Shown here: positions 1-64,000 of the stretch, one piece after another
Position numbering within the stretch: the first letter of the stretch is position 1
Layout of the letters: each line of letters opens with the position of its first letter
DNA from: Candidatus Hydrogenedentota bacterium
Lineage (GTDB): Bacteria > Hydrogenedentota > Hydrogenedentia > Hydrogenedentales > JAGMZX01
Reading direction: 5' to 3'
Assembly (NCBI GenBank): GCA_029556545.1
Contig: JAKQEQ010000153.1
Coordinates: 43,348-107,347, forward strand
DNA: 64,000 bases
Translations under genes and position numbers: made by a program
Notes under the pieces: model-generated
Database searches by the model: none
Seen by the model: the letters and a program-made list of their open reading frames with translations, nothing else
Told to the model about the DNA's origin: nothing

Positions 1-64
1 CGTCGGATTGCCACGGTCGCTTATCATGGACGTATCATCGCTGATTCGCGGGGTCAATGGAAAT

Positions 65-1405
65 CTATGTGCTGATAATCACGCTCAGCGCCCAGACGGC
101 GATGGCCGCGGTGACGCCCTGCGCGAGGGTGCCGAGGGTCTGAAGCCGGTAGCCTTGGGGTACGCTCCAGCCGGACAACTGGGTCACGACCCAAAAATAG
201 CTGTCGTTCGCGTGGCTCACGACCATCGAGCCCGCGCCGATGGCGACGACGGCCAGGGCGCGGCCGGCGGGCGCATCGAGTCCGAGCGGTTCGAGCAGGG
301 GCGCGACAATGCTCGCCGTGGTCAGGATGGCGACGGTCGAGGAACCTTGCGCGGTCTTGAGCGCCGCCGCGACGAGGAAGGGCAGCCAGAGGCCGAGTTG
401 CGCGCCGCCGAGGCGATCCTGGACGACGCCGGCGATGCCGCTGGTCTCGATCACCTTGCCGAACGCGCCGCCGGCCCCGGTCACAACGATGATGACCGCG
501 GCGGCCACAACAGCCTCCCCGACCCAGCCCTGCACCGAGTAGCGTCCCGGTTCCCGCCGCGCGGGCAGCGTGCACGCCATCAGGACGCCCAACAGCAGCG
601 CGACGGCGGGATGGCCGATGAATTGCACGAAGACGGCGAACTGTCCGTCGCCGAAGGGCTGGGAGGGCAGACTCGCGGCGGATTTCATGACGATGAGCGC
701 CAGGGGGACGACGATGGGCAACGCCGCGCGGCCCGCCGAGGGCGCGTCGGCGGGAGTTTCCGGGGTATCGTGCGGCGCGTCGGACGCGGCGTCAGGGGCG
801 ACACGCGGCGCATAGCAGACCGCGAAGGCCCAACCGGCCAGCAGCGTCACCGCGCTGACGATCAGCCCGAGCAAGATGACCAGTCCGAGGTCCGCGCGCA
901 GGATGCCCGCCGCCGCGACCGGGCCGGGTGTGGGCGGCACCATCGTATGCGTGGCGTACAGCCCGAGACTGAGCGCGATCGCGGCCGCCGCCGTTGAAGC
1001 GCCGGTCTTGTGCGCAAGGGCGCGGCCCAGCGGCGCGAGGATCACGAACCCCGAGTCGCAAAACACGGGCACGCTGACAACATAGCCCATAACGCCCATC
1101 GCCAGCGGCGCGTTGCCGCGCCCCGTGAGGCGAAGCACGCTCTCCGCCAAGCGATAGGCCCCGCCGGAACGTTCGAGGAAGACGCCGATGATCGCGCCGG
1201 CAAGGATCACGATGCCGATCTTGGAAATGGTGTCTCCGAATCCCGAATTGACCGCATCGACCACTTGCTGCAACGAGAGCGTGCCGCAGAGGACGCCATA
1301 GCCAAATGCGGCCACGATGAGCGCGAGAAAGGGATGGAGCTTCAGCACCGTGGTGGCGACGATGATGAAGGCCACGGCGCATACGAGCAGCGCAATGAGT
1401 GCCAT
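65..1405 (-). CDS. GntP-family gluconate/H+ symporter (permease)
   Basis: 446 aa polytopic membrane protein starting MALIALLVCAVAFIIVATT; glycine-rich transport loops typical of the GntP family. ATG start (CAT on the plus strand at 1403-1405), TAG stop at 65-67. Confidence 0.75.
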   Translation of the reverse strand: MALIALLVCAVAFIIVATTVLKLHPFLALIVAAFGYGVLCGTLSLQQVVDAVNSGFGDTISKIGIVILAGAIIGVFLERSGGAYRLAESVLRLTGRGNAPLAMGVMGYVVSVPVFCDSGFVILAPLGRALAHKTGASTAAAAIALSLGLYATHTMVPPTPGPVAAAGILRADLGLVILLGLIVSAVTLLAGWAFAVCYAPRVAPDAASDAPHDTPETPADAPSAGRAALPIVVPLALIVMKSAASLPSQPFGDGQFAVFVQFIGHPAVALLLGVLMACTLPARREPGRYSVQGWVGEAVVAAAVIIVVTGAGGAFGKVIETSGIAGVVQDRLGGAQLGLWLPFLVAAALKTAQGSSTVAILTTASIVAPLLEPLGLDAPAGRALAVVAIGAGSMVVSHANDSYFWVVTQLSGWSVPQGYRLQTLGTLAQGVTAAIAVWALSVIIST

Positions 1406-1493
1406 GAGGTCTCCCGGTCCGGCAAGTACATAGTACGGGCTTGAGCCCGTATCCGGCGCCCTGAAGGGTGCGCTTCGTACCCAGAGAACCGAC

Positions 1494-2714
1494 TTACTGC
1501 ACGAGGCTCGAAAGCTGGAGGATGGGCATGAAGAGGGCGACGACGATGCCGCCGACCACGATGCCCATCATGCCGATCAGCATGGGCTCGATGATGCTGG
1601 TCAGGCTGTCCACGGTCGCGCGCACCTCGGAGTCGTAGAAGTCGCTGATCTTCATGAGCATCTGTTCGAGGGCGCCTGTCTTCTCGCCGACGGCGATCAT
1701 GCGGGTGACCATGGCGGGGAAGACCTCGGAGCGGGCCAGCGGGTCCGCCAAGGTCTCGCCATTGCGCACGCTGTCGCCGGCCTCGTGCACGGCGCGGGCG
1801 TAGACCTCGTTGCCGGCGGTCCGCTCGACGATTTCGAGGGCCTGGAGGATGGGCACGCCACTGCGTGTCAGTGTGCTGAGGGTGCGCGTGACGCGGCTGA
1901 TCGAGACCTTGCTCAGCAGCTTGCCGAAGACGGGCAAGCGGAGCTTGAGCGCATCGAGGTTGTAGCGGCCCGTGGCCGTACGCGCGTACATGCGCAGGAA
2001 GACCACGATACCGACGATCGCGCCGATGATCACGAGCCACGAGATCGGGGTGCGCAGGAAATTGCTCACGTTGATCAGAATCTGGGTCGGCGCGGGCAGG
2101 TCGCGCCCGAAGCTCGCGAAAATCTCGGCGAATTGCGGCACGACCCAGATGATCAGACCGGAAGCGATCAGGATGATCATGCTGAAGGCGACAATAGGAT
2201 ACGTCATCGCCGATTTGATGCGCCGTTTCAGTTCCTCGGTGGCCTCGAGGTAATCCGCCAACTGCATGAGCACGCCATCGAGGTCGCCGCCGGCTTCACC
2301 GGCGCGCACCATGCTCACGTACAGGTCCGGAAATGCGCGCGGGAACTTGCGCAACGCGTCCGAGAAGGTTTCGCCGGACTCGACGTCTTGCCCCACATTC
2401 GTGATGACCCCGGCGAAGTTCACGTCGTCCGTCTGATCCGAAAGGATGTCCAACCCCTGCAGCAACGGCAGACCGGCACTGACAATGGTCGAGAGTTGGC
2501 GCGTGAAAACGAGGAGGTCCGCGGTCTTCACCCGTTTGTTGAGTCGCGCCCCTCCTCCACCGAGGGAGAAGAGGCCTCGCGATTCGGTCAGTGCGTCCAC
2601 CTGCAGGCCCCGCGATTGCAGCGCCTGCGTGGCGGCTTGCCGGTTATCGGCGGTAATGCTCCCGGATTGCTTGGCGCCGTTGGCGGCGCGCGCCGTATAC
2701 TTGAACGTAGGCAT
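1494..2714 (-). CDS. pilC: Type IV pilus assembly / type II secretion platform protein (PilC/GspF family)
   Basis: ORF 1494..2759 translated; GspF-family repeats and three TM segments (…LPLLQGLDILSDQ…, …MIAVGEKTGALEQML…). Start moved to the internal ATG (MPTFKY) at 2714. No pilB or pilT is adjacent. Confidence 0.8.
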   Translation of the reverse strand: MPTFKYTARAANGAKQSGSITADNRQAATQALQSRGLQVDALTESRGLFSLGGGGARLNKRVKTADLLVFTRQLSTIVSAGLPLLQGLDILSDQTDDVNFAGVITNVGQDVESGETFSDALRKFPRAFPDLYVSMVRAGEAGGDLDGVLMQLADYLEATEELKRRIKSAMTYPIVAFSMIILIASGLIIWVVPQFAEIFASFGRDLPAPTQILINVSNFLRTPISWLVIIGAIVGIVVFLRMYARTATGRYNLDALKLRLPVFGKLLSKVSISRVTRTLSTLTRSGVPILQALEIVERTAGNEVYARAVHEAGDSVRNGETLADPLARSEVFPAMVTRMIAVGEKTGALEQMLMKISDFYDSEVRATVDSLTSIIEPMLIGMMGIVVGGIVVALFMPILQLSSLVQ

Positions 2715-3109
2715 ATGCTGGCTCTCCTGCTTCCCATTCCCTCGCCACAGTATAAGCACAATGGTCGATTATGACAAGTATCCTGTTTCCGGCGGGCGCG
2801 CCCCCGTCAAAGACCATGGAAACCGAGGAGCGAGGCGGCCCGCGACGACGTCCGCGCGGCGGAAACGCAATCGGGCCCGCTTGGGACCGACGCGCCGAAG
2901 GGGGTTTGGCGTCAGGTACGGTTCTCTTTCCCGCACGGCGTCGTTCGCAGGCCGCCACTATGGCAAAGAGAGCAAGCGTTATGCCAAGAGGGCGCGTCCC
3001 GCGAGAAGGCCGTACAATGCGGGCGTTGAGGAGGTGGGGGAAACAAGACGCCTCCCCGCCGGTCGTCAAATCGCCTGTTTTCCGGCAGTTTCCGCCAGTG
3101 GTTCGGCGG

Positions 3110-4300
3110 TTACTCGGCGGTTTCCGGCGCTTCGGCCTCCTCGGCTTCGCGCCGCAATTGAAACAGCCCCAATTGCTCGCGGTACAGGCAGAACAGGCCC
3201 ACCGCGAAGACCGGGAACACGTTGATGAGGTGCGCCACGATGGCCACGGCCAATCCCAGGCCCTTTGCCGTCGCGAGGCTGTGTTCCGCCGCCGCGCGCG
3301 GAATCTCGCCAAGCGCCGCGGCCGCCGGTCCCACGTATAGGGAAGTGAATCCCGCGACGGCATGGCCCGCGCATTCTCCGAAGGCATAAGTGGCGGTCAC
3401 GGACGGCATGAGCAGGAGTACGGGAATCGCCACGCCAAAATGAAACTGCCCGATGAACCCAGGCGCGCCGGGGACGCTGATGGCGAGCGCCAGGAAGGAC
3501 ACCACGACGAACGGCGCATACCACGGCAGGTCAAGGCCGAACGCCATGCCGACCGCGGCATACGTCAACACGAAGACCGCCCACGTAAAGAGAGAGAAGA
3601 AGAGGGACTTCGCCATATCGCGCGCCGAGCGGAACACGTGCAGTCCGTCGGCGAAATGCTGGAGCATTTCATGGACCCGCGCGGCGAGGCGTTGCGAGAC
3701 CGCGCCGAGCACGGCGTCGGACAGCCCCAACACGAGGCGCTGCCGAACGTACAGCAGCACGAATGCCCCGACAATCAGCATGATGAACAGCGCCACGCGC
3801 ACGGCGTAGGTGCTCACCAGGTCCGCCGGGATCACGCCCGCATAGATCGAAGGGGGCAGGCGGATGTCGTGGGCGGGCCGGAACGCGACCGCTGCGACCA
3901 GGATCACCGCCATCAAGCCGAACAGGTCCGTCACGCGGTCCAGGGCCACGAACGCCAGCGCGCGGCTGAAATGGAGATTCGCCAGACGCCCGAGGGCCAG
4001 TGCGCGCACGGCTTCGCCCGCGCGCGCAGGCAGCACGAAATTCCCAAGAAACCCAATCTGAGTCGCGCTGAACATGTGCCGGAAGGACACGGGCTTCGCG
4101 GTGCGCACGATGTAGCTCCACCGCTGGATGCGCGTCACGAAGGTGACCAGCACCCCCGCCACGCTCACCCCGATCCAGCACCAGTTCGCCCGCGAAATGG
4201 CTTCGCCCACCGCGCGCCAATCGGTCTCCCGGAAGAGCCACCAGACCAGCGCCGCGCCGATGACCAGCCCCAGGGTAAACTGCGCCTTCTTGTTTTTCAT
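3110..4300 (-). CDS. Flippase-like / lysylphosphatidylglycerol-synthase TM-region family membrane protein
   Basis: 396 aa, about 8 TM helices, MKNKKAQFTLGLVIGAALVWWLF…; resembles the UPF0104/AglD-like TM domain family. Assignment by overall pattern only. Confidence 0.5.
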   Translation of the reverse strand: MKNKKAQFTLGLVIGAALVWWLFRETDWRAVGEAISRANWCWIGVSVAGVLVTFVTRIQRWSYIVRTAKPVSFRHMFSATQIGFLGNFVLPARAGEAVRALALGRLANLHFSRALAFVALDRVTDLFGLMAVILVAAVAFRPAHDIRLPPSIYAGVIPADLVSTYAVRVALFIMLIVGAFVLLYVRQRLVLGLSDAVLGAVSQRLAARVHEMLQHFADGLHVFRSARDMAKSLFFSLFTWAVFVLTYAAVGMAFGLDLPWYAPFVVVSFLALAISVPGAPGFIGQFHFGVAIPVLLLMPSVTATYAFGECAGHAVAGFTSLYVGPAAAALGEIPRAAAEHSLATAKGLGLAVAIVAHLINVFPVFAVGLFCLYREQLGLFQLRREAEEAEAPETAE

Positions 4301-4362
4301 GCAATCCTTCCCCGCCCGTCAGGCGCGGATTATAGCACGGCGGCGCAACCCCGGGGGGCGCG

Positions 4363-6486
4363 CTAGAGCGGCGTCAATAGCGCCGCGTGGGCCTCGGTGT
4401 ATTCCGCGTCCTCATAGACCGTCTGGAACGCGGGCGGCTCGGTGCCCACGAGAAATGCTTCGCGCCATCCGCCGCCGCGCACGCCGCTTTCCCGCTCGAC
4501 GTTCACGAAATGCACCCCCTCGGGCACCGGGAAATCGCGCACGGGAAGGCCCTCGTGCGCGCGAATCATGAATTCGGTCCAAATGGGACAGGCAAGCCGG
4601 CCCCCCGTATAGTCGCGCCCCCGGCCCAGCGGGCTGTTGTCGCGGTAGCCCATCCAGACGACGGCGGTGAAGTCGGGCGTGTAGCCGCAAAACCAGACGT
4701 TGCGGTTCTCGTTGGTGGTGCCTGTCTTGCCGGCGCGCGGCCTGCCGAGCGCGCGCGATCGCGAGCCCGTGCCGTATTCCGCCGCGCCGCGCAAGAGGTG
4801 GGTCATGACATAGGCCACGTTCGCCGGTATGCTGCGTTCGACGCGTTGATCATTGTGGTAGTCGTAACGGGTGAGCCCGTCGCGATTCCGAATCTCGGTG
4901 ATCATTACCGGGTCGTAGCGCACCCCTTCGTTGGCGAAACAGGAATAGGCCACACAGTGATCGAGCACCAGCACGTCCGGCGTGCCCAGGCCGATGGTAA
5001 GGCCCACCACGTCGTCAATGGGCGTCGTGATGCCGCAGCGGCGCAGGAGCGACCGCACCTCGGGCATGCCGACGCGCTCGACCAGCTTGATCGAGATGAT
5101 GTTCACGGATTTTTCGAGGGCGCGCCGCAGCGTGACGGGCCCCTCGAACGTGCCGCTGAAGTTCTGCGGCGTCCACGCCTTTCCCGCCCCATCATAACGC
5201 ACAAAGGGCGCATCCACCTCGACGCTCGATGGCGTGAGCCCCTTCGAGATGGCCACGGTCCACACAAACGGCTTGATGCTCGAACCGGGCTGGCGGCGCG
5301 CCTGCGTTACGGTGTTGTATTTCTGCTTATCGAAGTCTCGACCGCCCACCATCGCGCGGATGAACCCGCGGTACGGCTCCCGGTTGTCGATGCACACCAA
5401 AGCGCCGCTTACCGGCTGGAATTCCTCTTCCTTGCCCGCCCGCGCAAGCTGCGCCATGCGTTGTTCGTCAAAGGCTTCGAGGCCGGCGAGCAGCGTTTCC
5501 TCGGCGGCGCGCTGCAAGCGCATGTCGATCGTCGTGTGCACCTCGAGCCCGTCCCCGAAGACCTCGTCCTTGTCCGTCTGGGCCAGGAGAAGGCGTCGCA
5601 CTTCCTCCGCGAAATACGGCGCCTTGAACCGGTTCGGCCTCCAGAGGCCGTCCCCGCTCGCGGCCAGCGCCAGCCGTTCCTCGGGCGTCACCACGGAGGC
5701 GTCCATGTCCTCCGCCATGGCCGCGTCATACTCGGCTTGGGAGATGAAGCCGTTCTCGAGCATCTGGCCGAGCACCACGCCCCGGCGCGCCAGGGCGGCC
5801 TCGCGATTGGCGAACGGGTTCTGCGAGTTCGGGGCGCGCGTGATGCCGGCGAGGAGTGCCGCTTCGCCCAAGGTGGTCTCGGCGCAGCTCTTGTTGAAGT
5901 ATTGATGGGCGGCGGCCTCGACGCCGTACGCGCTGATGCCGAGGAAAATCTGGTTGAGATAGAGTTCGAGGATTTCGTCCTTGGTGAAATGGCGCTCGAC
6001 CTGCAGCGCCACGATGGCCTCGCGAATCTTGCGATCAAAGGTGACGTCTTGTCCGATCTCGAGCGGCTCGACGTTGCGCACCACCTGCATTGTGATCGTG
6101 CTCGCCCCCCGCATTCTGCCCGTCTGAAAATAGTACAGCAGCGAGTTCAGAATCGCGTCGGGCCGTACCCCCATGTGCTGGTAGAAGATGCCGTCTTCCG
6201 TCGCGAGAAACGCTTTTTGCAGGTGCAAGGGGATATCTGTCAAGCGCACCAACTGGCGCTGTTCCTCCGAGAACTCGCCCAGTAGCTCGCCGTCCCACGA
6301 ATAGAGCTTGCTCCCGATCTTCGGACGGAACTCTTCGAGGACCGCGATGACCGTCTGTGCGTCCTCGAGCACCTTGATAAACACGCTCAGCCCGGCGCCC
6401 CATAGCGCGCCCATGACCAGCATGATCAGGAAAAACAGCGCGCCGCAGCCCCGGCGAAATGTCTCTGGAGCCTGTGTGTCCGACAT
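4363..6486 (-). CDS. mrcA: Class A penicillin-binding protein (PBP1A; transglycosylase plus transpeptidase)
   Basis: 707 aa; N-terminal TM anchor; GT51 motifs (…ATEDGIFYQHMGV…, …RGASTITMQVVRN…); transpeptidase SxxK (…PGSSIKPF…) and KTGT (…RAGKTGTT…) motifs. Confidence 0.9.
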   Translation of the reverse strand: MSDTQAPETFRRGCGALFFLIMLVMGALWGAGLSVFIKVLEDAQTVIAVLEEFRPKIGSKLYSWDGELLGEFSEEQRQLVRLTDIPLHLQKAFLATEDGIFYQHMGVRPDAILNSLLYYFQTGRMRGASTITMQVVRNVEPLEIGQDVTFDRKIREAIVALQVERHFTKDEILELYLNQIFLGISAYGVEAAAHQYFNKSCAETTLGEAALLAGITRAPNSQNPFANREAALARRGVVLGQMLENGFISQAEYDAAMAEDMDASVVTPEERLALAASGDGLWRPNRFKAPYFAEEVRRLLLAQTDKDEVFGDGLEVHTTIDMRLQRAAEETLLAGLEAFDEQRMAQLARAGKEEEFQPVSGALVCIDNREPYRGFIRAMVGGRDFDKQKYNTVTQARRQPGSSIKPFVWTVAISKGLTPSSVEVDAPFVRYDGAGKAWTPQNFSGTFEGPVTLRRALEKSVNIISIKLVERVGMPEVRSLLRRCGITTPIDDVVGLTIGLGTPDVLVLDHCVAYSCFANEGVRYDPVMITEIRNRDGLTRYDYHNDQRVERSIPANVAYVMTHLLRGAAEYGTGSRSRALGRPRAGKTGTTNENRNVWFCGYTPDFTAVVWMGYRDNSPLGRGRDYTGGRLACPIWTEFMIRAHEGLPVRDFPVPEGVHFVNVERESGVRGGGWREAFLVGTEPPAFQTVYEDAEYTEAHAALLTPL

Positions 6487-6575
6487 GATCTCAGCTTATC
6501 ACTCCGGGCATGCCGCCGCAACGGGCGGGCCTGGTCTTTGGGTAGCAGAGTAATCCCGCCGTGCCCGGCAGAGTT

Positions 6576-6962
6576 TCAGGGAAGCCGCGAAGTGCCGGTC
6601 AGCGGGACACGCCACCACCGGCACAGCGCGACCTGGGCGGCGAGCGCGCCCACGGTGTTCGCGACGATATCCAGCGGATCAAAGGACCGCTCCGGGATGA
6701 AATACTGGTGAATTTCGTCGGAGATTCCGTACAGCACGGCGAACGCGAGCGGGACCAGCGCCTGGACCGCCGGGCGCGTGGGCCGGCCCGATCGCCGTAT
6801 ACCGCTGGACACCAGGGCCGCGAGCCCGGCGTAGACCACGACATGGGCGAGTTTGTCCAGGCCCTCGAAACGATAGTCGGTCGGAACCGGCTCCGATTGC
6901 GAGGAAACCCAGAAGATGGCGGCGCAATACAGCGCCGTGAACACGTAATAGCGCGCTTTCAT
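6576..6962 (-). CDS. VanZ-family membrane protein
   Basis: 128 aa, four TM helices, …AHVVVYAGLAAL… …YGISDEIHQYFIPERSFD… pattern typical of VanZ-like proteins. Confidence 0.7.
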   Translation of the reverse strand: MKARYYVFTALYCAAIFWVSSQSEPVPTDYRFEGLDKLAHVVVYAGLAALVSSGIRRSGRPTRPAVQALVPLAFAVLYGISDEIHQYFIPERSFDPLDIVANTVGALAAQVALCRWWRVPLTGTSRLP

Positions 6963-6976
6963 GGCGCCTACCGGTC

Positions 6977-8461
6977 CTACTCGCGGAAGCAGCGGACCGC
7001 GCCGCCCCGCACGTTGAGTTGAAAGGCCCAGAGCGTCCCGTCGACGCCCAATCCGGTCACGTATGCCAGGTCAGGCGTCGCGAGGACGCGCCGCAGCGGC
7101 GTCTCCTGGCTGGATACGCGCCCGAGTGCATCGGTCCGAAACAGCAGCGTCGATCCGCCGCCGCCCGAGAGCATGTCCGCGAGGAGGAGCAGCGCGTCCG
7201 CGGCCTCGCCCAGGCGGATGTCGAGCAGTTCCATCGCCATGTGGAAAGCGCGCGCGGAATCGAGTATCCACAGGTAGCCCGTCAGCGGCAGCAATTCGTC
7301 CGGGTTGCTCAAGTAGAGCTCCGGCGCGATGGTGCGGCGGAGATACCGTTCGCGACGCGGCCCCGCCCGCGCGAGGAGGGCGTCGCGCCGCAGCGCCAAG
7401 TCGGGCCGGGCCGTGAACTGCACGCGCTGGATGATCCTCAGCAATTGGGTCGCCGCGGCCAACGTAAACTCCGGGGCGGCGGTCTGCCCCACGCGCGGGA
7501 TAAACTCGCCGGGGTTGGACGTGACCTCCATCGGGAGAGGCGCTATCTCGAGAATCGGGCGCGACGTGACCAGCCCGAGCTGCGCCGCGTTCGCGCCGAG
7601 CCCGTCCGGGACCAGGACCGCAATTGCCGCGTGCAACTGAGGGGGAAACGCCGCGAGAAGGCTGCCAAGGCTCTGCAACTGCGCCTCATCGAGCGCGCCG
7701 CCGTCGAACAGGAACACGCCGTGCCGCGCATAGAACGGCCCACCGGTACCGGGCAGGATCACGAACTTCACGAACGCGGGCGGCGGCAGGAATGGGCTCA
7801 GCGAGAGCGCCGCTTGAATAGCCGCCTGCAGCCCCGGCGTCCCGGGCGGCGCCAAGAGCAGGCCCAGTTCCAGCGGCGGGGTGAAGGCTTCCCGAAGCGC
7901 CTCCGCGACCGCCTCCATTTGCGGCCCGGCCACCGCCGGCCCCGCGCGATCAAGCCATGCGAGCGCGCGCCCCAAGCTTTCATAATCCGGCGGCGTCTTG
8001 CGCGCCGCCGCCGCGACGGCCTCGAAAGCGAACCGGCACGATGCGGGCGCGCGCGCCGGTCCCGCTGGTATGCCGCCCTCGCGCAGCGCGAACTCCCAGA
8101 ATGCCGCGTGCCCCGCCGTGAACGCGCGCGTCGCGAAGAACTCGACGTAGAACGCGTGCCAGGCGTTCTCCGTGATCGCCGGGTTGTCGATCTCGCCGAT
8201 GATCGTCCTGGCCGCCGTCGCGTTCTCCTGCAAGGCGACGCTATCGAAAGCGTCCCGCAGTTGCGCCGCCTGCTCCGCGGGCAACTCGTCCGTCGGCGTC
8301 TTCTCCTCGGGCGCGGCCTCTTCAGGCGGCTTCGCCGCCTCGTCGAGGGTGTCCGCGGCGGGCGCGTCCGCGGGGGGCTCGGGGACGGTCCCCTGCGCCC
8401 AAGCCGCCGCCGCGATGAAAAGCAGCGGCCACGAAAGCCGCCGCCGCAAGTGCAACCACAT
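6977..8461 (-). CDS. Secreted hypothetical protein (signal peptide; Ala/Pro/Glu-rich N-terminal linker)
   Basis: The ORF runs 6977..9028, but the convincing start is the in-frame ATG at 8461, giving MWLHLRRRLSWPLLFIAAAAWAQG (a classic Sec signal peptide). The region 5' of it is Arg-rich junk. No recognisable domain. Co-oriented with VanZ and PBP1A. Confidence 0.55.
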   Translation of the reverse strand: MWLHLRRRLSWPLLFIAAAAWAQGTVPEPPADAPAADTLDEAAKPPEEAAPEEKTPTDELPAEQAAQLRDAFDSVALQENATAARTIIGEIDNPAITENAWHAFYVEFFATRAFTAGHAAFWEFALREGGIPAGPARAPASCRFAFEAVAAAARKTPPDYESLGRALAWLDRAGPAVAGPQMEAVAEALREAFTPPLELGLLLAPPGTPGLQAAIQAALSLSPFLPPPAFVKFVILPGTGGPFYARHGVFLFDGGALDEAQLQSLGSLLAAFPPQLHAAIAVLVPDGLGANAAQLGLVTSRPILEIAPLPMEVTSNPGEFIPRVGQTAAPEFTLAAATQLLRIIQRVQFTARPDLALRRDALLARAGPRRERYLRRTIAPELYLSNPDELLPLTGYLWILDSARAFHMAMELLDIRLGEAADALLLLADMLSGGGGSTLLFRTDALGRVSSQETPLRRVLATPDLAYVTGLGVDGTLWAFQLNVRGGAVRCFRE

Positions 8462-8573
8462 AAGGCGAGTTTCCTGCAAAGACTGCGTCCGCGATACGCT
8501 CCTATTATCGGTTCGCACGGCGACGCGCCGCAAGTGCGAGCATTCCGCTCGATGTGAGTCCGCAATTCGCCGG

Positions 8574-8603
8574 CTTGACACGCGGCACGAAATAAGATAC
8601 GCT
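8574..8603 (+). promoter_or_regulatory. Candidate sigma-70 promoter for the Fur-family gene (-35 TTGACA, -10 TACGCT)
   Basis: TTGACA at 8574-8579, then an 18-nt spacer, then TACGCT at 8598-8603. Predicted transcription start near 8610. Lies in the divergent intergenic region between the secreted-protein gene (-) and the Fur-family gene (+). Confidence 0.35.
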
Positions 8604-8608
8604 GGCAC

Positions 8609-8625
8609 ATAGGAATTATTCTTAT
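8609..8625 (+). promoter_or_regulatory. AT-rich near-palindrome ATAGGAATTATTCTTAT (candidate Fur/PerR operator overlapping the RBS and start)
   Basis: A 17-bp imperfect palindrome (one symmetric mismatch pair) in an otherwise GC-rich region. It sits at about +1 to +17 of the predicted promoter and overlaps the Fur-family ATG at 8624. Its position is consistent with autoregulation. Confidence 0.3.
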
Positions 8626-9079
8626 GAAACCGGGTCGCGACACCATCGAGCAGCGCATGCGGACCTTCAACGCCGCCTGCGCGCGGCTGGGTATCAAGAT
8701 CACGCATCAGCGCATGGAGATATTTCGCGCCGTGATCTCGACGGAGGAACACCCCGACGCGGAAACGATTCATCGCTGGGTCAAGAAACGGATTCCGACA
8801 ATTTCCCTTGATACGGTATACCGGAATCTTCGGTTGCTCGCGGAAACCGATCTCATTGCGATTGTGGGTATGAGCCAGGAGAACCTTCGCTTCGACGGCA
8901 ACGCCCATCCGCATCATCATTTCGTGTGCGTGCGGTGCGGGATGATCCGGGACTTTGCCTCCAACGCGCCGGATTCTCTGCAGACGCCGAAGACGGCGAG
9001 GGTCTTCGGCGAACCCTTGTCGGTCCACTTGGAGGTCAAGGGGATATGTACCGGGTGCCGGGGCGACGTTAGACGATAA
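8624..9079 (+). CDS. Fur-family transcriptional regulator (PerR-like by context)
   Basis: 151 aa; a DNA-binding winged helix (…ITHQRMEIFRAV…), an HHHF metal site and two CxxC pairs (CVRCG, CTGC) forming a structural Zn site. Sits immediately upstream of catalase, the hallmark of a PerR-type peroxide regulon. Confidence 0.8.
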   Translation: MKPGRDTIEQRMRTFNAACARLGIKITHQRMEIFRAVISTEEHPDAETIHRWVKKRIPTISLDTVYRNLRLLAETDLIAIVGMSQENLRFDGNAHPHHHFVCVRCGMIRDFASNAPDSLQTPKTARVFGEPLSVHLEVKGICTGCRGDVRR

Positions 9080-9217
9080 GAGGGGGCTTGGGGGGCGTCA
9101 AGGACAAGGAAGGCCGCGATATGGCGGCGGCCCTTGTGCGAAGGTGCGGTCTTGAGCAGTTCAAGGTTCCGGCGTAGCATGGAACGCCACAACCATAACG
9201 GCAAGAGGAGTATAGCC

Positions 9218-10681
9218 ATGAGCGATTCGAAGAAACTCACGAACAACGCGGGCGCGCCCGTCGTCGACAACCAGAACTCGATGACGGCCGGACCGCGGGG
9301 GCCGATGCTGCTTCAGGATGCGTGGTTCCTGGAGAAACTCGCCCATTTCGACCGGGAAGTGATTCCCGAGCGGCGCATGCACGCCAAGGGATCGGGGGCG
9401 TATGGGGTTTTCACCGTGACCCATGACATCACGCGGTACACGAAGGCCAAGATTTTCTCCGCCGTCGGGAAGAAGACCGACCTCTTTGTCCGTTTCTCGA
9501 CGGTCGCCGGGGAGCGGGGCGCGGCGGACGCCGAGCGCGACATTCGCGGGTTCGCCATCAAGTTCTATACCGAGGAAGGGAACTGGGACCTGGTGGGCAA
9601 CAACACCCCCGTGTTCTTTCTGCGCGACCCGCTGAAATTCCCCGACTTGAACCACGCGGTGAAACGCGACCCCCGCACCAATCTGCGCAGCGCGCTGAAC
9701 AACTGGGACTTCTGGACGTCGCTGCCGGAAGCGCTGCATCAGGTAACCGTCGTGATGAGCGACCGGGGAATTCCAGCGACGTATCGGCATATGCACGGTT
9801 TCGGCAGCCATACCTTCAGCATGATTAACGACCGGAAGGAGCGGTTCTGGGTCAAGTTTCACCTCCACACGCAGCAGGGCATCAAGAACCTCACGGACGC
9901 TGAGGCCGAGGCGATTATCGGCAAGTGCCGCGAGAGCCATCAGCGCGACCTCTACGAGAGCATCGAGAAGCGCGACTTTCCCCGCTGGACCATGAGCATC
10001 CAGGTCATGCCCGAAGAAGAGGCGGCAACCTGCCCGTACCATCCGTTCGACCTTACCAAGGTCTGGTATCACAAGGATTACCCGCTCATCGAGGTGGGGG
10101 TTCTCGAACTGAACCGCAACCCCGAGAATTACTTCGCCGAGGTCGAGCAAGCCGCCTTTAACCCCGCGAACATCGTTCCCGGCATCGGTTTCTCGCCCGA
10201 CAAGATGCTCCAGGGACGCCTGTTCTCCTACGGGGACGCCCAGCGCTATCGACTTGGCGTGAACCACCACCTGATCCCGGTGAACCGCGCGCGCTGCCCA
10301 TTCCACAGCTACCACCGCGACGGCGCGATGCGCGTGGACGGCAATTACGGCAGCACGCTCGGGTACGAGCCGAACAGCTACGGCGAATGGCGGGAACAAC
10401 CGGAATTCGCGGAGCCGCCGCTGGCGCTCGAAGGCGCGGCCGACCACTGGAATTACCGCGACGACGATGACGACTACTACACGCAGCCGGGCAAGCTCTT
10501 CCGACTGATGTCCCCGGAACAGCAGCAAGCCCTCTTCGGCAACACGGCACGAGCCATGGGCGACGCGCCCAAGGAGATCAAGATACGCCACATCGGCAAC
10601 TGCCTGAAGGCCGACCCCGCCTACGGCAAGGGCGTCGCCGACGCGCTGGGTATCTCGTTGAGCGAGGTGCCCCAAACGTAA
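9218..10681 (+). CDS. katA: Monofunctional haem catalase (small-subunit, clade 3 type)
   Basis: The ORF runs 9134..10681. The internal ATG at 9218 ([15 protein letters not shown]) is preceded by AAGAGGAG. Catalase core motifs are present: …RERIPERVVHAKG-like [33 protein letters not shown]. Confidence 0.9.
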
Positions 10682-10821
10682 TGAGATAGATTCCAGAACA
10701 TCCTCTTTACCCGGGGGGCTGCCCGCACGCGCAGGTAGCCCCTCGTGCACAATCGCTTCTTGTATTCGCCTCGCGGCCCTGCGAGAATAGCGCGCGTCGA
10801 GGACTGGGAGGGCGAAGGTCG

Positions 10822-13800
10822 GTGCAACCTGTCTTACACTATCTGCGCGAGATCGAAGAGCAACTCGCCACCGGGCTCGCGACGGAGCATTCGCACCGCG
10901 CCGCATTGCAGCGTCTGGTCCATGCGCTCGGGAAAGACGTGCTCGCCACCAACGAGCCCGCGCGCACGGCCTGCGGCGCGCCCGATTACATCGTTACCCG
11001 CGCGGGAACCATCATCGGTTACATCGAGGCGAAGGACCTCGGGGCGGACCTGAACCAGGTCGAGCGGAGCGAACAACTGGCCCGCTACCTCGACGGACTG
11101 CCCAACCTCATACTCACCGACTATCTCGAATTTCGCTTGTACCACGGCGGGCGCTTCGCGATGGATGCGCGCCTGGCGCGTCTAGACGCCAAGGGCGCGC
11201 TGTGCCCGGACGCAACGGGGCCGGTGGCGCTTGCACGGCTCTTCGACAGCTTCTTCACCGCCGCACCACCGCCCATGGCCACGCCGCAGAACCTCGCGCA
11301 GCGGATGGCGGCCACCGCGCGCCTTCTCTGCGAAGTCATCGGCCGCGTGCTCGAGGATGAGAGCGAGACGGGCGGGCTGCACGGTCAATTGGAGGCGTTT
11401 CGGCGCGTGCTGCTGCACGAACTCGAAGCGGCGCAGTTCGCCGACATGTACGCGCAGACCATCTGCTACGGCCTCTTCGCCGCACGGTGCAACCACAAGG
11501 ACGCGCGCGGGCCGTTCACGCGCGAGGCGGCGGTTCATGAGCTTCCCGAGACGAATCCCTTTCTCCGGCAGATGTTCGGGCATATCGCGGGCCCGGAACT
11601 CGACACGCGCCTCGCGTGGGCCGTCGATCAACTGGCCCAGATGCTCGACCGCGCCGACATGGGCGAGATTCTGCGCGATTTCGGGCGTCGCACGCGCCAG
11701 GAAGACCCGGTGGTCCATTTCTACGAGACCTTTCTCGCGGCTTATGACCCGAGCCTGCGCGAGACCCGCGGGGTGTATTACACGCCCGAGCCGGTTGTCT
11801 CCTACATCGTACGGTCCGTCGACGGCATCCTGAAGCGGGACTTCGGCATCGAGGACGGCCTCGCGGCGACAGACAAGGTTCCGGTCTACGAGACGCATGT
11901 CCCCAACGGCAGCAGGACCTCGAAGGCCGTGCGCAAGAAGGTGGGCGAGGTCCACAAAGTCTTGATTCTTGATCCCGCCGCCGGCACGGGCACGTTCCTG
12001 CACGGCGTGGTGGACCAGATTCACGAAACCGTCGTGACCAAGCGCGGCAAGGGCATCTGGAACGGCTACGTCTCCGAGCATCTCCTGCCGCGTCTCTTCG
12101 GCTTTGAACTGCTCATGGCGCCTTATGCCGTCGCCCACATGAAACTGGGCATACAACTCGCCGAAACCGGCTACGCCTTCCAGAGTGGCGAGCGGCTGCG
12201 GGTCTACCTGACCAACACGCTCGAAGAGGCGTTTGAACTGGGCGGCCTGCCGCTCTTCGCGCATATTATCGCGGAAGAGGCCAACGCCGCCGGCCGCGTC
12301 AAGACACGGCATCCAGTCATGGTCGTGCTGGGCAACCCGCCGTATTCGGGCCACTCGGCGAACAAGGGCGCGTGGATCGCACACCTGCTACGCGGCACGG
12401 ATACGACCTCCGGCGAACGCACCGGGAACTACTTCGAGGTGGACGGGCAACCGCTCGGTGAGCGTAACCCGAAGTGGCTCAACGACGACTACGTGAAATT
12501 CATCCGCTTCGCCCAATGGCGCATCGAGCGAACCGGTTACGGCATTCTCGCGTTCATCAGCAATCACAGCTACCTCGACAACCCGACTTTCCGGGGCATG
12601 CGGCAGAGCCTCATGGAGACCTTCGACGACATCTACCTCCTCGACCTGCACGGCAACGCGAAGAAGAAGGAGGTCGCGCCGGACGGTTCGAAGGACGAGA
12701 ACGTATTCGATATCCAGCAGGGCGTGGCCATCGGCATCTTCGTCAAGCGCAAGAACGGCCCGAAGCGCCGGCTTGCGCTGGTGCGCCATGCGGACTTGTG
12801 GGGCGCGCGGGAGCTCTATGAGCGAACCCCTGACGGCGCGCCACGCCTCGTCGGCGGCAAGCACCGGGCGCTATACGATAGCAACGTGAAATCGACCAAG
12901 TGGACGCGGCTCAAGCCGGAAAGCCCCTTCTACCTGTTCGTGCCGCAAGATACGAAGCGGCTCGAGGAATACAAGGCCGGCCGGAGCATCCCCAAACTGA
13001 TGCCGGTGAATTGCGTGGGCATCGTCACCGCGCGCGACCACCTGACCATTCGATGGAGCGCCGACGAGGTATGGAAGACTGTGCGGGAATTCGCAGGTCT
13101 CCCCCCCGAGACGGCACGGGAACGATTTCGGCTTGGACCGGACGCACGGGACTGGAAGGTCCATCTGGCGCAAGCGTCCGTTCGGGAGTCCGGCCCGACA
13201 CGGGACCATCTGCGACGCATACTCTACCGGCCTTTCGACGTGCGCTGGACCTACTACACCGCCCAGTCGCGCGGTTTCCTGTGCAAGCCGCGCGGCAAGG
13301 TCATGCGCCACATGATCGAGGGCGAGAATCTGGGGTTGTCCACCACGCGCTCGATAGAGATTGGGCGCGGCTGGGAACACGTTTTCTGCACGCGCGAAAT
13401 GATCCAGCATCATACGGTATCAATTAAAGAGGTGAATTACCTTTTCCCGCTCTATCTCTACCCGAAGAACAGGGACGAGGTGGACGACCTCGAGGAGTGG
13501 GGCGCGCGCGAGGCGGCGGCGGAGTACGGCGGCCGGCGCAGGCCGAATCTGGACCCGACGCTTATGGACGAATTGGCGCGGCGGCTGAAGATGGCCTTCA
13601 TCGAGGCCGGGACAGGCGATCTGACGAAGACCTTCGGGCCGGAGAACGTGTTCCATTACGTGTACGCCGTCCTCCATTCACCGTCTTATCGCGCGCGCTA
13701 TGCCGAGTTTCTCAAGCGCGATTTTCCGCGCGTCCCTTTCACGTCGAAGGCGAGACTGTTTCGGGCGCTCTGCGCGCACGGCGCGCGCCTCGTACAGTTG

Positions 13801-14130
13801 CACCTGCTCGAAGCGTCGCCGCAAGGCGGGTTTCTGTATCCCGAGCCCGGCCATAACACAGTGGACACGCCGCGCTACGTGGCGGCGCAAGGCCGCGTGT
13901 ACATCAACCAGACGCAGTACTTTGAGGGCGTCGCCGAAGACGTGTGGAACTTTCACATCGGCGGCTATCAGGTCTGCGAGAAGTGGCTGAAAGACCGGAA
14001 GGGCCGCGCGCTCGACTACGAGGACATCGCGCGTTACATAAGCATCCTCGGCGTGCTGACGGAGACCTTGGCCCTCATGAAAGACATCGACGCCGCCATC
14101 ATGAAGGACGGCGGTTGGCCCCTGGGCTGA
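10822..14130 (+). CDS. Single-chain Type IIG/IIL restriction-modification enzyme (MmeI-like: N-terminal D…ExK nuclease plus gamma-class N6-adenine MTase plus C-terminal specificity region)
   Basis: 1102 aa. The N-terminus (…PDYIVTRAGTIIGYIEAKDLGADL…) matches the D-x(n)-E-x-K arrangement of the MmeI family. The SAM-binding motif I is LILDPAAGTGTFL and motif IV is GNPPYSG (about nt 12331-12351). The C-terminal 500 aa have no catalytic motifs, consistent with a target-recognition region. GTG start. Confidence 0.7.
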   Translation: MQPVLHYLREIEEQLATGLATEHSHRAALQRLVHALGKDVLATNEPARTACGAPDYIVTRAGTIIGYIEAKDLGADLNQVERSEQLARYLDGLPNLILTDYLEFRLYHGGRFAMDARLARLDAKGALCPDATGPVALARLFDSFFTAAPPPMATPQNLAQRMAATARLLCEVIGRVLEDESETGGLHGQLEAFRRVLLHELEAAQFADMYAQTICYGLFAARCNHKDARGPFTREAAVHELPETNPFLRQMFGHIAGPELDTRLAWAVDQLAQMLDRADMGEILRDFGRRTRQEDPVVHFYETFLAAYDPSLRETRGVYYTPEPVVSYIVRSVDGILKRDFGIEDGLAATDKVPVYETHVPNGSRTSKAVRKKVGEVHKVLILDPAAGTGTFLHGVVDQIHETVVTKRGKGIWNGYVSEHLLPRLFGFELLMAPYAVAHMKLGIQLAETGYAFQSGERLRVYLTNTLEEAFELGGLPLFAHIIAEEANAAGRVKTRHPVMVVLGNPPYSGHSANKGAWIAHLLRGTDTTSGERTGNYFEVDGQPLGERNPKWLNDDYVKFIRFAQWRIERTGYGILAFISNHSYLDNPTFRGMRQSLMETFDDIYLLDLHGNAKKKEVAPDGSKDENVFDIQQGVAIGIFVKRKNGPKRRLALVRHADLWGARELYERTPDGAPRLVGGKHRALYDSNVKSTKWTRLKPESPFYLFVPQDTKRLEEYKAGRSIPKLMPVNCVGIVTARDHLTIRWSADEVWKTVREFAGLPPETARERFRLGPDARDWKVHLAQASVRESGPTRDHLRRILYRPFDVRWTYYTAQSRGFLCKPRGKVMRHMIEGENLGLSTTRSIEIGRGWEHVFCTREMIQHHTVSIKEVNYLFPLYLYPKNRDEVDDLEEWGAREAAAEYGGRRRPNLDPTLMDELARRLKMAFIEAGTGDLTKTFGPENVFHYVYAVLHSPSYRARYAEFLKRDFPRVPFTSKARLFRALCAHGARLVQLHLLEASPQGGFLYPEPGHNTVDTPRYVAAQGRVYINQTQYFEGVAEDVWNFHIGGYQVCEKWLKDRKGRALDYEDIARYISILGVLTETLALMKDIDAAIMKDGGWPLG

Positions 14131-14141
14131 ATTGCGGCTTT

Positions 14142-14168
14142 CCCGCCCCCGAGCGCGAGGGGGGCGGG
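14142..14168 (+). terminator. GC-rich hairpin downstream of the MmeI-like gene (CCCGCCCCCGAGCGCGAGGGGGGCGGG)
   Basis: An 11-bp perfect stem (CCCGCCCCC… / …GGGGGCGGG) 12 nt after the TGA. No immediate U-tract, so it may act as a Rho-dependent or weak intrinsic terminator. Confidence 0.35.
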
Positions 14169-14202
14169 ACCGGCGCGGGCTGCGATACGTTTCGCGCGGC
14201 AT

Positions 14203-14232
14203 TTGACTCTTGTCGAGTTTACTTGCTATTCT
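14203..14232 (+). promoter_or_regulatory. Candidate sigma-70 promoter of rpsA (-35 TTGACT, -10 TATTCT)
   Basis: TTGACT at 14203-14208, then an 18-nt spacer, then TATTCT at 14227-14232, in a locally AT-richer stretch. This also argues that the track's TTG start at 14210 is not the real start. Confidence 0.4.
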
Positions 14233-14287
14233 ATCTGACCGCCCAAGCCGGGCAAATTCTATGTTTCAAAGGAGATGCAAGATTGTC

Positions 14288-16447
14288 ATGAGTAACGAAC
14301 AACAGGACGTGCAAAGCACACAACCGGCTGCGGCCGCCGCGGCGACCGATTTAGCCAACACCCTCGCGTACGACGATGATGAGGCCCTCGGCCTCGAGAC
14401 CGAATCCCTTTCCATGGCGGAAATGGAAGCGCTGTACGATGAGACCATGCGCAACTTCAGGGAAGGCGAGGTGGTCAGGGGCAGCATCGTCGAGATCACC
14501 GACGACCGCGTGCTTGTGGACATCGGCTACAAGAGCGAAGGGGTCGTCAGCATTACGGAGTTTCCGCCGGAAGCAGAGATCAAGCCGGGCGACACCTTCG
14601 ATTTCTACATCGACGAACCGGAAGACGAGGAGGGGTTGCCCGTCCTCTCGAAGATGAAGGCGGACCGGATCAAGAACTGGGAGAAGGTCCAGGCGGTGTA
14701 CGAGGATGACGGCATCATCGAGGGCGTGATCACGCGACGGGTCAAGGGCGGCCTGAAGGTGGATATCGGCATCGACGCGTTTATGCCGGCCAGCCAGCTT
14801 ACGTTCCGTCCGACGGGCGACCTCGAGCGTTACATCGGCCAGAAGATGGAGTTCAAGATCATCAAGCTGACGAAGCGCAGGCGGAATGTGGTAGTCAGCC
14901 GCCGCAAGCTCTTGGAGGAGCAGCGCGCGGGCGAGAAGAGCCGCCTGCTGGAAACGATTCACGTGGGGCAGATTCTCCCCGGCGAGATCAAGAATATCAC
15001 GGACTTCGGCGCCTTCGTGGACGTGGGCGGCATCGACGGGCTGTTGCACGTGACGGACATGAGCTGGGGCCGCGTGAAACATCCGTCCCAGGTCGTCCAG
15101 GTGGGTCAACGGATCGAGGTCATGGTGCTCAGTTTCGACCCGCAGTCGGAGCGCATCAGCCTCGGCCTCAAACAGAAGAGCGAGAACCCGTGGAAGACCG
15201 CCGCGGAGCGGTATCCGGTCGGCAACGTCGTGCACGGGCGTGTGGTCAGCATGACGGACTACGGCGCGTTTGTGCAGTTGGAGGACGGCATCGAGGGCAT
15301 GGTGCACGTGAGCGAGATGAGCTGGACGCGGCGCGTGCGGCACCCGAACGAGATGCTCAGCATCGATGACGAAGTGCCGGTCATGATCCTCAGCGTCGAC
15401 GCCGATGCGGAGAAGATCGCGTTGGGCATCAAGCAGACGCAGCCGAACCCCTGGCGTGAGATCGGGCAGAAATATCCGGTCGGATCGATCGTGAAGGGCA
15501 CGGTGCGCAACATGACGGACTACGGCGCGTTCGTGCAGCTCGAAGAGGGCATCGATGGGCTCCTGCACGTCAGCGACATGTCCTGGACGAAGAAAGTGAA
15601 CCATCCGTCCGAGCTGATCGAGCGGAACCAGGAACTCGAAGTCAAGGTGCTCAGCATCGACCCCGAGAACGAGAAGATCAGCGTCGGGCTGAAGCAGCTT
15701 ATGGAAGACCCGTGGCTCGCGGTGGTGCAAGGATTGCCGATCGGGAGTCACGTCGAGGTCGAGATCGCGAAGCTCGTCAGCTTCGGCGCGTTTGCGCGGC
15801 TGGACAACGGCATCGAGGGGCTGATTCACGTGAGTGAACTGTCGACCGAGCGGGTGCAGAAACCCGAGGAGGCGGTGGCGGTCGGCGACAAATTGATGGC
15901 GAAAGTGATCAGCATCGATCCGGTCGAACGCAAGATCGGCCTGAGCGTGCGGGAATATCAGCGCGATCAGGATCGGCAGCTTCAGGATGACTATCGCGAG
16001 GGCGCGGAAGGCGAGCGCGTGGACGTGGCCGCGGCGATGCGCGGCGCCGTGCCCGCCAACATGATCCAGGCAGGCCGCAGCCTCGCCGACGTGGCCACGG
16101 AACTCATGGCCGCCGTCGCGCGCGGCACCGAAGCCGCCCGCCAGGAACAGGCGGCGGCAGCGGCGGCGGAAGCCGCGGAGGCCGCGGAGGCGGAAGCCGT
16201 GGAGGCCGCGCCCGCGGAAGCTGCGGAGGCCGCGCCCGCGGAAGCCGTGGAGCCCGCGGCGGCGGAAGCCGTGGAGCCCGTGCCGACAGAGCCGGAGCCC
16301 GCGCGTGCCGAAGCGGAAGCCGGGCCGAGCGCGCCTGTGGAGGACGCAGCCGAAGAGGTCACGGCGCCCGCCGCCGAAGACGCCTCTTCGGAGTCGGTAG
16401 TACGGACGCCGGAGGAAGATGCGGCGTCAGACTCGACTAACGCCTGA
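14288..16447 (+). CDS. rpsA: 30S ribosomal protein S1 with an extended low-complexity C-terminal tail
   Basis: Six S1/OB repeats (repeated …GxVxxITDFGAFVDxxGIDGLLHVSDMSW… blocks). ATG at 14288 preceded by AAAGGAG. The last ~100 aa are Ala/Glu/Pro-rich. Confidence 0.9.
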   Translation: MSNEQQDVQSTQPAAAAAATDLANTLAYDDDEALGLETESLSMAEMEALYDETMRNFREGEVVRGSIVEITDDRVLVDIGYKSEGVVSITEFPPEAEIKPGDTFDFYIDEPEDEEGLPVLSKMKADRIKNWEKVQAVYEDDGIIEGVITRRVKGGLKVDIGIDAFMPASQLTFRPTGDLERYIGQKMEFKIIKLTKRRRNVVVSRRKLLEEQRAGEKSRLLETIHVGQILPGEIKNITDFGAFVDVGGIDGLLHVTDMSWGRVKHPSQVVQVGQRIEVMVLSFDPQSERISLGLKQKSENPWKTAAERYPVGNVVHGRVVSMTDYGAFVQLEDGIEGMVHVSEMSWTRRVRHPNEMLSIDDEVPVMILSVDADAEKIALGIKQTQPNPWREIGQKYPVGSIVKGTVRNMTDYGAFVQLEEGIDGLLHVSDMSWTKKVNHPSELIERNQELEVKVLSIDPENEKISVGLKQLMEDPWLAVVQGLPIGSHVEVEIAKLVSFGAFARLDNGIEGLIHVSELSTERVQKPEEAVAVGDKLMAKVISIDPVERKIGLSVREYQRDQDRQLQDDYREGAEGERVDVAAAMRGAVPANMIQAGRSLADVATELMAAVARGTEAARQEQAAAAAAEAAEAAEAEAVEAAPAEAAEAAPAEAVEPAAAEAVEPVPTEPEPARAEAEAGPSAPVEDAAEEVTAPAAEDASSESVVRTPEEDAASDSTNA
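16169..16288 (+). repeat. Five tandem 24-bp repeats (GAAGCCGTGGAGGCCGCGCCCGCG-like) inside the rpsA 3' end
   Basis: Read directly: units at 16169, 16193, 16217, 16241 and 16265 encode EAAEAA / EAVEAAPA / EAAEAAPA / EAVEPAAA / EAVEPVPT. This is a coding repeat, not a CRISPR array (no spacers). Confidence 0.7.
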
Positions 16448-16482
16448 CGATACGTTTCGATATTTACCCCTTGAACGAGTCA

Positions 16483-16519
16483 AGAGCGCCGCGCGTCACG
16501 TCGCGGTGCTCTTTGTTTG
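16483..16519 (+). terminator. Intrinsic terminator after rpsA
   Basis: AGAGCGCCGCG-cgtcacgt-CGCGGTGCTCT hairpin (one G·U wobble pair) followed by TTGTTTG. Confidence 0.55.
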
Positions 16520-16627
16520 AATCGGGCGCGCTGGAAGCAGCCGCCCCAGGATCGGTGTTACACAGGATATGACATGGGGCAACGGCCCGCCGGCCGGGCG
16601 GTGTCGTGATCCATGAGGAGACCAGGA

Positions 16628-18445
16628 ATGGCAGTGCAACCTAAGACGGACCAGTCGGTGGGCAAGCAGATGTCCGGCGCGGACATGATTATCCACGTGC
16701 TGGCCGAGCAAGGCATCGACACGATTTTCGGATACAGCGGCGGGGCTATCCTGCCGACTTATGACGCGATCTTCCGCTACAATCGGGAGAACCCGGACAA
16801 TACGCTGAACCTTGTGGTGCCCGCGAACGAGCAGGGGGCCGGCTTCATGGCGGCGGGCTACTCGCGCGCGACGGGCAAGGTGGGCGTCTCGCTCGTCACT
16901 TCGGGCCCGGCTGCAACCAACAGTGTGACGCCGGTGCGCGACTGCATGGCGGACTCGGTGCCGATGGTGCTGATCTGCGGGCAGGTCGCGCGCGCGGCGG
17001 TCGGCACTGACGCCTTTCAGGAGGCGCCGGTCTTCAGCATCATGAGCTCGTGTGCGAAGCACGTCTTCCTCGTGAAGGACGAGCGGGAACTTGAGGCCAC
17101 CGTGCGCACCGCTTTCGAGATCGCCCGCAGCGGGCGGCCGGGGCCCGTCGTCGTCGATGTGCCGAAGGACGTTCAGAACTACATCGGTGTGTATCAGGGC
17201 GCCGGCATGTTGCCGCTGCACGGGTATCAGCGACGGCTGGAGCTCATCAACGGGTCCCGCGTCGCCGACGGTCACGCGGCGAGGTTCTTCGAACTCCTTG
17301 GCGCGGCGAAGCGCCCGCTGATCTATGCGGGCGGCGGCGTCATTCTGGGCGACGCGGCCCAGGAACTGCGCGCGTTCGCCGAGCATTTCCAGATTCCCGT
17401 CGTTACGACGCTCATGGGCATCGGCGCGCTCGACACCGCCGGCGATTTGTGCCTGCGCATGCTCGGCATGCACGGCATGGCCTACGCCAATTACGCGGTC
17501 ATGGATTGCGACTTTCTCTTCGCGGTCGGCGCGCGCTTCGACGACCGGGTCTGCGCCGTGCCGAAGAAATTCGCGGGGAACGCGAAGATCGCGCACGTGG
17601 ACATCGACGCCGCGGAGATCGGCAAGGTGAAGCAAGTGGATTGGGCGCACGTCGGGCATGCGAAAATCGCGCTGCGCGACCTGCTCGCCTATGGCCGGGA
17701 CATCAAGACGGACTTCTCGAAGTGGACGGCGCGCGCGCGCGAAATGAAGCGCCTGCACCATCAGGACTTCAATCGTGACGCGGAGATCATCCAGCCCCAG
17801 CGCGTCTGTGAACTGCTCAACGAGATCACGAAGGGCGAGGCGATCATCAGCACCGGCGTCGGCCAGCACCAGATGTTCGCGGCCCAGCACTTCGACTTCA
17901 AGGAACCGCGCATGTGGCTGACCTCGGGCAGCATGGGCACCATGGGCTTCGGGCTGCCCGCCGCCATAGGCGCGCAGTTCGGCCGCAAGGACCGCATCGT
18001 GGTGGACATCGACGGCGACGGCAGCCTCCGCATGAACATGGGCGAACTCGAAACCTGCACGACCTACAACATCCCCGTGAAGATTTTGCTCCTGAACAAC
18101 TTCGGCGACGGCATGGTCGTGCAGTGGCAGACGCTCTATTACGAGGGGCGCTTTTCGGGAACCGACAAGTCGCTTCACAAGAAGGATTTCGTCAAGGCGG
18201 CCCAGGCCGACGGCTTCGAGTTCGCGCGTCGCGTCGAGCGCGAGGAGGACCTGAAGAAGACGCTCGAAGAATTCGTGGCCTTTCCCGGTCCCGCGTTCCT
18301 CGAGGTGATCGTCGATAAGGAGGCGTTCGTGTATCCCATGGTCGGGCCGGGCATGTACTACGACCAGATGCTGACCGGCCCCTACATCACGAGCCGGGAA
18401 GCCATTGCGCGCGACGCCAAACTCGATACTTCGGACAGTTTCTGA
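16628..18445 (+). CDS. Thiamine-pyrophosphate enzyme of the acetolactate-synthase large-subunit family (standalone, no ilvN/ilvC nearby)
   Basis: About 605 aa. N-terminal Pyr domain (…GADMIIHVLAEQGIDTIFGYSGGAILP…), central FAD-like domain and C-terminal TPP motif (…GSMGTMGFGLPAAIGAQ…DGDGSLRMN…). ATG at 16628 with GAGGAG 9 nt upstream. Confidence 0.75.
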   Translation: MAVQPKTDQSVGKQMSGADMIIHVLAEQGIDTIFGYSGGAILPTYDAIFRYNRENPDNTLNLVVPANEQGAGFMAAGYSRATGKVGVSLVTSGPAATNSVTPVRDCMADSVPMVLICGQVARAAVGTDAFQEAPVFSIMSSCAKHVFLVKDERELEATVRTAFEIARSGRPGPVVVDVPKDVQNYIGVYQGAGMLPLHGYQRRLELINGSRVADGHAARFFELLGAAKRPLIYAGGGVILGDAAQELRAFAEHFQIPVVTTLMGIGALDTAGDLCLRMLGMHGMAYANYAVMDCDFLFAVGARFDDRVCAVPKKFAGNAKIAHVDIDAAEIGKVKQVDWAHVGHAKIALRDLLAYGRDIKTDFSKWTARAREMKRLHHQDFNRDAEIIQPQRVCELLNEITKGEAIISTGVGQHQMFAAQHFDFKEPRMWLTSGSMGTMGFGLPAAIGAQFGRKDRIVVDIDGDGSLRMNMGELETCTTYNIPVKILLLNNFGDGMVVQWQTLYYEGRFSGTDKSLHKKDFVKAAQADGFEFARRVEREEDLKKTLEEFVAFPGPAFLEVIVDKEAFVYPMVGPGMYYDQMLTGPYITSREAIARDAKLDTSDSF

Positions 18446-18628
18446 CCGCGGGACTCTCGGGGGCCGGCGCGCCTCGAAACGCAGCGCCGGTCCCCGTTTC
18501 CATGGCGGACGAACCGATGATTCGGGCGCGCTGTTTGATCTCCTTCGACGGCTATGTTATAAGAAATCCGCTTCGACGTTTTGATGCGTTCGATGCGTTC
18601 CACTACACGTTCCCACTGCGGGGTTTTC

Positions 18629-19384
18629 ATGACCCAACCTCTAATTCTCGCCACCAATGACGACGGCATCGGTGCGCCCGGCCTCGAGGCGCTGGTCGCG
18701 GCGCTGCGGCCCTTGGGCGAGGTGGTCGTATACGCGCCGGACCGGCAGCAGAGCGCCGTGGGGCACGGCGTGTCGCTGCACGAGCCGCTGCGCGTCGTTA
18801 CCCTGCGCGACGGCTGGCACATGGTGGACGGCACGCCGACGGACTGCGTCATGCTCGCCATCCGGCGGCTGCTCGGGCGGCGTCCGAATCTGGTGGTCTC
18901 GGGAGTGAACCCGGGTGCGAATCTCGGCGATGACGTGACGTACTCGGGCACGGTGGCCGGGGCGTATGAGGGGATGCTGCAACGGGTACCCGCGTTCGCG
19001 GTTTCGAACGTCGCCTATCGTCCGCAGCACATCGATACGGCGGCGACGTTCGCGGGCAAACTCGCGCGGTACGTGCTCGAACACGGCATGCCGGAGGAGA
19101 CGGTGCTCAACGTAAACGTGCCGGACGTGCCTTACGCCCAATTGACCGGCGTCGCCATCACGCGGATGGGCCGGCGGCACTACCAGGACGAGATCATCGA
19201 GCGGCGCGACCCGCGCGGCCAGGTGTATTACTGGATCGGCGGGCCGGAGCCTTCGCATTACCCGGAGGAAGGCACGGATTTCGAGGCTATCGAGAAGACC
19301 ATGGTCAGCGTGACGCCGTTGCACCGGGACCTCACGCACCACGCGGCGCTGCACCATTTCTACGACCCGAGATTGGAACTCTGA
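18629..19384 (+). CDS. surE: 5'/3'-nucleotidase SurE
   Basis: MTQPLILATNDDGIGAPGLEAL… with N-terminal DDG and GVNPGANLG motifs. Internal ATG at 18629 within ORF 18581..19384. Confidence 0.85.
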   Translation: MTQPLILATNDDGIGAPGLEALVAALRPLGEVVVYAPDRQQSAVGHGVSLHEPLRVVTLRDGWHMVDGTPTDCVMLAIRRLLGRRPNLVVSGVNPGANLGDDVTYSGTVAGAYEGMLQRVPAFAVSNVAYRPQHIDTAATFAGKLARYVLEHGMPEETVLNVNVPDVPYAQLTGVAITRMGRRHYQDEIIERRDPRGQVYYWIGGPEPSHYPEEGTDFEAIEKTMVSVTPLHRDLTHHAALHHFYDPRLEL

Positions 19385-19414
19385 CGCGCGCGGCGCACGA
19401 AGGAATCGCGGTGT

Positions 19415-20086
19415 ATGTTCATTGTGATGCGGCGGGCATATGACTGGGTCTTGAGTTGGGCCGAGACGCCTTACGGCGCCATCGCATTGGCCGTGCTGTC
19501 CTTCGCCGAGGCGAGTTTCTTCCCCATTCCGCCGGACGTCTTGCTCATCGCTTTGTGTATCAGCGTTCGTGAGAAGGCGATGTGGTATGCGGGCGTGTGC
19601 GCCGTGGCCTCGTTGTTCGGCGGCATCCTCGGATACCTGATTGGCTGGGGTTTCTGGGGCGCGACGGACCAGTTCTTCTACACCTACGTGTTTTCGGAGG
19701 CGAAATTCGCCGCGGTGCAGGCGTACTATCAACAATACGATTTCTGGATTGTCTTTATCGCGGCGTTCACGCCGATCCCATACAAGATCATCACCATCGC
19801 CGCGGGTGTGTGCGAGATCAACGTCGCCATGTTCCTGATCGCCTCGCTGGTCGGGCGTTCGGCGCGGTTCTTCCTTGTTGCGGGGCTCATTTATTGGCTG
19901 GGATCGCCCATCAAAGCGTTCATCGACCGATGGTTCAACGCCCTGACCGTCGCGTTCGTCATCCTGCTCGTCGCCGGTTTCGGCGCGCTGAGATACTTCG
20001 AGAAGCACGAAGAACCGGACGCGCCGACCGAACTCGATACGCCCGCCGTGCAGATCGAGGCGCCCGAGGCAACGCCGTCCGTCTGA
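19415..20086 (+). CDS. DedA/YqaA (VTT-domain) family membrane protein
   Basis: 223 aa, four to five TM helices, …FFPIPPDVLLIALC… …FTPIPYKIITIAAGV… re-entrant motifs typical of YqaA/DedA. AAGGA 9 nt upstream of the ATG. Confidence 0.7.
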   Translation: MFIVMRRAYDWVLSWAETPYGAIALAVLSFAEASFFPIPPDVLLIALCISVREKAMWYAGVCAVASLFGGILGYLIGWGFWGATDQFFYTYVFSEAKFAAVQAYYQQYDFWIVFIAAFTPIPYKIITIAAGVCEINVAMFLIASLVGRSARFFLVAGLIYWLGSPIKAFIDRWFNALTVAFVILLVAGFGALRYFEKHEEPDAPTELDTPAVQIEAPEATPSV

Positions 20087-20113
20087 GACGGGCGCGCGAC
20101 GCGGCCCGTGCCG

Positions 20114-20542
20114 CTACATCAGCCGCTCGAGCGCCTCGCGCAACGCGGGGGAAATTTCCACGGGTTCGCCGGTCGCGCGGTTGATCCACACCACGATCGA
20201 GCGCGCGTCCGCCACGAGCGTATCCGTCCCATCGAGAAAGAGGCCGTGCTCGAAGTGGAAGGACCGGCGGCTTATCTTGCCGACCCGCGTTCCCACTTCG
20301 ATAGTCGCGGGGTGTTGCACCGGACGGCGGAAATTGCACGTGACCGAGGCGAGCACCGGGCCCTCCGCGGCATGGAGCCAGTCGCCGTCGGGCGCGAGCG
20401 ACCGGAACACTTGAATCCGGCCGATTTCGAGGTACGTGACGTACTTCGCGTTGTTGACGTGATGGTAGGCGTCCATGTCGCTCCAGCGCACGGGCACGGA
20501 CACCCAATCCCGGAATTCCCGGCGGTCCACAGCGGGCTTCAT
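20114..20542 (-). CDS. Acyl-CoA thioesterase (hotdog fold, YbgC/4HBT type)
   Basis: …VRWSDMDAYHHVNNAKYVTYLEIGR… is a classic 4HBT hotdog signature. Start taken at the internal Met (MKPAVD); the ORF extends to 20593. Confidence 0.7.
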   Translation of the reverse strand: MKPAVDRREFRDWVSVPVRWSDMDAYHHVNNAKYVTYLEIGRIQVFRSLAPDGDWLHAAEGPVLASVTCNFRRPVQHPATIEVGTRVGKISRRSFHFEHGLFLDGTDTLVADARSIVVWINRATGEPVEISPALREALERLM

Positions 20543-20622
20543 GAGCGGTTTTGCCCTCCCAAGTCGCTCGCGTATACTGGGCGCGCGGGCCACGGGTTTT
20601 CAAGCAAGAGGCGAGGACACGC

Positions 20623-21111
20623 ATGCAGGAACACCACGAACGACCCTCCTGGGACGACTACTTCATGGAAGTGGCGCATACGATCGCGAAGCGCGCCACC
20701 TGCGATCGGGGACGCAGCGGCTGCGTCATCGCGCGGGACCGGCAACTGCTCGTCACGGGCTACGTCGGCTCGCCGATGGGCTTCGCCCATTGCGACGAAG
20801 TGGGCCATCAACTCAAGCAGGTCGTCCACGAGGACGGCACGACGACCACCCATTGCGTGCGGACCGTGCACGCCGAACAGAACGCGATCTGCCAGGCCGC
20901 GAAACTGGGCGTGAGCATCCGCGGCGCGACCTTGTACTGCCGCATGACGCCCTGCCGCGTGTGCGCCATGCTGATCATCAACTGCGGAATCGCGCGCGTG
21001 GTGTGCGAACGCCGCTACCACGCCGGGGCGGAGTCCGAGGCCATGTTCCAGCAGGCGGGCGTCCAACTCGAATACAAATGCGACGAAGTCCAGCAATACG
21101 ATAACCAGTAG
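20623..21111 (+). CDS. dCMP / cytidine-deoxycytidylate deaminase (ComEB-like)
   Basis: Zinc-binding motifs H(A)E (…CVRTVHAEQNAI…) and PCxxC (…TPCRVCAMLI…). ATG at 20623 within ORF 20551..21111. Confidence 0.8.
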   Translation: MQEHHERPSWDDYFMEVAHTIAKRATCDRGRSGCVIARDRQLLVTGYVGSPMGFAHCDEVGHQLKQVVHEDGTTTTHCVRTVHAEQNAICQAAKLGVSIRGATLYCRMTPCRVCAMLIINCGIARVVCERRYHAGAESEAMFQQAGVQLEYKCDEVQQYDNQ

Positions 21112-21182
21112 CGGGCCATTCGTGTTCGATCCGGAAGCATTTCAGGTCCTCACCGCACACGCCGTGGCAAGCGCGCAAGTGT

Positions 21183-21680
21183 TTCTGGATTCCCGCTTGC
21201 GCGGGAATGACGGAGGAGGCGAACGCGGCCTGCCACATCGTCATTCCCGCGAAAGAGTCTGTCGATTTAGGTCGCCTTGGCGCAAGCGGAGACCGACGGC
21301 GGCTATTCCATCAGTGACCTTGGGTGAACGCAATCCATTTAGCCCGCCTTGGCGGGCTCTTCTTTGCACCCGCATTTATGCGGGGTGAAACGGGGACCTC
21401 ATATACAGACAAGCGCGCTTCAGCGCGGCTTTTTCAACGGCTTCCGCATTGTCTCCACGCTGAAGCGGCTCGGCAAGCGGCGCTGAAGCGCCCTCTTCGC
21501 GAAAGTAACAGCCTATTACACCCCGCGTGAACGCGGGTGCAAAGAGGAGCCGCGCTAAAGCGCGCTGACAAGTCCAGCACGCTCTTTGGAAAGAAACATG
21601 GTGGGTCATGGGCACTTATTCTCGCGTTTTTCAGCCCGTCTCCGATTAAATCGACAGACCCGAAAGCGGGAATCCAGAAG
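21183..21680. repeat. Non-coding island with nested inverted repeats (possible mobile-element remnant or structured RNA)
   Basis: Read directly. Outer arms TTCTGGATTCCCGC (21185-21198) and ATTCCCGCGAAAGAGTCTGTCGATTTA (21243-21269) are mirrored by TAAATCGACAGACCCGAAAGCGGGAATCCAGAA (21647-21680). Inner pair GCTCTTCTTTGCACCCGCATTTATGCGGGGTG (21355-21386) matches the inverse GCACCCCGCGTGAACGCGGGTGCAAAGAGGAGC (21519-21550). Several CTTCAGCG/CGCTGAAG mini-palindromes lie between. No convincing ORF. Confidence 0.5.
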
Positions 21681-21776
21681 ACATGAAATATGCGCCTTAA
21701 CCGAACCCGCATGTTGGAACCTCCCTCGCGGGGCCGCTACAATTCAGGAACGACCGACGCATAGGAAACCCCCGCG

Positions 21777-24758
21777 TTGAACCCGGAAGAAAACGGCGCG
21801 CGCCTCACCGCGGCGCAATGGACCTTGCTGGCGTGCATCGTGCTTGTCGGCGCCGCGCTGCGTCTCTATGACCTCGGCGGGCAGAGCCTCTGGTACGACG
21901 AAGGGGCGACCCTCCACCACACGCGTTACGTCGATTGCCGCGGCTCGCTATTCGACATCACGAAGACGACCGAGCCGCCGATGATCACCGTGCTCGCCTT
22001 CCTCTGGCTGCGCCTCCTCGACGCCGTAGCGGACACGCCGATGATTTCCGCTACGAACGACCTTCTGATTCGCCTGTTGCCGTGCCTCTTCGGCGTCTTG
22101 TGCATCCCGCTCGTGTTCGCGGCGGCGCGCGCGTTGCTTCGACGCGCGGACGCCGCTCTCATCGCGGCGTTTCTCTATGCCATCGCCCCGTTCCACATTT
22201 ACTATGCCCAGGAACTGCGCGTATACACGGTCTACACCGCCCTGTCGCTGTGCGCGGTCTACTGTCTCGTAAAGGTCCTTGGAGAAGACCCTCACCCTGA
22301 CCCTCTCCCCGAGGGAGAGGGATCAGGAAAGCGGTACTGGGTCGGCCTGGTTCTCACGGAAGCCCTTCTCCTCTATACCCATTTCATCGCCGTCTGGACC
22401 TTGTTCCTCTTCAACGTCTATTTCGTGTGCACGTTGCCGTGGCAGCGCCGCCGGTTCTGGAAATGGACGGCGTCGCAAGCGGCGGCGGGGCTGTTGGCGC
22501 TGCCCGCGCTGTGGCACCTGTTCAACGCGCTCGATCGCGTGCGCCGCATCGAGATCGCCTGGTACCCCGCGCCGACCTGGAAGACGGGCCTCATCACGTT
22601 CAAGGCGTTCTTCGCGGGCTACAGCTTCAACATATGGGCGTATTGGGCGCTCTTCGCGCTGGCCGCCTTGTTCTTCGCAATCGGTCTCACGCTGCTCGCG
22701 GCGCGACGAGGCCGGGCCGCCCTGCTTACGGCGTTGCTGGCGATCGTACCCATTGCCGCCAACATCCTCATCTGGAAAGACCGGCACTTCTCGTTCTACG
22801 AGCATCGTCCGTTCATCTTTTCCGGCGCCGTCGCCCTGTTCGCGATCGCCTACGCACTGGCGGCGCTGCGTCCCCGCGCCCTGCGCATCGGCGCGCTGGT
22901 CCTGTTTGCCGTGCTCACCGCGCCGCACCTGCGCGAACTCTACGCCCACCGGGTGCATCCCATCGAGACGCACCGACTCGCCGTGTACGACAAGAGCGAT
23001 TTCCGCTCCGCGGCCGCGTACCTGCGCGACCATTTCGAGGAAGGCGATCTGATTTGCCACGCGAACCATTTCACGATGTACTCGATGCGCCACTACCTCG
23101 ACCTCCCGCAAACCCGCGTCGGCGCGCACGATTGGGACTGGGACGTGATGGCCAACAGCCACGGCAACCCGGCGCTCGCCGAGGCGCATGACCTCATGCC
23201 TGTGCGCGTCGAGGAGGCGACCCGCGACGCCCGCCGCGTCTGGTTCATCGAGTCGCACGGCCTGACTTTCGAGTACAAGCCGCACACCGAGCCGGTCCGC
23301 GCATGGTTCGAAACCAACTTCCGCCGCGTGGACCATCAGGAATTCTTCGGCCTCACCGCCACGTGTTACGCGCGCTATGACGGCCCGCCGCCACGCATGC
23401 CCAATGTCGTCTTCCTGCTGCTCGACACCGTGCGGGCGGATCGCCTCGGCGCGACGCGCAACGGCCTGCCCGTGACGCCGCACCTCGACGCCTTCGCCGA
23501 TGAGGCCGTGGTGTTCGCGAACACGGTGACGCCCTGCAGTTGGACGAAGCCCGCCATGGCCTCGATTTTCACGGCCCGCTACGTGGACGCCCATGGCGTT
23601 TTCTACAGCGCGCGCATCGAGGACCCGGACCACCCGGTCAGCGACGTGTTGCCGGACGAATTCGAGACGATGGCCGAGTTCCTCGCGCGCCACGGCTACG
23701 ACACCTTCGCCGTGCAAACCAACGCGAACCTGACCCGCGCCGCGGGTTTCGCCCAAGGCTTCGACGAGGGGCGCTACCTCTTCCAGAACGGCTGGCGCGC
23801 GGACTGGGTGACGGGCCAGGCGCTTCACACGCTCGATGTGTTGCGCGAGCCCTTCTTCGCCTACTGCCACTACATGGACCCCCACGCGCCTTACGACCCG
23901 CCCGAGACGCACCGCGACGTCTTCGGACCCGAGCCGGACCTCACCGAACAGGACCGCGCCCTTCTCGACAACGACACGTTCATGGCCTATTGCCTCGACC
24001 GCGTAAAGGTTGCGCTCGGCCTCGAAGACGGGCACGCGATGCCCGAGTTCTCGCCACAAGGCAAGGAGTACGTACGCCAACGCTACGACAGCGAAATCCG
24101 CTACATGGACGACGAACTCGGCCCGCTTCTCGATCGCGTCCGCGCGAAATACCCGCACAGCGTCATCATCATTGCATCGGACCACGGCGAGGAATTCTGG
24201 GAACGCGGCGGCATGGGCCACGGCGCGACGCTTCACCGAGAGCAACTGCGCGTCCCGCTGCTCATCCGCGCCCCGGGACTCCCCCGCGGCCGCGTCGAGA
24301 CGCCCGCCGAACTGCTCGACATCCTGCCGACCGTCGCCCGGCTTATCGGCGCCGACGCCGACCCCGCGTGGCAGGGCAAAGACCTCTTCCGCGCCGACGC
24401 CGTCCATGAACCGCGTTTCTCGCGCACCTACGGGCCCTGGCCGGAACTCCGTGTTGACGCCGAGGCCGTCCTCGACGGCGGCGCGAAGCTGATCCGCGAC
24501 AATACGCACGAACAGACGCGGCTCTACGACCTCGAAACCGACCCTGGCGAACATAACGACCTCGCCCCCGATCAACCGGAACGCGCGCAGGCGCTTACAT
24601 CGACGCTCGACGATCACCGCCGCAAAAACGAGAAACGCCGCGGCGCGGTCGCCCAGCAAGAGACGCGCCTCGACGACGAAACCCGCGCCATGCTCGACGC
24701 CATGGGATACGTGGATTCCACAAGCCATCCCGCCCAAACGGATACGAACAATCGGTAA
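21777..24758 (+). CDS. Fusion protein: N-terminal GT-C glycosyltransferase (GT39/ArnT/PMT-like) plus C-terminal sulfatase-family (alkaline phosphatase superfamily) domain
   Basis: 993 aa. The N-terminal ~500 aa have ~11 TM helices with a DE motif in the first extracytoplasmic loop (…SLWYDEGATLHH…), typical of ArnT/PMT. The C-terminal ~480 aa carry metal and substrate motifs (…VVFLLLDTVRADRLG…, …HYMDPHAPYDPPE…, …IIIASDHGEEFWERGG…). The canonical C/S-x-P-x-R formylglycine motif is absent (TPCSWTKP), so this is probably not a true sulfatase. TTG start with AGGAAA 9 nt upstream. Confidence 0.65.
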   Translation: MNPEENGARLTAAQWTLLACIVLVGAALRLYDLGGQSLWYDEGATLHHTRYVDCRGSLFDITKTTEPPMITVLAFLWLRLLDAVADTPMISATNDLLIRLLPCLFGVLCIPLVFAAARALLRRADAALIAAFLYAIAPFHIYYAQELRVYTVYTALSLCAVYCLVKVLGEDPHPDPLPEGEGSGKRYWVGLVLTEALLLYTHFIAVWTLFLFNVYFVCTLPWQRRRFWKWTASQAAAGLLALPALWHLFNALDRVRRIEIAWYPAPTWKTGLITFKAFFAGYSFNIWAYWALFALAALFFAIGLTLLAARRGRAALLTALLAIVPIAANILIWKDRHFSFYEHRPFIFSGAVALFAIAYALAALRPRALRIGALVLFAVLTAPHLRELYAHRVHPIETHRLAVYDKSDFRSAAAYLRDHFEEGDLICHANHFTMYSMRHYLDLPQTRVGAHDWDWDVMANSHGNPALAEAHDLMPVRVEEATRDARRVWFIESHGLTFEYKPHTEPVRAWFETNFRRVDHQEFFGLTATCYARYDGPPPRMPNVVFLLLDTVRADRLGATRNGLPVTPHLDAFADEAVVFANTVTPCSWTKPAMASIFTARYVDAHGVFYSARIEDPDHPVSDVLPDEFETMAEFLARHGYDTFAVQTNANLTRAAGFAQGFDEGRYLFQNGWRADWVTGQALHTLDVLREPFFAYCHYMDPHAPYDPPETHRDVFGPEPDLTEQDRALLDNDTFMAYCLDRVKVALGLEDGHAMPEFSPQGKEYVRQRYDSEIRYMDDELGPLLDRVRAKYPHSVIIIASDHGEEFWERGGMGHGATLHREQLRVPLLIRAPGLPRGRVETPAELLDILPTVARLIGADADPAWQGKDLFRADAVHEPRFSRTYGPWPELRVDAEAVLDGGAKLIRDNTHEQTRLYDLETDPGEHNDLAPDQPERAQALTSTLDDHRRKNEKRRGAVAQQETRLDDETRAMLDAMGYVDSTSHPAQTDTNNR

Positions 24759-24883
24759 GGCTGAATAGGGCATAATAGTCGCCGGAAAGCGGGATTCCGC
24801 GGCACGGTTTGACGCTCTGCTGTTCTTGCGCAATCAAGATGCGCGGGTTGGCCACCCCACAAGGGGAAGGAAATGACCGAACG

Positions 24884-26254
24884 ATGATCGACACACTGAG
24901 ATGCATGCGGACTTTATCGATTCTGCTCCGAAGCGGCCTTCTGCTGAACCTGGCGTCGCTGCCGGCGTGTGCGAACGCGACGGCCATGCCGGGGCTCGCC
25001 GAATTCGGGATTACGTACTGGTGGGGACCGCCGCCGTCTGAAACGAATCCGGCGCGGTACGACGAGATCAAGTCGGCGGGGTTCAACCTGGTGAGCTTGC
25101 CTTCGCCGGATGTACGAGACGAGTTTCACCCATACTTCGACAAAGCGCTCAACACCCGAATCCTCGACTTGTGCGCGGCGCGCGGCATGAAGGCGCTGGT
25201 GGCGGATCAGCGCATGGCCGAGGCGCTGGGCGCGGATGGGCACGCGGTGGACGAGATTCTGGACGGGATTGTCGCCGACTACAAGGACCACCCCGCTCTA
25301 TATGGATATTACGTGGTGGATGAACCCACGACGGAACGGTACCCGCGGTTGGCCCGGATCGTAGCGCGTCTCCGCGAGAAGGACCCGGCCCACGTGGCCT
25401 ACGTTAACTTGTTTCCCATTTACGCTCCCGCCGAGTTTCTCAAGGCAAAGGATTACCAGGAATACGTGGAGCGCTTCGTGACCGAGGTGAAGCCGGCCTT
25501 CATCAGCTACGACAATTATCATTTCGTGTTGCCAAATGTGCTGGTGAAACGGCCGGAATCGTTCGCGAGCGACCAGGAACAAGCAGTCTGGGAAACAGCC
25601 CACGCCGCCGCGCAGGGGGATGACCGCCCGGGTTTTTTCGACAATCTGGAGATTGTGCGCGCGGTGGCCATGAAACACGACTTGCCGTTCATGGTTATTG
25701 TGCTGCTCACCACGCACGGGCTCTACCGCGACCTGACCGAACCGGAATTGCGGTGGGAAGCGTTCCAAACGCTGGCGTATGGCTCATCATGCCTGTCCTG
25801 GTTCACCTACTGGGCGCCGCCGGATGACGACGCCTGGCATTTCCGCAACGCGGTCTTCAACTGGGACGGGCAAATGACGGACCACTATGGGGAGGTAACA
25901 CGGGTCAACGCGGATGTCCGCGTGCTGGGCAACAAGCTCATGGGTAAGGGGAGCGAGGCGGTCTATTGCGTAGGATCGGAACGCAATCAATTGGTGCGGC
26001 GCTTCGTCCCCCATGGGCCCGTGCGGGCTATCGAGGGACCGCGCTTGACCGCCGGGTTCTTCGAGGGCGGCTATCTCTTGCTGGCCCACAAGAACTATCG
26101 CGAAGCGGGAGAGGTTACACTGTACCTGACCGACGGAGCAAAGGCGTGGCTTATTGACAAACCCACCGGTACCGAGCGGCCATTGACCGTGCATGATGGC
26201 AAGGTAACGTTGACACTGGCGCCGGGCGACGGCGACCTGCTGCGGCTCGAATGA
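24884..26254 (+). CDS. Secreted TIM-barrel-like protein, possible glycoside hydrolase
   Basis: Signal peptide MIDTLRCMRTLSILLRSGLLLNLASLPACANA. …YYVVDEPT… and …ISYDNYHF… strands resemble GH clan-A catalytic strands. No firm family assignment. Confidence 0.45.
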   Translation: MIDTLRCMRTLSILLRSGLLLNLASLPACANATAMPGLAEFGITYWWGPPPSETNPARYDEIKSAGFNLVSLPSPDVRDEFHPYFDKALNTRILDLCAARGMKALVADQRMAEALGADGHAVDEILDGIVADYKDHPALYGYYVVDEPTTERYPRLARIVARLREKDPAHVAYVNLFPIYAPAEFLKAKDYQEYVERFVTEVKPAFISYDNYHFVLPNVLVKRPESFASDQEQAVWETAHAAAQGDDRPGFFDNLEIVRAVAMKHDLPFMVIVLLTTHGLYRDLTEPELRWEAFQTLAYGSSCLSWFTYWAPPDDDAWHFRNAVFNWDGQMTDHYGEVTRVNADVRVLGNKLMGKGSEAVYCVGSERNQLVRRFVPHGPVRAIEGPRLTAGFFEGGYLLLAHKNYREAGEVTLYLTDGAKAWLIDKPTGTERPLTVHDGKVTLTLAPGDGDLLRLE

Positions 26255-26317
26255 ACGCACCGCTTTCGTAATCGTGGTTTGATACGGGCAGGGCGTGGAT
26301 GGGCTGCGCGGCGCGTG

Positions 26318-27967
26318 TTACGGCTTCGCGTCCGGTTCCACATGATACACGGCCACGCCGCCGCGGCGAAAGACCTCGACAAGCCAGGGGTGGTCCGCGG
26401 GTTCCGCGCCGTTGTGGACCCACTCGTAGGGACCGAAGACGACGTAGCGCACGTTGAACCGGCGCGCGAGCCAGCGTTTGTACTCGTCTTCGCCGCGCGC
26501 GGCGTAAAAACGGTGGACGAGACCGTTCTTCTCTCCGTAATTCGCGGTGAGCATGTCATGACCGGTCACGACCTTGTTGCGGCTGAGGCGCGGGATGAAT
26601 TGCGAGGTGTCGTGACTCGCGAGGGCGACTTCATTCGGGCGCGTGTGGGCGTCAAGCCATTCGAGCGCGGCGTGTACGTCTTTGTCGAGGTAATACCGCC
26701 ACGGCGGGACCGGCCCGTGGAGGTCCTTGAAATCGCGGGCGTACACGTAGCCGGACGACGGCCCGCAGGCCAGCACCAGCACGAGGGCGGCCCAGGCGCG
26801 CCACGGCGGGGCGGTCAGGCGATCGACGACGCGAGGCGCGAGGCGGCGGGTCCATTCCAGCAGCGCGGGGCCCGGCCCAAGCAGCAGCAATATCGGCGGC
26901 GCGATGGTCAAGGCCCAGAAGCAGAGTTCCTGCCCGGCGATGAAGTATGGATACGTGTGTATGAGCAGCATGACGACGCCGATCCACAGGCCGAGCAGGA
27001 GCGTCGCGGGCCGCGCGCCGCGCAGCTTCGTAAACCCGGTCAGCAGGAAGTAGCCGACGACGATCACGAAGGGGATGCCTAGCCAGAGCGCCTGTTCGAG
27101 GAAGAACAGGCTTTGCCGCCGCCAGCCGGCCATGCCGAGCACGTTGGCATACGCGGTGAGCGCCAGGTACGCCGCCGTCGGCAGGAAGACGAGGCCCGCG
27201 ACGGCGTACGGCGCGAAGCGCCGCCATTGCCACCGGCCCTCGGCCACGTTCAGCAGCGCGGGGAACAGCGCGTACAGCAAGTAGACCTCCGGCACGAGGT
27301 AGGGCCGGATAATCCCGTGGCCCGTGGCGGCGAGGCCGCTGTAGACGAAGTAGCGGAGTTTGCCCGTGGCCTCGCCGCGCAGCAGGAACGCGACCGTCAA
27401 CGCGGCGAAGATGCCCGCGCGGACAAAGTGGGGGTTGTTGACGAGGTAGCCGAAGACGGACACCCCGAGCAGGTCGTGCGGATAGGGCAGGTCCATGCCG
27501 GCGGCTTTGCGGGCGATCCACACGGTCCAGCCGAGGCCCGAGCCGAACACGATCAGCGCCAGCGCCAGCCGCCGCAGGAACACGCTGTCGAGGCACGCCG
27601 CCAACAGGTAATACACCGCGCACGTGAACAGGACCATCGACGCGACGCGCCAGATGTGGAACATGGCAATCATCGAGAGGCCGGTCCACCGCACAAGCCG
27701 CCCGAACAGGAGCCATTGCAGGCTGAAATACGCCTGCGGCGTCGGCTCGGGCGTCATGCGGTTGACCATGAAGACCTCGCCCTCGGCGGCCTGCCGCGCG
27801 AGCATGAAGTAGCCGTTCGCGCCCGGCGTCCCGCGCCCGACAAAGCCCATGAACACTTCATCCGGTCCCGCGCTCAGGTAGCCGTAAACATACGGCAGGC
27901 TCCCGATGATGACCACGACCGCTCCCAGGACAAGCGGGAAGACGTATTCGCGGCGCGCGCACTGCAT
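26318..27967 (-). CDS. Polytopic membrane protein, probable GT-C-fold glycosyltransferase
   Basis: 549 aa, at least 11 TM helices. DE motif in the first loop (…LSAGPDEVFMGF…) and a C-terminal soluble ~150 aa. Overlaps the downstream sulfatase-like gene by 1 nt. Confidence 0.45.
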   Translation of the reverse strand: MQCARREYVFPLVLGAVVVIIGSLPYVYGYLSAGPDEVFMGFVGRGTPGANGYFMLARQAAEGEVFMVNRMTPEPTPQAYFSLQWLLFGRLVRWTGLSMIAMFHIWRVASMVLFTCAVYYLLAACLDSVFLRRLALALIVFGSGLGWTVWIARKAAGMDLPYPHDLLGVSVFGYLVNNPHFVRAGIFAALTVAFLLRGEATGKLRYFVYSGLAATGHGIIRPYLVPEVYLLYALFPALLNVAEGRWQWRRFAPYAVAGLVFLPTAAYLALTAYANVLGMAGWRRQSLFFLEQALWLGIPFVIVVGYFLLTGFTKLRGARPATLLLGLWIGVVMLLIHTYPYFIAGQELCFWALTIAPPILLLLGPGPALLEWTRRLAPRVVDRLTAPPWRAWAALVLVLACGPSSGYVYARDFKDLHGPVPPWRYYLDKDVHAALEWLDAHTRPNEVALASHDTSQFIPRLSRNKVVTGHDMLTANYGEKNGLVHRFYAARGEDEYKRWLARRFNVRYVVFGPYEWVHNGAEPADHPWLVEVFRRGGVAVYHVEPDAKP

Positions 27968-29544
27968 CAGAAGTACCCCAGGTTGCGCAGTTGTTCCTCG
28001 AGGGCCGGGTCAAGCGTCGGGGCGCGTTCCGCCGGCCCCGCGCCGTCGGTGTAGCCGATGGCTTCGAGCTGTTCCCGCAGGTCCGGGGGCAATTGGCCCA
28101 TTTCCGCGCGGATTTTCTCGCTTTCCAGCGCGGGCGCGGGGCAGCGGTCCCGGTACTCGTCGAGGATCGTGCGAAACGGCGCGGCCGCCGTCTCCTCGAA
28201 GATATCCCGCCGCTGCGCCGGGTCCGCGGTCAAGTCATAGAGTTCCTCGCGGGCCGGTGCTCCCCAGAGGTCGATCGGGGCCGTCTGACCGTCGATGAGC
28301 GCCCGGCGCAGTTCCCGTTGGCGCCTTGCAGCCTCCGAACACTCCGCGGGCGTCATCCACTTCGGCGCGGCCATGTAAGCCCGCTCGTCCGCGTGGACCA
28401 TGCGCGCGAGATTGCGCGTCTGGATCAACAGTTCCGCAATGATGGGCCGCGCATGCGCTTGGAACGACCACTGTGTCCCGTCGTGACGAAAGAGGGCCGC
28501 GCCGTCGAAGCGCGCGGGGTCATAGGGGATACCCGCGAAGGTCAGGAGCGTCGGCGCGATATTCACAAGCGATATGCGGTCCGGGACGCGCGCGGGCGCG
28601 AAAACGCGCGGCGCCCAGACAATCAGCGGGACGTGGAGCGATTCCCAGTAAAGTTGCCAGGCGTGCTCGACGAACCCGTGTTCGAGAAATTCCTCGCCGT
28701 GATCGGCGGTGACGACCACCAAGGTCTTCTCGAGCACGCCCGCCGCGCGCAGCCCGTCAAAGAGTTTCTTGAGATGCGCATCGACGAACGCGATCTCGGC
28801 GTCGTACCGGTCGATCAGGTCCTCGAAGCGCGGGTCGCCCGGCCCGAAACCGTCGGCGACGAGCGCGGGCAGGTTGGGCCGCACGTCCTCGAACAGGCGC
28901 AGGCGCTTGTCCTTGGCGACGGGATAGCGCGCGAACCGCTGGTAATACTCCTCGGGGGGATCGTAAGGCGCGTGCGGATCGAGGAAATGCAAGTACAGGA
29001 ACGTCTTCTTGTCGCGATGGTCGCGCGCGAAGCGCAGCGCGCGGTCCACCAGGCGCGGCGCAAGGCCGCTGTGGCCGTAAGCGGCATAGCAATCGGTCTC
29101 GTCGAAGCCGCGAAAGAAACCCGGATAGTTCAACTGCGGCGAATTCGAGAACAGGCCGGTCGTATAACCGGCGTCGCGGAAGCGTTCGCCCAGCGTCGGC
29201 CACTCGGGATTGGGCCGCGCCTGCCAGCCCGCGCCCCACGGGTTCGCCGAGGGAAACTGCCCCGAGAAGAGCGCGGAAACGGACTCGTTGGTGTAGGACG
29301 AGTTCGACTGCGCGCGATCGAAAACGACGCCCTCCGCCGCGATCGTGTCAAGGAACGGCGACGTGGGCCGCGCGTAGCCGTAACAGCCGAGGTGGTCCGC
29401 CCGCAGCGCGTCGATAACGATCACGAGCAGGTTATGCTCGGCGAGGTCCGCCGGAACGCGGTCTTGGCGGCCGCACCCGGCTATCAACGCGACGCCCGCG
29501 AAGATTGCCGACACGCCCAACCGACTGCAATAACCCATAGCCAC
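27967..29544 (-). CDS. Sulfatase-family (alkaline phosphatase superfamily) lipoprotein, paralog of the C-terminal domain of the 21777-24758 fusion
   Basis: Lipobox …GVALIAGCG. Shares …HFLDPHAPYDPPE… and …VVVTADHGEEFLEHG… with the fusion protein. Has no C/S-x-P-x-R motif. GTG start per the track (alternative ATG at 29538). Confidence 0.65.
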   Translation of the reverse strand: MAMGYCSRLGVSAIFAGVALIAGCGRQDRVPADLAEHNLLVIVIDALRADHLGCYGYARPTSPFLDTIAAEGVVFDRAQSNSSYTNESVSALFSGQFPSANPWGAGWQARPNPEWPTLGERFRDAGYTTGLFSNSPQLNYPGFFRGFDETDCYAAYGHSGLAPRLVDRALRFARDHRDKKTFLYLHFLDPHAPYDPPEEYYQRFARYPVAKDKRLRLFEDVRPNLPALVADGFGPGDPRFEDLIDRYDAEIAFVDAHLKKLFDGLRAAGVLEKTLVVVTADHGEEFLEHGFVEHAWQLYWESLHVPLIVWAPRVFAPARVPDRISLVNIAPTLLTFAGIPYDPARFDGAALFRHDGTQWSFQAHARPIIAELLIQTRNLARMVHADERAYMAAPKWMTPAECSEAARRQRELRRALIDGQTAPIDLWGAPAREELYDLTADPAQRRDIFEETAAAPFRTILDEYRDRCPAPALESEKIRAEMGQLPPDLREQLEAIGYTDGAGPAERAPTLDPALEEQLRNLGYF

Positions 29545-30093
29545 GGCATCCGTCCCTCGATGTGTGCCGCCCTATCATAGAGGTTTCTTGGGGGAACGGC
29601 CAAACAGGGGACACGACGGGACGATTCGGCCTCGGGGCCGCCCCCGGCGCGCGCGGCATACCTCACCGCCCGCCGGATATGGACGCCGCACTACCCGGCG
29701 GACACGTCCACAGACACGAACCCCCTTGGCCGGTCAGTAGAGTTGGGTCACACCCTGCCCCGCCAGGAGAACTGCTCGCGAGCGCGATTGACGATGGCGG
29801 TCGCTACTTCGCGCCGAGCACCTGGACGACCACCGTCACGACGGTGGCGACCGCGGACAAGGCCGCGCCGACGATGGTGAGGATTTGCACTGTGCTCAGT
29901 TGCGCTTCCGCCGGGCCTTTCGAGATAACGCTGATGTGCTTCATAGTCCCTTTTCCACCTTCCGTAATGACACAGGTTCCACTACCCCGCGAGAATTGCG
30001 GACCGGAAAACCCCCGCGCGGCAAGCGTTAGTATACCGGCGCGCGCCCGCGAAGTAAATACGGCGCGCGCGCCCCGACCGTTGACGCGCGGGC

Positions 30094-31182
30094 CTAGTCG
30101 TGAGGCGGCTCGAACTTGATGTTCCCCGCCTGGAACAGCTTGAGCAGGCCGTCCTTGTCCACCGCCTTGCGAAAGGCCTCATCCGGCTCGACGACGTCCT
30201 CCTTCACCAGGCGCATCAGTTCCTCGTTCAGCAAGGTCATGCCCTCCTTGCGCGAGGTCTGCATGATGCTCATGATCTGCGCGCTCTTCGCCTCGCGGAT
30301 GAGGGACGACACGGCGGCGTTGACGAACAGTATTTCGAGGGCGGCCACGCGCCCGCCGCCCTTTTTCTTGAGCAGGTTCTGGGCCACCACGCCCTTCAAC
30401 GTGCTCGAAAGCATGAGCCGGATTTGCTGCTGCTGGTCCGCCGGGAACTGGTCGATCAGGCGGTCCACCGTCGAAATCGCCGTGGTCGTGTGCAACGTGC
30501 CGAACACCAGGTGCCCCGTTTCCGCCGTCTCGATGGCGATGTGCGTCGTCTCCAAGTCGCGCATCTCGCCCACCAGCACGATGTCCGGGTCCTCGCGCAA
30601 GGCCGCGCGCAAGGCCCGCTTGAAACTCTCCGTGTGCACCCCGACCTCCCGCTGGTTGATGAGGCACCGTTGGTTCCGGTGCACGAACTCGATCGGGTCC
30701 TCGATGGTGAGCACGTGGTCGTTGCGCGTCTTGTTGATGTAATCGAGCATCGCCGCGAGCGTCGTCGACTTGCCGCTGCCCGTCGGGCCCGTCACCAGCA
30801 CCAGCCCCTTGTGGAGTTGGCAGAACTTCTTGAGCACTTCCGGCGCGTTCAACTGTTCGAGGGTCAGCACCTCCGACGGGATCAGCCGCGCCACGCCGCC
30901 GACGCCCTTGTTGTCCCGGAACACGTTCATGCGGTAGCGGCCCACGCCGGACAGTTCATAGGCGAAGTCCGTATCGCTCGTCTTGCGGAATTCCTCCTTG
31001 TTCTTTTCCGGCATGATCTCGAACAGCAACGCCGCTATCTGGTCGTTCGTAAGCGGTTCCGCCGTCTTGAGCGGCACAATCGCGCCGTCCTTGCGGAACA
31101 TGGGCCGGCACCCCGTGCACAGGTGCAGGTCCGACGTGTTGTGCTCCACCATCAACTTGAAATAACGATCAATATCCGCCAT
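30094..31182 (-). CDS. pilT: Type IV pilus retraction ATPase PilT
   Basis: Walker A GPTGSGKST, Asp box, Walker B, His box, and the PilT-specific AIRNLIREGK-like …SLIREAKSAQI. Start at the internal ATG 31182 (MADIDRYF) with GGGAGG 9 nt upstream; the ORF extends to 31332. Confidence 0.9.
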   Translation of the reverse strand: MADIDRYFKLMVEHNTSDLHLCTGCRPMFRKDGAIVPLKTAEPLTNDQIAALLFEIMPEKNKEEFRKTSDTDFAYELSGVGRYRMNVFRDNKGVGGVARLIPSEVLTLEQLNAPEVLKKFCQLHKGLVLVTGPTGSGKSTTLAAMLDYINKTRNDHVLTIEDPIEFVHRNQRCLINQREVGVHTESFKRALRAALREDPDIVLVGEMRDLETTHIAIETAETGHLVFGTLHTTTAISTVDRLIDQFPADQQQQIRLMLSSTLKGVVAQNLLKKKGGGRVAALEILFVNAAVSSLIREAKSAQIMSIMQTSRKEGMTLLNEELMRLVKEDVVEPDEAFRKAVDKDGLLKLFQAGNIKFEPPHD

Positions 31183-31276
31183 AAGGCCCATCCTCCCGGA
31201 TTGGAAACCGATGAAGTGGACAGAGGGTAACACGAGCGCGGCGAAGATACAAGACGACGGTTCGGGAATCCGATGG

Positions 31277-32335
31277 TCAGGCGCGCCCGGCGGAAGCGTG
31301 GGCCGTAAACGTTTCCAGGAGTGCGATGACATTGTCGAGGGGCGTCTCGGGCATGAGGCCGTGGCTCGTGCTCGCGATGTAGCCGCCGTTCCGGCAGGCG
31401 AAGAGTCGCAGGAGTCGCTCGGCCTGATTGCGGACCTCGGCGGGCGTGCCGCGGACGAGGACGCCCTGCACGTCCGCGCCGCCGAAGAAGCACACCTTGC
31501 CGCCGAAATCGCGGGCGAGTTCCTCGATATTCATGGCCTGGGGCTGCACGGGATTGAGGACGTTCAGGCCCATGTCGATGAGGTCCGGCAGGATCGCCGT
31601 GATGTTGCCGCACAGGTGCATCCACACGTGGGCGCCGCCTTCGCGCACGCGCCGGAACATGCGATCATACGAGGGCCGGTAATAGGCGCGCCAGTCGTCC
31701 GGGTCGATGAGCAGCCCGCGCTGGCTCCCCCAGTCGTCGGAGAAGTAGACGCCGTGCGCGCCGCGCGCCAGCCATGCATCGATTATCGCGAGATTGAAAT
31801 CGACGATGTGGTCGCGAAGCGCCGCGAACGCTTCCGGATACAGATACGGGTCCACCAGCATGTTGTTGAAGCCGCGCAACATCCAAAGCCGCTCGAAAAG
31901 GGTGAACCAGACGCTGCCCAGGACGTACCGCTCCCGGCGTTCGGCCAACTGGGCGTCCGCGCGGTCGAACAGGCCGGGCGCGTGCGGGTCGGGAAAGGCA
32001 TAATCGTCCAGCAATTCATACCCCGCTTCAAGGGGATGCCATTCCGTCTTTGCGCCGTGGCCGTCCTCGACCCAGCCCGTTCCCCAGTGGTCGCGCCAAC
32101 GGGTGACGCCGTCTTCCGTGACGGGCGCCGCCGTGCCGCGGTACTCGGGCGACAAGTTCAATAGATCGTCGGGGATACGCCGCAACAATTCGCGGATGCG
32201 GTCCGCCTTGGCGGCGTCCTGCTCGTGGAAAACGGAAAGATCGACACCCACCAGCACGGGCGGATACTCCGGCCCCGTGTGTTCGATGGCGCGCGTGAAA
32301 TTCTCGACCCCGTTCACCTTGGCGCGTCTCCCCAT
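31277..32335 (-). CDS. Uroporphyrinogen-decarboxylase (URO-D/MtaA) family protein
   Basis: 352 aa with a TIM-barrel URO-D-like pattern (…HVWMHLCGNITAILPDLIDMGLNVLNP…FGGADVQGVL…). Could be a decarboxylase or a methyltransferase of the same fold. Confidence 0.55.
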   Translation of the reverse strand: MGRRAKVNGVENFTRAIEHTGPEYPPVLVGVDLSVFHEQDAAKADRIRELLRRIPDDLLNLSPEYRGTAAPVTEDGVTRWRDHWGTGWVEDGHGAKTEWHPLEAGYELLDDYAFPDPHAPGLFDRADAQLAERRERYVLGSVWFTLFERLWMLRGFNNMLVDPYLYPEAFAALRDHIVDFNLAIIDAWLARGAHGVYFSDDWGSQRGLLIDPDDWRAYYRPSYDRMFRRVREGGAHVWMHLCGNITAILPDLIDMGLNVLNPVQPQAMNIEELARDFGGKVCFFGGADVQGVLVRGTPAEVRNQAERLLRLFACRNGGYIASTSHGLMPETPLDNVIALLETFTAHASAGRA

Positions 32336-32387
32336 GTAAAGCGGGCGCCGCCGATGCTCGGCGACGCCCCGCGATTGCGGATTAATC

Positions 32388-33845
32388 TTAGTACCGGTAC
32401 CAGTGTGGTTTGAAGGGACCGTTAAGCGGCACGCCGAGGTACTTGGCCTGTTTTTCGCTCAGCGTGTCGAGCGCCGCGTTCAGTTTCGCGAGATGAAGGC
32501 GGGCCACTTCCTCATCGAGTTCTTTCGGCAGCGTGTACACCTTGCCCACCTCGTACTTGGCCGGTTCGGTGAAGAGGGCGATCTGCGCCAAGACCTGGTT
32601 CGTGAACGAATTCGACATCACGAACGACGGGTGCCCCGTCGCGCAGCCGAGGTTCACGAGACGGCCCCGCGCCAGCACGAGAATCGCCTTGCCGTCCGGG
32701 AAGATGAACTTGTCCACCTGCGGCTTGATGTTCTCCTCGCGGATATCGCGCTGCGATTCGAGCCACGCCATATCGATCTCGGCGTCGAAATGGCCGATGT
32801 TGCACAGGATCGCCTGGTCCTTCATCAATTGCATGTGTTCGCCGGTCACGACGTCACAGCAGCCGGTGGCGGTGACGAAGATGTCGCCGATGGGCGCGGC
32901 GTCGATCATCTGCATGACCTGATAGCCTTCCATCGCCGCCTGGAGCGCGCAGATCGGGTCGATCTCGGTGATAATCACGCGCGCGCCGAGGCCGCGCATG
33001 GCCTGGGCGCAGCCTTTCCCCACGTCGCCGTAGCCGGCCACCACGACCACCTTCCCCGCGACCATGACGTCGGTCGCGCGCTTGATCCCGTCGGCGAGCG
33101 ATTCGCGGCAGCCGTACAGGTTGTCGAACTTCGATTTCGTGACCGAATCGTTCACGTTCATGGCGCGCGTATATAGGCGGCCCTCCGCCATCATCTGGTA
33201 GAGCCGATGCACGCCCGTCGTGGTCTCTTCCGATACGCCGACCCACCCCTCGACCGTGCGATGCCACCGCTCCGGGTCCTCGCCGTGAATCTTGCGCAGC
33301 AGCGTATCGACGATCTCGACTTCCTTGTTGTCGCGGCAGACTGGCGGCAGTTCGCCCGTCTTGTTGAAGTGTTCCTCGAGTTCGTAGCCGCGGTGGATTA
33401 GCAGCGTCGCGTCGCCGCCGTCGTCCACCACCATGCTCGGCGTCTCGCCGCCGGGGAAACACATGGCCTGATACGTGCACCACCAGTATTCTTCGAGGGT
33501 CTCGCCCTTCCACGCGAACACCGGCGTGCCGGCCTGCGCGATAGCCGCCGCCGCCCAGTCCTGCGTCGAGAAGATGTTGCAACTGGCCCAGCGCACGTCG
33601 GCCCCGAGCGCCTCGAGGGTCTCGATGAGCACCGCCGTCTGGATCGTCATGTGCAGCGAGCCCATGACCCGCGCGCCCGCGAGCGGACGCGACGCGGCGT
33701 ACTTCGCGCGCACCGCCATGAGGCCCGGCATTTCCTTCTCGGCGATGATGATCTCCTTGCGGCCCCACTCCGCAAGGCTCAAGTCGGCCACCTTAAACGG
33801 CAGGGTGGTATCTATAGCGGGGATTTCTTTCGTCACGACGGCCAT
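32388..33845 (-). CDS. ahcY: S-adenosyl-L-homocysteine hydrolase
   Basis: 485 aa; NAD-binding [10 protein letters not shown] and signature …SCNIFSTQD…; insert-containing (long) form. Confidence 0.92.
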
Positions 33846-33981
33846 GTCGCCCTCCTTCGTCCGAGTTGATTGCGGCTTTCATCTCTGAACCGGTAATTAT
33901 ACCGAACAGGGAGAAACCCGTCAATTTTGACCGGAAATCCGGCTATTTCACCGAGAAAAGCAGCCTTGAGTCGTGCGCCGA

Positions 33982-35826
33982 CTACTCGATGGCGACCGCT
34001 TCCCGATAGGCCGCATCGTAGCGCGCGGCGGCCTCGGGGTCGTTGTGCAGCACGAGCACCGCGCAGTCGCGCAGCGCGTCGAGCGTGACCCGCGCGTGAC
34101 CGTCCGCGACCTCGAAGGCGATCGGGCGCACGCCGTCGGGCGCGAGGCGCAGCGCGGTCGCGGGTTTGATCCACGCCGGCAGCGGCACGGCGATCCGCGC
34201 GTCCGTCTTCTCGACAAACGGGTACGCCTCGGGGTGAATCTCGTAATCGAGATTCGTCACGCACAGGATCAGGGCGTCCCACGTCACCAGCGGCGCGACA
34301 TCCGTCTTCTCCGGGGCCTCGATATCGAGGGCAACCGGCTCGGACGCCAGGAAATCCTCGCGCGCCATGCGCAGGACGCGCCCCCAGCCTTGCATCGCCT
34401 CGACGGCATCGGGGAAGCGCTCGGCAATCTCGCGGTCGTGGTTGAACCACAGGATGCCCTTCGCACCGCGGCCGAGATTGAGCACGAGTTGCGCGGCCAG
34501 TTCCTCGGGCGTGGGTACGGTGCGCTTCGGGCGCTGCGTCCAGTCGGCGATGCCCTGCGTCCAAATCCAGATGGGCTTGGGTTCGGCGACGCGTTTCAGG
34601 TCGCGCGTGTAATACGCCGTTTCCTCGAGGCGCGTGCCGTATAGGCGCGGCCACTTGCTGCTCGACGGCGCGGTGACGGAGTAGTGGTCCTGGCACGCGA
34701 TGTCCGGGATGGGCGCGTACTCGAAGAACTTGATGTTCCGGCAAAGCGTAATGAACGTGGGCTTGGTCCGGTCGTACTGCCGCAGCGTGCGGTCGACGAA
34801 TTCCATGATATTCGGCGGGATCGACCAGTCGGGCTCGTCCTGAAGCATCCAGCAAACCACGCTGGGATGCCCCGAGAACTCGCGCACCGTATCCACGTTC
34901 ACGGGGACCCCCGTGTGCACCATCGCGCGGAACCCGTACTTCGGCGCGGCCTCCGCGAAGAACGGCGCCTCCTTGTTTCCGCCCGCGACCATCGTGTCGA
35001 TGTGCAGGCGATGGAGCGCGTCGAAGGTCTCGGGGCTGTTCGTCCACGTGCCGATGGGGAAGAAGTCCTCGAAGGCGCGGCGGTGCGCGTATACCGCGCG
35101 TGAGTCCTCGCCGGTCTTCACGGTCGCCCGCACCACGAATAACGCCGCCGTCTCGAAGGGCGCGTCGAAGCGCGCGCGGGCGATCGTGTGGCCCGGCCCT
35201 TCGAGTCGCTGGGTGGTCCACTCGACAGCGGCGGGCGGCTTATCAACGACTTCTAAGCTTTCAAACGCTATGGGCGTCTCCCCGGCGTAGCGAATGTGGA
35301 CCTCGATCGTGTCCAGCCCCGGCAATACGCGGATGCACGCAATCTGAACCGGGTCTTCACCCAAGATGCCCTTGAAGGCCGCCACGGGCCGCCACGTCCC
35401 GTCGATGTAGCTGAAGTCGAACGGTTCGCCCTCGGCGAAACCCGGCGTGATGCCGTTGATCTCGAGAACCCCGAGCCGCCCCGGCGCGAGGGTGCCGTGC
35501 CACGCGCGGTCCCACGCCACGAAATGATTCAATCGCCAATACGATTCGTCGTTGCCGTTCAGGCGCCAATAACGGAGATCGAGCGGCGCGTCGCTGATGT
35601 TCGTGTAATAGACGTAGACCAGTCCGCCGCGATTCGGGTGTTCGCTCTCGAACTCCTGGACGTGTTCCGTTTCCCAGCGCGCGGGCCGAAAATGGACATA
35701 TTCGATGCGCAGTTTGTCCGAGGCGCGCGCCTTCGCGTCACCGCCCACCTGCGCCGTCTGCGCAAACCCGGGCGGCACCATGCAGGAAACCAGCAGCAAC
35801 GAGACCATAAACGCTTTTCCCACCAT
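33982..35826 (-). CDS. Secreted hypothetical protein (possible glycan-active enzyme)
   Basis: Signal peptide MVGKAFMVSLLLVSCMVPPGFAQT; 614 aa; no recognisable motif. Co-oriented with and immediately downstream of addA. Confidence 0.45.
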   Translation of the reverse strand: MVGKAFMVSLLLVSCMVPPGFAQTAQVGGDAKARASDKLRIEYVHFRPARWETEHVQEFESEHPNRGGLVYVYYTNISDAPLDLRYWRLNGNDESYWRLNHFVAWDRAWHGTLAPGRLGVLEINGITPGFAEGEPFDFSYIDGTWRPVAAFKGILGEDPVQIACIRVLPGLDTIEVHIRYAGETPIAFESLEVVDKPPAAVEWTTQRLEGPGHTIARARFDAPFETAALFVVRATVKTGEDSRAVYAHRRAFEDFFPIGTWTNSPETFDALHRLHIDTMVAGGNKEAPFFAEAAPKYGFRAMVHTGVPVNVDTVREFSGHPSVVCWMLQDEPDWSIPPNIMEFVDRTLRQYDRTKPTFITLCRNIKFFEYAPIPDIACQDHYSVTAPSSSKWPRLYGTRLEETAYYTRDLKRVAEPKPIWIWTQGIADWTQRPKRTVPTPEELAAQLVLNLGRGAKGILWFNHDREIAERFPDAVEAMQGWGRVLRMAREDFLASEPVALDIEAPEKTDVAPLVTWDALILCVTNLDYEIHPEAYPFVEKTDARIAVPLPAWIKPATALRLAPDGVRPIAFEVADGHARVTLDALRDCAVLVLHNDPEAAARYDAAYREAVAIE

Positions 35827-35876
35827 GACGACGACTCCTTAGCTTGCTTATGGACAATAGTGACACCGTGCATCGA

Positions 35877-38800
35877 TCAGGCGTCGCCCGGAAGTTCCAC
35901 AACGTCTTCGAGCGACGGCGCGACGCCCCGCAACCGATCCACGGCCTCAAGCGCATGCCGCTCCGCCAGCGCCACCTCGTCCGCGCCCAGCGCCACTTCG
36001 TGTACGTGGCCGCTGTCGACGTAGCAGAGGATGCCGCGATCCGGCGTCACGCCGCGCAACCGCCGCAGCGCCGCCGCATATAGGAGCAACTGCCATTCGT
36101 AGCGCGCCTGGGCCGCGTCCCGGACCACGCCCGTCTTGTAATCGATGATCGTGCCGTCGCTCAGCAGCGCGTCAATCGTTCCGTTGATCAGCACCTCGTC
36201 GAGCCGGATCGAAAACGGCGTTTCGCGCAACAGGCCGTCATCGCGCCGCAGCCGGTCCGCCAACGGCAGCGCCTGAAAGCGCTCGGCGACGCCGCGCAAG
36301 TCGGCGGCCACTTCGGGCCACAGGCGGCGCGAAACCTCGGCTTCCCGCAACAGCGCCGTCGTGTCGGGCGGCGCGGCGAAGTCCCATAGCTCGAACATGC
36401 GATGCACGAGCGAGCCCCGGACCAGCGGATTCAAACGTCCCGGTGTGACCGTCGCAACGCCGCCCGCGGATTCGTGACCGGGCGCTTCGTCGCTCCACAG
36501 GCCCGCCATCGCGTTGAGGATGCCCGACACCGAGAACCTGTGCCGCGCCGACACGACGCCGGTCAGCGGCGCGACCATGCGCTTCACCTCGTCAAGAGCG
36601 GGCAAGGCAACACGTTTCTTCTTCTCGGCTTTCGCGCGTTTCCGCGGTACGGTTCGCCGCACGCGGACCGACCAGCCTTCCCCTGCGTGGCACGGGCGTC
36701 CCGCCCGTGATTCCCGAGCATCAATAACCGCCCCATCCCGTTGCCCCGTCACGCCGAAGTGCGCATCGAGCAGTTCGAGCCAGCTTCCCTTGCGCGGGTC
36801 CGGCGCGCCACTCAGCACGAGGCAATCGCGCGCGCGCGTCATGGCCACGTACAGCACGCGCGCGTGCTCCGCCGCTTCTTCCTCGACCTGGCGGCGGCGC
36901 ACGGCCTCGCCAAGCGCCGGGGCCGTGCGTTCGCCGTCGTCCCCGGTCACTGAGACCGCGATCCCGAGTTCGCGGTGCAACGGCACGGCGGGTCTGTTCG
37001 AACCGCGCGGCACGGACGACGTGTCCGGCAAAAACACGACCGGAAATTCGAGGCCCTTGGCCTTGTGCACCGTCATGATCGTGACCGCGCCCGCGCCCTC
37101 GGGCTGCATCGGGGCCTCGCCTTCGCGCACGGCCTGATCGCGCACTTCCCGGATATACGCGATGAACGCGCGCGGCGTGGCCGGGCGGGTCCGCGTGAAG
37201 TTGTCGGCGAGGTCCACGAGTTTGCGCACGTTCGACGCCTTCTGGAGGCCGAGAAACTGATTGAGCAACAGGGCTTCATAACCCGTTTCTTCGAGCACGC
37301 GGCGCAACAGATCGAGCAATGGCCGCGCCAGTTCGCCGCGCAGCTTGTCAAGGAGCGCGCGGGCGCGCCGCCACTCGGCGGTCTGCCCGAGGTCCTCCGG
37401 TTCGATGCCTTGATCGAACGCCGCGCCAAGGCCGCCGCACCGCGCCAGACGCAGGATCGATTCATCGGACAGCCCCACGATGGGACTGCGCAAATAGGCG
37501 AGCAGCGCCGGCTCGTTCCAGGGATCGATCAGCGATTCGAGCAGGTTCAGTACGTCCAGCACCTCCTGCTGCTCGTAGAAGCCCGCGCCCGCCATGACCA
37601 TGTAGGGAATGCCCGCGCGGCGCAGCGCTTCCTCGTAGATGAACGTGTTGCTCATGGCGCGCAGCAGCACCGCCACGTCGCCGTAATCGGCGGGCACGCG
37701 CGCGCCGTCGCGCTCGATCTCGAGCCGTGCCGTCCCGTCGCACATCTCCTGAATCCGCGCGGCGATGAGTTCCGCCTCGGCGCGCCGGTAGACCTCGACG
37801 TTGGCCTCTTCGACCGGTTCCGGCAGCAGGAACTCGATGCGCGGCGCGCTCCAGGCGGCGCGTTCCGCGGCCATGGGCGCGTAATCCTGTGTGGTATCGA
37901 GAAGCCGGGACGCGGCGAAAAAGGCGTTTACGCCATCCAACAGGTCCGGGATCGTGCGGAAGTTCCGGTCAAGCTGGATAACCTTCTCGGAAACGCCGCG
38001 CTGCTCGTTGAAGACCTCGACCTCCGCGCCGCGAAACAGGTAGATCGACTGCTTCGCGTCGCCGACGATGAAAAGGTCCGGGCCGCCGGGCTCGCCGTGC
38101 AACAGCCGCGCTATTTCGAGCTGCACGTGGTCCGTGTCCTGGAATTCATCGATGAGCAAATGCCGGATGCCTTCCGCGACGCGCTTCCGCAACGGCTTGT
38201 AATCGCGCAGCATATGCAGCGCTTTCAAGATCAGGTCGTCGAAGTCCAGGCCGTTCACCGCCGCCTTGGCGTCGTCGTGCGCCGCCGCCACGTGCTGGAA
38301 GATGCGGCAGAGGTCCGCCGTGCGTTGCGCGGCCTGTTCCTCGAGGGCTTCGTCCGGCTCCTCGGGCAGGAATCCCTTCGCGAAATCAACGATGTCTTTC
38401 TGCGCCTTCACGAGGTCCTCGTACATCTCCTCCGAGGTCCAGTTCTTCTTCGCGCCTCTCCCGCCGTCGAAGGTGATTATTCGGTTCAAAGCGCGCTCGG
38501 TGGCCGCCGCGCCCGGCGCGTCGAGGACGGCGCTGAGCGCGTCAAGATACGCCAGGCGGCGCTGCTCCCGTCCGTCGTCTTTGGCGGCGCATGCGCCCGC
38601 AAACCCGGCCAGTTGGTCGATAAACCGCCGCACACGCGGCATCCGGGGCAGCGCTTCGAGGCGACGCTGCCGTTCGTCCCGCAGCGCGTCCTTCCACTGC
38701 CGGCGCAGCGCCTCCGGGTCGTCCAACGCGCAGTCGCTGCCCAGCCGCTCGATGACCGACCGCTTATGCAACATGTCCTCCATCAACGCGGTCAATTCCT

Positions 38801-39287
38801 GGAGCGACCACTCTTCGGCGGCGCGCAACACGACGGGGTCGCCCCTCTCCATCAGGTCATCGAGCGCGCCGTTGACCGTCTCCGAGAGGAGCAGCGCCGC
38901 GTCGGCGTCGGCGAGCACGACGAAATCGGGATCGAGCCCGATGTGCAGCGCGTTCTCCCGCAGGAGCGTCGAGCAGAAGGTGTGAATCGTCGAGATGCGC
39001 GCGCCGTCGATGCGCCGCTCCATCTCGCGCCAGCGCGAGAGTTCTTCCGGGTTGTCCCCCGGCGCTTTCTTGCGGAACGCGGCCCGCAGCCGCGCCTTCA
39101 TCTCGGACGCGGCGTTCTCCGTGAACGTGATCGCGACCATCTGATCGATCGACACGTTCCGCTGCTCGATGAGGTGCACGATGCGGTCGACGAGCACGCG
39201 CGTCTTCCCCGAACCCGCGCCCGCGTCCACGCACACGGCACGCGCGCGCGCGCGAATGGCGGCCTCCTGTTCCGGCGTCCAGTTCAT
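35877..39287 (-). CDS. addA: ATP-dependent helicase/nuclease subunit AddA (UvrD-like helicase plus RecB-family nuclease)
   Basis: MNWTPEQEAAI… start, Walker A GAGSGKT, DEFQDT (motif II), a C-terminal PD-(D/E)xK nuclease region (…IDALLSDGTIIDYKTG…); 1136 aa. Confidence 0.9.
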   Translation of the reverse strand: MNWTPEQEAAIRARARAVCVDAGAGSGKTRVLVDRIVHLIEQRNVSIDQMVAITFTENAASEMKARLRAAFRKKAPGDNPEELSRWREMERRIDGARISTIHTFCSTLLRENALHIGLDPDFVVLADADAALLLSETVNGALDDLMERGDPVVLRAAEEWSLQELTALMEDMLHKRSVIERLGSDCALDDPEALRRQWKDALRDERQRRLEALPRMPRVRRFIDQLAGFAGACAAKDDGREQRRLAYLDALSAVLDAPGAAATERALNRIITFDGGRGAKKNWTSEEMYEDLVKAQKDIVDFAKGFLPEEPDEALEEQAAQRTADLCRIFQHVAAAHDDAKAAVNGLDFDDLILKALHMLRDYKPLRKRVAEGIRHLLIDEFQDTDHVQLEIARLLHGEPGGPDLFIVGDAKQSIYLFRGAEVEVFNEQRGVSEKVIQLDRNFRTIPDLLDGVNAFFAASRLLDTTQDYAPMAAERAAWSAPRIEFLLPEPVEEANVEVYRRAEAELIAARIQEMCDGTARLEIERDGARVPADYGDVAVLLRAMSNTFIYEEALRRAGIPYMVMAGAGFYEQQEVLDVLNLLESLIDPWNEPALLAYLRSPIVGLSDESILRLARCGGLGAAFDQGIEPEDLGQTAEWRRARALLDKLRGELARPLLDLLRRVLEETGYEALLLNQFLGLQKASNVRKLVDLADNFTRTRPATPRAFIAYIREVRDQAVREGEAPMQPEGAGAVTIMTVHKAKGLEFPVVFLPDTSSVPRGSNRPAVPLHRELGIAVSVTGDDGERTAPALGEAVRRRQVEEEAAEHARVLYVAMTRARDCLVLSGAPDPRKGSWLELLDAHFGVTGQRDGAVIDARESRAGRPCHAGEGWSVRVRRTVPRKRAKAEKKKRVALPALDEVKRMVAPLTGVVSARHRFSVSGILNAMAGLWSDEAPGHESAGGVATVTPGRLNPLVRGSLVHRMFELWDFAAPPDTTALLREAEVSRRLWPEVAADLRGVAERFQALPLADRLRRDDGLLRETPFSIRLDEVLINGTIDALLSDGTIIDYKTGVVRDAAQARYEWQLLLYAAALRRLRGVTPDRGILCYVDSGHVHEVALGADEVALAERHALEAVDRLRGVAPSLEDVVELPGDA

Positions 39288-42200
39288 AAGCCCGCCGCCT
39301 CCTCGTCCGCACCCGCGGGAGCGCTCGTCTTGCGCTCAATGCGCGCGCGCTCGAAGCGGCAGGCACGCCGCGCGTCGCAATACGCGCAGCCGCCGGAAGC
39401 CGTGGGCGGAAACCGGCCCGCGCGCATCCCCCGCACGGCCGCCGCCACGGCTTCGATCAGCACGCCGCGCCGCGACTCCGCTTCGTCGCCTTTCTTGCCG
39501 GTTCCCAGCGCCTCGACCCGCTTCCCCTTGCCCGGCTGGATAAACCACGCGGCGGCGCAGCAATGACCCTCGATCAACAGGCGCTCGGCGGCAAGCGCAT
39601 AAACGCCCATCTGGATGGAACGACCCGCCTTAATCTCCTTCGGCTCGGGCGGCGCGCCGGTCTTGTAGTCGATGATGCGGAAACTGTCGGCGCCCGTATC
39701 GATCCGGTCGATGCGGCCCGCGAAAAGCACGGGGCCCGCATCCGTCTCGAGCGGGAACGCCGTTTCTGTCCCGATTTCCTCGCTGCCGGCGCGCGGCGCG
39801 CCGCCGAAGGCGACCTCGAAATGGGCGGGCGTCCAATCGGACTCGTCCCGATCCCGCTCGATGGTAAGGTACCGGTCGAGAACCGTTTCCATGCGGCGCT
39901 GCTCCATGGCAACAACACCCGCGGGCGCGGCGGTCTCGCCCGGCGTGAGGGACGCGAACACTTCCGCCACAACGCGGCGCAGGACCTTCCGCGCCTCCTT
40001 CTCGGGGATCGCCGGGATGGCCCGCCCGCGAAAGTGCGCGTGAAACCGCCGCAGCGCCTCGTGGAGCAGCCCGCCGCGCAGCAAGGGATCGAACTCAGCG
40101 GACGGTTCCTCCGCCGGGTCGATCTTCAGGATTACCTCCATGAAGAACCGAAAGGGGCAATCGAGATAGGTTTCGAGTCGCGAAACGCTGAAGCGGTGAT
40201 CCGGGCCATATGCCCTCGCGATGGACGCGATGAGGGCCGGGTCCAGAAGGACGCCATCGTAGGCATCGAATTCCGCTTCGCTCTGGCGGCGTTTCTCGAT
40301 GGCGGCACCGCGCTCTACGGCCTCGAACAAGTTCGAGAAGGCCGCCCGCCATTCCAGCGCGCGAAAAAACGCGCAATTCCCGAGGTCGCGCCGCGACGCC
40401 GCGAATTCCGGCGGGGGGACAAAGGTATCCGAGCGCGGCGCGGGCTCGACAAGGGCCGTCCGGTCCGGGAACAGTTCGAGCAGTTCCACAAGAAACGGGC
40501 TTTCCCCCGCCTCGCGCCCGCCCCGTTCCTGCACGTGCCAACTCAGGGTCAGGCGTTTCCGCGCCGTCTCCAGCACGTGATGGAAGAGCAGCCGCTCGCG
40601 GCGGATATGGACGGCCCGGTCCTCGAGCGGGATGCCCGCTTTCCGCAGGGCCTGCACGTCCGCATCCGAGTACACCGCGTTGACCGGCGCGGGCTGTGGG
40701 ATCAGTCCCTCGTTCAGCCCGCCGAAGAAGACGTAGTCAAAGCGGAGATTGCGCACCGACTGCGTGCCGTACACCGTTACCGCCGCCTGCGGCGCGGGCG
40801 GCGTGTACTCGGTTTCTTGCAGCCCCGCACGCAATTCGTCCACGAAGACAGCGCGCTCGATGACCGCTCCGGGGTACGCCTCGGCAAGCCGCGCGAGAAG
40901 CCGGCGCAGCGCCTCGAGCGCGCGCGCCTCCCGGTCCGCCGTTTCGGCATCGGGCAACCGCGCGAGTGCGCCCTCCAGGTGCAGCGCGTCGAGTATGCCC
41001 TCGAACGCTTCCGCGAAGGCTTCGCGCGTCGTCCGCTCCGGCAGCACGCCGTCGAGTTGATCGAGCCGGCGAACGCAGTCGGCCAGCGCTCCCCCGGCGC
41101 GTTCCCATGCCTCGCGCCCCCCGATGATTCCCGCGTCGCGCGCGAGCTTCGGGAAGACCCCGGTTTGCGACCAAGTGTCGTGGAATAGCGGCGACATGAC
41201 CACTTCGAGCACCGCCTCGCGCGCCCAGTCCTCCCACGCCTCGAAAAGCTGCCGAACGAAGACGCCCACGGCGCTCTCGGCAAGCCGGGGACGTTCCATC
41301 ACCCGCACCGGAACCCCGCATTCCGCAAAGACGGCCCGCACCGTGGCCGCCATGTCGCCGAGCCGCCGATAGACCACCGCCACTTCTTCCGGCGGGATGC
41401 CCTCGATCGCGAGCAGTCGCTTCACGCGTCGCGCGATCATCTCGACTTCCTGCGTCGGATCGGCGCAGGGAACGACCGCCAGGTCGCGGGCGAGCCCCCG
41501 TGTCGCGTCGGCCCGCGGCGGGTCGCGCCAGAATACCTTGTGCGCCGCATAGGCCCGTTGTCCGCACGGCGGCGGCGTCTCGAAATACACCGGCGTTGCC
41601 CCGAATCGATGCGCGAGATCATGAACGGTTGTCGCGCTGAGAGCGTAGAGGTCTTGGCGGTCCGGGTTCGGGTCGAGATTCACGCCAATGACCAGCCGGT
41701 CCACGTGCCGCGCCGCCGTCTCGATCAACCGGAGTTGCGACGGCGTGAAATCATCGAATCCATCCAGCACGAGCACGCCTATGTCTTGCAGGATGTGCGG
41801 ACGGCGCGCCCGACACACCAGTTCCGCCTCCCAGAACACGCCCGGCACGTCATAGAGACCGCCCGATTTCAGCGCCTCCTGATATGCGCCGTAGACCGCC
41901 GCCACGACAGCGTCCATGCCGCCCGTTCGGCCCGCCGCCGCCAGCCGTTGCGTGAAGGCGTCCGGTTCGACCGCGCTCTGCTTCAACTGCGTGATCACAC
42001 GCAGCACGTGCGCCGCAAAGCCCCCGCCCCGGCGCTCGATGAACCCTGGCGTCTCATCGGCCGCGAGACCCTCGATACAGCGCTCGACCAGAAGCCGCCG
42101 TTCGAAATCGTCCAGCAGCCGCGCCGCCTTCGATATTTGAAATTTCAGATTTGAGATTTCAGATCTTAGAAGAACCGGTCCATGGGCGCCCGTTCCTGTC

Positions 42201-42481
42201 GAAGCCTCCGGAGCGCGCGTCCGTGGGCGTCCGTGTCCGTCAGCGTCCGTCTCTGACCCCTTTTCTATAATGGCCCGCGCGAAATCGTTCAGCTCGAGCA
42301 CACACGGCCCCCACGCGCCCGCCAGACGACGCCCCAGGATCAGTTCCTCCGCGCGGCTTGCCGCACAGGCCCGCGTTGGGACGAGCAGCAGCGCGTGTCC
42401 CCAGTGCTCGAGCACTACACGGTCCACCGCCTCGGCTCTCGCCGAAGCGGCGCCGCCGCAATATAGGTCCACCCGCGCCAT
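39284..42481 (-). CDS. addB: Helicase/nuclease subunit AddB (inactive-helicase plus nuclease with C-terminal Fe-S cluster)
   Basis: Degenerate N-terminal P-loop, C-terminal nuclease (…IIDYKTGAPPE…) and a Cys cluster (…GGCAYCDARRACRFE…). ATGA overlap with addA. Start placed at the internal ATG 42481; the ORF extends to 42568. Confidence 0.85.
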   Translation of the reverse strand: MARVDLYCGGAASARAEAVDRVVLEHWGHALLLVPTRACAASRAEELILGRRLAGAWGPCVLELNDFARAIIEKGSETDADGHGRPRTRAPEASTGTGAHGPVLLRSEISNLKFQISKAARLLDDFERRLLVERCIEGLAADETPGFIERRGGGFAAHVLRVITQLKQSAVEPDAFTQRLAAAGRTGGMDAVVAAVYGAYQEALKSGGLYDVPGVFWEAELVCRARRPHILQDIGVLVLDGFDDFTPSQLRLIETAARHVDRLVIGVNLDPNPDRQDLYALSATTVHDLAHRFGATPVYFETPPPCGQRAYAAHKVFWRDPPRADATRGLARDLAVVPCADPTQEVEMIARRVKRLLAIEGIPPEEVAVVYRRLGDMAATVRAVFAECGVPVRVMERPRLAESAVGVFVRQLFEAWEDWAREAVLEVVMSPLFHDTWSQTGVFPKLARDAGIIGGREAWERAGGALADCVRRLDQLDGVLPERTTREAFAEAFEGILDALHLEGALARLPDAETADREARALEALRRLLARLAEAYPGAVIERAVFVDELRAGLQETEYTPPAPQAAVTVYGTQSVRNLRFDYVFFGGLNEGLIPQPAPVNAVYSDADVQALRKAGIPLEDRAVHIRRERLLFHHVLETARKRLTLSWHVQERGGREAGESPFLVELLELFPDRTALVEPAPRSDTFVPPPEFAASRRDLGNCAFFRALEWRAAFSNLFEAVERGAAIEKRRQSEAEFDAYDGVLLDPALIASIARAYGPDHRFSVSRLETYLDCPFRFFMEVILKIDPAEEPSAEFDPLLRGGLLHEALRRFHAHFRGRAIPAIPEKEARKVLRRVVAEVFASLTPGETAAPAGVVAMEQRRMETVLDRYLTIERDRDESDWTPAHFEVAFGGAPRAGSEEIGTETAFPLETDAGPVLFAGRIDRIDTGADSFRIIDYKTGAPPEPKEIKAGRSIQMGVYALAAERLLIEGHCCAAAWFIQPGKGKRVEALGTGKKGDEAESRRGVLIEAVAAAVRGMRAGRFPPTASGGCAYCDARRACRFERARIERKTSAPAGADEEAAGL
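42133..42172. repeat. Low-GC tandem-repeat patch (AAATTTCAGATTTGAGATTTCAGATCTTAG) inside addB
   Basis: A ~40-bp AT-rich segment with a duplicated ATTTCAGAT unit inside a ~70% GC gene. It is in frame and encodes …SEISNLKFQISKA…. It is followed 45 bp later by three to four CGTCCGT direct repeats (42217-42254). Confidence 0.6.
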
Positions 42482-42940
42482 GCCACAAGTCCCCATCGGA
42501 GGTGTTTGACCTCGCCGGCAGTCGGTCCACACGGCCGCATTCTGACCAAGCATGCAGCCCCCAAACAAGTACGCTGATGCGCCGCTGGAAGAACTTCATT
42601 ATCGGTTTGCGGGATTCCGGCGCTGTTCCGTATGAGTCAGGATGATCGAATCGGCAAATCTGATGACACTCGAATGGTAGTACCGTTCTTGAGACGCGCC
42701 GCAATACACATCCAATCGAGAGCGACCCAAGTGCGCAAAATGCCGTTTATCTTCAACATTGACAATAGTTTACGCGGGAGCGGCGGAATTTGCTTGTAAA
42801 ACGGCGACCTTTTTGCTAGACTAGAAGCTGTGTGGTGCCCGAGAATCGCCGCTGGGTGTCCTAGGGAGCATGGCCGAATGGCGCCGCGACGGTTTCAGGG
42901 GAGAGAGATTCCATCGGCAAGCGCATGAAGGGGGCTCGCC

Positions 42941-44233
42941 ATGGCCATCATCGTTCGGAATGATCTGCGACCTGGCATGACCTTGGCCCAGGATGTGGCG
43001 GACCGGCACGGACGGCTGTTGCTCGGCACCGGGACCATCCTCGAAGACAAGCATATTCGCATGCTAAAACTGTGGGGCATCCCGTCCATCAAAGTGATGG
43101 ATGACGCGCCCCCGGACGGGAAAACGCCTACCGCGAAGCCGGATTCCGTTGTCGGCGCGCTTCCCGTCGGGCCCTCGCCGGAGGCCCTCGAGCGGGCACG
43201 GGCCCTGGCCTTCGATCTTTTCCACCACAACCTTATCCAGCGGAAGCACCCGCTCTTCCCCGTGCTCCTCAGCTACTGCGTCCATGAGGCAACCCGGGGC
43301 ACGAAGCCCGATCGCCCGACCGATAACGGCGGCTTGCTTCGCGACAAATCCGCCGGCAAGGGCGGGGGAGTCGGACGACCGCCGAGCATGACCGAACTCG
43401 TATCGAGCGTGCGGGAGGTGGCGTCGCTCCCGGCGGTCTATCATCAGCTCGTGCAGGTCGTGAACGATCCACGCAGTTCGGCGGCGGACGTGGCCAAGGT
43501 GATCAGCGGCGATCCGGGCCTGACGGCGCGGCTACTGCGCCTGGTCAACAGCGCGATGTACGGGTTCCCGGGCCGGATCGAGACGGTGAGCCGGGCGGTG
43601 GCGCTGGTGGGGATGAGCGAATTGTGCGAATTGGCGCTTGCCACCTCGGTGATCGGCACGTTTGGCGGCGCCTTGCAACGCACCATTCACATGGGCATGT
43701 TCTGGCGACACTGCCTGGCGTGCGGCGTCATCGCGCGCGGACTCGCAAAAGCGCTCCGTATGCCGAACGAGGAACGCCTGTTCGTGACGGGGCTCCTGCA
43801 CGACGTGGGCCGGCTGGTCATGTTCGCCAGGATGCCGGACACCATGGCGCGCGCGCTCGAGGAAGCGGACACGGAACGTATTCCCGTCGTCAATGCGGAA
43901 CTCACGGCCTGCGGCTACACCCACATGGGGGTGGGCCGCGCCCTGCTGCTCGAGTGGCAACTGCCCGAGAGCCACGCCGAGCCCGCGGGATGCCACCATA
44001 AGCCCGGCGCCGCCAAGCGCTTCGTCGTCGAGTCGGCGATTATTCACGTGGCCGATGTTTTCGCGCACGCATTGCGCATCGGCGGCAGCGGCGACCGGCG
44101 CGTGCCGCCGTTGGACCCGGCCGCGTGGGACCGGCTCGAGTTATCCCCGGAGGCGGCGCCGCCCCTGCTCGAGGAGGCGCGGATGCAGGTTGCGGAACTG
44201 GCAGCGGTCTTCGATCTGGAGAAGACGCGATGA
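42941..44233 (+). CDS. HDOD-domain signalling protein
   Basis: …VISGDPGLTARLLRLVNSAMYGF… and …GLLHDVGRLV… are HDOD signatures. ATG at 42941 with GAAGGGGG upstream. The stop overlaps the next start (ATGA). Confidence 0.75.
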   Translation: MAIIVRNDLRPGMTLAQDVADRHGRLLLGTGTILEDKHIRMLKLWGIPSIKVMDDAPPDGKTPTAKPDSVVGALPVGPSPEALERARALAFDLFHHNLIQRKHPLFPVLLSYCVHEATRGTKPDRPTDNGGLLRDKSAGKGGGVGRPPSMTELVSSVREVASLPAVYHQLVQVVNDPRSSAADVAKVISGDPGLTARLLRLVNSAMYGFPGRIETVSRAVALVGMSELCELALATSVIGTFGGALQRTIHMGMFWRHCLACGVIARGLAKALRMPNEERLFVTGLLHDVGRLVMFARMPDTMARALEEADTERIPVVNAELTACGYTHMGVGRALLLEWQLPESHAEPAGCHHKPGAAKRFVVESAIIHVADVFAHALRIGGSGDRRVPPLDPAAWDRLELSPEAAPPLLEEARMQVAELAAVFDLEKTR

Positions 44234-47200
44234 ATACGCCCCTTCCGGAGCACACGGGCGGCATCGCCGGGAGTGAGGCCAACATTCAGGAGACGAACCG
44301 CTGGCTCCTCCAATGCATGGACGCCGTCGCGGCCCACGGGGCCGCGGTACAGTCCGAACTGACACGGGGCCGCGAGGAACAGGCGCTGCTCGATCGGACC
44401 TTCGAGGCGCTCATGCAACTAACGTCCTTCGACGCCCTCGGCGTGCTCTGGCTGGACCCGGACGACGCGGATTATCGCCTGGCGCGATGCCTCCCCGCGG
44501 GCGCGCGGGACGAACTCCTCAAGGAAATTGAATACCAGATCGAGAACGACGCCTTCGGCTGGGCGTTGTCGCAGAACCGCGCCGTGGTCGCGCCGTCACG
44601 CGCGGCGGGCAAGCGCACGGTGTTGCGGGCGCTCGCGACGCAGGAACGGGACTTGGGCATGTTCGTGGGCGTCACGGCGCATGCCTGGACGCCCGACGCG
44701 GCGCTGAAGCTCATGTCGATTGTCCTGCTCAATTGCGTGAACACGCTGGAAAATGGGCGGCTCTACGCGGAACTGGACCGCCACAACCGAGAACTTGAGA
44801 AGACCGTCGCGGCGCGCACGGCCGAGTTGGGCACGGCCAACGAACAATTGGGCCGCGCCATCGAGGAGGCCGAGCGCCTTGCGATAGCCGCAACGGCCGC
44901 CGCCGCCGCCAAGGGCCAGTTCCTCGCCAACATGAGCCACGAAATCCGCACGCCCATGAACGGCATTATCGGCATGGCGGACCTCCTCACCCATACGGAA
45001 CTCACGGACCAGCAGCGCCAATACGTCGACGCCGTTGTGCGCTCGGGCGAGGCGTTGGTCCAACTCATTAACGACATCCTCGACTTTTCCCGCATCGAGG
45101 CCAACAAGCTCGAACTTGAAACCATCCCCCTGAATCTCGAACATCTGGTCTCCGACGTGGTCCAATTACTCGCGATCTCCGCCCATAAGAAGGGTCTGGA
45201 CCTGATTACGCGCTACTCCGCGGACACGCCGTGTCATTTCACGGGCGACCCGGGGCGCATCCGCCAGATTCTCGTGAACCTGATCGGCAACGCGATCAAG
45301 TTCACGGAGCGCGGCCACGTTCTGCTCGATGTGCATTGCGAAGCCACAACGGAGGACGAGGCGCTCGTGCGTTTTCGCGTAGCGGACACGGGTGTGGGCA
45401 TTCCTCAGGAGAAGCTGGCGCAGATCTTCGAGATGTTCAGCCAGGCTGACGTATCGACCACGCGGCGCTTCGGCGGCACGGGTCTCGGCCTTTCCATCTC
45501 CCGCCGCCTCGTGAACATGATGGGCGGCGACATTCAGGTCGAGAGCGAGCCCGGCAAGGGCGCCGTCTTCACGTTCACGCTGCGCCTCTTGCACGACAAA
45601 GAACTTGCGGAAGCACTCGCTGTCACCCCGGCATGGCAGGGCTCACGCTGTCTCGTGACCGACACCACCCCGATGACGGCGGACATCATCGCGAATTATG
45701 CCCGCAAATTCGGACTGCGGGAATGCATCGCCGTGACGGAAGATGCGGCCCTCGAGACCCTGCGGGAAGCGCGGCGACAGGAAGACCCCTATTGGTTGGT
45801 CGTAGTTAATGGAAGCGGCGACATGGACGTTGAACGGTTTGGCCGGTCCGTCCACGATGACGCTCTCCTTCGCGATGTAACGCTGGTCCTAGTGTCTTCC
45901 CTCGGCGACGCGTGGGAGCCGCGTCGCTGTCGCGACGCCGGGTACGCGGCGAACCTCCTGCGTCCGTTGACGCCGTCGTCCTTTCACGACGCCCTGCTGC
46001 GGATTTGGCTGGCACGCCACCCCGAGGCGGCCGCTGCGCGGGCAGGCGCGGAAACGGCGACGGAATCGGAGGCCGGCTTTGCCCCTGACGGGGCCGCGAG
46101 GCCGCACGTCCTGCTCGTCGAGGACATCGAGGCCAACCAACTGGTCGCCCTCGGTTTCCTCGAAGAACTGGGGTGCACCGCGGACGTGGCGGTCAATGGC
46201 CGGGAAGCGGTCGAAAAGGTTCGCGAGACCGACTACGCGCTCGTGCTGATGGATTGCCAGATGCCTGTCATGGACGGCTTCGAGGCGACCGCCGCCATTC
46301 GCAAACTCGATGGCAAGAAGCAACTGCCCATCATCGCCATGACCGCCAACGCCATGCAGGGCGACCGCGAGCGCTGCCTCGAGGCCGGCATGGACGACTA
46401 CATCCCGAAGCCCGTCCGCGGGGAAACGCTGCACGCCATGGTCCGCAAGTACGCCGGCGGCGCCGCGAAATGCGCCCCCGCCGGAACGCTGGACCGCGTG
46501 CGCATCCTTCTTGCCGAGTCGGACCCGGTGCTCGGCGAGCAGGCGCTTACCCAGTTGCATGCCCATTTCCCCCGCATGCGGTCACGACTCGCCGCGGAAT
46601 CGATCGAGGCCCTCGTGCTGCTCGGCGGGTTCCTGCCGCATCTTTGCATTCTGGACCCGGCCGCGCCGGGCATGGATGCGGCGCGCGTGCTCGACCTGGT
46701 CCATCGCGATCCCCGTTTTGCGGCCACGCGCCTGCTGCTATGGACGCACGACGACGGCGGCGAAGCGGCGTACGCGCCCTTGCGCGAAAACGGCGCCTTC
46801 ATCGAGACCTCCCGGCCGGATATCAACGCCCTGACCGCGGCGGTAAGCCGGGCCCTCTCCGCCGACCGCACGGCGTGGAGCGGCGCGGCGGCCATCACTA
46901 CGGCAGGCCCGCCCGCCGACGTCGGCGCGACAGAGCCCCACGCGTCGTTGAAGATCATCCCGAGTTTCGACATGACCGTCGCGCTAAGCACCGCCGGCGG
47001 CAATCGGGATCGCCTGCGCAAGTTCATCGAGTTGGTCGAGAAGGACATCCCGTCCCAGATGGAGGGATTGCGGGCCGCGATCGCGGCCAACGACGGCCCG
47101 GTCGCTCGGCGGCACGCCCATAGCATCAAAGGCCAGGCCGCCAGCCTCGGTGCGGAACGGCTGCGCCGCAAGGCCTATGAAGCTGAGACCGCGGCCAAGG

Positions 47201-47301
47201 AGGGGCGGATCGACGCCGTCCGCGAACTCGAGAGCGAATTGGGCGGCCTGTTTGAAGAGATGCAGGTCGCTATTCATCAAAGTGACTTGGAGACGGAATG
47301 A
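44230..47301 (+). CDS. Hybrid sensor histidine kinase with GAF, HisKA, HATPase, receiver and C-terminal Hpt domains (RpfC-like architecture)
   Basis: H-box …FLANMSHEIRTPMNGIIG…; N/G boxes …NLIGNAIKFT…GGTGLGLSI…; receiver …LLVEDIEANQ…LMDCQMPVMDG…KPV…; Hpt …ARRHAHSIKGQAASLGA…. ATG at 44230 inside ORF 44125..47301. Confidence 0.85.
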   Translation: MNTPLPEHTGGIAGSEANIQETNRWLLQCMDAVAAHGAAVQSELTRGREEQALLDRTFEALMQLTSFDALGVLWLDPDDADYRLARCLPAGARDELLKEIEYQIENDAFGWALSQNRAVVAPSRAAGKRTVLRALATQERDLGMFVGVTAHAWTPDAALKLMSIVLLNCVNTLENGRLYAELDRHNRELEKTVAARTAELGTANEQLGRAIEEAERLAIAATAAAAAKGQFLANMSHEIRTPMNGIIGMADLLTHTELTDQQRQYVDAVVRSGEALVQLINDILDFSRIEANKLELETIPLNLEHLVSDVVQLLAISAHKKGLDLITRYSADTPCHFTGDPGRIRQILVNLIGNAIKFTERGHVLLDVHCEATTEDEALVRFRVADTGVGIPQEKLAQIFEMFSQADVSTTRRFGGTGLGLSISRRLVNMMGGDIQVESEPGKGAVFTFTLRLLHDKELAEALAVTPAWQGSRCLVTDTTPMTADIIANYARKFGLRECIAVTEDAALETLREARRQEDPYWLVVVNGSGDMDVERFGRSVHDDALLRDVTLVLVSSLGDAWEPRRCRDAGYAANLLRPLTPSSFHDALLRIWLARHPEAAAARAGAETATESEAGFAPDGAARPHVLLVEDIEANQLVALGFLEELGCTADVAVNGREAVEKVRETDYALVLMDCQMPVMDGFEATAAIRKLDGKKQLPIIAMTANAMQGDRERCLEAGMDDYIPKPVRGETLHAMVRKYAGGAAKCAPAGTLDRVRILLAESDPVLGEQALTQLHAHFPRMRSRLAAESIEALVLLGGFLPHLCILDPAAPGMDAARVLDLVHRDPRFAATRLLLWTHDDGGEAAYAPLRENGAFIETSRPDINALTAAVSRALSADRTAWSGAAAITTAGPPADVGATEPHASLKIIPSFDMTVALSTAGGNRDRLRKFIELVEKDIPSQMEGLRAAIAANDGPVARRHAHSIKGQAASLGAERLRRKAYEAETAAKEGRIDAVRELESELGGLFEEMQVAIHQSDLETE

Positions 47302-47321
47302 CACCCGGAAAGGGGGGGCTT

Positions 47322-48737
47322 ATGCGAGTCCTGGTAGCCGATGACGACATGCCCGCGCGGTTCATGCTCGAAAACCTGGTTGTCGAGTGGGGTTACGAAG
47401 TCGAGGCCGTAGCGGACGGCGAAGAAGCCTGGCGCAGCATCAACGGCGGGCAGCCGCCGGACATCGCCGTGCTCGATTGGATGATGCCCGGCATGGACGG
47501 GACCGAGGTGTGCCGCCGCGTCAAAGCGCAGCCTGAATTGGGGCATCTGTACATCGTAATGGTGACGGGGCGTACCGAGAAGGCGGACCTCGTGGAGGGG
47601 CTCGAGTCCGGCGCCGACGATTTCCTGAGCAAGCCGGTGGACCCGGAGGAACTCCGGTGCCGCCTCGCGGTCGGCGCGCGCATCGTGCGCTACGAGCAGG
47701 AACTGCGCGAGAAGAACCGCGCCTTGCTCCTATTCCGGCGCGCCTTCCAGGACTCGATCCAGGAAATGTGCATCGCGGACGCCGCGGGCGCGATCCTGCA
47801 CGTGAATCCGTCGCTGATGCGCCGCTACGGCTACGAAGACGGGGAATTGGTCGGGCGGTCCTTTCAATGCCTGCGCCCCGACGAACAAGCCTTGGTTGAC
47901 CTCGGCATGTCGCTTGACGGCTTTGAACAAGTCCTGGCGGAAATGCGCCAGTGCCTGGCCGACCCGTCGCGCGGCCATTGGACCGGCATGGTCGCCAACC
48001 AGACCAAGGCGGGCGACATCGTCTGGACGCAGACCCACGTCAGCGCCATTCGCGACGGCGATGGGACCGTCGTCGGCCACATCACGTGTCCAGCGGACAT
48101 CACGAAGCAACTCGAGCGGGAGCTCGCCGTGCGTCTCGAGTGCTACCGCGCGATCACGGAGGTGGGCGAAGCCCGCGACAACGAGACCGGGTCCCACCTC
48201 AAGCGCATGTCGGAATATGCGCTGCTTCTGGCCCATACCCTCGGGCTGCCCCGCAAGTTCGCCGAGGACATCGGCGTGTTCGCGCCGCTCCATGACATCG
48301 GCAAAGTCGGCATCACGGACGCCATCCTCCTCGCCGAGCGCAAACTCACGCCCGAGGAGTTCGACACCATGAAAACCCACACCACCATCGGATACAACAT
48401 CCTCAAGGACAAAGAAACCCTCGAACTGGCCGCGGAAATCGCCCTCTCGCATCACGAGAAGTTCAACGGGAAGGGCTATCCGCGCGGGCTCGCGGGCGAG
48501 GATATCTCCTTGTCCGGACGCATCGTCGCCCTCTGCGACGTGTACGACGCGCTTCGGAGCGCGCGCCCGTACAAGAAACCGTGGACCCACGAGGCCGCCG
48601 CGGCCCAGATTCTCGCGGATTCCGGCACGCACTTCGACCCGGGCGTGGTCGAGGCGTTCCAGAAAGTCGAGCACGAGATGCGGGACATCTTCGACGTCAA
48701 CACGCGGGGAACCGCCGAGGCGGGCGAGGCGGTGTAG
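47322..48737 (+). CDS. Response regulator with receiver, PAS and HD-GYP domains (c-di-GMP phosphodiesterase, RpfG-like)
   Basis: MRVLVADDD…LDWMMPGMDG… receiver; HD-GYP motifs …APLHDIGKVGI… and …HHEKFNGKGYPRGL…. ATG at 47322 with AAAGGGGGGG upstream. Confidence 0.85.
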   Translation: MRVLVADDDMPARFMLENLVVEWGYEVEAVADGEEAWRSINGGQPPDIAVLDWMMPGMDGTEVCRRVKAQPELGHLYIVMVTGRTEKADLVEGLESGADDFLSKPVDPEELRCRLAVGARIVRYEQELREKNRALLLFRRAFQDSIQEMCIADAAGAILHVNPSLMRRYGYEDGELVGRSFQCLRPDEQALVDLGMSLDGFEQVLAEMRQCLADPSRGHWTGMVANQTKAGDIVWTQTHVSAIRDGDGTVVGHITCPADITKQLERELAVRLECYRAITEVGEARDNETGSHLKRMSEYALLLAHTLGLPRKFAEDIGVFAPLHDIGKVGITDAILLAERKLTPEEFDTMKTHTTIGYNILKDKETLELAAEIALSHHEKFNGKGYPRGLAGEDISLSGRIVALCDVYDALRSARPYKKPWTHEAAAAQILADSGTHFDPGVVEAFQKVEHEMRDIFDVNTRGTAEAGEAV

Positions 48738-48762
48738 GGGTCACGGTCCGAAGCGCAAGCGA

Positions 48763-50280
48763 TCAGAAGATCCCGCGTGCGTCGCGCGTCGCGCAGTCCA
48801 ATCGCGACGCCGCCTGCACGTTTATTTCACGCAATTCCGCCCCGGCCAGTTGGGAAATGCGCTCCACCACATCGAGGAATCGCTGTTGCTCCTCCTGCGA
48901 GACCGCCTCTTTCGCGAGCATGCGGAACTTCCCCACGTAGTCGGGCCGCCGCCACGGCGACGCGCCGAGCGAGTGCGCGTTGGCCACCGCGAGTTCATCC
49001 ACGAGCTTCGTGCCATCCCGGAACGTGATCTCGACGCGCCCGCCGAACGCCTTCTCCTTCGCGTCGTGCGTGTGATAGCGACGCGTCCACTCCGGGCTCT
49101 CGACGGTGCGTATCTTGCTCCACAGCGTGACGGTGTCCGGCCGCGCGGCCCGTTCCGGCGCGTAGCTGTCGACGTGATGCCAGCGCCCGTCCTCGAGCGC
49201 CACGGCGAAGATATACATGATGCTGTGGTCGAGCGTTTCGCGGCTGGCGCTCGGGTCGAATTTCTGCGGATCGTTCGAGCCGGTGCCGATAACGTGGTGG
49301 GTGTGGTGGCTCGTGTGGATGACGACGGACTCGATGGCGTCGAAGTCCGATATCGACTCGCGCATGCGAAACGCGAGATCGATGAGCGCCTGGCTTTGGT
49401 ACTCCGCCGAGTGTTCCTTCGTGTACGACTCGAGGATGGCGCGCATCGGCTCGCCGGGCTCGGGCAGCGGCACGTAATACGAGGCGTCCGGCCCGTCGAG
49501 CATGTGCGCGATGACGCTGTCCTCGCCCTCGTAAATGGGCGACGGCGCCCGCTCGCCGCGCATGGCCCGGTCCACCGCCTCGATGGCCAGTTTGCCGGCG
49601 TGGGCCGGGGCGTAGGCCTTCCAGCTCGATATCTCACCCTTGCGCGACTGCCGGGTCGTGAACGACACGTGCACCGCCTGCTGCACCGCCTGGTAGATGG
49701 TGTCCGCGTCCAGGCGCAGCATCGCGCCGATGCCCGCCGCCTGCGCCGGGCACAAGTGCGCGATGTGGTCCTTCTTGTGCTTGTGCAGGCAGATGCCCTT
49801 CACGAGGTTAATCTGGATTTCGTAGCCGGTCAGGATGCCCCGGAGCAGGTCGGCGCCCGTCAGCCGGTAGCGGTCCGCGCATTGCTGCGCCACCGCGAGT
49901 ATCGGCGGGATATTGTCGCCCGGATGCGAGTAATCCGCCGCCAGGAACGTGTCGTGCCAGTCCAACTCGCGCACCGCCGTGCCGTTCGCCCACGCCGCCC
50001 ACGCGGCGTCAAAGCCCTGGTCGTTCGAGAGGCCGAAGACCCGCGCGCCGTCCGTCCGCGGATGCGCCAGGGCCTGGCTCCGGGCGTTCGCCACCGGCGC
50101 GCGATTCAGCGCCGCGACCGCGACCGACGCATTGTCGATGATGCGATTCAGCGCCATCTCGACCGCCGCCGCATCCAGGGGCGCATCGTCCGCCGCGACC
50201 CGCGCAATTTGCCACGCCAGTTGCGCTTCCTTCGGCAAGACCGCCTTCGACGGGTAAACCCGGACCTCGTGGACTTTCAT
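48763..50280 (-). CDS. MmgE/PrpD-family protein (2-methylcitrate dehydratase-like)
   Basis: ~506 aa with the two-domain PrpD pattern (…GTAVRELDWHDTFLAADYSHPGDN…). Start at the internal ATG 50280 (MKVHEV); the ORF extends to 50358. Confidence 0.7.
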   Translation of the reverse strand: MKVHEVRVYPSKAVLPKEAQLAWQIARVAADDAPLDAAAVEMALNRIIDNASVAVAALNRAPVANARSQALAHPRTDGARVFGLSNDQGFDAAWAAWANGTAVRELDWHDTFLAADYSHPGDNIPPILAVAQQCADRYRLTGADLLRGILTGYEIQINLVKGICLHKHKKDHIAHLCPAQAAGIGAMLRLDADTIYQAVQQAVHVSFTTRQSRKGEISSWKAYAPAHAGKLAIEAVDRAMRGERAPSPIYEGEDSVIAHMLDGPDASYYVPLPEPGEPMRAILESYTKEHSAEYQSQALIDLAFRMRESISDFDAIESVVIHTSHHTHHVIGTGSNDPQKFDPSASRETLDHSIMYIFAVALEDGRWHHVDSYAPERAARPDTVTLWSKIRTVESPEWTRRYHTHDAKEKAFGGRVEITFRDGTKLVDELAVANAHSLGASPWRRPDYVGKFRMLAKEAVSQEEQQRFLDVVERISQLAGAELREINVQAASRLDCATRDARGIF

Positions 50281-50427
50281 CGTTGTCACGCTCCCATCAA
50301 GCCCCGTCAACGCCCCGTACTCGAAAAACAACCCGCGTCGCCGGAGTATGCCCCACACACGAAGCGGGTTTGTAGTCCGGGCGTTTGTAGTCCAGCCTTC
50401 AGGCTGTCTTGAAGCGGGCCGCTTTCC

Positions 50428-52398
<1,971 letters not shown>

Positions 52399-52483
52399 CG
52401 TGCCAAGGGGTTCCTTGTTAGTCCGGGGCGCGACCACCGCCCGATCGCCCCATGCAACTGACGTCCCAGGGCCGCGCGACGGC

Positions 52484-52511
52484 TTGCCCCGGCGTTACGC
52501 GCACCTATACT
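52484..52511 (+). promoter_or_regulatory. Candidate sigma-70 promoter (TTGCCC, 16-nt spacer, TATACT) in the ftsH/MFS divergent region
   Basis: A perfect-looking -10 TATACT at 52506-52511 with TTGCCC 16 nt upstream. This would give a ~365-nt leader before the MFS start at 52885. Confidence 0.3.
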
Positions 52512-52884
52512 CTAAAGGCATGATACCATACATACGGACTAGGCACAATGACGCCGGGCTTCCCGATTGCCCCAGAGTCGATGGCTCGAAATGTGCCGTC
52601 CGCCAACGGTTTACGCGTGTCCGACCCACGCCGCCCCGCGGTACGGGGTCGCCCAAGGCCCGTGCCAAGATAGCAACATTCCCACGAAACAAGCCATTCC
52701 TGGGTGTTTTCCCCCGTGAGCACGCTCGCGGCTGTGCGGCATATTCCGGTCGCGGCGGGTGTTTGCAGGCGCGCAAGCGCGTGTTCTCCGACGCGCGCGC
52801 CGTGACGAAGACCGCGCCGGCGCCAGAACAACGCACCGCTACCCGAAGGATGATCCTCGTGTCCGCACCCACGCGATTACAGCC

Positions 52885-54270
52885 ATGAGCACGCCGGAAC
52901 CGCAAGCCGCAGCGGCGGCGCGCCTGTCTCCCGAAGCGCGTCGGGCCGTCGGCATCGTCTTCCTGACACTTTTCATCGATCTGGTCTCCTTTTCGATCAT
53001 TTTCCCGCTGTTCCCGAACATGCTGACGTACTATCGCGAGGTCGAGCAGGGCGCGGGTCTCTTCGGTTGGCTCTACGGCGCAACCGACCGGCTGACCCAA
53101 CTCGCCGGATCGCCCGAGGGCGATTGGGGCGTCATGGTCCTTTTCGGCGGCGTATTGGGCGCGCTGTATTCTTTTCTCCAATTCCTTTTCGCGCCGATCC
53201 TTGGCCGCGTGTCCGACCGTATCGGGCGCAGGCCGGTCCTCCTGATCGGCGTCGGCGGCATGGCAATCTCGCACCTGCTGTGGGTATTCGCCGGGCGGTT
53301 CTGGCTTTTCCTGCTCTCCCGCGTGATCGGCGGGATGATGAGCGCGAACATCGCAACGGCGACCGCCGTTGTGGCCGACGTGACGGACGCGCGGTCCCGC
53401 CCGCGCGGCATGGCCCTTATCGGCATGGCGTTCGGGCTCGGGTTCATCATCGGCCCCGCGCTCGGCGGCCTATCCGCCATGATCGACCTTACGCGGTACT
53501 GGCCGGACCTTGGCGCGGCGGGAATCAACCCCTTCTCGACGCCGGCGCTCATCGCCACGGGCTTGTCCCTGGTGAACTTGCTGCAACTCGCGTTGCGCTT
53601 CCGCGAGTCCCTGCCGAAAGGGAACGGAGCGCCCGATACGACGCAACGAACCGCGAACCTGTTCGTCCTGCTCCGTTTGCGCGGGAATGCGGGGACCGGC
53701 GGTGTCAACCTGACCTACTTCCTCTTCTTCGCGGTCTTCTCGGGCATGGAGTTCACGCTGACCTTCCTTACGGTGGACCGCCTCGGCTACGCTCCCCGCG
53801 AAAACGGCCTCATGTTCCTGTACGTGGGGCTTGTCCTCGCCCTCATGCAGGGGAGTTACGTGCGCGTCTTCGCCGCGCGACTGGGACCGAAACGGATGAG
53901 CGGTCACGGCATCCTGCTGGCGGCGCCCGGCCTGCTGCTCATCGGACTGGCGGCAATCAGCGCAAGCGGACCACTCCTCTTTCTCGGGTTGGGCCTGCTC
54001 GCCGCAGGCGTCGCACAGGCCGCGCCGTGCCTGACGGCCCTCGCCAGCTTGTACGCGCCCCCCAGTGATCAGGGCCGTGTGTTGGGCGTGTTCCGGTCCG
54101 TGGGCGCGCTGGCCCGCGCCGTGGGCCCTCTCGCGGCGTGCCTCTTGTATTGGGGTCTGGGCGCGGAACTGGCCTACGTGGCGGCCGGAATCTTCATGCT
54201 CGCGCCGCTTTGGATCGCGAGACGGCTTCCCGACCCGCCCGCCCACGACAAAAATCCTACCATTCCGTAG
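52885..54270 (+). CDS. MFS transporter (Tet/TCR-like 12-TM efflux family)
   Basis: 461 aa, 12 predicted TM helices, MFS motif A-like …[14 protein letters not shown]…. ATG at 52885 inside ORF 52759..54270. Confidence 0.75.
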
Positions 54271-54462
54271 TTTCTTGCGGGCCATCCTACCGGCGCGTAC
54301 GCGTCCGGGCGCCATGAAGCGGTACGGATTCGACGTGTCGCTCAACCCGAACGCCCTGATGAAAGGAGCACCCGATATACGCGAATTTGCGGGCGTTTTC
54401 GCGGATTCCAGGGTGTCGCACCGGCGTGCGGCCCGCGCTCAGGGCCGCCAAACAGCCACTGT

Positions 54463-54478
54463 TGGCACAAGAGTTGCT
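54463..54478 (+). promoter_or_regulatory. Sigma-54 (-24/-12) promoter TGGCAC-N5-TTGCT upstream of amt
   Basis: TGGCACAAGAGTTGCT read directly. It is a perfect match to the GG-N10-GC sigma-54 consensus and lies ~125 nt upstream of the amt-glnK-glnA nitrogen genes. Confidence 0.55.
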
Positions 54479-54604
54479 TCCCCTCCACAAGCGCGGTGCG
54501 TCGCCGTCCGATACGACAACGTAGGATGCCCCGACGTGGCCGCGCGTCTTTGGGCAATATGGTTGGATACGGGCCAAGGGTTCAAACCGGGAGGCCAATG
54601 CGCC

Positions 54605-55963
54605 GTGAACCTCCAAAATCGAGATGCGCACATACGCCGGGCATGCGCCCTGGCGGCCCTGCTCTGCATGGTCATGCTTGGCGGCGCGGCGATCGCCGAT
54701 AATGGGGCCAAGGACACAATCCAGGCCGGCGACACGGCGTGGATGCTCACGGCCACCGCGCTGGTGTTGTTCATGACCATACCGGGCCTGTCCCTCTTCT
54801 ACGCGGGGCTGGTCCGCGCGCGCAACGTGTTGTCCGTATTGATGCAGTGCTTCGCGATCACAGCGCTCGCGACCGTTCTCTGGACCGCGTACGGCTACAG
54901 CCTCGCGTTTGACGACACGGGCATGGTCGAGGGCGGGTACAACCTGCGCAGTTTCGTGGGCGGCCTCAGCAAACTCCTGCTCCTGCCCGTGACCGCCGAC
55001 AGCGCCGCCGGGACCATTCCCGAATCGGTGTTCGTCGTGTTCCAAATGACCTTTGCCATCATCACACCCGCGCTGATTTGCGGCGCGTACGCCGAGCGCA
55101 TGAAGTTCTCGGCGGTGCTCCTGTTCTCGGGGCTCTGGTTGACGCTGGTGTACGCGCCCATCTGCCACATGGCGTGGGCCGGGCCGGGCGCGCTGTTCGC
55201 CAATTTGGGCGTCCTCGATTTCGCGGGCGGCACGGTGGTGCACATCAACGCGGGCATAGCCGCGCTGGCGGCCTGCGTTATCCTTGGAAAGCGCAAGGGA
55301 TATCCCGACACCCAGATCATGCCGCATAACCTCGGCATGACCGTGACCGGCGCGGGCATGCTCTGGGTCGGCTGGTTCGGGTTCAATGCGGGCAGCGCGG
55401 TGGCGGCGGACGGCGCCGCCGGCATGGCCATGCTGGTGACGCAACTGAGCACCGCGACAGCCACGCTCACCTGGATGGCTATCGAGTGGACGAAGCACGG
55501 CAAACCGAGCGCGCTCGGCGCGGCCACCGGCGCGGTGGCGGGGTTGGTGGCGATTACACCGGCGTCGGGATCGTGCGGCCCGCTGGGCGCGCTGGTAATC
55601 GGCCTTGTCGCCGGCGCGGTCTGCTTCTGGGGCGCGACCAGCCTCAAGAAGATGGCCGGCTACGACGACTCGCTCGACGCGTTCGGCGTGCATGGAATAG
55701 GCGGCATCGTGGGTGCGTTGCTCACGGGCGTGTTCGCGGCCCCGGCCCTGGGCGGCCAGGGATTCGGCGACGGCGTCGCGGGCATCGGCGGCCAGGTGGC
55801 GGCGCAAGGCATGAGCGTGGTCTTCACGCTGGTCTACGGCGGGATTGTTTCGGCGGTGATATTGAAGGCGCTTGATGCGACGGTCGGGTTGCGCGTGTCG
55901 AGCGAAGAAGAGGAAATGGGCCTCGACGTGGCGCTGCACGGCGAAGAGGGATACCACCTGTGA
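54605..55963 (+). CDS. amtB: Ammonium transporter (Amt family)
   Basis: The ORF runs 54065..55963, but its first ~180 codons overlap the MFS gene and look non-coding. The convincing protein begins at the in-frame GTG at 54605 with a signal peptide (…IRRACALAALLCMVMLGGAAIA), then Amt motifs (…DFAGGTVVHINAG…, …GWFGFNAG…). GGGAGG lies 13 nt upstream. Confidence 0.8.
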   Translation: MNLQNRDAHIRRACALAALLCMVMLGGAAIADNGAKDTIQAGDTAWMLTATALVLFMTIPGLSLFYAGLVRARNVLSVLMQCFAITALATVLWTAYGYSLAFDDTGMVEGGYNLRSFVGGLSKLLLLPVTADSAAGTIPESVFVVFQMTFAIITPALICGAYAERMKFSAVLLFSGLWLTLVYAPICHMAWAGPGALFANLGVLDFAGGTVVHINAGIAALAACVILGKRKGYPDTQIMPHNLGMTVTGAGMLWVGWFGFNAGSAVAADGAAGMAMLVTQLSTATATLTWMAIEWTKHGKPSALGAATGAVAGLVAITPASGSCGPLGALVIGLVAGAVCFWGATSLKKMAGYDDSLDAFGVHGIGGIVGALLTGVFAAPALGGQGFGDGVAGIGGQVAAQGMSVVFTLVYGGIVSAVILKALDATVGLRVSSEEEEMGLDVALHGEEGYHL

Positions 55964-56021
55964 GCGAAAACGGGAGTTTTTGCGGGGCCTCGAAGGGTAT
56001 CGCTATACTCCGTGAACTTAG

Positions 56022-56384
<363 letters not shown>

Positions 56385-56483
56385 CGGGCACGGCGGAAGG
56401 AACCGGGACCGAACACGGATATGCTCGGGGGACCGGTAAACATACGACGAGGCTAAAGAAGCCTACATGAAGGAGCTTGGTTT

Positions 56484-57908
56484 ATGCACAAGAATCTGGG
56501 ACCCAGCGACGTAGTCAAGATGATGCAGGAGCGGAACATTCAGTTCGTCGATTTGCGCTTCATGGACTTCCCCGGCCTGCAACAGCACTTGACGTTTCCC
56601 GTGAAGCAAATCACGGAGGAAGTATTCGAGGAGGGCCTCGGCTTCGACGGGTCGAGCATCCGCGGCTGGCAGGGCATTCACGAAAGCGACATGCTCGTCA
56701 TGCCCGATCCCCGCACGGCCACGGTGGACCCCTTCGCGGAGATTCCCACGCTCATCCTCTACTGCAACATCCTGGACCCGATCACCAAGGCGCGCTACTC
56801 GCGCGACCCGCGCAACGTCGCCCAGAAGGCGGAGGCCTACCTCGCGTCGACCGGCATCGGCGACACCGCCTACTTCGGGCCGGAAGCGGAATTCTTCATC
56901 TTTGACGAGGTGCGCTACGACCAGACGCCGCATTCGGGCTATTACTTCCTCGACAGTGCCGAGGGCATCTGGAACGCCGGACGGCAGGAAAACCCGAACC
57001 TCGGCTACAAACTGCGGTACAAGGAAGGGTATTTCCCCGTACCGCCGTCGGACTCGCAGTTCAACCTCCGCAGCGAGATGGTCGCCACCATGATCGCGTG
57101 CGGGCTCGACGTCGAATGCCACCACCACGAGGTCGCCACCGGCGGCCAGGCGGAAATCGACCTGCGCTACGACGCGCTCACCGCCATGGCCGACAAGATG
57201 ACGCTGTACAAGTACATCATCAAGAACACGGCGCACAAACACGGCAAGACGGCCACCTTCATGCCGAAACCCATGTTCTCGGACAACGGGTCCGGCATGC
57301 ACACCCACGTCAGCCTCTGGAAAGGCGGCAAGCCCCTCTTCGCGGGCGACAAGTACGCCGGACTCAGCCAGGACGCCCTCTGGTTCATCGGCGGGCTCCT
57401 CAAGCACGCGAACGCGCTCGTGGCCCTCACGAACCCGACGACGAACTCGTTCAAGCGGCTTGTACCCGGCTATGAAGCGCCCGTAAACATCGCGTACAGC
57501 GCCCGCAACCGGAGCGCCTGCTGCCGCATTCCGATGTACTCGCCCAGTCCGAAGGCCAAGCGCGTCGAGTTCCGCGTGCCGGACCCGGCCTGCAACCCTT
57601 ACTTCGCGTTTTCCGCCATACTCATGGCCGGTATCGACGGCATCCAGAACAAGATCGACCCCGGCGAGCCGATGGACAAGGACCTCTACGACCTGCCGCC
57701 CGAGGAAAAGGCGAAGGTTCCCCAGGTCCCCGGCAGCCTCGCCCGCGCCCTCGAGGCTCTCGAGAAGGACCACGAATTCCTCCTCCGCGGCGACGTCTTC
57801 ACCGAAGACGTGCTCCGGACCTGGATCAACTACAAGCGCGAAAAGGAAGTGCTCCAGGTCAACCTGCGCCCGCACCCCTACGAGTTCTACCTCTACTTCG
57901 ACATTTGA
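56484..57908 (+). CDS. glnA: Glutamine synthetase type I
   Basis: 474 aa. GS-I signatures (…FDGSSIRGW…, …[16 protein letters not shown]…) and the adenylylation-loop region …NLYDLPPEE…. AAGGAGC RBS. Confidence 0.92.
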
Positions 57909-57933
57909 TCGTCGCGAACAACTTGACCTATCA

Positions 57934-58030
57934 GGAGGTGGGGCCGCTCGCCCCACCTCGCTCTGTTATTCGGGGAGAAGACAGCCGCCATAAGAGGTGG
58001 GGCGTCCCGCCCCACACGCCATATGCCCTC
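57934..58030 (+). repeat. Twin near-identical GC hairpins AGGTGGGGC-N5-GCCCCAC(CT) after glnA
   Basis: AGGTGGGGCCGCTCGCCCCACCT at 57936-57958 and AGGTGGGGCGTCCCGCCCCAC at 58005-58025. The first probably terminates glnA. The pair could also be REP-like elements. Confidence 0.45.
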
Positions 58031-58454
58031 TCTTCCCGAAGGACGTAGGTACAGGCACGTCCCGTATATCCCATCGGTCGCGCGAAGCCAGCGTCCCCTA
58101 CAAGAGACCAAGGAACACGACCCAGCAAGACATCGTGCGCCCGGCATCATGGCCATGGCCGACTTGCACGCGAACATCCCGTACCGTGCGAGGCGGGCCT
58201 TCTCCCGTCACGTTGGGGGAGATTTGGCGGGTTCTTTCTTCCGTATCGAGCGCGGGGGAAGCCGCCCTTGGCCGGGCGCTCGGGAAAAAGTTGATCTTGC
58301 GCGGCTTCTTCAGCACAATCGCAACTAAGTGTCAGGGAAAATCCCGGAGAGCTTTGCAGTTGGGGGGCTCGCCGGTATTCCTGAGATGGTGGGAACCCTC
58401 GAGAAGGCATTCAGCACGACTCGAGGCACAAGAAGCCAAAGGGAGTAACGCACC

Positions 58455-59720
58455 ATGTCCGCACCAAGTAGTGTTTCCGCATCAACGCCGATCAATCGCT
58501 GGTTCATCGCCCTTGCGGGCGTAGTCATGCAACTCACGTTGGGGACCGTCTACGCCTGGAGCGTGTTCAAGAGGCCGTTCATGGCGCAACACGGCTGGAC
58601 CAATGACCAGACGGGCCTTGCCTTCACGCTCGTCATTTTCTTCATCGGGGTTTCCGCGGCCTTCGGCGGCAAGTTCGTTGACAAGGCCGGGGCGCGCAAG
58701 GTCGCGACGCTTGCGGCGATTCTGTTCGGATTGGGCACCCTGCTTACCGGTGTCGCGGATAAATTGGGCAGTCTTTGGCTGCTGTATTTGGGTTACGGCG
58801 TCATTGCCGGCATCGGTAACGGCTTAGGCTATATTACCCCCATAGCCGTCCTGGTGCGTTGGTTTCCCGACAAGCGCGGCCTGATTACCGGTTTGGCGGT
58901 CATGGGCTTCGGATTCGGCTCGGCCATTATCGGGCAGATTGCGCCCTTCCTGATTCCGGAGGTGAACGCGGCAGGCGAAATCGTCGCCGTGAATCTGGGA
59001 CTGGCGAAGACCTTCTACGTCTTTGGCGGCGTCTTTCTCGTGCTGCTGCTGGCGGCCGCCCAGTTCCTTAACAATCCGCCGGCGGGGTGGGCGCCCCCGG
59101 TGCCGGCAGGCACGGTGAAGGCCGCGGCGCCGGCGGCGGGCGTGGAACTTGGCGGTGCGTTGCGGATGTACCAGTTCTACATTCTTTGGCTGCTGCTGTT
59201 TCTGAACGTGGCGGCGGGCATCGCGCTGATAAGCAATCTCTCGGTGATGGCGCAGGACGCCTGCGCGGTGACGGCGGTGGTTGCCGGGACGGTGATCTTT
59301 GTCAGTTCATTATTCAACGGTCTGGGGCGCATTTTCTGGGCGAGCCTCTCCGACAAGATCGGCCGCAAGACGGTATTCGCGATCATGTTCGGCACGCAGG
59401 TTCCGCTGTTCTTCCTGCTGCCCCAAATCAGCAACATCGTCCTGTTTACGGTTGTTACGTGCTACATCCTCTCGTGCTACGGGGGCGGCTTCGCCTCGAT
59501 GCCCGCCTATGCGGCCGACACCTTCGGTGCGAAGAACATGGGGCAGATTTATGGGAAGATTTTGTTGGCGTGGGCCGCGGCGGGCGTTGCCGGCCCGATG
59601 CTGATGGAGTACATCAAGAGCAGTTCCGGGACGTTCAAGATGGCCGTCTTTGTCGCCGGCGGCATGTTAATTGTCGGTTTCCTTCTCAACCTGTGCTACC
59701 GCAAGCCAAAGATTGCGTAG
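58455..59720 (+). CDS. MFS transporter of the oxalate/formate antiporter (OFA) family
   Basis: 421 aa, 12 TM helices, OFA-like N-terminus (…LAGVVMQLTLGTVYAWSVFK…). Directly upstream of the formate dehydrogenase genes. AAAGGGAG RBS. Confidence 0.7.
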   Translation: MSAPSSVSASTPINRWFIALAGVVMQLTLGTVYAWSVFKRPFMAQHGWTNDQTGLAFTLVIFFIGVSAAFGGKFVDKAGARKVATLAAILFGLGTLLTGVADKLGSLWLLYLGYGVIAGIGNGLGYITPIAVLVRWFPDKRGLITGLAVMGFGFGSAIIGQIAPFLIPEVNAAGEIVAVNLGLAKTFYVFGGVFLVLLLAAAQFLNNPPAGWAPPVPAGTVKAAAPAAGVELGGALRMYQFYILWLLLFLNVAAGIALISNLSVMAQDACAVTAVVAGTVIFVSSLFNGLGRIFWASLSDKIGRKTVFAIMFGTQVPLFFLLPQISNIVLFTVVTCYILSCYGGGFASMPAYAADTFGAKNMGQIYGKILLAWAAAGVAGPMLMEYIKSSSGTFKMAVFVAGGMLIVGFLLNLCYRKPKIA

Positions 59721-59773
59721 CAGTAATCTGTAACGATCCGGCATGTGCAGTCTTACGAAGGAAGGAAGATACG

Positions 59774-62473
59774 ATGAACCTCACTATTGACGGCCGAGAA
59801 ATCACGGCGGAAGAAGGGCAATCCGTCTTGGAGGCGGCGCGCGCCGCCGGCGTGTATATCCCCTCCCTGTGCTACCATCCGCGCACGGGCGCGGCGGCCC
59901 GTTGCCGGGCGTGCGTGGTGGAAATCGAGGGGCTTCGCGGGCTTCAGACTTCATGCACGGTCGCTGCCAGAGACGGCATGGTCGTGCAGACGCAGACCCC
60001 CGCCGTTATGGCCACGCGCCGGATGATCGTGGAATTGCTCCTGGCGAACGGGAACCATGATTGCATTTCCTGCGAGGCCAACGGCGCGTGCGAATTGCAG
60101 GATATGGCGTATCGCCTGGGGATCGAGCACCCGGCGTTTTTTGTTTCGGGAGAAGCGCAACCCGTGGATGATTCCTCGGAGGGAATCATCCGCGATTTGG
60201 GCAAGTGCATCCATTGCGGCCGTTGTGTCGCTGGGTGCAACAACACGGTCATGCATGAGGTGCTCAACTTCGGTCACCGGGGGGCACGCCTGGAGATAAT
60301 CTGTGACATCTATAAACCCATGGGCGAGTCCACATGCGTTCAATGCGGCGAGTGCGTGCAGCTCTGTCCGGTGGGTGCGCTGATATTCAAGCCTTCGAAG
60401 GGCCGCGCCCGCGCGTGGGAGGTCGAGCGGAAGGAGGTCATTTGCCCCTACTGCGGGGTCGGCTGCGTGATCGACATGGGAGTGAAGGACGGCAGATACG
60501 TCTGGGCGTTGGGCTCGGAGACCGACTGGCGCAATCGGCCTAACCAGGGCATGCTGTGTGTGAAGGGCCGTTTCGGCCTCGAATATCTCAATAGCCCGGA
60601 CCGGCTGACCACACCGCTAATCCGCCGCAACGGAAGCCTCGAACCCGCCACATGGGACGAAGCGCTTGACTTCGCGGCCAAGGAACTGCAGGCGGTCCGT
60701 CAAAAGCACGGCGCCGACGCCATCGGCTGTCTGAGCTCGGCCAAGGTGACGAACGAAGAGAATTACGCGATGCAGCGGTTCGCCCGCGCGGTCATCGGCA
60801 CGAACAACGTGGACCACTGCGCGCGGCTCTGTCACGCCTCGACGGTGGCCGGGCTGGCAACGACGCTCGGTTCCGGCGCGATGACCAACAGCATGCAGGA
60901 GGCGTCGAAGAGCGACGTCATCCTGATTACGGGCAGCAACACGACGTGGTGCCACCCCGTGTTCGGCGGCATGATCAAGAAGGCCGTCAAACAGCACGGC
61001 GTAAAGTTGATCGTGCTGGACCCGCGCGAGACCGACCTCGCCGCGATAGCCGACATCCACCTGCGCCAGAACAACGGCACGGACGTCGCCTGGCTCATGG
61101 GTATGCAGCACATCATCGTGCGCGAGGGCTGGCAGAATCAGGCCTACATCGACGAGCGCTGCGAAGGCTGGGAGGAATACAAGGAGAGTCTCGCGTTCTA
61201 CACGCCCGAGAAGGTCGAGGAACTTACGGGTATTCCGGCGGACCGCCTCTTCGAGGCGGCGAAGCTCTACGCCACCGGCGGCGTGGCGGCCATCTACTTC
61301 AGCATGGGCATTACGCAGCATTCGCACGGCGTCGATAACGTGAAGGCCTGCGCGAATCTCGCGCTCATTACGGGGAACCTGGGCGTCGAGGGCGGCGGGG
61401 TCAACCCCTTGCGCGGCCAGTCGAACGTGCAGGGCGCCTGCGACATGGGCGCTCTGCCCAACGTATTCAGCGGCTACCAGCCGGTGGCCGACGAGGCCGC
61501 GCGCAAGAAGTTCGCCGCGGCGTGGGGCGTGAACGACACGTTCCTGAGCGGCAAGGTGGGCCAGACGGTTACGACGATGATCAACGCCTGCGGGGAGGAA
61601 ATCCGGGCGCTCTACTTCATGGGCGAGAACCCGATGGTCAGCGACCCGAATCTTAATCACGTGGAAGAGCAACTGGAGAAGCTCGACTTCCTGATTGTGC
61701 AGGATATCTTCCTGACGGAAACGGCGAGCATGGCGGACGTGGTATTCCCTGGTGTGGCGTTTGCCGAAAAGTCCGGCACGTACACCAACACGGAGCGTCG
61801 CGTGCAATTAAGTCGGGCGGCTATCGAACCGCCGGCGGGCGCCCGGCAAGACTACGAGATCATCGCTGAGATGGCCAGTCGCCTCGGGTGCGCCGATTTT
61901 CCGCGGACGCCGGAAGCCCTATTTGCCGAGGTCAAGGCGTTGACGCCGTCTTATCACGGCATGACCTACGACCGAATCGAGGCAAATCGGGGACTGCGCT
62001 GGCCCTGCCCGACGGAGGACCACCCCGGCACGCCGATTCTCCACATCGGAAAGTTCCCGCGTGGAAAAGGGTTGCTTTCCGCCTTGCCGTACCGTCCACC
62101 CGCCGAGGAACCGGATGCGGAATACCCGATGCGGCTCAGCACGGGGCGTATTCTCCAGCATTACCACACTGGCAGCATGAGCCGGCGCGCGTCGGTGCTT
62201 GACCGGTTGGTTCCGCACGGCGACGTCGAGATACATCCCGAGGACGCGCTGGAACTCGGACTTGCCGACGGGGTCAAGGTGAAGGTGGCTACGCGGCGTG
62301 GCGAAGTGGTGACGATAGCGCGGGTGACGCCGCGTGTCGCGCCAGGGTCGCTGTTTATGGCGTTCCACTTCGCGGAAGCCGCGGCGAACCGCCTCACCAA
62401 TGACGCGCTCGATCCCGTGGCGAAGATACCCGAGTTCAAGATATGCGCGGCGCGCTTGGAAGCGGTCGAATAG
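59774..62473 (+). CDS. fdhA: Formate dehydrogenase catalytic subunit (Mo/W-bis-MGD, NAD-linked FdsA/FdhA type, Cys variant)
   Basis: N-terminal 2Fe-2S and 4Fe-4S ferredoxin region (…CYHPRTGAAARCRACVVEIEG…, …CISCEANGACELQ…, …CIHCGRCVAGC…, …CVQCGECVQLCP…), then the molybdopterin domain with Cys at the Sec position (…HCARLCHASTVAG…). No in-frame TGA. ATG at 59774 inside ORF 59087..62473. Confidence 0.9.
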   Translation: MNLTIDGREITAEEGQSVLEAARAAGVYIPSLCYHPRTGAAARCRACVVEIEGLRGLQTSCTVAARDGMVVQTQTPAVMATRRMIVELLLANGNHDCISCEANGACELQDMAYRLGIEHPAFFVSGEAQPVDDSSEGIIRDLGKCIHCGRCVAGCNNTVMHEVLNFGHRGARLEIICDIYKPMGESTCVQCGECVQLCPVGALIFKPSKGRARAWEVERKEVICPYCGVGCVIDMGVKDGRYVWALGSETDWRNRPNQGMLCVKGRFGLEYLNSPDRLTTPLIRRNGSLEPATWDEALDFAAKELQAVRQKHGADAIGCLSSAKVTNEENYAMQRFARAVIGTNNVDHCARLCHASTVAGLATTLGSGAMTNSMQEASKSDVILITGSNTTWCHPVFGGMIKKAVKQHGVKLIVLDPRETDLAAIADIHLRQNNGTDVAWLMGMQHIIVREGWQNQAYIDERCEGWEEYKESLAFYTPEKVEELTGIPADRLFEAAKLYATGGVAAIYFSMGITQHSHGVDNVKACANLALITGNLGVEGGGVNPLRGQSNVQGACDMGALPNVFSGYQPVADEAARKKFAAAWGVNDTFLSGKVGQTVTTMINACGEEIRALYFMGENPMVSDPNLNHVEEQLEKLDFLIVQDIFLTETASMADVVFPGVAFAEKSGTYTNTERRVQLSRAAIEPPAGARQDYEIIAEMASRLGCADFPRTPEALFAEVKALTPSYHGMTYDRIEANRGLRWPCPTEDHPGTPILHIGKFPRGKGLLSALPYRPPAEEPDAEYPMRLSTGRILQHYHTGSMSRRASVLDRLVPHGDVEIHPEDALELGLADGVKVKVATRRGEVVTIARVTPRVAPGSLFMAFHFAEAAANRLTNDALDPVAKIPEFKICAARLEAVE

Positions 62474-62494
62474 CGACGGAAAGGAACCAGCAAC

Positions 62495-64000
62495 ATGGAA
62501 GACTCCCTGCGAGAGCGAATCGGGATGCTTACGGCCCGATATCCGAGCAAGCGGGCGGCGTTGCTGCCGGCGCTTCACGCGGCGCAAGAAGCGAACGACG
62601 GGGTGATTTCCGAAGAAGACTTAAGCAGTCTGGCCGCGCTCCTCGGCGTCAGCCCTTCGCACGCATTCGGCGTGGTCTCGTTCTATACGATGTTTCGCAC
62701 GAAACCCGTGGGAAAGTATCACCTCCAGGTGGACACCAATCTCCCCGCGACGCTGGCGGGCGCCGAGGAAATCCTCAAACATCTCCTTAAGCACCTCGGT
62801 ATCAAGTTGGGCCAGACGACGCGCGACGGCCTCTTCACCGTGTCGTCCGTCGAGGACTTAGGCGCGAGCGGGACCTGTCCTGTTATCCAGGTCAACGATA
62901 GATACTATGAGGCGATGACCACCGACAAAGTAGACGCCTTGATCGAGTCGCTGCGGCGGGGAGAATGGCCGGAGTGGCCGGTCGCGGGCTACTTCGAGTC
63001 GGAGTGCAATATCCTCTTGCGGCGTCGCGGAAGACCCGATTCGGCGTCATTGGAAGGCTACTTGGCGGATGGAGGCTACGGCGCGCTGGCCAAAGCGTTG
63101 TCCATGACGCCGGCGGAGGTGGTTGACGCCGTCAAGAGCGCCGCTCTCCGGGGGCGCGGGGGCGCCGGGTTTCCCGCCGGTCTGAAGTGGGGCTTCGTAC
63201 CCAAGAACTCGGAGAAGCCCGTATACCTGGTCTGCAACGCGGACGAAGGCGAGCCGGGCACGTTCAAAGACCGCCAGATCATGGAGTTTGACCCCCACCT
63301 GCTGCTCGAAGGCATGGCCATCGCGGGTTACGCGATCGGCGCGAAACGCGGCTTCCTCTACATCCGCGGCGAGTTCTCGTGGATTGCCCGTATCCTGGAG
63401 CAGGCCATCGCCGAGGCGCGTGCGGCGGGAAAACTGGGCGACAATATCCTTGACAGCGGATTCGAATTTGACGTGGTGGTACATCGCGGGGCGGGGTCCT
63501 ATGTTTGCGGCGAAGAGACGGCCCTCATCGAATCGATCGAAGGTAAGCGCGGCCACCCGCGCATCCGTCCTCCCTTCCCCGCGCAAGAAGGATTGTGGGG
63601 CTGTCCCACCGTCGTCAACAACGTGGAAACGCTCGCGTGCGTGCCCTACATCATCGAGCATGGGGCGGACGCCTTTCGCAAGATCGGCCCGAATAACAAC
63701 TTTGGCCCCAAACTCTTCGGCGTTTCCGGGCACGTGAACCGGCCGGGCGTTTTCGAGTTTCCGATGGGGGTTCCGTTGTCGCGAGTCCTCGAAGCGGCCG
63801 GCGGCGTAAAGGGCGAGTTGAAAGCCGTCATCGTGGGCGGGCTGTCAACGCCCTTGCTGACGGCGGCCGAAGCGGCGGACGTGCGGCTGGACTACGAGTC
63901 CTGTCTCAAGTCCGGCACCATGCTCGGCAGCGGCGCCATCATCGTGATGAATCAGACGGTTTCGATTCCGCGCGCCGCGTTGCGTCTCATGCAGTTCTAT
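62495..64000 (+). CDS. Fused NuoE-like (2Fe-2S) plus NuoF-like (FMN/NADH-binding) diaphorase subunit of formate dehydrogenase (FdsG-FdsB-like); runs off the 3' end of the window
   Basis: Translated by hand from the ATG at 62495 (MEDSLRERIGMLTARYP…) with GGAAAGGAACC upstream. NuoE Cys motifs (…GTCPVIQVND…), then NuoF FMN/NADH motifs (…GRGGAGFPAGLKW…, …VCNADEGEPGTFKDR…, …GAGSYVCGEETALIESIEGKRG…). No stop before 64000. Confidence 0.85.
   Translation, partial: MEDSLRERIGMLTARYPSKRAALLPALHAAQEANDGVISEEDLSSLAALLGVSPSHAFGVVSFYTMFRTKPVGKYHLQVDTNLPATLAGAEEILKHLLKHLGIKLGQTTRDGLFTVSSVEDLGASGTCPVIQVNDRYYEAMTTDKVDALIESLRRGEWPEWPVAGYFESECNILLRRRGRPDSASLEGYLADGGYGALAKALSMTPAEVVDAVKSAALRGRGGAGFPAGLKWGFVPKNSEKPVYLVCNADEGEPGTFKDRQIMEFDPHLLLEGMAIAGYAIGAKRGFLYIRGEFSWIARILEQAIAEARAAGKLGDNILDSGFEFDVVVHRGAGSYVCGEETALIESIEGKRGHPRIRPPFPAQEGLWGCPTVVNNVETLACVPYIIEHGADAFRKIGPNNNFGPKLFGVSGHVNRPGVFEFPMGVPLSRVLEAAGGVKGELKAVIVGGLSTPLLTAAEAADVRLDYESCLKSGTMLGSGAIIVMNQTVSIPRAALRLMQFY

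Follow-up and report, generated by a model that had tools for sequence, protein, structure and literature searches.

The intergenic island between a dCMP deaminase gene and a GT-C/sulfatase gene in the window (the whole 64,000-nucleotide stretch of DNA that was analyzed) is very probably composed of two nested non-autonomous transposable repeats, which are lineage-specific and sit at the junction of an approximately 8.8-kb deletion. It is neither a gene nor a dedicated regulatory RNA. The positions of the outer element (M1), the inner element (M2) and their parts are given in Table 1. A remnant of a miniature mobile element, possibly nested, was also the reading favored by the initial annotation, and it was upheld by sibling copies, 10-bp target-site duplications (TSDs) at the siblings of M1, the lack of an Rfam match and the absence of the island from relatives.

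Table 1. Features of the island and its borders (positions in the window).
Feature	Position	Strand	Description
M1 left part	21117-21254		Outer non-autonomous element carrying the NTS hairpin doublet
M1 left TIR	21117-21137		CATTCGTGTTCGATCCGGAAG
NTS-1	21185-21212	-	Reads CGTCATTCCCGCGCAAGCGGGAATCCAG; hairpin with dRS3 core ATTCCC-N8-GGGAAT
Spacer (loop) between inverted NTS hairpins	21213-21238		26 nt
NTS-2 5' part	21239-21254	+	CGTCATTCCCGCGAAA; ends in GAAA (21251-21254), the left M2 TSD copy
M2	21255-21661		407-bp palindromic non-autonomous element
M2 TIR-L	21255-21270		GAGTCTGTCGATTTAG
Core unit 1	21341-21447	+
Hairpin A	21341-21358
Linker	21359-21366		CTTCTTTG
Hairpin B	21367-21387		Extra G in 3' arm
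Variable segment	21388-21411
Hairpin C	21412-21430		A T-run follows
Half-hairpin D	21439-21447
Palindrome center of symmetry	21448-21458
Core unit 2	21459-21566	-	Inverted partner of core unit 1
D'	21459-21466
C'	21479-21494
Variable segment	21495-21518
B'	21519-21539
Linker	21540-21547
A'	21548-21566
M2 TIR-R	21646-21661		TTAAATCGACAGACCC
M1 right part	21662-21713		GAAA (21662-21665) is the right M2 TSD copy
NTS-2 3' part	21666-21677		GCGGGAATCCAG; within M1 right part
M1 right TIR	21696-21713		CTTAACCGAACCCGCATG
Promoter-like site of GT-C/sulfatase gene	21714-21743	+	TTGGAA, 18-nt spacer, TACAAT; context, abuts M1 right end
Outer arms, pair 1	21183-21201/21661-21679		19 nt, 95% complementary
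Outer arms, pair 2	21243-21269/21647-21673		27 nt, 81% complementary
Inner pair	21355-21390/21516-21551		36 nt, 86% complementary
Mini-palindromes	21458, 21481, 21553		CGCTGAAGCG
Further inverted repeats	21412-21430/21548-21566; 21412-21447/21459-21494
Tract differing from MAG GCA_035342535.1 (L002)	21399-21515

With M2 removed, the M1 copy of the window was about 186 bp long and aligned end-to-end with 198-bp sibling copies in L047 and L069/L083. Its ends (CATTCGTGTTCG... and ...CGAACCCGCATG) matched the TIRs of these siblings (CATTCGTGGTCGGYTAAG and CTYAACCGAACACGAATG). The siblings were flanked by perfect 10-bp TSDs (CTTTTTGGTG and GACGAGAGAG), so that a search for additional copies with target-site duplications, as the initial annotation had proposed, was positive; no TSD was present around the M1 copy of the window. 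By these alignments M1 represents a family of about 198 bp with TIRs and 10-bp target duplications, and it carries two NTS-type hairpins in inverted orientation as cargo.

The first of these hairpins, NTS-1, matched the 28-nt consensus CGTCATTCCCGCGMAVGCGGGAATCYRG, taken from a study of Neisseria (PMC11893778, Nat Commun 2025;16:2388), with 0 mismatches, the oriented flanks CGTC... and ...CYRG included. The dRS3 pattern lay at 21189-21208 and was paired in both DNA and RNA folds. Joining 21239-21254 to 21666-21677 yielded CGTCATTCCCGCGAAAGCGGGAATCCAG, identical to the intact, 0-mismatch NTS of L069/L083; in other words, a perfect NTS-2 was regained when M2 and one GAAA were taken out. By this agreement with the consensus the outer hairpins can be assigned to a family already described, the NTS or Ssn-related motifs. 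The same layout of reverse NTS, about 26 nt and forward NTS was found in L047, L069, and L083, and doublets with wider spacing were found in L045 and L130. In each of two N. gonorrhoeae records the 73-nt NTS doublet had 40 or more matches, and it was also matched in Azospirillum, sphingomonads and others. Among the fetched contigs (approximately 1 Mb) there were about six NTS doublets, with one in the 64-kb window, giving a low-copy appearance. Deaminase, thioesterase and GT-C genes stood beside the doublet of the window. Should an Ssn-type nuclease be encoded in the genome, the NTS hairpins would provide its single-strand cleavage sites. A crude scan for the GIY-YIG motif, which covered all open reading frames (ORFs) of the window and the fetched loci, gave no candidate. 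An exact Neisseria NTS motif, the target of Ssn nuclease, is present in candidate phyla and packed in a transposable carrier, which points to a possible means of dissemination for the motif.

M2 occupied the NTS-2 loop, with GAAA on both sides, and its TIRs were complementary at 14 of 16 positions. Siblings that shared its ends and measured 406-410 bp were found in unrelated contexts (L015, L024, and L074/L092; 81-85% identity), along with two partial siblings ended by contig ends (L076 and L088). This comparison identified M2 as a member of a 406-410-bp palindromic family; M2 had no match in the plasmid collection. The element had been called decayed, but it is not very decayed, being of the same size as its siblings. 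Similarly, the right arm had been described as the left arm with about 45 bp deleted, an impression better read as the asymmetric insertion of M2 in the second hairpin of the doublet, as a result of which the left side retains one whole extra NTS hairpin. M2 was bordered by 4-bp duplications of GAAA in the window and of ATTC in L074; L015 and L024, half of the four complete copies of M2, had none. All M2 copies were bordered by short inverted repeats, each copy lying between the halves of an SRM-like stem. Given these inverted repeats and the two copies lacking a TSD, the true ends of M2 may be located beyond those given here, or another mechanism may have moved M2.

The interior of M2 was an inverted doublet of a unit of about 105 nt. 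Matches to core unit 1 (21339-21432, E = 1.5e-21) and core unit 2 (21568-21475, E = 1.5e-17) were obtained with nhmmer, and terminator-like hairpins were called in core unit 1 at 21341-21358 and 21414-21427. Aligned arm to arm, the two units had conserved hairpins and linker, with compensatory differences in the stems. Across an alignment of 58 diverse core units 98.5% of cells were paired, and 91 cells showed double changes compared with 27 in shuffles (none of 500 shuffles reached the observed value). Across units, hairpins B and C kept an extra G, and the linker kept the sequence CTTTG. An nhmmer census returned 189 hits in approximately 1 Mb of contigs from Hydrogenedentota, Sumerlaeota, and the FCB group, where the core was arranged as 52 doublets and 52 solo units; its hosts were Hydrogenedentota, Sumerlaeota and one FCB-group MAG. 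The hairpin-B pattern occurred at 79 metagenome loci and 48 genome loci, about 20 of these being false. Copies often lay at contig ends. Two further families carried the core, Family 1 (TIR CAGGAGAATCCAGAAGTC, 10-bp TSDs in more than eight copies) and Family 3 (TIR GGGTGCAG..., 8-bp TSDs). The solo units of Sumerlaeales had sharp boundaries with neither TIRs nor TSDs, so the core may spread by a different route, for example through a hairpin-specific enzyme. A unit of about 105 nt with three to four hairpins makes up the M2 interior as an inverted doublet and recurs both in two further TIR/TSD families and alone.

Flanking genes differed from copy to copy. Among protein genes of at least 120 aa and at least 70 aa, none was conserved beside the copies; the comparison brought up only spurious ORFs that overlap the repeat and a single coincidental DUF4160. 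Copies had no orientation bias relative to neighboring genes as called by a crude gene caller. No viral contigs contained the core; a TIR-based pattern had two hits in viral contigs, probably by chance. The two 24-nt variable segments were considered as guide RNAs, an idea that was dropped as they had no target-like matches in the window or the loci. Neither the core sequence nor transposable elements of these phyla turned up in the full text of the papers searched. The core is a new cross-phylum hairpin repeat, common to several miniature transposon families and absent from Rfam.

Because TIRs were combined with fixed-length TSDs, transposition of the DDE type is the probable mode of movement, in which transposases encoded elsewhere would have acted on the elements in trans. 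M1 and M2 resembled MITEs in size (below approximately 600 bp), non-coding content, TIRs and dispersed copies. A related autonomous IS was not among the fetched loci (approximately 1 Mb), which held neither an autonomous element (TIR pair 0.7-4 kb apart) nor a transposase with matching ends.

The core units, and perhaps all of M2, could instead be REP/REPIN- or SRM-like ssDNA hairpin repeats of an HUH RAYT-type or GIY-YIG Ssn-type enzyme and not of DDE origin, the TIR/TSD elements being mere vehicles that captured the doublet. This possibility, which partly complements the main explanation, is the less likely one. The sharply bounded solo units without TIR or TSD, the inverted doublet akin to REPINs, and the presence of one core in three element families with different ends all point toward it, as do the strand polarity given to each hairpin by the conserved 5' CTTTG linker and the extra 3'-arm G (hairpins B and C), and the location of all M2 copies between two SRM-like stem halves. 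SsnA also accepts an NTS with arbitrary sequence inserted at its loop (PMC11893778). Against it, the clean, fixed-length TSDs of Families 1 and 3 and of M1 are typical of DDE transposition, hairpins A-C did not fit the published SRM pattern, and the motif search found no GIY-YIG- or Y1-type ORF, nor was there a conserved ORF near the copies. It is rather unlikely that the three-hairpin core (A, CTTTG, B, a variable segment of about 24 nt, C) is an undescribed recognition module of an Ssn- or RAYT-like hairpin-specific ssDNA enzyme common to Hydrogenedentota, Sumerlaeota, and FCB, that the place of M2 in an NTS loop is no accident, and that NTS and core form one interacting system. Since SsnA tolerates loop insertions, the loop-inserted NTS, with its self-folding insert of 400 nt, would under such a system still be a substrate. 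A single system would then control ssDNA processing (transformation, recombination, and deletion formation) in these candidate phyla.

The reading of nested transposable repeats was also tested by the orthologous locus. Homology to the closest Hydrogenedentota relatives ended at 21112 and restarted at 21713/21714, and the lineage-specific 600 bp between these points was filled by the composite element (21117-21713). The relatives carried about eight genes between the dCMP deaminase and GT-C genes, and the composite stood in their place to within 4 nt; about 8.8 kb kept by the relatives was lost here, with the island exactly at the junction. The island was absent from the orthologous loci of relatives. 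Orthologous GT-C genes (54-76% identity) had an upstream region of about 100 nt without the island, and GTTGGAACC and a -10-like box were kept in the relatives of 74-76% identity (L010 and L011). The lack of a TSD around the M1 copy of the window, together with the approximately eight genes at this site in relatives, points to an element-associated deletion. It may have arisen by recombination between two M1 copies, or alternatively intramolecular transposition may have produced an adjacent deletion. The locus thus offers a concrete case of a repeat placed exactly at an 8.8-kb gene-loss junction.

The repeats named by the initial annotation (outer arms, inner pair, and mini-palindromes) were all recovered at, or a few bases from, the places it had assigned to them, and the symmetry continued outward beyond its limits (21117-21137/21696-21713). 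The dense symmetry it had described was far above chance. The predicted RNA fold of 21150-21720 had an energy of -273.9 kcal/mol on the + strand compared with -206 +/- 6.7 in shuffles (z -10.1), the - strand had a z of -8.9, and the DNA fold of 21117-21713 had a z of -7.3; both strands of the island folded about equally well. Terminator-like hairpins were enriched (five found and 1.6 expected). The claim that no credible ORF is present also stood, as the 64-92-aa ORFs inside the island had no Pfam hit and a near-identical MAG had a 1-nt indel within them. The core motifs had no other occurrence in the 64-kb window, which held one copy of each element. An Rfam scan, which had been recommended, matched no family at the gathering threshold across the window; at E <= 10 only three chance-level matches (E 0.5-3.9), far under gathering scores, were obtained for 20900-22000. 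A tRNA/tmRNA scan gave no match. A CRISPR, an integron attC, a retron and a replication origin were considered and dropped, as there were no periodic repeats, neither an integrase nor a reverse transcriptase nearby, and no supporting motif.

That the island encodes a large structured ncRNA, or serves the GT-C/sulfatase envelope locus specifically as a cis-regulatory leader or terminator, is very improbable. The high predicted stability, the covarying stems, the excess of terminator-like hairpins and the GT-C gene directly downstream would fit such a role. Yet folding was about equal on the two strands, Rfam was empty of real matches even at the relaxed threshold, orthologous GT-C genes did without the island and retained a promoter that lies downstream of it, and the same sequence occurred beside unrelated genes in no preferred orientation. 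The structured ncRNA that the initial annotation had offered as its alternative is accordingly unsupported as a locus-specific RNA. Explaining this puzzling structured intergenic block as nested mobile repeats keeps it from being mis-annotated as an RNA that regulates the envelope-modification locus. In its present place the composite is probably only a passive, strongly folding spacer, whose putative bidirectional terminator-like hairpins separate the dCMP deaminase gene from the conserved GT-C promoter.

Near-identical strains showed no presence/absence polymorphism of the island, and L001, L003, and L149 were identical to the window. All 12 differences from L002 in more than 13 kb of alignment fell within one tract (Table 1), which in L002 was 116/116 identical to the paralogous copy L024 and had flanks that were 100% window-like. 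Inversion of the central segment in L002 was rejected, as the point changes were identical to the paralog, and hypermutation of the island center was rejected, as the differences were the sequence of the same paralog. The tract may stem from gene conversion among the copies, or the assembly may be chimeric. From the shared samples and the L002 tract, we infer that the siblings reside in the same genome as the window. Such repeats break assemblies, and the paralog-derived tract in a public MAG stands as a warning.

There is only a slim chance that the island is an invertible promoter switch (inverton) for phase variation of the envelope locus, with the 36-nt arms of the inner pair as its sites. 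A 125-bp segment does lie between these inverted repeats upstream of a surface-modification gene, and the sole strain difference falls between the arms. The L002 tract, however, had the same orientation and its 12 point differences were identical to a paralogous copy, the segment had no internal promoter-like site, no recombinase gene was adjacent, the arms were parts of a dispersed repeat, and the opposite orientation of 21391-21515 was unseen in L001-L003 and L149. Finally, an idiosyncratic local palindrome produced by inverted duplication or template switching at one site, for which the single copy in the 64-kb window and an extra left-arm hairpin attributable to fold-back synthesis might speak, is refuted by homologous full-length copies in many other contexts and genomes.

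Large ncRNAs in Rfam (ROOL, GOLLD, OLE, and HEARO) share with the island a length of about 500 nt, very low folding energy and covarying stems. In contrast to them, the island had no covariance-model match, was a DNA-level palindrome with both strands folding equally, and consisted of repeats that were dispersed with target duplications and not syntenic.

REP, BIME, and REPIN repeats have RAYT (IS200/IS605-type Y1) transposases as partner enzymes. The core shares with these repeats short, imperfect palindromes in which the 5' flank is conserved and one base is extra-helical. In both, the palindromes are found singly and in inverted doublets, which form long hairpins, and their arrangement is mosaic. 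The core differs in that no RAYT gene or conserved ORF was near its copies at the fetched loci, its units hold three to four different hairpins, and its doublets lie inside TIR/TSD elements.

Bacterial MITEs that fold into long hairpins include Correia/CREE (Neisseria), ERIC/IRU (enterobacteria), BOX/RUP (pneumococci), and Nezha (cyanobacteria). Like these, the island comprised intergenic, multi-copy, assembly-breaking elements of 200-500 bp with no ORF, with TIRs and (at the siblings of M1 and in Families 1 and 3) fixed-length target duplications, and with nested insertions; modular internal hairpins are a feature shared with BOX. No sequence similarity to these MITEs was found, and unlike them one core, conserved across phyla, occurred in at least three families with TSDs of 10, 8, and about 4 bp and also without TIRs.

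In sequence, the outer hairpins resembled the Neisseria NTS/dRS3/SRM repeats and NIME-type mosaics (PMC11893778, which also discusses REPs), whose 28-nt consensus is that of NTS-1 and the rejoined NTS-2. Neisseria NTS are likewise hairpin-forming, intergenic, arranged in inverted pairs and next to other repeats, and dRS3 is reported to be a recombinase target in Neisseria (PMC11893778). No cd10448 GIY-YIG (ssnA) gene was seen among the ORFs of the window and the fetched loci. Unlike the Neisseria repeats, the NTS doublet described here belongs to a candidate-phylum host (Hydrogenedentota/Sumerlaeota) and is the apparently low-copy cargo of an element with TIRs and 10-bp TSDs.

The DNA between the dCMP deaminase gene and the GT-C/sulfatase fusion gene was found to be a nested, non-coding, multi-copy piece of mobile DNA. 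A repeat search recovered every nested inverted repeat described in the initial annotation, and the mini-palindromes CGCTGAAGCG. The plus strand of 21150-21720 folded as RNA at -273.9 kcal/mol (shuffles -206 ± 6.7; z = -10.1) and the minus strand gave z = -8.9 against shuffles. Folding was alike on the two strands, so the symmetry belongs to a DNA palindrome and not to one transcript. Folded as DNA, 21117-21713 paired end to end (z = -7.3). Five terminator-like hairpins, facing both ways, were found (1.6 expected). The internal ORFs of 64-92 aa had no Pfam match, in keeping with the earlier reading that no ORF was credible. The whole window had no Rfam match at gathering thresholds and the island region only chance-level matches at E ≤ 10. 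No tRNA or tmRNA was present, and the 64-kb window held no further copies of the core motifs.

Features of the island and its immediate neighbors
Feature	Coordinates	Description
dCMP deaminase gene, left neighbor	stop 21109-21111	TAG
GT-C (PMT_2-type)/sulfatase fusion gene, right neighbor	start 21777	TTG; 993 aa
Element M1	21117-21254 + 21662-21713	outer miniature element
Element M2	21255-21661	inner palindromic element, 407 bp
Core units in M2	21341-21447 (+), 21459-21566 (-)	two inverted copies of a ~105-nt multi-hairpin unit
Inverted repeat	21183-21201 / 21661-21679	95% complementary
Inverted repeat	21243-21269 / 21647-21673	81% complementary
Inverted repeat	21355-21390 / 21516-21551	86% complementary
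Inverted repeat	21412-21430 / 21548-21566	95% complementary
Inverted repeat	21412-21447 / 21459-21494	75% complementary
Promoter-like site	21714-21743	TTGGAA-18-TACAAT

The outer element, M1, carries an inverted doublet of the Neisseria Transformation Sequence (NTS). NTS, CGTCATTCCCGCGMAVGCGGGAATCYRG, encompasses dRS3 (ATTCCC-N8-GGGAAT) and forms a hairpin; the GIY-YIG nuclease SsnA (family cd10448) binds and cuts it solely as single-stranded DNA and limits transformation, and ssnA homologues in many phyla are flanked by NTS-like motifs (PMC11893778). Positions 21185-21212 (- strand) matched the NTS consensus with zero mismatches, and their 20-mer ATTCCCGCGAAAGCGGGAAT was also printed in an N. 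gonorrhoeae sequence. Each of two N. gonorrhoeae records held at least 40 places to which the 73-nt doublet aligned; it also aligned to Azospirillum, sphingomonads, Cupriavidus and others. The left outer arm recurred in the fetched comparison loci (L numbers) L047, L069/L083, L130, and L045. The doublet (reverse NTS, ~26 nt, forward NTS) was carried in L047 and L069/L083 as the cargo of a 198-bp M1 with ends CATTCGTGGTCGGYTAAG ... CTYAACCGAACACGAATG and perfect 10-bp target-site duplications (TSDs), CTTTTTGGTG and GACGAGAGAG. The NTS hairpins would serve as cleavage sites for an Ssn nuclease, should one be encoded; a crude motif scan saw no such gene in the window and fetched loci.

With 21255-21665 removed, the window aligned to M1 from 21117 (CATTCGTG...) to 21713 (...CGCATG). 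The second NTS is interrupted: CGTCATTCCCGCGAAA runs up to 21254 and GCGGGAATCCAG begins at 21666, with M2 between the halves and GAAA on each side (21251-21254, 21662-21665). Removal of M2 and one GAAA regenerated CGTCATTCCCGCGAAAGCGGGAATCCAG, a 28-mer with zero mismatches in L069. The ~45-bp difference between the arms noticed earlier is explained by the left side retaining the whole first NTS and the doublet spacer, M2 having split the second NTS, rather than by a deletion on the right. Alternatively, the repeats of M2 might reach further out and take in the NTS half-stems: complete M2 copies were all flanked by short inverted repeats resembling stems of the Ssn-related motif (SRM), the right end of M2 in L077 was followed by the same half-stem, GCGGGAATCC, and the copies in L015 and L024 had no 4-bp duplication.

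Using the pattern CTTTGCACCCGC-N6-GCGGGGTG, which covers both inner hairpins, one scan each returned 79 metagenome-contig loci and 48 loci in species-representative genomes; ~20 were unrelated, among them a Rhodobacterales coding sequence. True matches came from Candidatus Sumerlaeota MAGs (~20 contigs of one, ~11 of another), one "FCB group" MAG, one Candidatus Hydrogenedentota MAG, and many digester and sediment contigs; Sumerlaeota and Hydrogenedentota are separate phyla in NCBI taxonomy. One further locus, L113, was labelled Candidatus Bathyarchaeia (archaeon bin) and is probably mis-binned; its core unit and flanks were the same as in L087 (Ga0307380_10000041), a bacterial-type contig. 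A core-unit sequence profile matched 189 times across the fetched loci (~1 Mb in total), whereas the window held exactly two matches, 21339-21432 (+) and 21568-21475 (-). Many copies lay at contig ends, which fits repeats that break assemblies. About half of the non-redundant elements were inverted doublets and about half solo units; solo units in Sumerlaeales MAGs had sharp boundaries with neither terminal inverted repeats (TIRs) nor TSDs. No orientation preference relative to neighboring genes (crude gene calls), no conserved gene beside core copies, and no match to the two variable segments elsewhere in the window or in the fetched loci was found. In L038 (1860-1925) a 21-nt piece, GATGCTTCAGCGTCCTTTTCA, containing the hairpin motif GCTTCAGC, formed a threefold tandem repeat. 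Small DUF4160/DUF2442-type genes lay within ~1 kb of several element copies (L015 1720-2005, L076 5855-6140, L017/L054 1886-2102, L146 5283-5480).

Three carrier types were distinguished. Family 1 (Sumerlaeota AMR_MDS_1306 and Ga0116170/171 contigs; 297-528 bp) had ends CAGGAGAATCCAGAAGTC ... GACTTTTGGATTCTCCTG and clean 10-bp TSDs, e.g., GTTTCAAACC, TGTCAGACCC, ATCTCTCCCC, GTTCCCCGAT, and GTACAAAGTC. Family 3 (L017, L029/L043, L047, L069/L083; 351-414 bp) had ends GGGTGCAG... and 8-bp TSDs. M2 (window, L015, L024, L074/L092; 406-410 bp) had ends GGGTCTGTCGATTTAG ... CTAAATCGACAGACCC, and two of its four complete copies had TSDs of about 4 bp (GAAA, ATTC). Over 330-420 bp, the three M2 siblings shared 81-85% identity with the window copy; the copies in L076 and L088 were cut by contig ends and L039/L077 lacked the center. 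The M1 siblings and, among those of M2, L074 (ATTC) supply the additional copies with TSDs expected of the mobile-element reading favored initially. The family 1 terminal repeat CAGGAGAATCCAGAAGTCATGG (e.g., L037, L101) resembled the NTS 3' half and flank of the window, GCGGGAATCCAGAAGACATGAA (21664-21695), and a second GGTGGAATC motif lay just inside the right end; terminal repeats of family-1-type elements may be built from NTS-like half-sites.

In the core unit, hairpin A was joined by a conserved linker, with CTTTG at its end, to hairpin B (CACCCGC-N-TTYA-N-GCGGGGTG; its 3' arm has one extra G). Next came a variable 22-30 nt, hairpin C (which likewise has an extra G and precedes a T-rich run), and a half-hairpin, GCTTYAGC. 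Across 58 diverse aligned units, standard pairs made up 98.5% of pair cells (88.8% in shuffles) and 91 cells had changes on both sides (27 in shuffles). None of 500 shuffles reached the observed score, and shifting the pairing partners abolished pairing. The search pattern itself dictated hairpin B; partner arms, which are free of that ascertainment, contained compensatory variants (CACCCTGC/GCAGGGGTG, CCCCCGGC/GCCGGGGGG, CACCCGGC/GCCGGGGTG, CACCCGTC/GACGGGGTG) that retained the linker and extra G. Since both G-U and A-C exceptions were present, no strand is assignable as RNA. Conservation of the core across phyla, covariation, and the fixed linker and extra base suggest that some protein recognizes the hairpins as single strands.

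The window lies within an anaerobic-digester metagenome contig (JGI Ga0116237_10000375), with identical or near-identical copies in other samples and in MAG GCA_035342535.1 (L002). Over >13 kb, L002 differed from the window only by 11 substitutions and one 1-nt deletion, all within 21399-21515 (11392-11508 in L002, a 117-bp tract). Every difference matched the paralogous copy L024, to which the tract was 116/116 identical. The tract arose through gene conversion from one copy to another or through assembly of a chimera at the repeat, and either origin indicates that a copy of the L024 type co-occurs with this organism; the identity to L024 rules out an inversion switch as well as local hypermutation. 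Separately, the BLAST alignment broke at L002 2960-3025 (window ~13033-13038), with ~66 extra bases in L002, and a Type ISP restriction-modification gene (N6_Mtase + Type_ISP_C) of 1102 aa in locus L001 was split by gene calling into two in L002 (757 + 365 aa).

The island was not ancestral to its locus. Flanking proteins and their nearest homologues were labelled Candidatus Hydrogenedentes by the sources. GT-C orthologues at 54-76% identity lacked the island and had a divergent DUF72 gene ~100 nt upstream. The closest relatives, with dCMP deaminases 92-93% identical (e.g., L145/L012, GCA_018005585.1 contig JAGMZX010000001.1), had the deaminase and GT-C genes on one contig, 8.8 kb apart with ~8 genes between: AstE/AspA-like, RimK, RimB-like, two small ORFs (one DUF2442), 2-oxoacid dehydrogenase E1, YacP, and DUF72. 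This block (67733-76533) was retained by at least three related genomes and was absent elsewhere in the window. DUF4160/DUF2442-type genes thus occur both inside the block and near element copies, which may be coincidence or a common preference for the same intergenic "junk" regions. Upstream of the thioesterase gene the order was PolA-Rho-RGL11 in the relatives and ilvB-SurE-DedA in the window.

Nucleotide homology to the closest relatives stopped at 21112 and was next found inside the GT-C gene; at finer scale it restarted at GTTGGAACC (21713/21714), in a stretch including a conserved promoter-like -35/-10 pair. The lineage-specific DNA is therefore 21113-21712, which occupies the exact place of the 8.8 kb and, under either parsing of M2, is covered except for 4 nt by the composite 21117-21713. 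The promoter-like site lies immediately next to the element's right end and was kept in the 74-76% relatives (L010 and L011 upstream regions). The window's M1 was flanked on the left by AGTAGCGGGC (containing the stop codon) and on the right by TTGGAACCTC (conserved -35 region), with no duplication, and relatives had no element at either junction position. Most simply, the elements would have entered the lineage first and the 8.8 kb been lost afterwards, through intramolecular transposition or through recombination of two element copies on either side of the segment; either route would leave one element with unrelated flanks. At these edges, GTAGCGGGCC (21108-21117, with the deaminase stop codon inside) had an inverted copy, GGGCCGCTAC, at 21731-21740, 18 nt past the right end of the element in the conserved promoter region; the pair (10 nt, 90% complementary) may be chance. 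On the far side of the deaminase gene, the thioesterase gene (20114-20593, -) overlapped the longest deaminase ORF (20551/20623-21111, +) head-to-head; the start chosen by gene callers, ATG 20623 (162 aa), leaves a divergent promoter region of ~30-80 nt.

No transposase for these elements was found in the fetched loci, and they would be mobilized in trans by transposases encoded elsewhere. In place, the composite would act as a strongly self-pairing spacer between the deaminase gene and the intact, conserved GT-C promoter. It is improbable, in our estimate, that an undescribed ssDNA enzyme, specific for hairpins and interacting with the NTS/Ssn system, targets the core. The MITEs, the REP-like hairpins, and the NTS/SRM motif belong to kinds already described. 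New here are an exact NTS motif in candidate phyla, borne by an element with TIRs and TSDs; a hairpin core, without a match in Rfam or in the papers searched in full text, that is common to several element families and phyla; and a case of an element at a putative deletion junction.

Follow-up and report, generated by a model that had tools for sequence, protein, structure and literature searches.

The genome of this Hydrogenedentota bacterium contains a conserved, uncharacterised envelope-modification module formed by three genes, which we call A, C and D. We put at roughly 0.5 the probability that their products are a periplasm-facing module of two catalytic pairs that modifies an envelope glycan (or a glycolipid or glycoprotein). 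In each pair a GT-C glycosyltransferase would be joined to a sulfatase-fold metalloenzyme with a threonine nucleophile. The genes lie within a stretch of 64,000 nucleotides, which is called the window below.

An open reading frame check located four genes, A to D, at the positions given in the first-pass annotation of this DNA. Gene A, on the forward strand, matches exactly a JGI gene call of 993 amino acids (P0001). It is followed on the same strand by gene B (24884..26254), a hypothetical protein with a hydrophobic N-terminus that has 456 amino acids from its ATG, or 481 in a longer version from an upstream TTG at 24809. The reverse strand carries gene C (26318..27967), which encodes a 549-residue membrane protein of GT-C fold identical to NCBI HNR31407.1, and gene D (27967..29544), which encodes a sulfatase-fold lipoprotein with a lipobox, IAGC with Cys24, read from the sequence. 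The JGI call of D starts two codons later, at an ATG at 29538 that may be an alternative start. Sigma-70-like promoter matches upstream of A (21714..21743, forward) and of D (29574..29603, reverse) are weak evidence: the one upstream of A matches at 9 of 12 positions, and there are 4 such sites in the region where 1.5 would be expected. An Rfam scan of the region gave a single sub-threshold match, within gene A.

Threonine at the formylglycine position of both sulfatase-fold domains

The Pfam Sulfatase family (PF00884) matches residues 542–858 of A (E 2.4e-40) and residues 38–339 of D (E 1.1e-51). In A the domain of this fold, which falls within the alkaline-phosphatase superfamily, spans residues 536–960 (23382..24656, forward strand). 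The two domains are 28% identical over approximately 500 amino acids (E 9e-36), and the motifs DPHAPYDPPE and DHGEEF are indeed common to both, as the first-pass annotation had it. Its observation that neither contains the C/S-x-P-x-R motif was borne out by alignments to solved sulfatases. It had also asked for an alignment that would locate the nucleophile, and this places a threonine, replacing Cys or Ser, at the formylglycine position of both domains: T590 in A (codon 23544–23546, forward) and T85 in D (codon 29290–29292, reverse). Both assignments were made by pairwise HMM alignments to solved sulfatases, and phmmer sets T85 of D opposite the cysteine of the 'CGSSR' of 4upl, with V89 opposite its arginine.

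The threonine is present in 11 of 11 relatives of A and in each of the best 120 relatives of D, these being the sequences on which conservation was counted from over 2300 matches at E <1e-10. In a further set of 12 sequences the position is held by 10 threonines and two serines. The sulfatase fold and its Asp and Asp-His metal ligands are present in both domains. The key residues of the A domain are D550, T590, H703, D802-H803 and H815, while T85, D45, H191, D281, H282 and H294 of D are invariant in its best 120 relatives. The alignments put the threonine of both domains at the nucleophile position, which in the phosphotransferases with a Thr (or Ser) nucleophile (LtaS, GacH, EptA/MCR, OpgB and BcsG) lies beside the metal site at the N-terminus of the helix that follows strand 2. 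In an AF2 model of A, helix 590–599 begins with T590, like the superfamily nucleophile.

The residues with which sulfatases bind sulfate have been replaced. The arginine of the CxPxR motif is Met, Val or Ile in the A and D families, the region of the sulfate-binding Lys-x-His is unrelated (FSNS in D, VQTN in A), and the position of the second sulfate-binding lysine is a histidine in 131 of 131 sequences. By established sulfatase chemistry, threonine is unable to yield formylglycine. Taken together, the threonine at this position and the loss of the sulfate-binding Arg and Lys-x-His indicate that, as far as sequence can tell, the C-terminal domain of A and protein D are not sulfatases. Because the threonine stands where sulfatases hold their essential modified cysteine, these domains probably handle phosphate groups rather than sulfate, and their aligned residue pattern matches that of the threonine-nucleophile phosphotransferases LtaS, GacH and EptA. 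The first-pass annotation had been right to doubt that they are true sulfatases; it also suggested phospho-group transferases or hydrolases that have an envelope glycan or lipid as their target, which we infer as well and which the residues favour.

The same residues set the two proteins apart from the S1 sulfatases and phosphonate monoester hydrolases (SpAS2, choline sulfatase and PMH), in which the formylglycine position is Cys or Ser. That A and D could nevertheless be genuine sulfatases or sulfatase-like catabolic enzymes, lying by chance beside membrane proteins in a glycan-degradation locus with B as its glycoside hydrolase, would agree with the top Pfam, NCBIfam and PDB matches, which are sulfatases, and with the genes for FGE-sulfatase domains found no more than 5 kb away in three related loci. 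This reading is largely refuted, and we regard it as very improbable, given the threonine in both families and the missing Arg, Lys and His. The NCBIfam scores (98–106 bits) also all lie far under the cut-offs of 433–481, A and D are partnered with glycosyltransferases, and conservation does not extend to B. The Enterococcus faecium Mn-arylsulfatase was set aside, as the paper on it describes a cysteine enzyme.

The domains could also be non-catalytic modules for acceptor binding or regulation, comparable to the domain that YejM/PbgA has in the periplasm or to the carbohydrate-binding modules that some GT-C enzymes carry as fusions. This is improbable, since the nucleophile, the three metal ligands and two histidines are invariant in all 131 sequences at 28–76% identity, and retention this strict over so much divergence is what a functioning active site would be expected to show.

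Membrane parts from two distant GT-C families

The N-terminal domain of A (residues 1–397, 21777..22967, forward) is a PMT/ArnT-like GT-C glycosyltransferase with approximately 11 transmembrane helices. As had been proposed, it has the multi-pass membrane fold common to PMT, ArnT and STT3, and the DE of its first extracytoplasmic loop holds up as a motif of catalytic type: D41 and E42 (codons 21897–21902, forward) are invariant in relatives, and in alignment their counterpart is the FDE of Pmt1. Gene A itself scores below the Pfam gathering thresholds, with 20.1 bits against 26.1 for PMT_2 (PF13231) and 7.6 against 22.7 for PMT (PF02366); nine of ten fused homologues have precomputed PF13231 matches. 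After the last transmembrane helix an alpha/beta domain (residues 398–535, 22968..23381, forward) joins the two catalytic parts; its pLDDT is mostly >90 in the AF2 model, from which the secondary structure was taken, and it is kept in homologues that have only the N-terminal half (P0012–P0016). The C-terminal tail of A (24657..24758, forward) carries a [LIMV]xx[LIMV]GY motif, here MLDAMGY, which occurs within the last 90 residues in 11 of 11 members of the A family, 107 of 119 of the D family and none of 46 of the C family. The fusion of PMT_2 to a sulfatase fold is rare, as had been supposed, but not unique, with 11 clusters found; a single fusion of YfhO to a sulfatase fold was also found (P0023).

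Protein C also has the GT-C membrane fold that had been proposed for it, and is an unannotated GT-C of a family other than that of A. Its C-terminal globular domain resembles that of archaeal AglB, and no Pfam family or PDB chain matches it at sequence level. The family comprises 6822 cluster representatives for which neither Pfam nor NCBIfam has a model. The DE reported for its first loop does not stand as a motif: D36 is present in 18 of 38 sequences and E37 in 25, and although 33 of the 38 have some Asp or Glu at positions 34–38, no first-loop acid is invariant in position. The invariant acid of the family is D165, in a later loop. Membership of the oligosaccharyltransferases (STT3/PglB/AglB, GT66) was rejected for C, which has no WWDYG and no sequence match to them; this and the lack of a fixed first-loop acid distinguish it from the GT-C-A enzymes. 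Members of the C family are found fused to GT2, and their neighbours are GT4, flippase and DUF2079 genes.

The first-pass annotation called the two units paralogous, which was not confirmed for the membrane parts. Between these the BLAST E value is 0.08 and hhalign reaches only 80% probability; the GT-C parts of A and C belong to different, very distant families and are not duplicates. The idea that both units stem from a recent duplication was rejected on the 28% identity between the sulfatase-fold domains and on membrane parts that BLAST cannot align. The fold itself is shared with the protein O-mannosyltransferases (GT39), ArnT (GT83), STT3/PglB/AglB (GT66), AftA (GT85) and the three-component systems of extracytoplasmic glycosylation (GT136). 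The first-loop DE of A is also found in the PMTs; compared with these, A has no MIR domain and carries in its place what appears to be a phospho-enzyme domain.

Conserved linkage of A, C and D

C and D are separate genes on the strand opposite to A and overlap by one nucleotide, as previously noted. The overlap is a TGATG (27965..27969, reverse strand, read from the sequence) in which the stop codon of D meets the start codon of C; it suggests translational coupling, and an identical one-base overlap occurs in the orthologous locus L001.

The pairing recurs in related genomes in fused, split and reshuffled form. A, C and D are present without B in L001, while in L003 A is followed by C, a methyltransferase and D. 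In L004 a GT-C is fused to a D-type domain, and C comes after it. L006 is fully split, with D, a methyltransferase, C and the N-terminal part of A followed by a two-domain protein of the A C-terminal type that has threonine in both domains. Another homologue (P0008) combines a GT-C with two threonine-type domains and is preceded by a GT2 gene, and the A homologue of L005 shares an overlap with a GT2 gene. This overlap and the GT2 fusions of the C family are indirect evidence for a polyprenyl-phosphate-linked sugar donor. Of about 20 informative loci, 13 have D next to C, Nitrospirales among them.

Because A, C and D occur together rearranged, split and in other fusions in other Hydrogenedentota, their linkage is not due to chance. 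Coincidental adjacency of genes from unrelated pathways might be suspected from the flanking genes, which are housekeeping genes that vary between genomes, and from relatives of C and D that occur alone: some C genes have no D (L015, L022 and L027), and D-family members at 43–48% identity stand alone in unrelated contexts. At the level of gene linkage it is refuted, and we give it next to no credence, since the adjacency is kept through inversion, insertion, fission and fusion, in two phyla and over a range of identity to A from 74% to 34%. Synteny, translational coupling and alternative fusions show that A, C and D are linked. A search of the wider D-family contexts for a constant GT-C partner found none. 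The 64-kb window holds no gene for a polyprenyl-phosphate sugar synthase (GT2) or a flippase, and none of the DUF72, methyltransferase and GT2 genes of the related loci.

Gene B had been described as a secreted TIM-barrel-like protein around which the module is arranged. It is missing from every orthologous locus (L001, L003, L004 and L006) and is thus a bystander rather than a member of the module. Searches of Pfam, even at E 10, of NCBIfam and of the PDB sequences gave no match for it and did not confirm a secreted TIM barrel. It has no similarity to the GH5-like neighbour from L022, and its 90% cluster holds this species only.

A proposed mechanism and its relation to known systems

The domains of the module are predicted to be periplasmic from the GT-C homology and the lipobox of D. 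Hydropathy with positive-inside counting was too crude for fixing the topology. Our best guess is that an envelope glycan in the periplasm is glycosylated and given a phospho-substituent in coupled steps. The GT-C parts would take a sugar from a donor linked to polyprenyl phosphate and place it on an acceptor at the inner membrane's outer face. Their threonine partner would form a covalent phospho-threonine intermediate and then pass to this acceptor a phospho-substituent of phosphoglycerol or phosphoethanolamine type, with a membrane phospholipid or a lipid carrier as its source. Against this reading stand the lack of a GT2 or flippase gene in the window, the D relatives and C genes that occur singly, and the absence of a fixed first-loop acid in C. 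The pairs may act much as GacL and GacH do on the streptococcal rhamnopolysaccharide, or LtaS and YfhO on lipoteichoic acid. A dedicated transmembrane domain for delivering a phospholipid donor is found neither in A, which has the GT-C in N-terminal position instead, nor in D, which is a lipoprotein and has one signal sequence. Fusion in A, and a lipid anchor with coupling to C in D, would hold the phospho-enzyme at the membrane surface and so replace the dedicated domain of LtaS, EptA and GacH.

A less probable reading, though one that deserves weight, is that the threonine-type domains hydrolyse rather than transfer, serving the GT-C partner as phosphatases or phosphodiesterases of the periplasm that act on the lipid carrier or on the acceptor. 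They could cleave polyprenyl-diphosphate- or polyprenyl-phosphate-linked leftovers and so recycle the carrier, or free a position on the acceptor of its phosphate or phospho-substituent and thereby open it to glycosylation by the GT-C. To our knowledge, the enzymes of carrier recycling are PAP2, BacA, alpha/beta hydrolases and metallophosphoesterases, not proteins of this fold, and the repeated fusion to a glycosyltransferase fits action on a shared acceptor at least as well. Beyond the coupled modification that we prefer, A and D-C might be bifunctional machines that alternate sugar transfer with phosphodiester formation. Together they would make or lengthen a glycosyl-phosphate polymer resembling teichoic acid on the periplasmic side of the diderm Hydrogenedentota and Nitrospirota, with the C family as a new CAZy-level GT-C family. 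We consider this doubtful, and know of no such polymer in the envelope of either phylum.

As far as we know, coupling of a GT-C with a threonine phospho-enzyme has been established experimentally only for Gram-positive wall polymers (GacL/GacH and lipoteichoic acid) and, more loosely, for lipid A modification. The closest comparison is with GacL and GacH (and SccH). GacH has 11 transmembrane segments, Thr530 as nucleophile, E488, T530, D711 and H712 as manganese ligands and phosphatidylglycerol as donor (bioRxiv 10.1101/337519); its membrane domain is not reported as a GT-C, and the paper does not use that term. By clade GacH goes with LtaS, while the C-terminal domain of A and D are closer to the S1 sulfatases; in addition, the bacteria concerned here are diderms of the Hydrogenedentota and Nitrospirota, and A unites both predicted activities in one polypeptide. 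Lipoteichoic acid glycosylation provides a three-component GT-C precedent (PMC5836110), and periplasmic post-polymerisation glycosylation has been described as a concept (PMC11127046). Compared with LtaS/LtaP and CsbB-GtcA-YfhO (GtlB), there is no 5-TM LtaS domain here, and the window has no GT2 or GtcA genes. EptA, MCR-1 and EptC, which work with ArnT (lipid A) or PglB (the Campylobacter N-glycan), differ in that A and D score far below the family cut-offs (EptA 46 of 561, LtaS 24 of 970 and EptB 35 of 493 bits) and have, on the fold core, an additional subdomain at the C-terminus that typifies sulfatases. In place of the 5-TM domain of EptA, the membrane part is a glycosyltransferase in A and a lipid anchor in D. 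Literature searches found no report of a GT-C and sulfatase fusion and nothing relevant on PMT_2 with sulfatase; matches for Hydrogenedentes with glycosyltransferase looked unrelated by title and abstract.

The threonine marks many proteins annotated as 'sulfatase' or 'arylsulfatase' as non-sulfatases, given the more than 2300 matches to D, of which the best 120 all have it, and this bears on metagenomic sulfatase counts in Hydrogenedentota, Nitrospirota and similar phyla. The widespread, unannotated C family gains a fold and a genomic partner, and the fusions offer Rosetta-stone evidence that GT-C glycosyltransferases and threonine phospho-enzymes form a working unit. The acceptor, if found, would reveal how envelopes are modified chemically in phyla that have hardly any members in culture.

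The four genes and their sulfatase-fold domains

The window is part of a metagenome-assembled Candidatus Hydrogenedentota genome, a name that its exact matches also bear. An ORF check found all four genes where the first-pass annotation had placed them. These are the fused GT-C and sulfatase-fold gene A (21777-24758, + strand, 993 aa, identical to the JGI gene call), the hypothetical gene B (24809/24884-26254, + strand, two possible starts), the GT-C membrane gene C (26318-27967, - strand, 549 aa) and the lipoprotein gene D (27967-29544, - strand, 525 aa, JGI start two codons later), with the D stop codon overlapping the C start codon as TGATG. The flanks are housekeeping genes, upstream for SurE, a thioesterase and cytidine deaminase and downstream for a PilT-like ATPase, URO-D and AdoHcy hydrolase; anything special is limited to these four genes.

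The Pfam Sulfatase family matches residues 542-858 of A (E 2.4e-40) and 38-339 of D (E 1.1e-51). Between them the domains share 28% identity across ~500 residues (E 9e-36), and their pairwise alignment bears out the common DPHAPYDPPE and DHGEEF blocks. Both lie far below every curated NCBIfam cut-off, with 98-106 bits for arylsulfatase (cut-off 481), 46 bits for EptA (561) and 24 bits for LtaS (970); LtaS and EptA are more remote from them than hydrolytic sulfatases are.

It had been proposed that both domains lack the formylglycine (FGly) motif, and we find Thr at the FGly position using pairwise HMM alignments to solved sulfatases and conservation counts. T85 of D lies opposite the Cys of the 4upl ‘CGSSR’ motif and V89 opposite its Arg. 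In A, T590 pairs with the FGly residue in both 7oz8 and 4upi, P592 matches the Pro of the sulfatase motif and M594 faces its Arg. We aligned 11 A-type and 120 D-type sequences together with 12 remoter, TPR/HEAT-fused relatives: Thr occupies the position throughout the A and D types (11/11 and 120/120), and the remoter set has either Thr or Ser there (12/12). The Asp of β1, the PHxP His, the DHG Asp-His and a further His 13 residues past the Asp of DHG are invariant, and the K-x-H sulfate-binding region bears no relation to its sulfatase counterpart.

We conclude from sequence that the A and D domains use a sulfatase scaffold yet are not sulfatases; their acid/Thr/His/Asp-His/His constellation is that of Thr-nucleophile phosphoryl-transfer enzymes, MCR-1 among them. 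The same set has a documented counterpart in GacH residues E488/T530/D711/H712/H650 (10.1101/337519).

The last 90 residues also contain a motif, [LIMV]xx[LIMV]GY, in 11/11 A-family and 107/119 D-family proteins (relatives P0002-P0011 and P0079-P0197) and 0/46 C-family proteins, at times repeated. It lies at 24675-24710 (+ strand, residues 967-978) in A and at about 27970-28100 (- strand) in the D C-terminus. We know of no description of this motif, which might serve as a peptide for docking or sorting.

Membrane glycosyltransferases A and C

The first 540 residues of A score 20.1 bits against PMT_2, under the cut-off of 26.1. Other lines of evidence are stronger. Orthologues of A have precomputed PF13231 and PF02366 matches, and a 13-sequence profile matches yeast Pmt1 and Pmt4 (E ~1.5e-6), aligning ‘LWYDE’ with the PMT ‘VFDE’ DE motif; D41 and E42 are invariant. 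The membrane parts of A and C, described earlier as paralogous, are not recent paralogues (BLAST E 0.08, hhalign probability 80%). Nor is the first-loop ‘DE’ ascribed to C conserved, with D in 18 and E in 25 of 38 sequences, 33 of which have an acidic residue somewhere in positions 34-38; D165, H180 and N69 are invariant.

Searched against 1.84 billion cluster representatives, a profile of C matched 6822, of which 1940 had E < 1e-30. Where a source name is given, the matches are listed as hypothetical or under nothing more specific than ‘glycosyltransferase involved in cell wall biosynthesis’, and Chloroflexota and Armatimonadota members are among these. Fusions to GT2, YfhO or BNR domains occur in some matches, and some adjoin DUF2079, GT4 and Wzx-type genes. 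C thus falls in a large GT-C family that has no annotation and is tied to the synthesis of surface glycans.

Linkage across related genomes

The pairing of the A, C and D genes recurs in related genomes in fused, split and reordered forms. In locus L001 (A 74% identical) C and D come straight after A, their one-base overlap retained and B missing. In L003 (54%) A is followed by C on its own strand, next by a methyltransferase gene and lastly by D on the opposite strand. L004 (34%) has GT-C fused to a D-type, not A-type, domain, with C next. All parts are split in L006, in the order D, methyltransferase, C, a gene for the A N-terminus only and, in convergent orientation, a 920-aa protein whose two A-type domains both have Thr. 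Protein P0008 combines GT-C with two Thr-type domains and is preceded by an overlapping GT2 gene; P0023 fuses a different, YfhO/PTPS-related GT-C to a sulfatase-fold domain.

Close relatives of C were compared in 24 species-representative loci from Hydrogenedentota, Nitrospirales and one Desulfoferrobacter. D directly adjoins C in 13 of the ~20 loci having enough flank, mostly upstream and overlapping; in Desulfoferrobacter C is near two PMT_2 genes instead, and D relatives are also found alone. B occurs in this species only and is missing from all orthologous loci. It is an inserted bystander, and the view of the module as built around it falls away.

In five related loci (L001 8983-9900; L003 9027-9908; L004 6763-7665; L006 13422-14327; L023 3848-4789) the direct neighbour of an A or C homologue is a DUF72 gene, perhaps an accessory part of the module; there is none in the window. 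The 665-bp gap upstream of A (21112-21776) holds a ~500-nt nested imperfect palindrome (core 21183-21679) of five inverted-repeat pairs, folding at -265.9 kcal/mol (z = -9.97 vs shuffles). The window has one copy of it, Rfam has no match, and elsewhere it gives just 30-34-nt matches in L009 and L024. As it stands where related genomes have the DUF72 gene, it could represent either an insertion of the MITE type or a structured leader.

Six loci have a conserved ~230-aa ORF just upstream of D or C (L014 576-1301; L018 7406-8236; L019 9238-9951; L021 about 9100-9760; L022 9120-9809; L025 145-705); the high GC content of the DNA leaves its coding strand in doubt. It has no Pfam match and no copy in the window; L003 and L006 have the SAM methyltransferase at a similar place. 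Three related loci (L001 20941-21780; L004 15028-16716; L006 14609-16519) have genes with an FGE-sulfatase (PF03781) domain no more than ~5 kb from the module, the domain being fused to a Ser/Thr kinase in two of them, which is odd given that the sulfatase-fold proteins of the module cannot carry formylglycine.

Elsewhere the window encodes a 1146-aa Type ISP restriction-modification enzyme (10690-14130, + strand; Type_ISP_C E 5e-90 and an N6 methylase motif) and an AddA/AddB-type helicase-nuclease pair (35877-42595, - strand), one with UvrD helicase and PD-(D/E)XK domains and the other with AddB_N and PD-(D/E)XK. Two large ORFs of 706 and 614 aa (6977-9097 and 33982-35826, both - strand) have coding-like GC3 and no Pfam match at E 1e-3. 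An LPG_synthase_TM-family membrane protein adjoins a class A penicillin-binding protein (3110-4318 and 4363-6495, both - strand), further envelope genes without a link to the A/C/D module.

Proposed function and significance

The folds, active-site substitutions and linkage of A, C and D are shown. In GT-C enzymes the DE loop and the domains following the transmembrane segments are on the periplasmic side, and by analogy those of A, and hence its fused sulfatase-fold domain, would face the periplasm. The lipobox of D (IAGC, Cys24) would place D there too. The best-supported reading is of two GT-C/phospho-enzyme pairs with one common extracytoplasmic acceptor, to which the GT-C parts would transfer a sugar from a polyprenyl-phosphate donor and the Thr enzymes a phospho-substituent via a phospho-Thr intermediate. 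One precedent for such a pairing is ArnT/EptA or PglB/EptC. The coupling proposed for A, C and D also has precedents in GacL/GacH (10.1101/337519) and LtaS with YfhO (PMC5836110).

The weak points of coupled transfer are the lack of donor-synthesis and flippase genes in the 64-kb window, the solitary D relatives and the nearness of the domains to sulfatases. In a serious alternative the Thr enzymes would act as hydrolases in the service of the GT-C proteins, through carrier recycling or acceptor de-phosphorylation, and carrier-liberating hydrolases do exist as a concept (PMC11898649).

Our literature search found no paper on the GT-C and sulfatase-fold fusion, the Thr-type sulfatase-fold family or the C family. 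Each component falls within a known superfamily, and for the logic of coupling there are Gram-positive precedents. The value of the analysis lies in correcting a widespread ‘sulfatase’ annotation, in defining a new GT-C family through C, and in providing a lead to the unexplored envelope chemistry of poorly cultured phyla.
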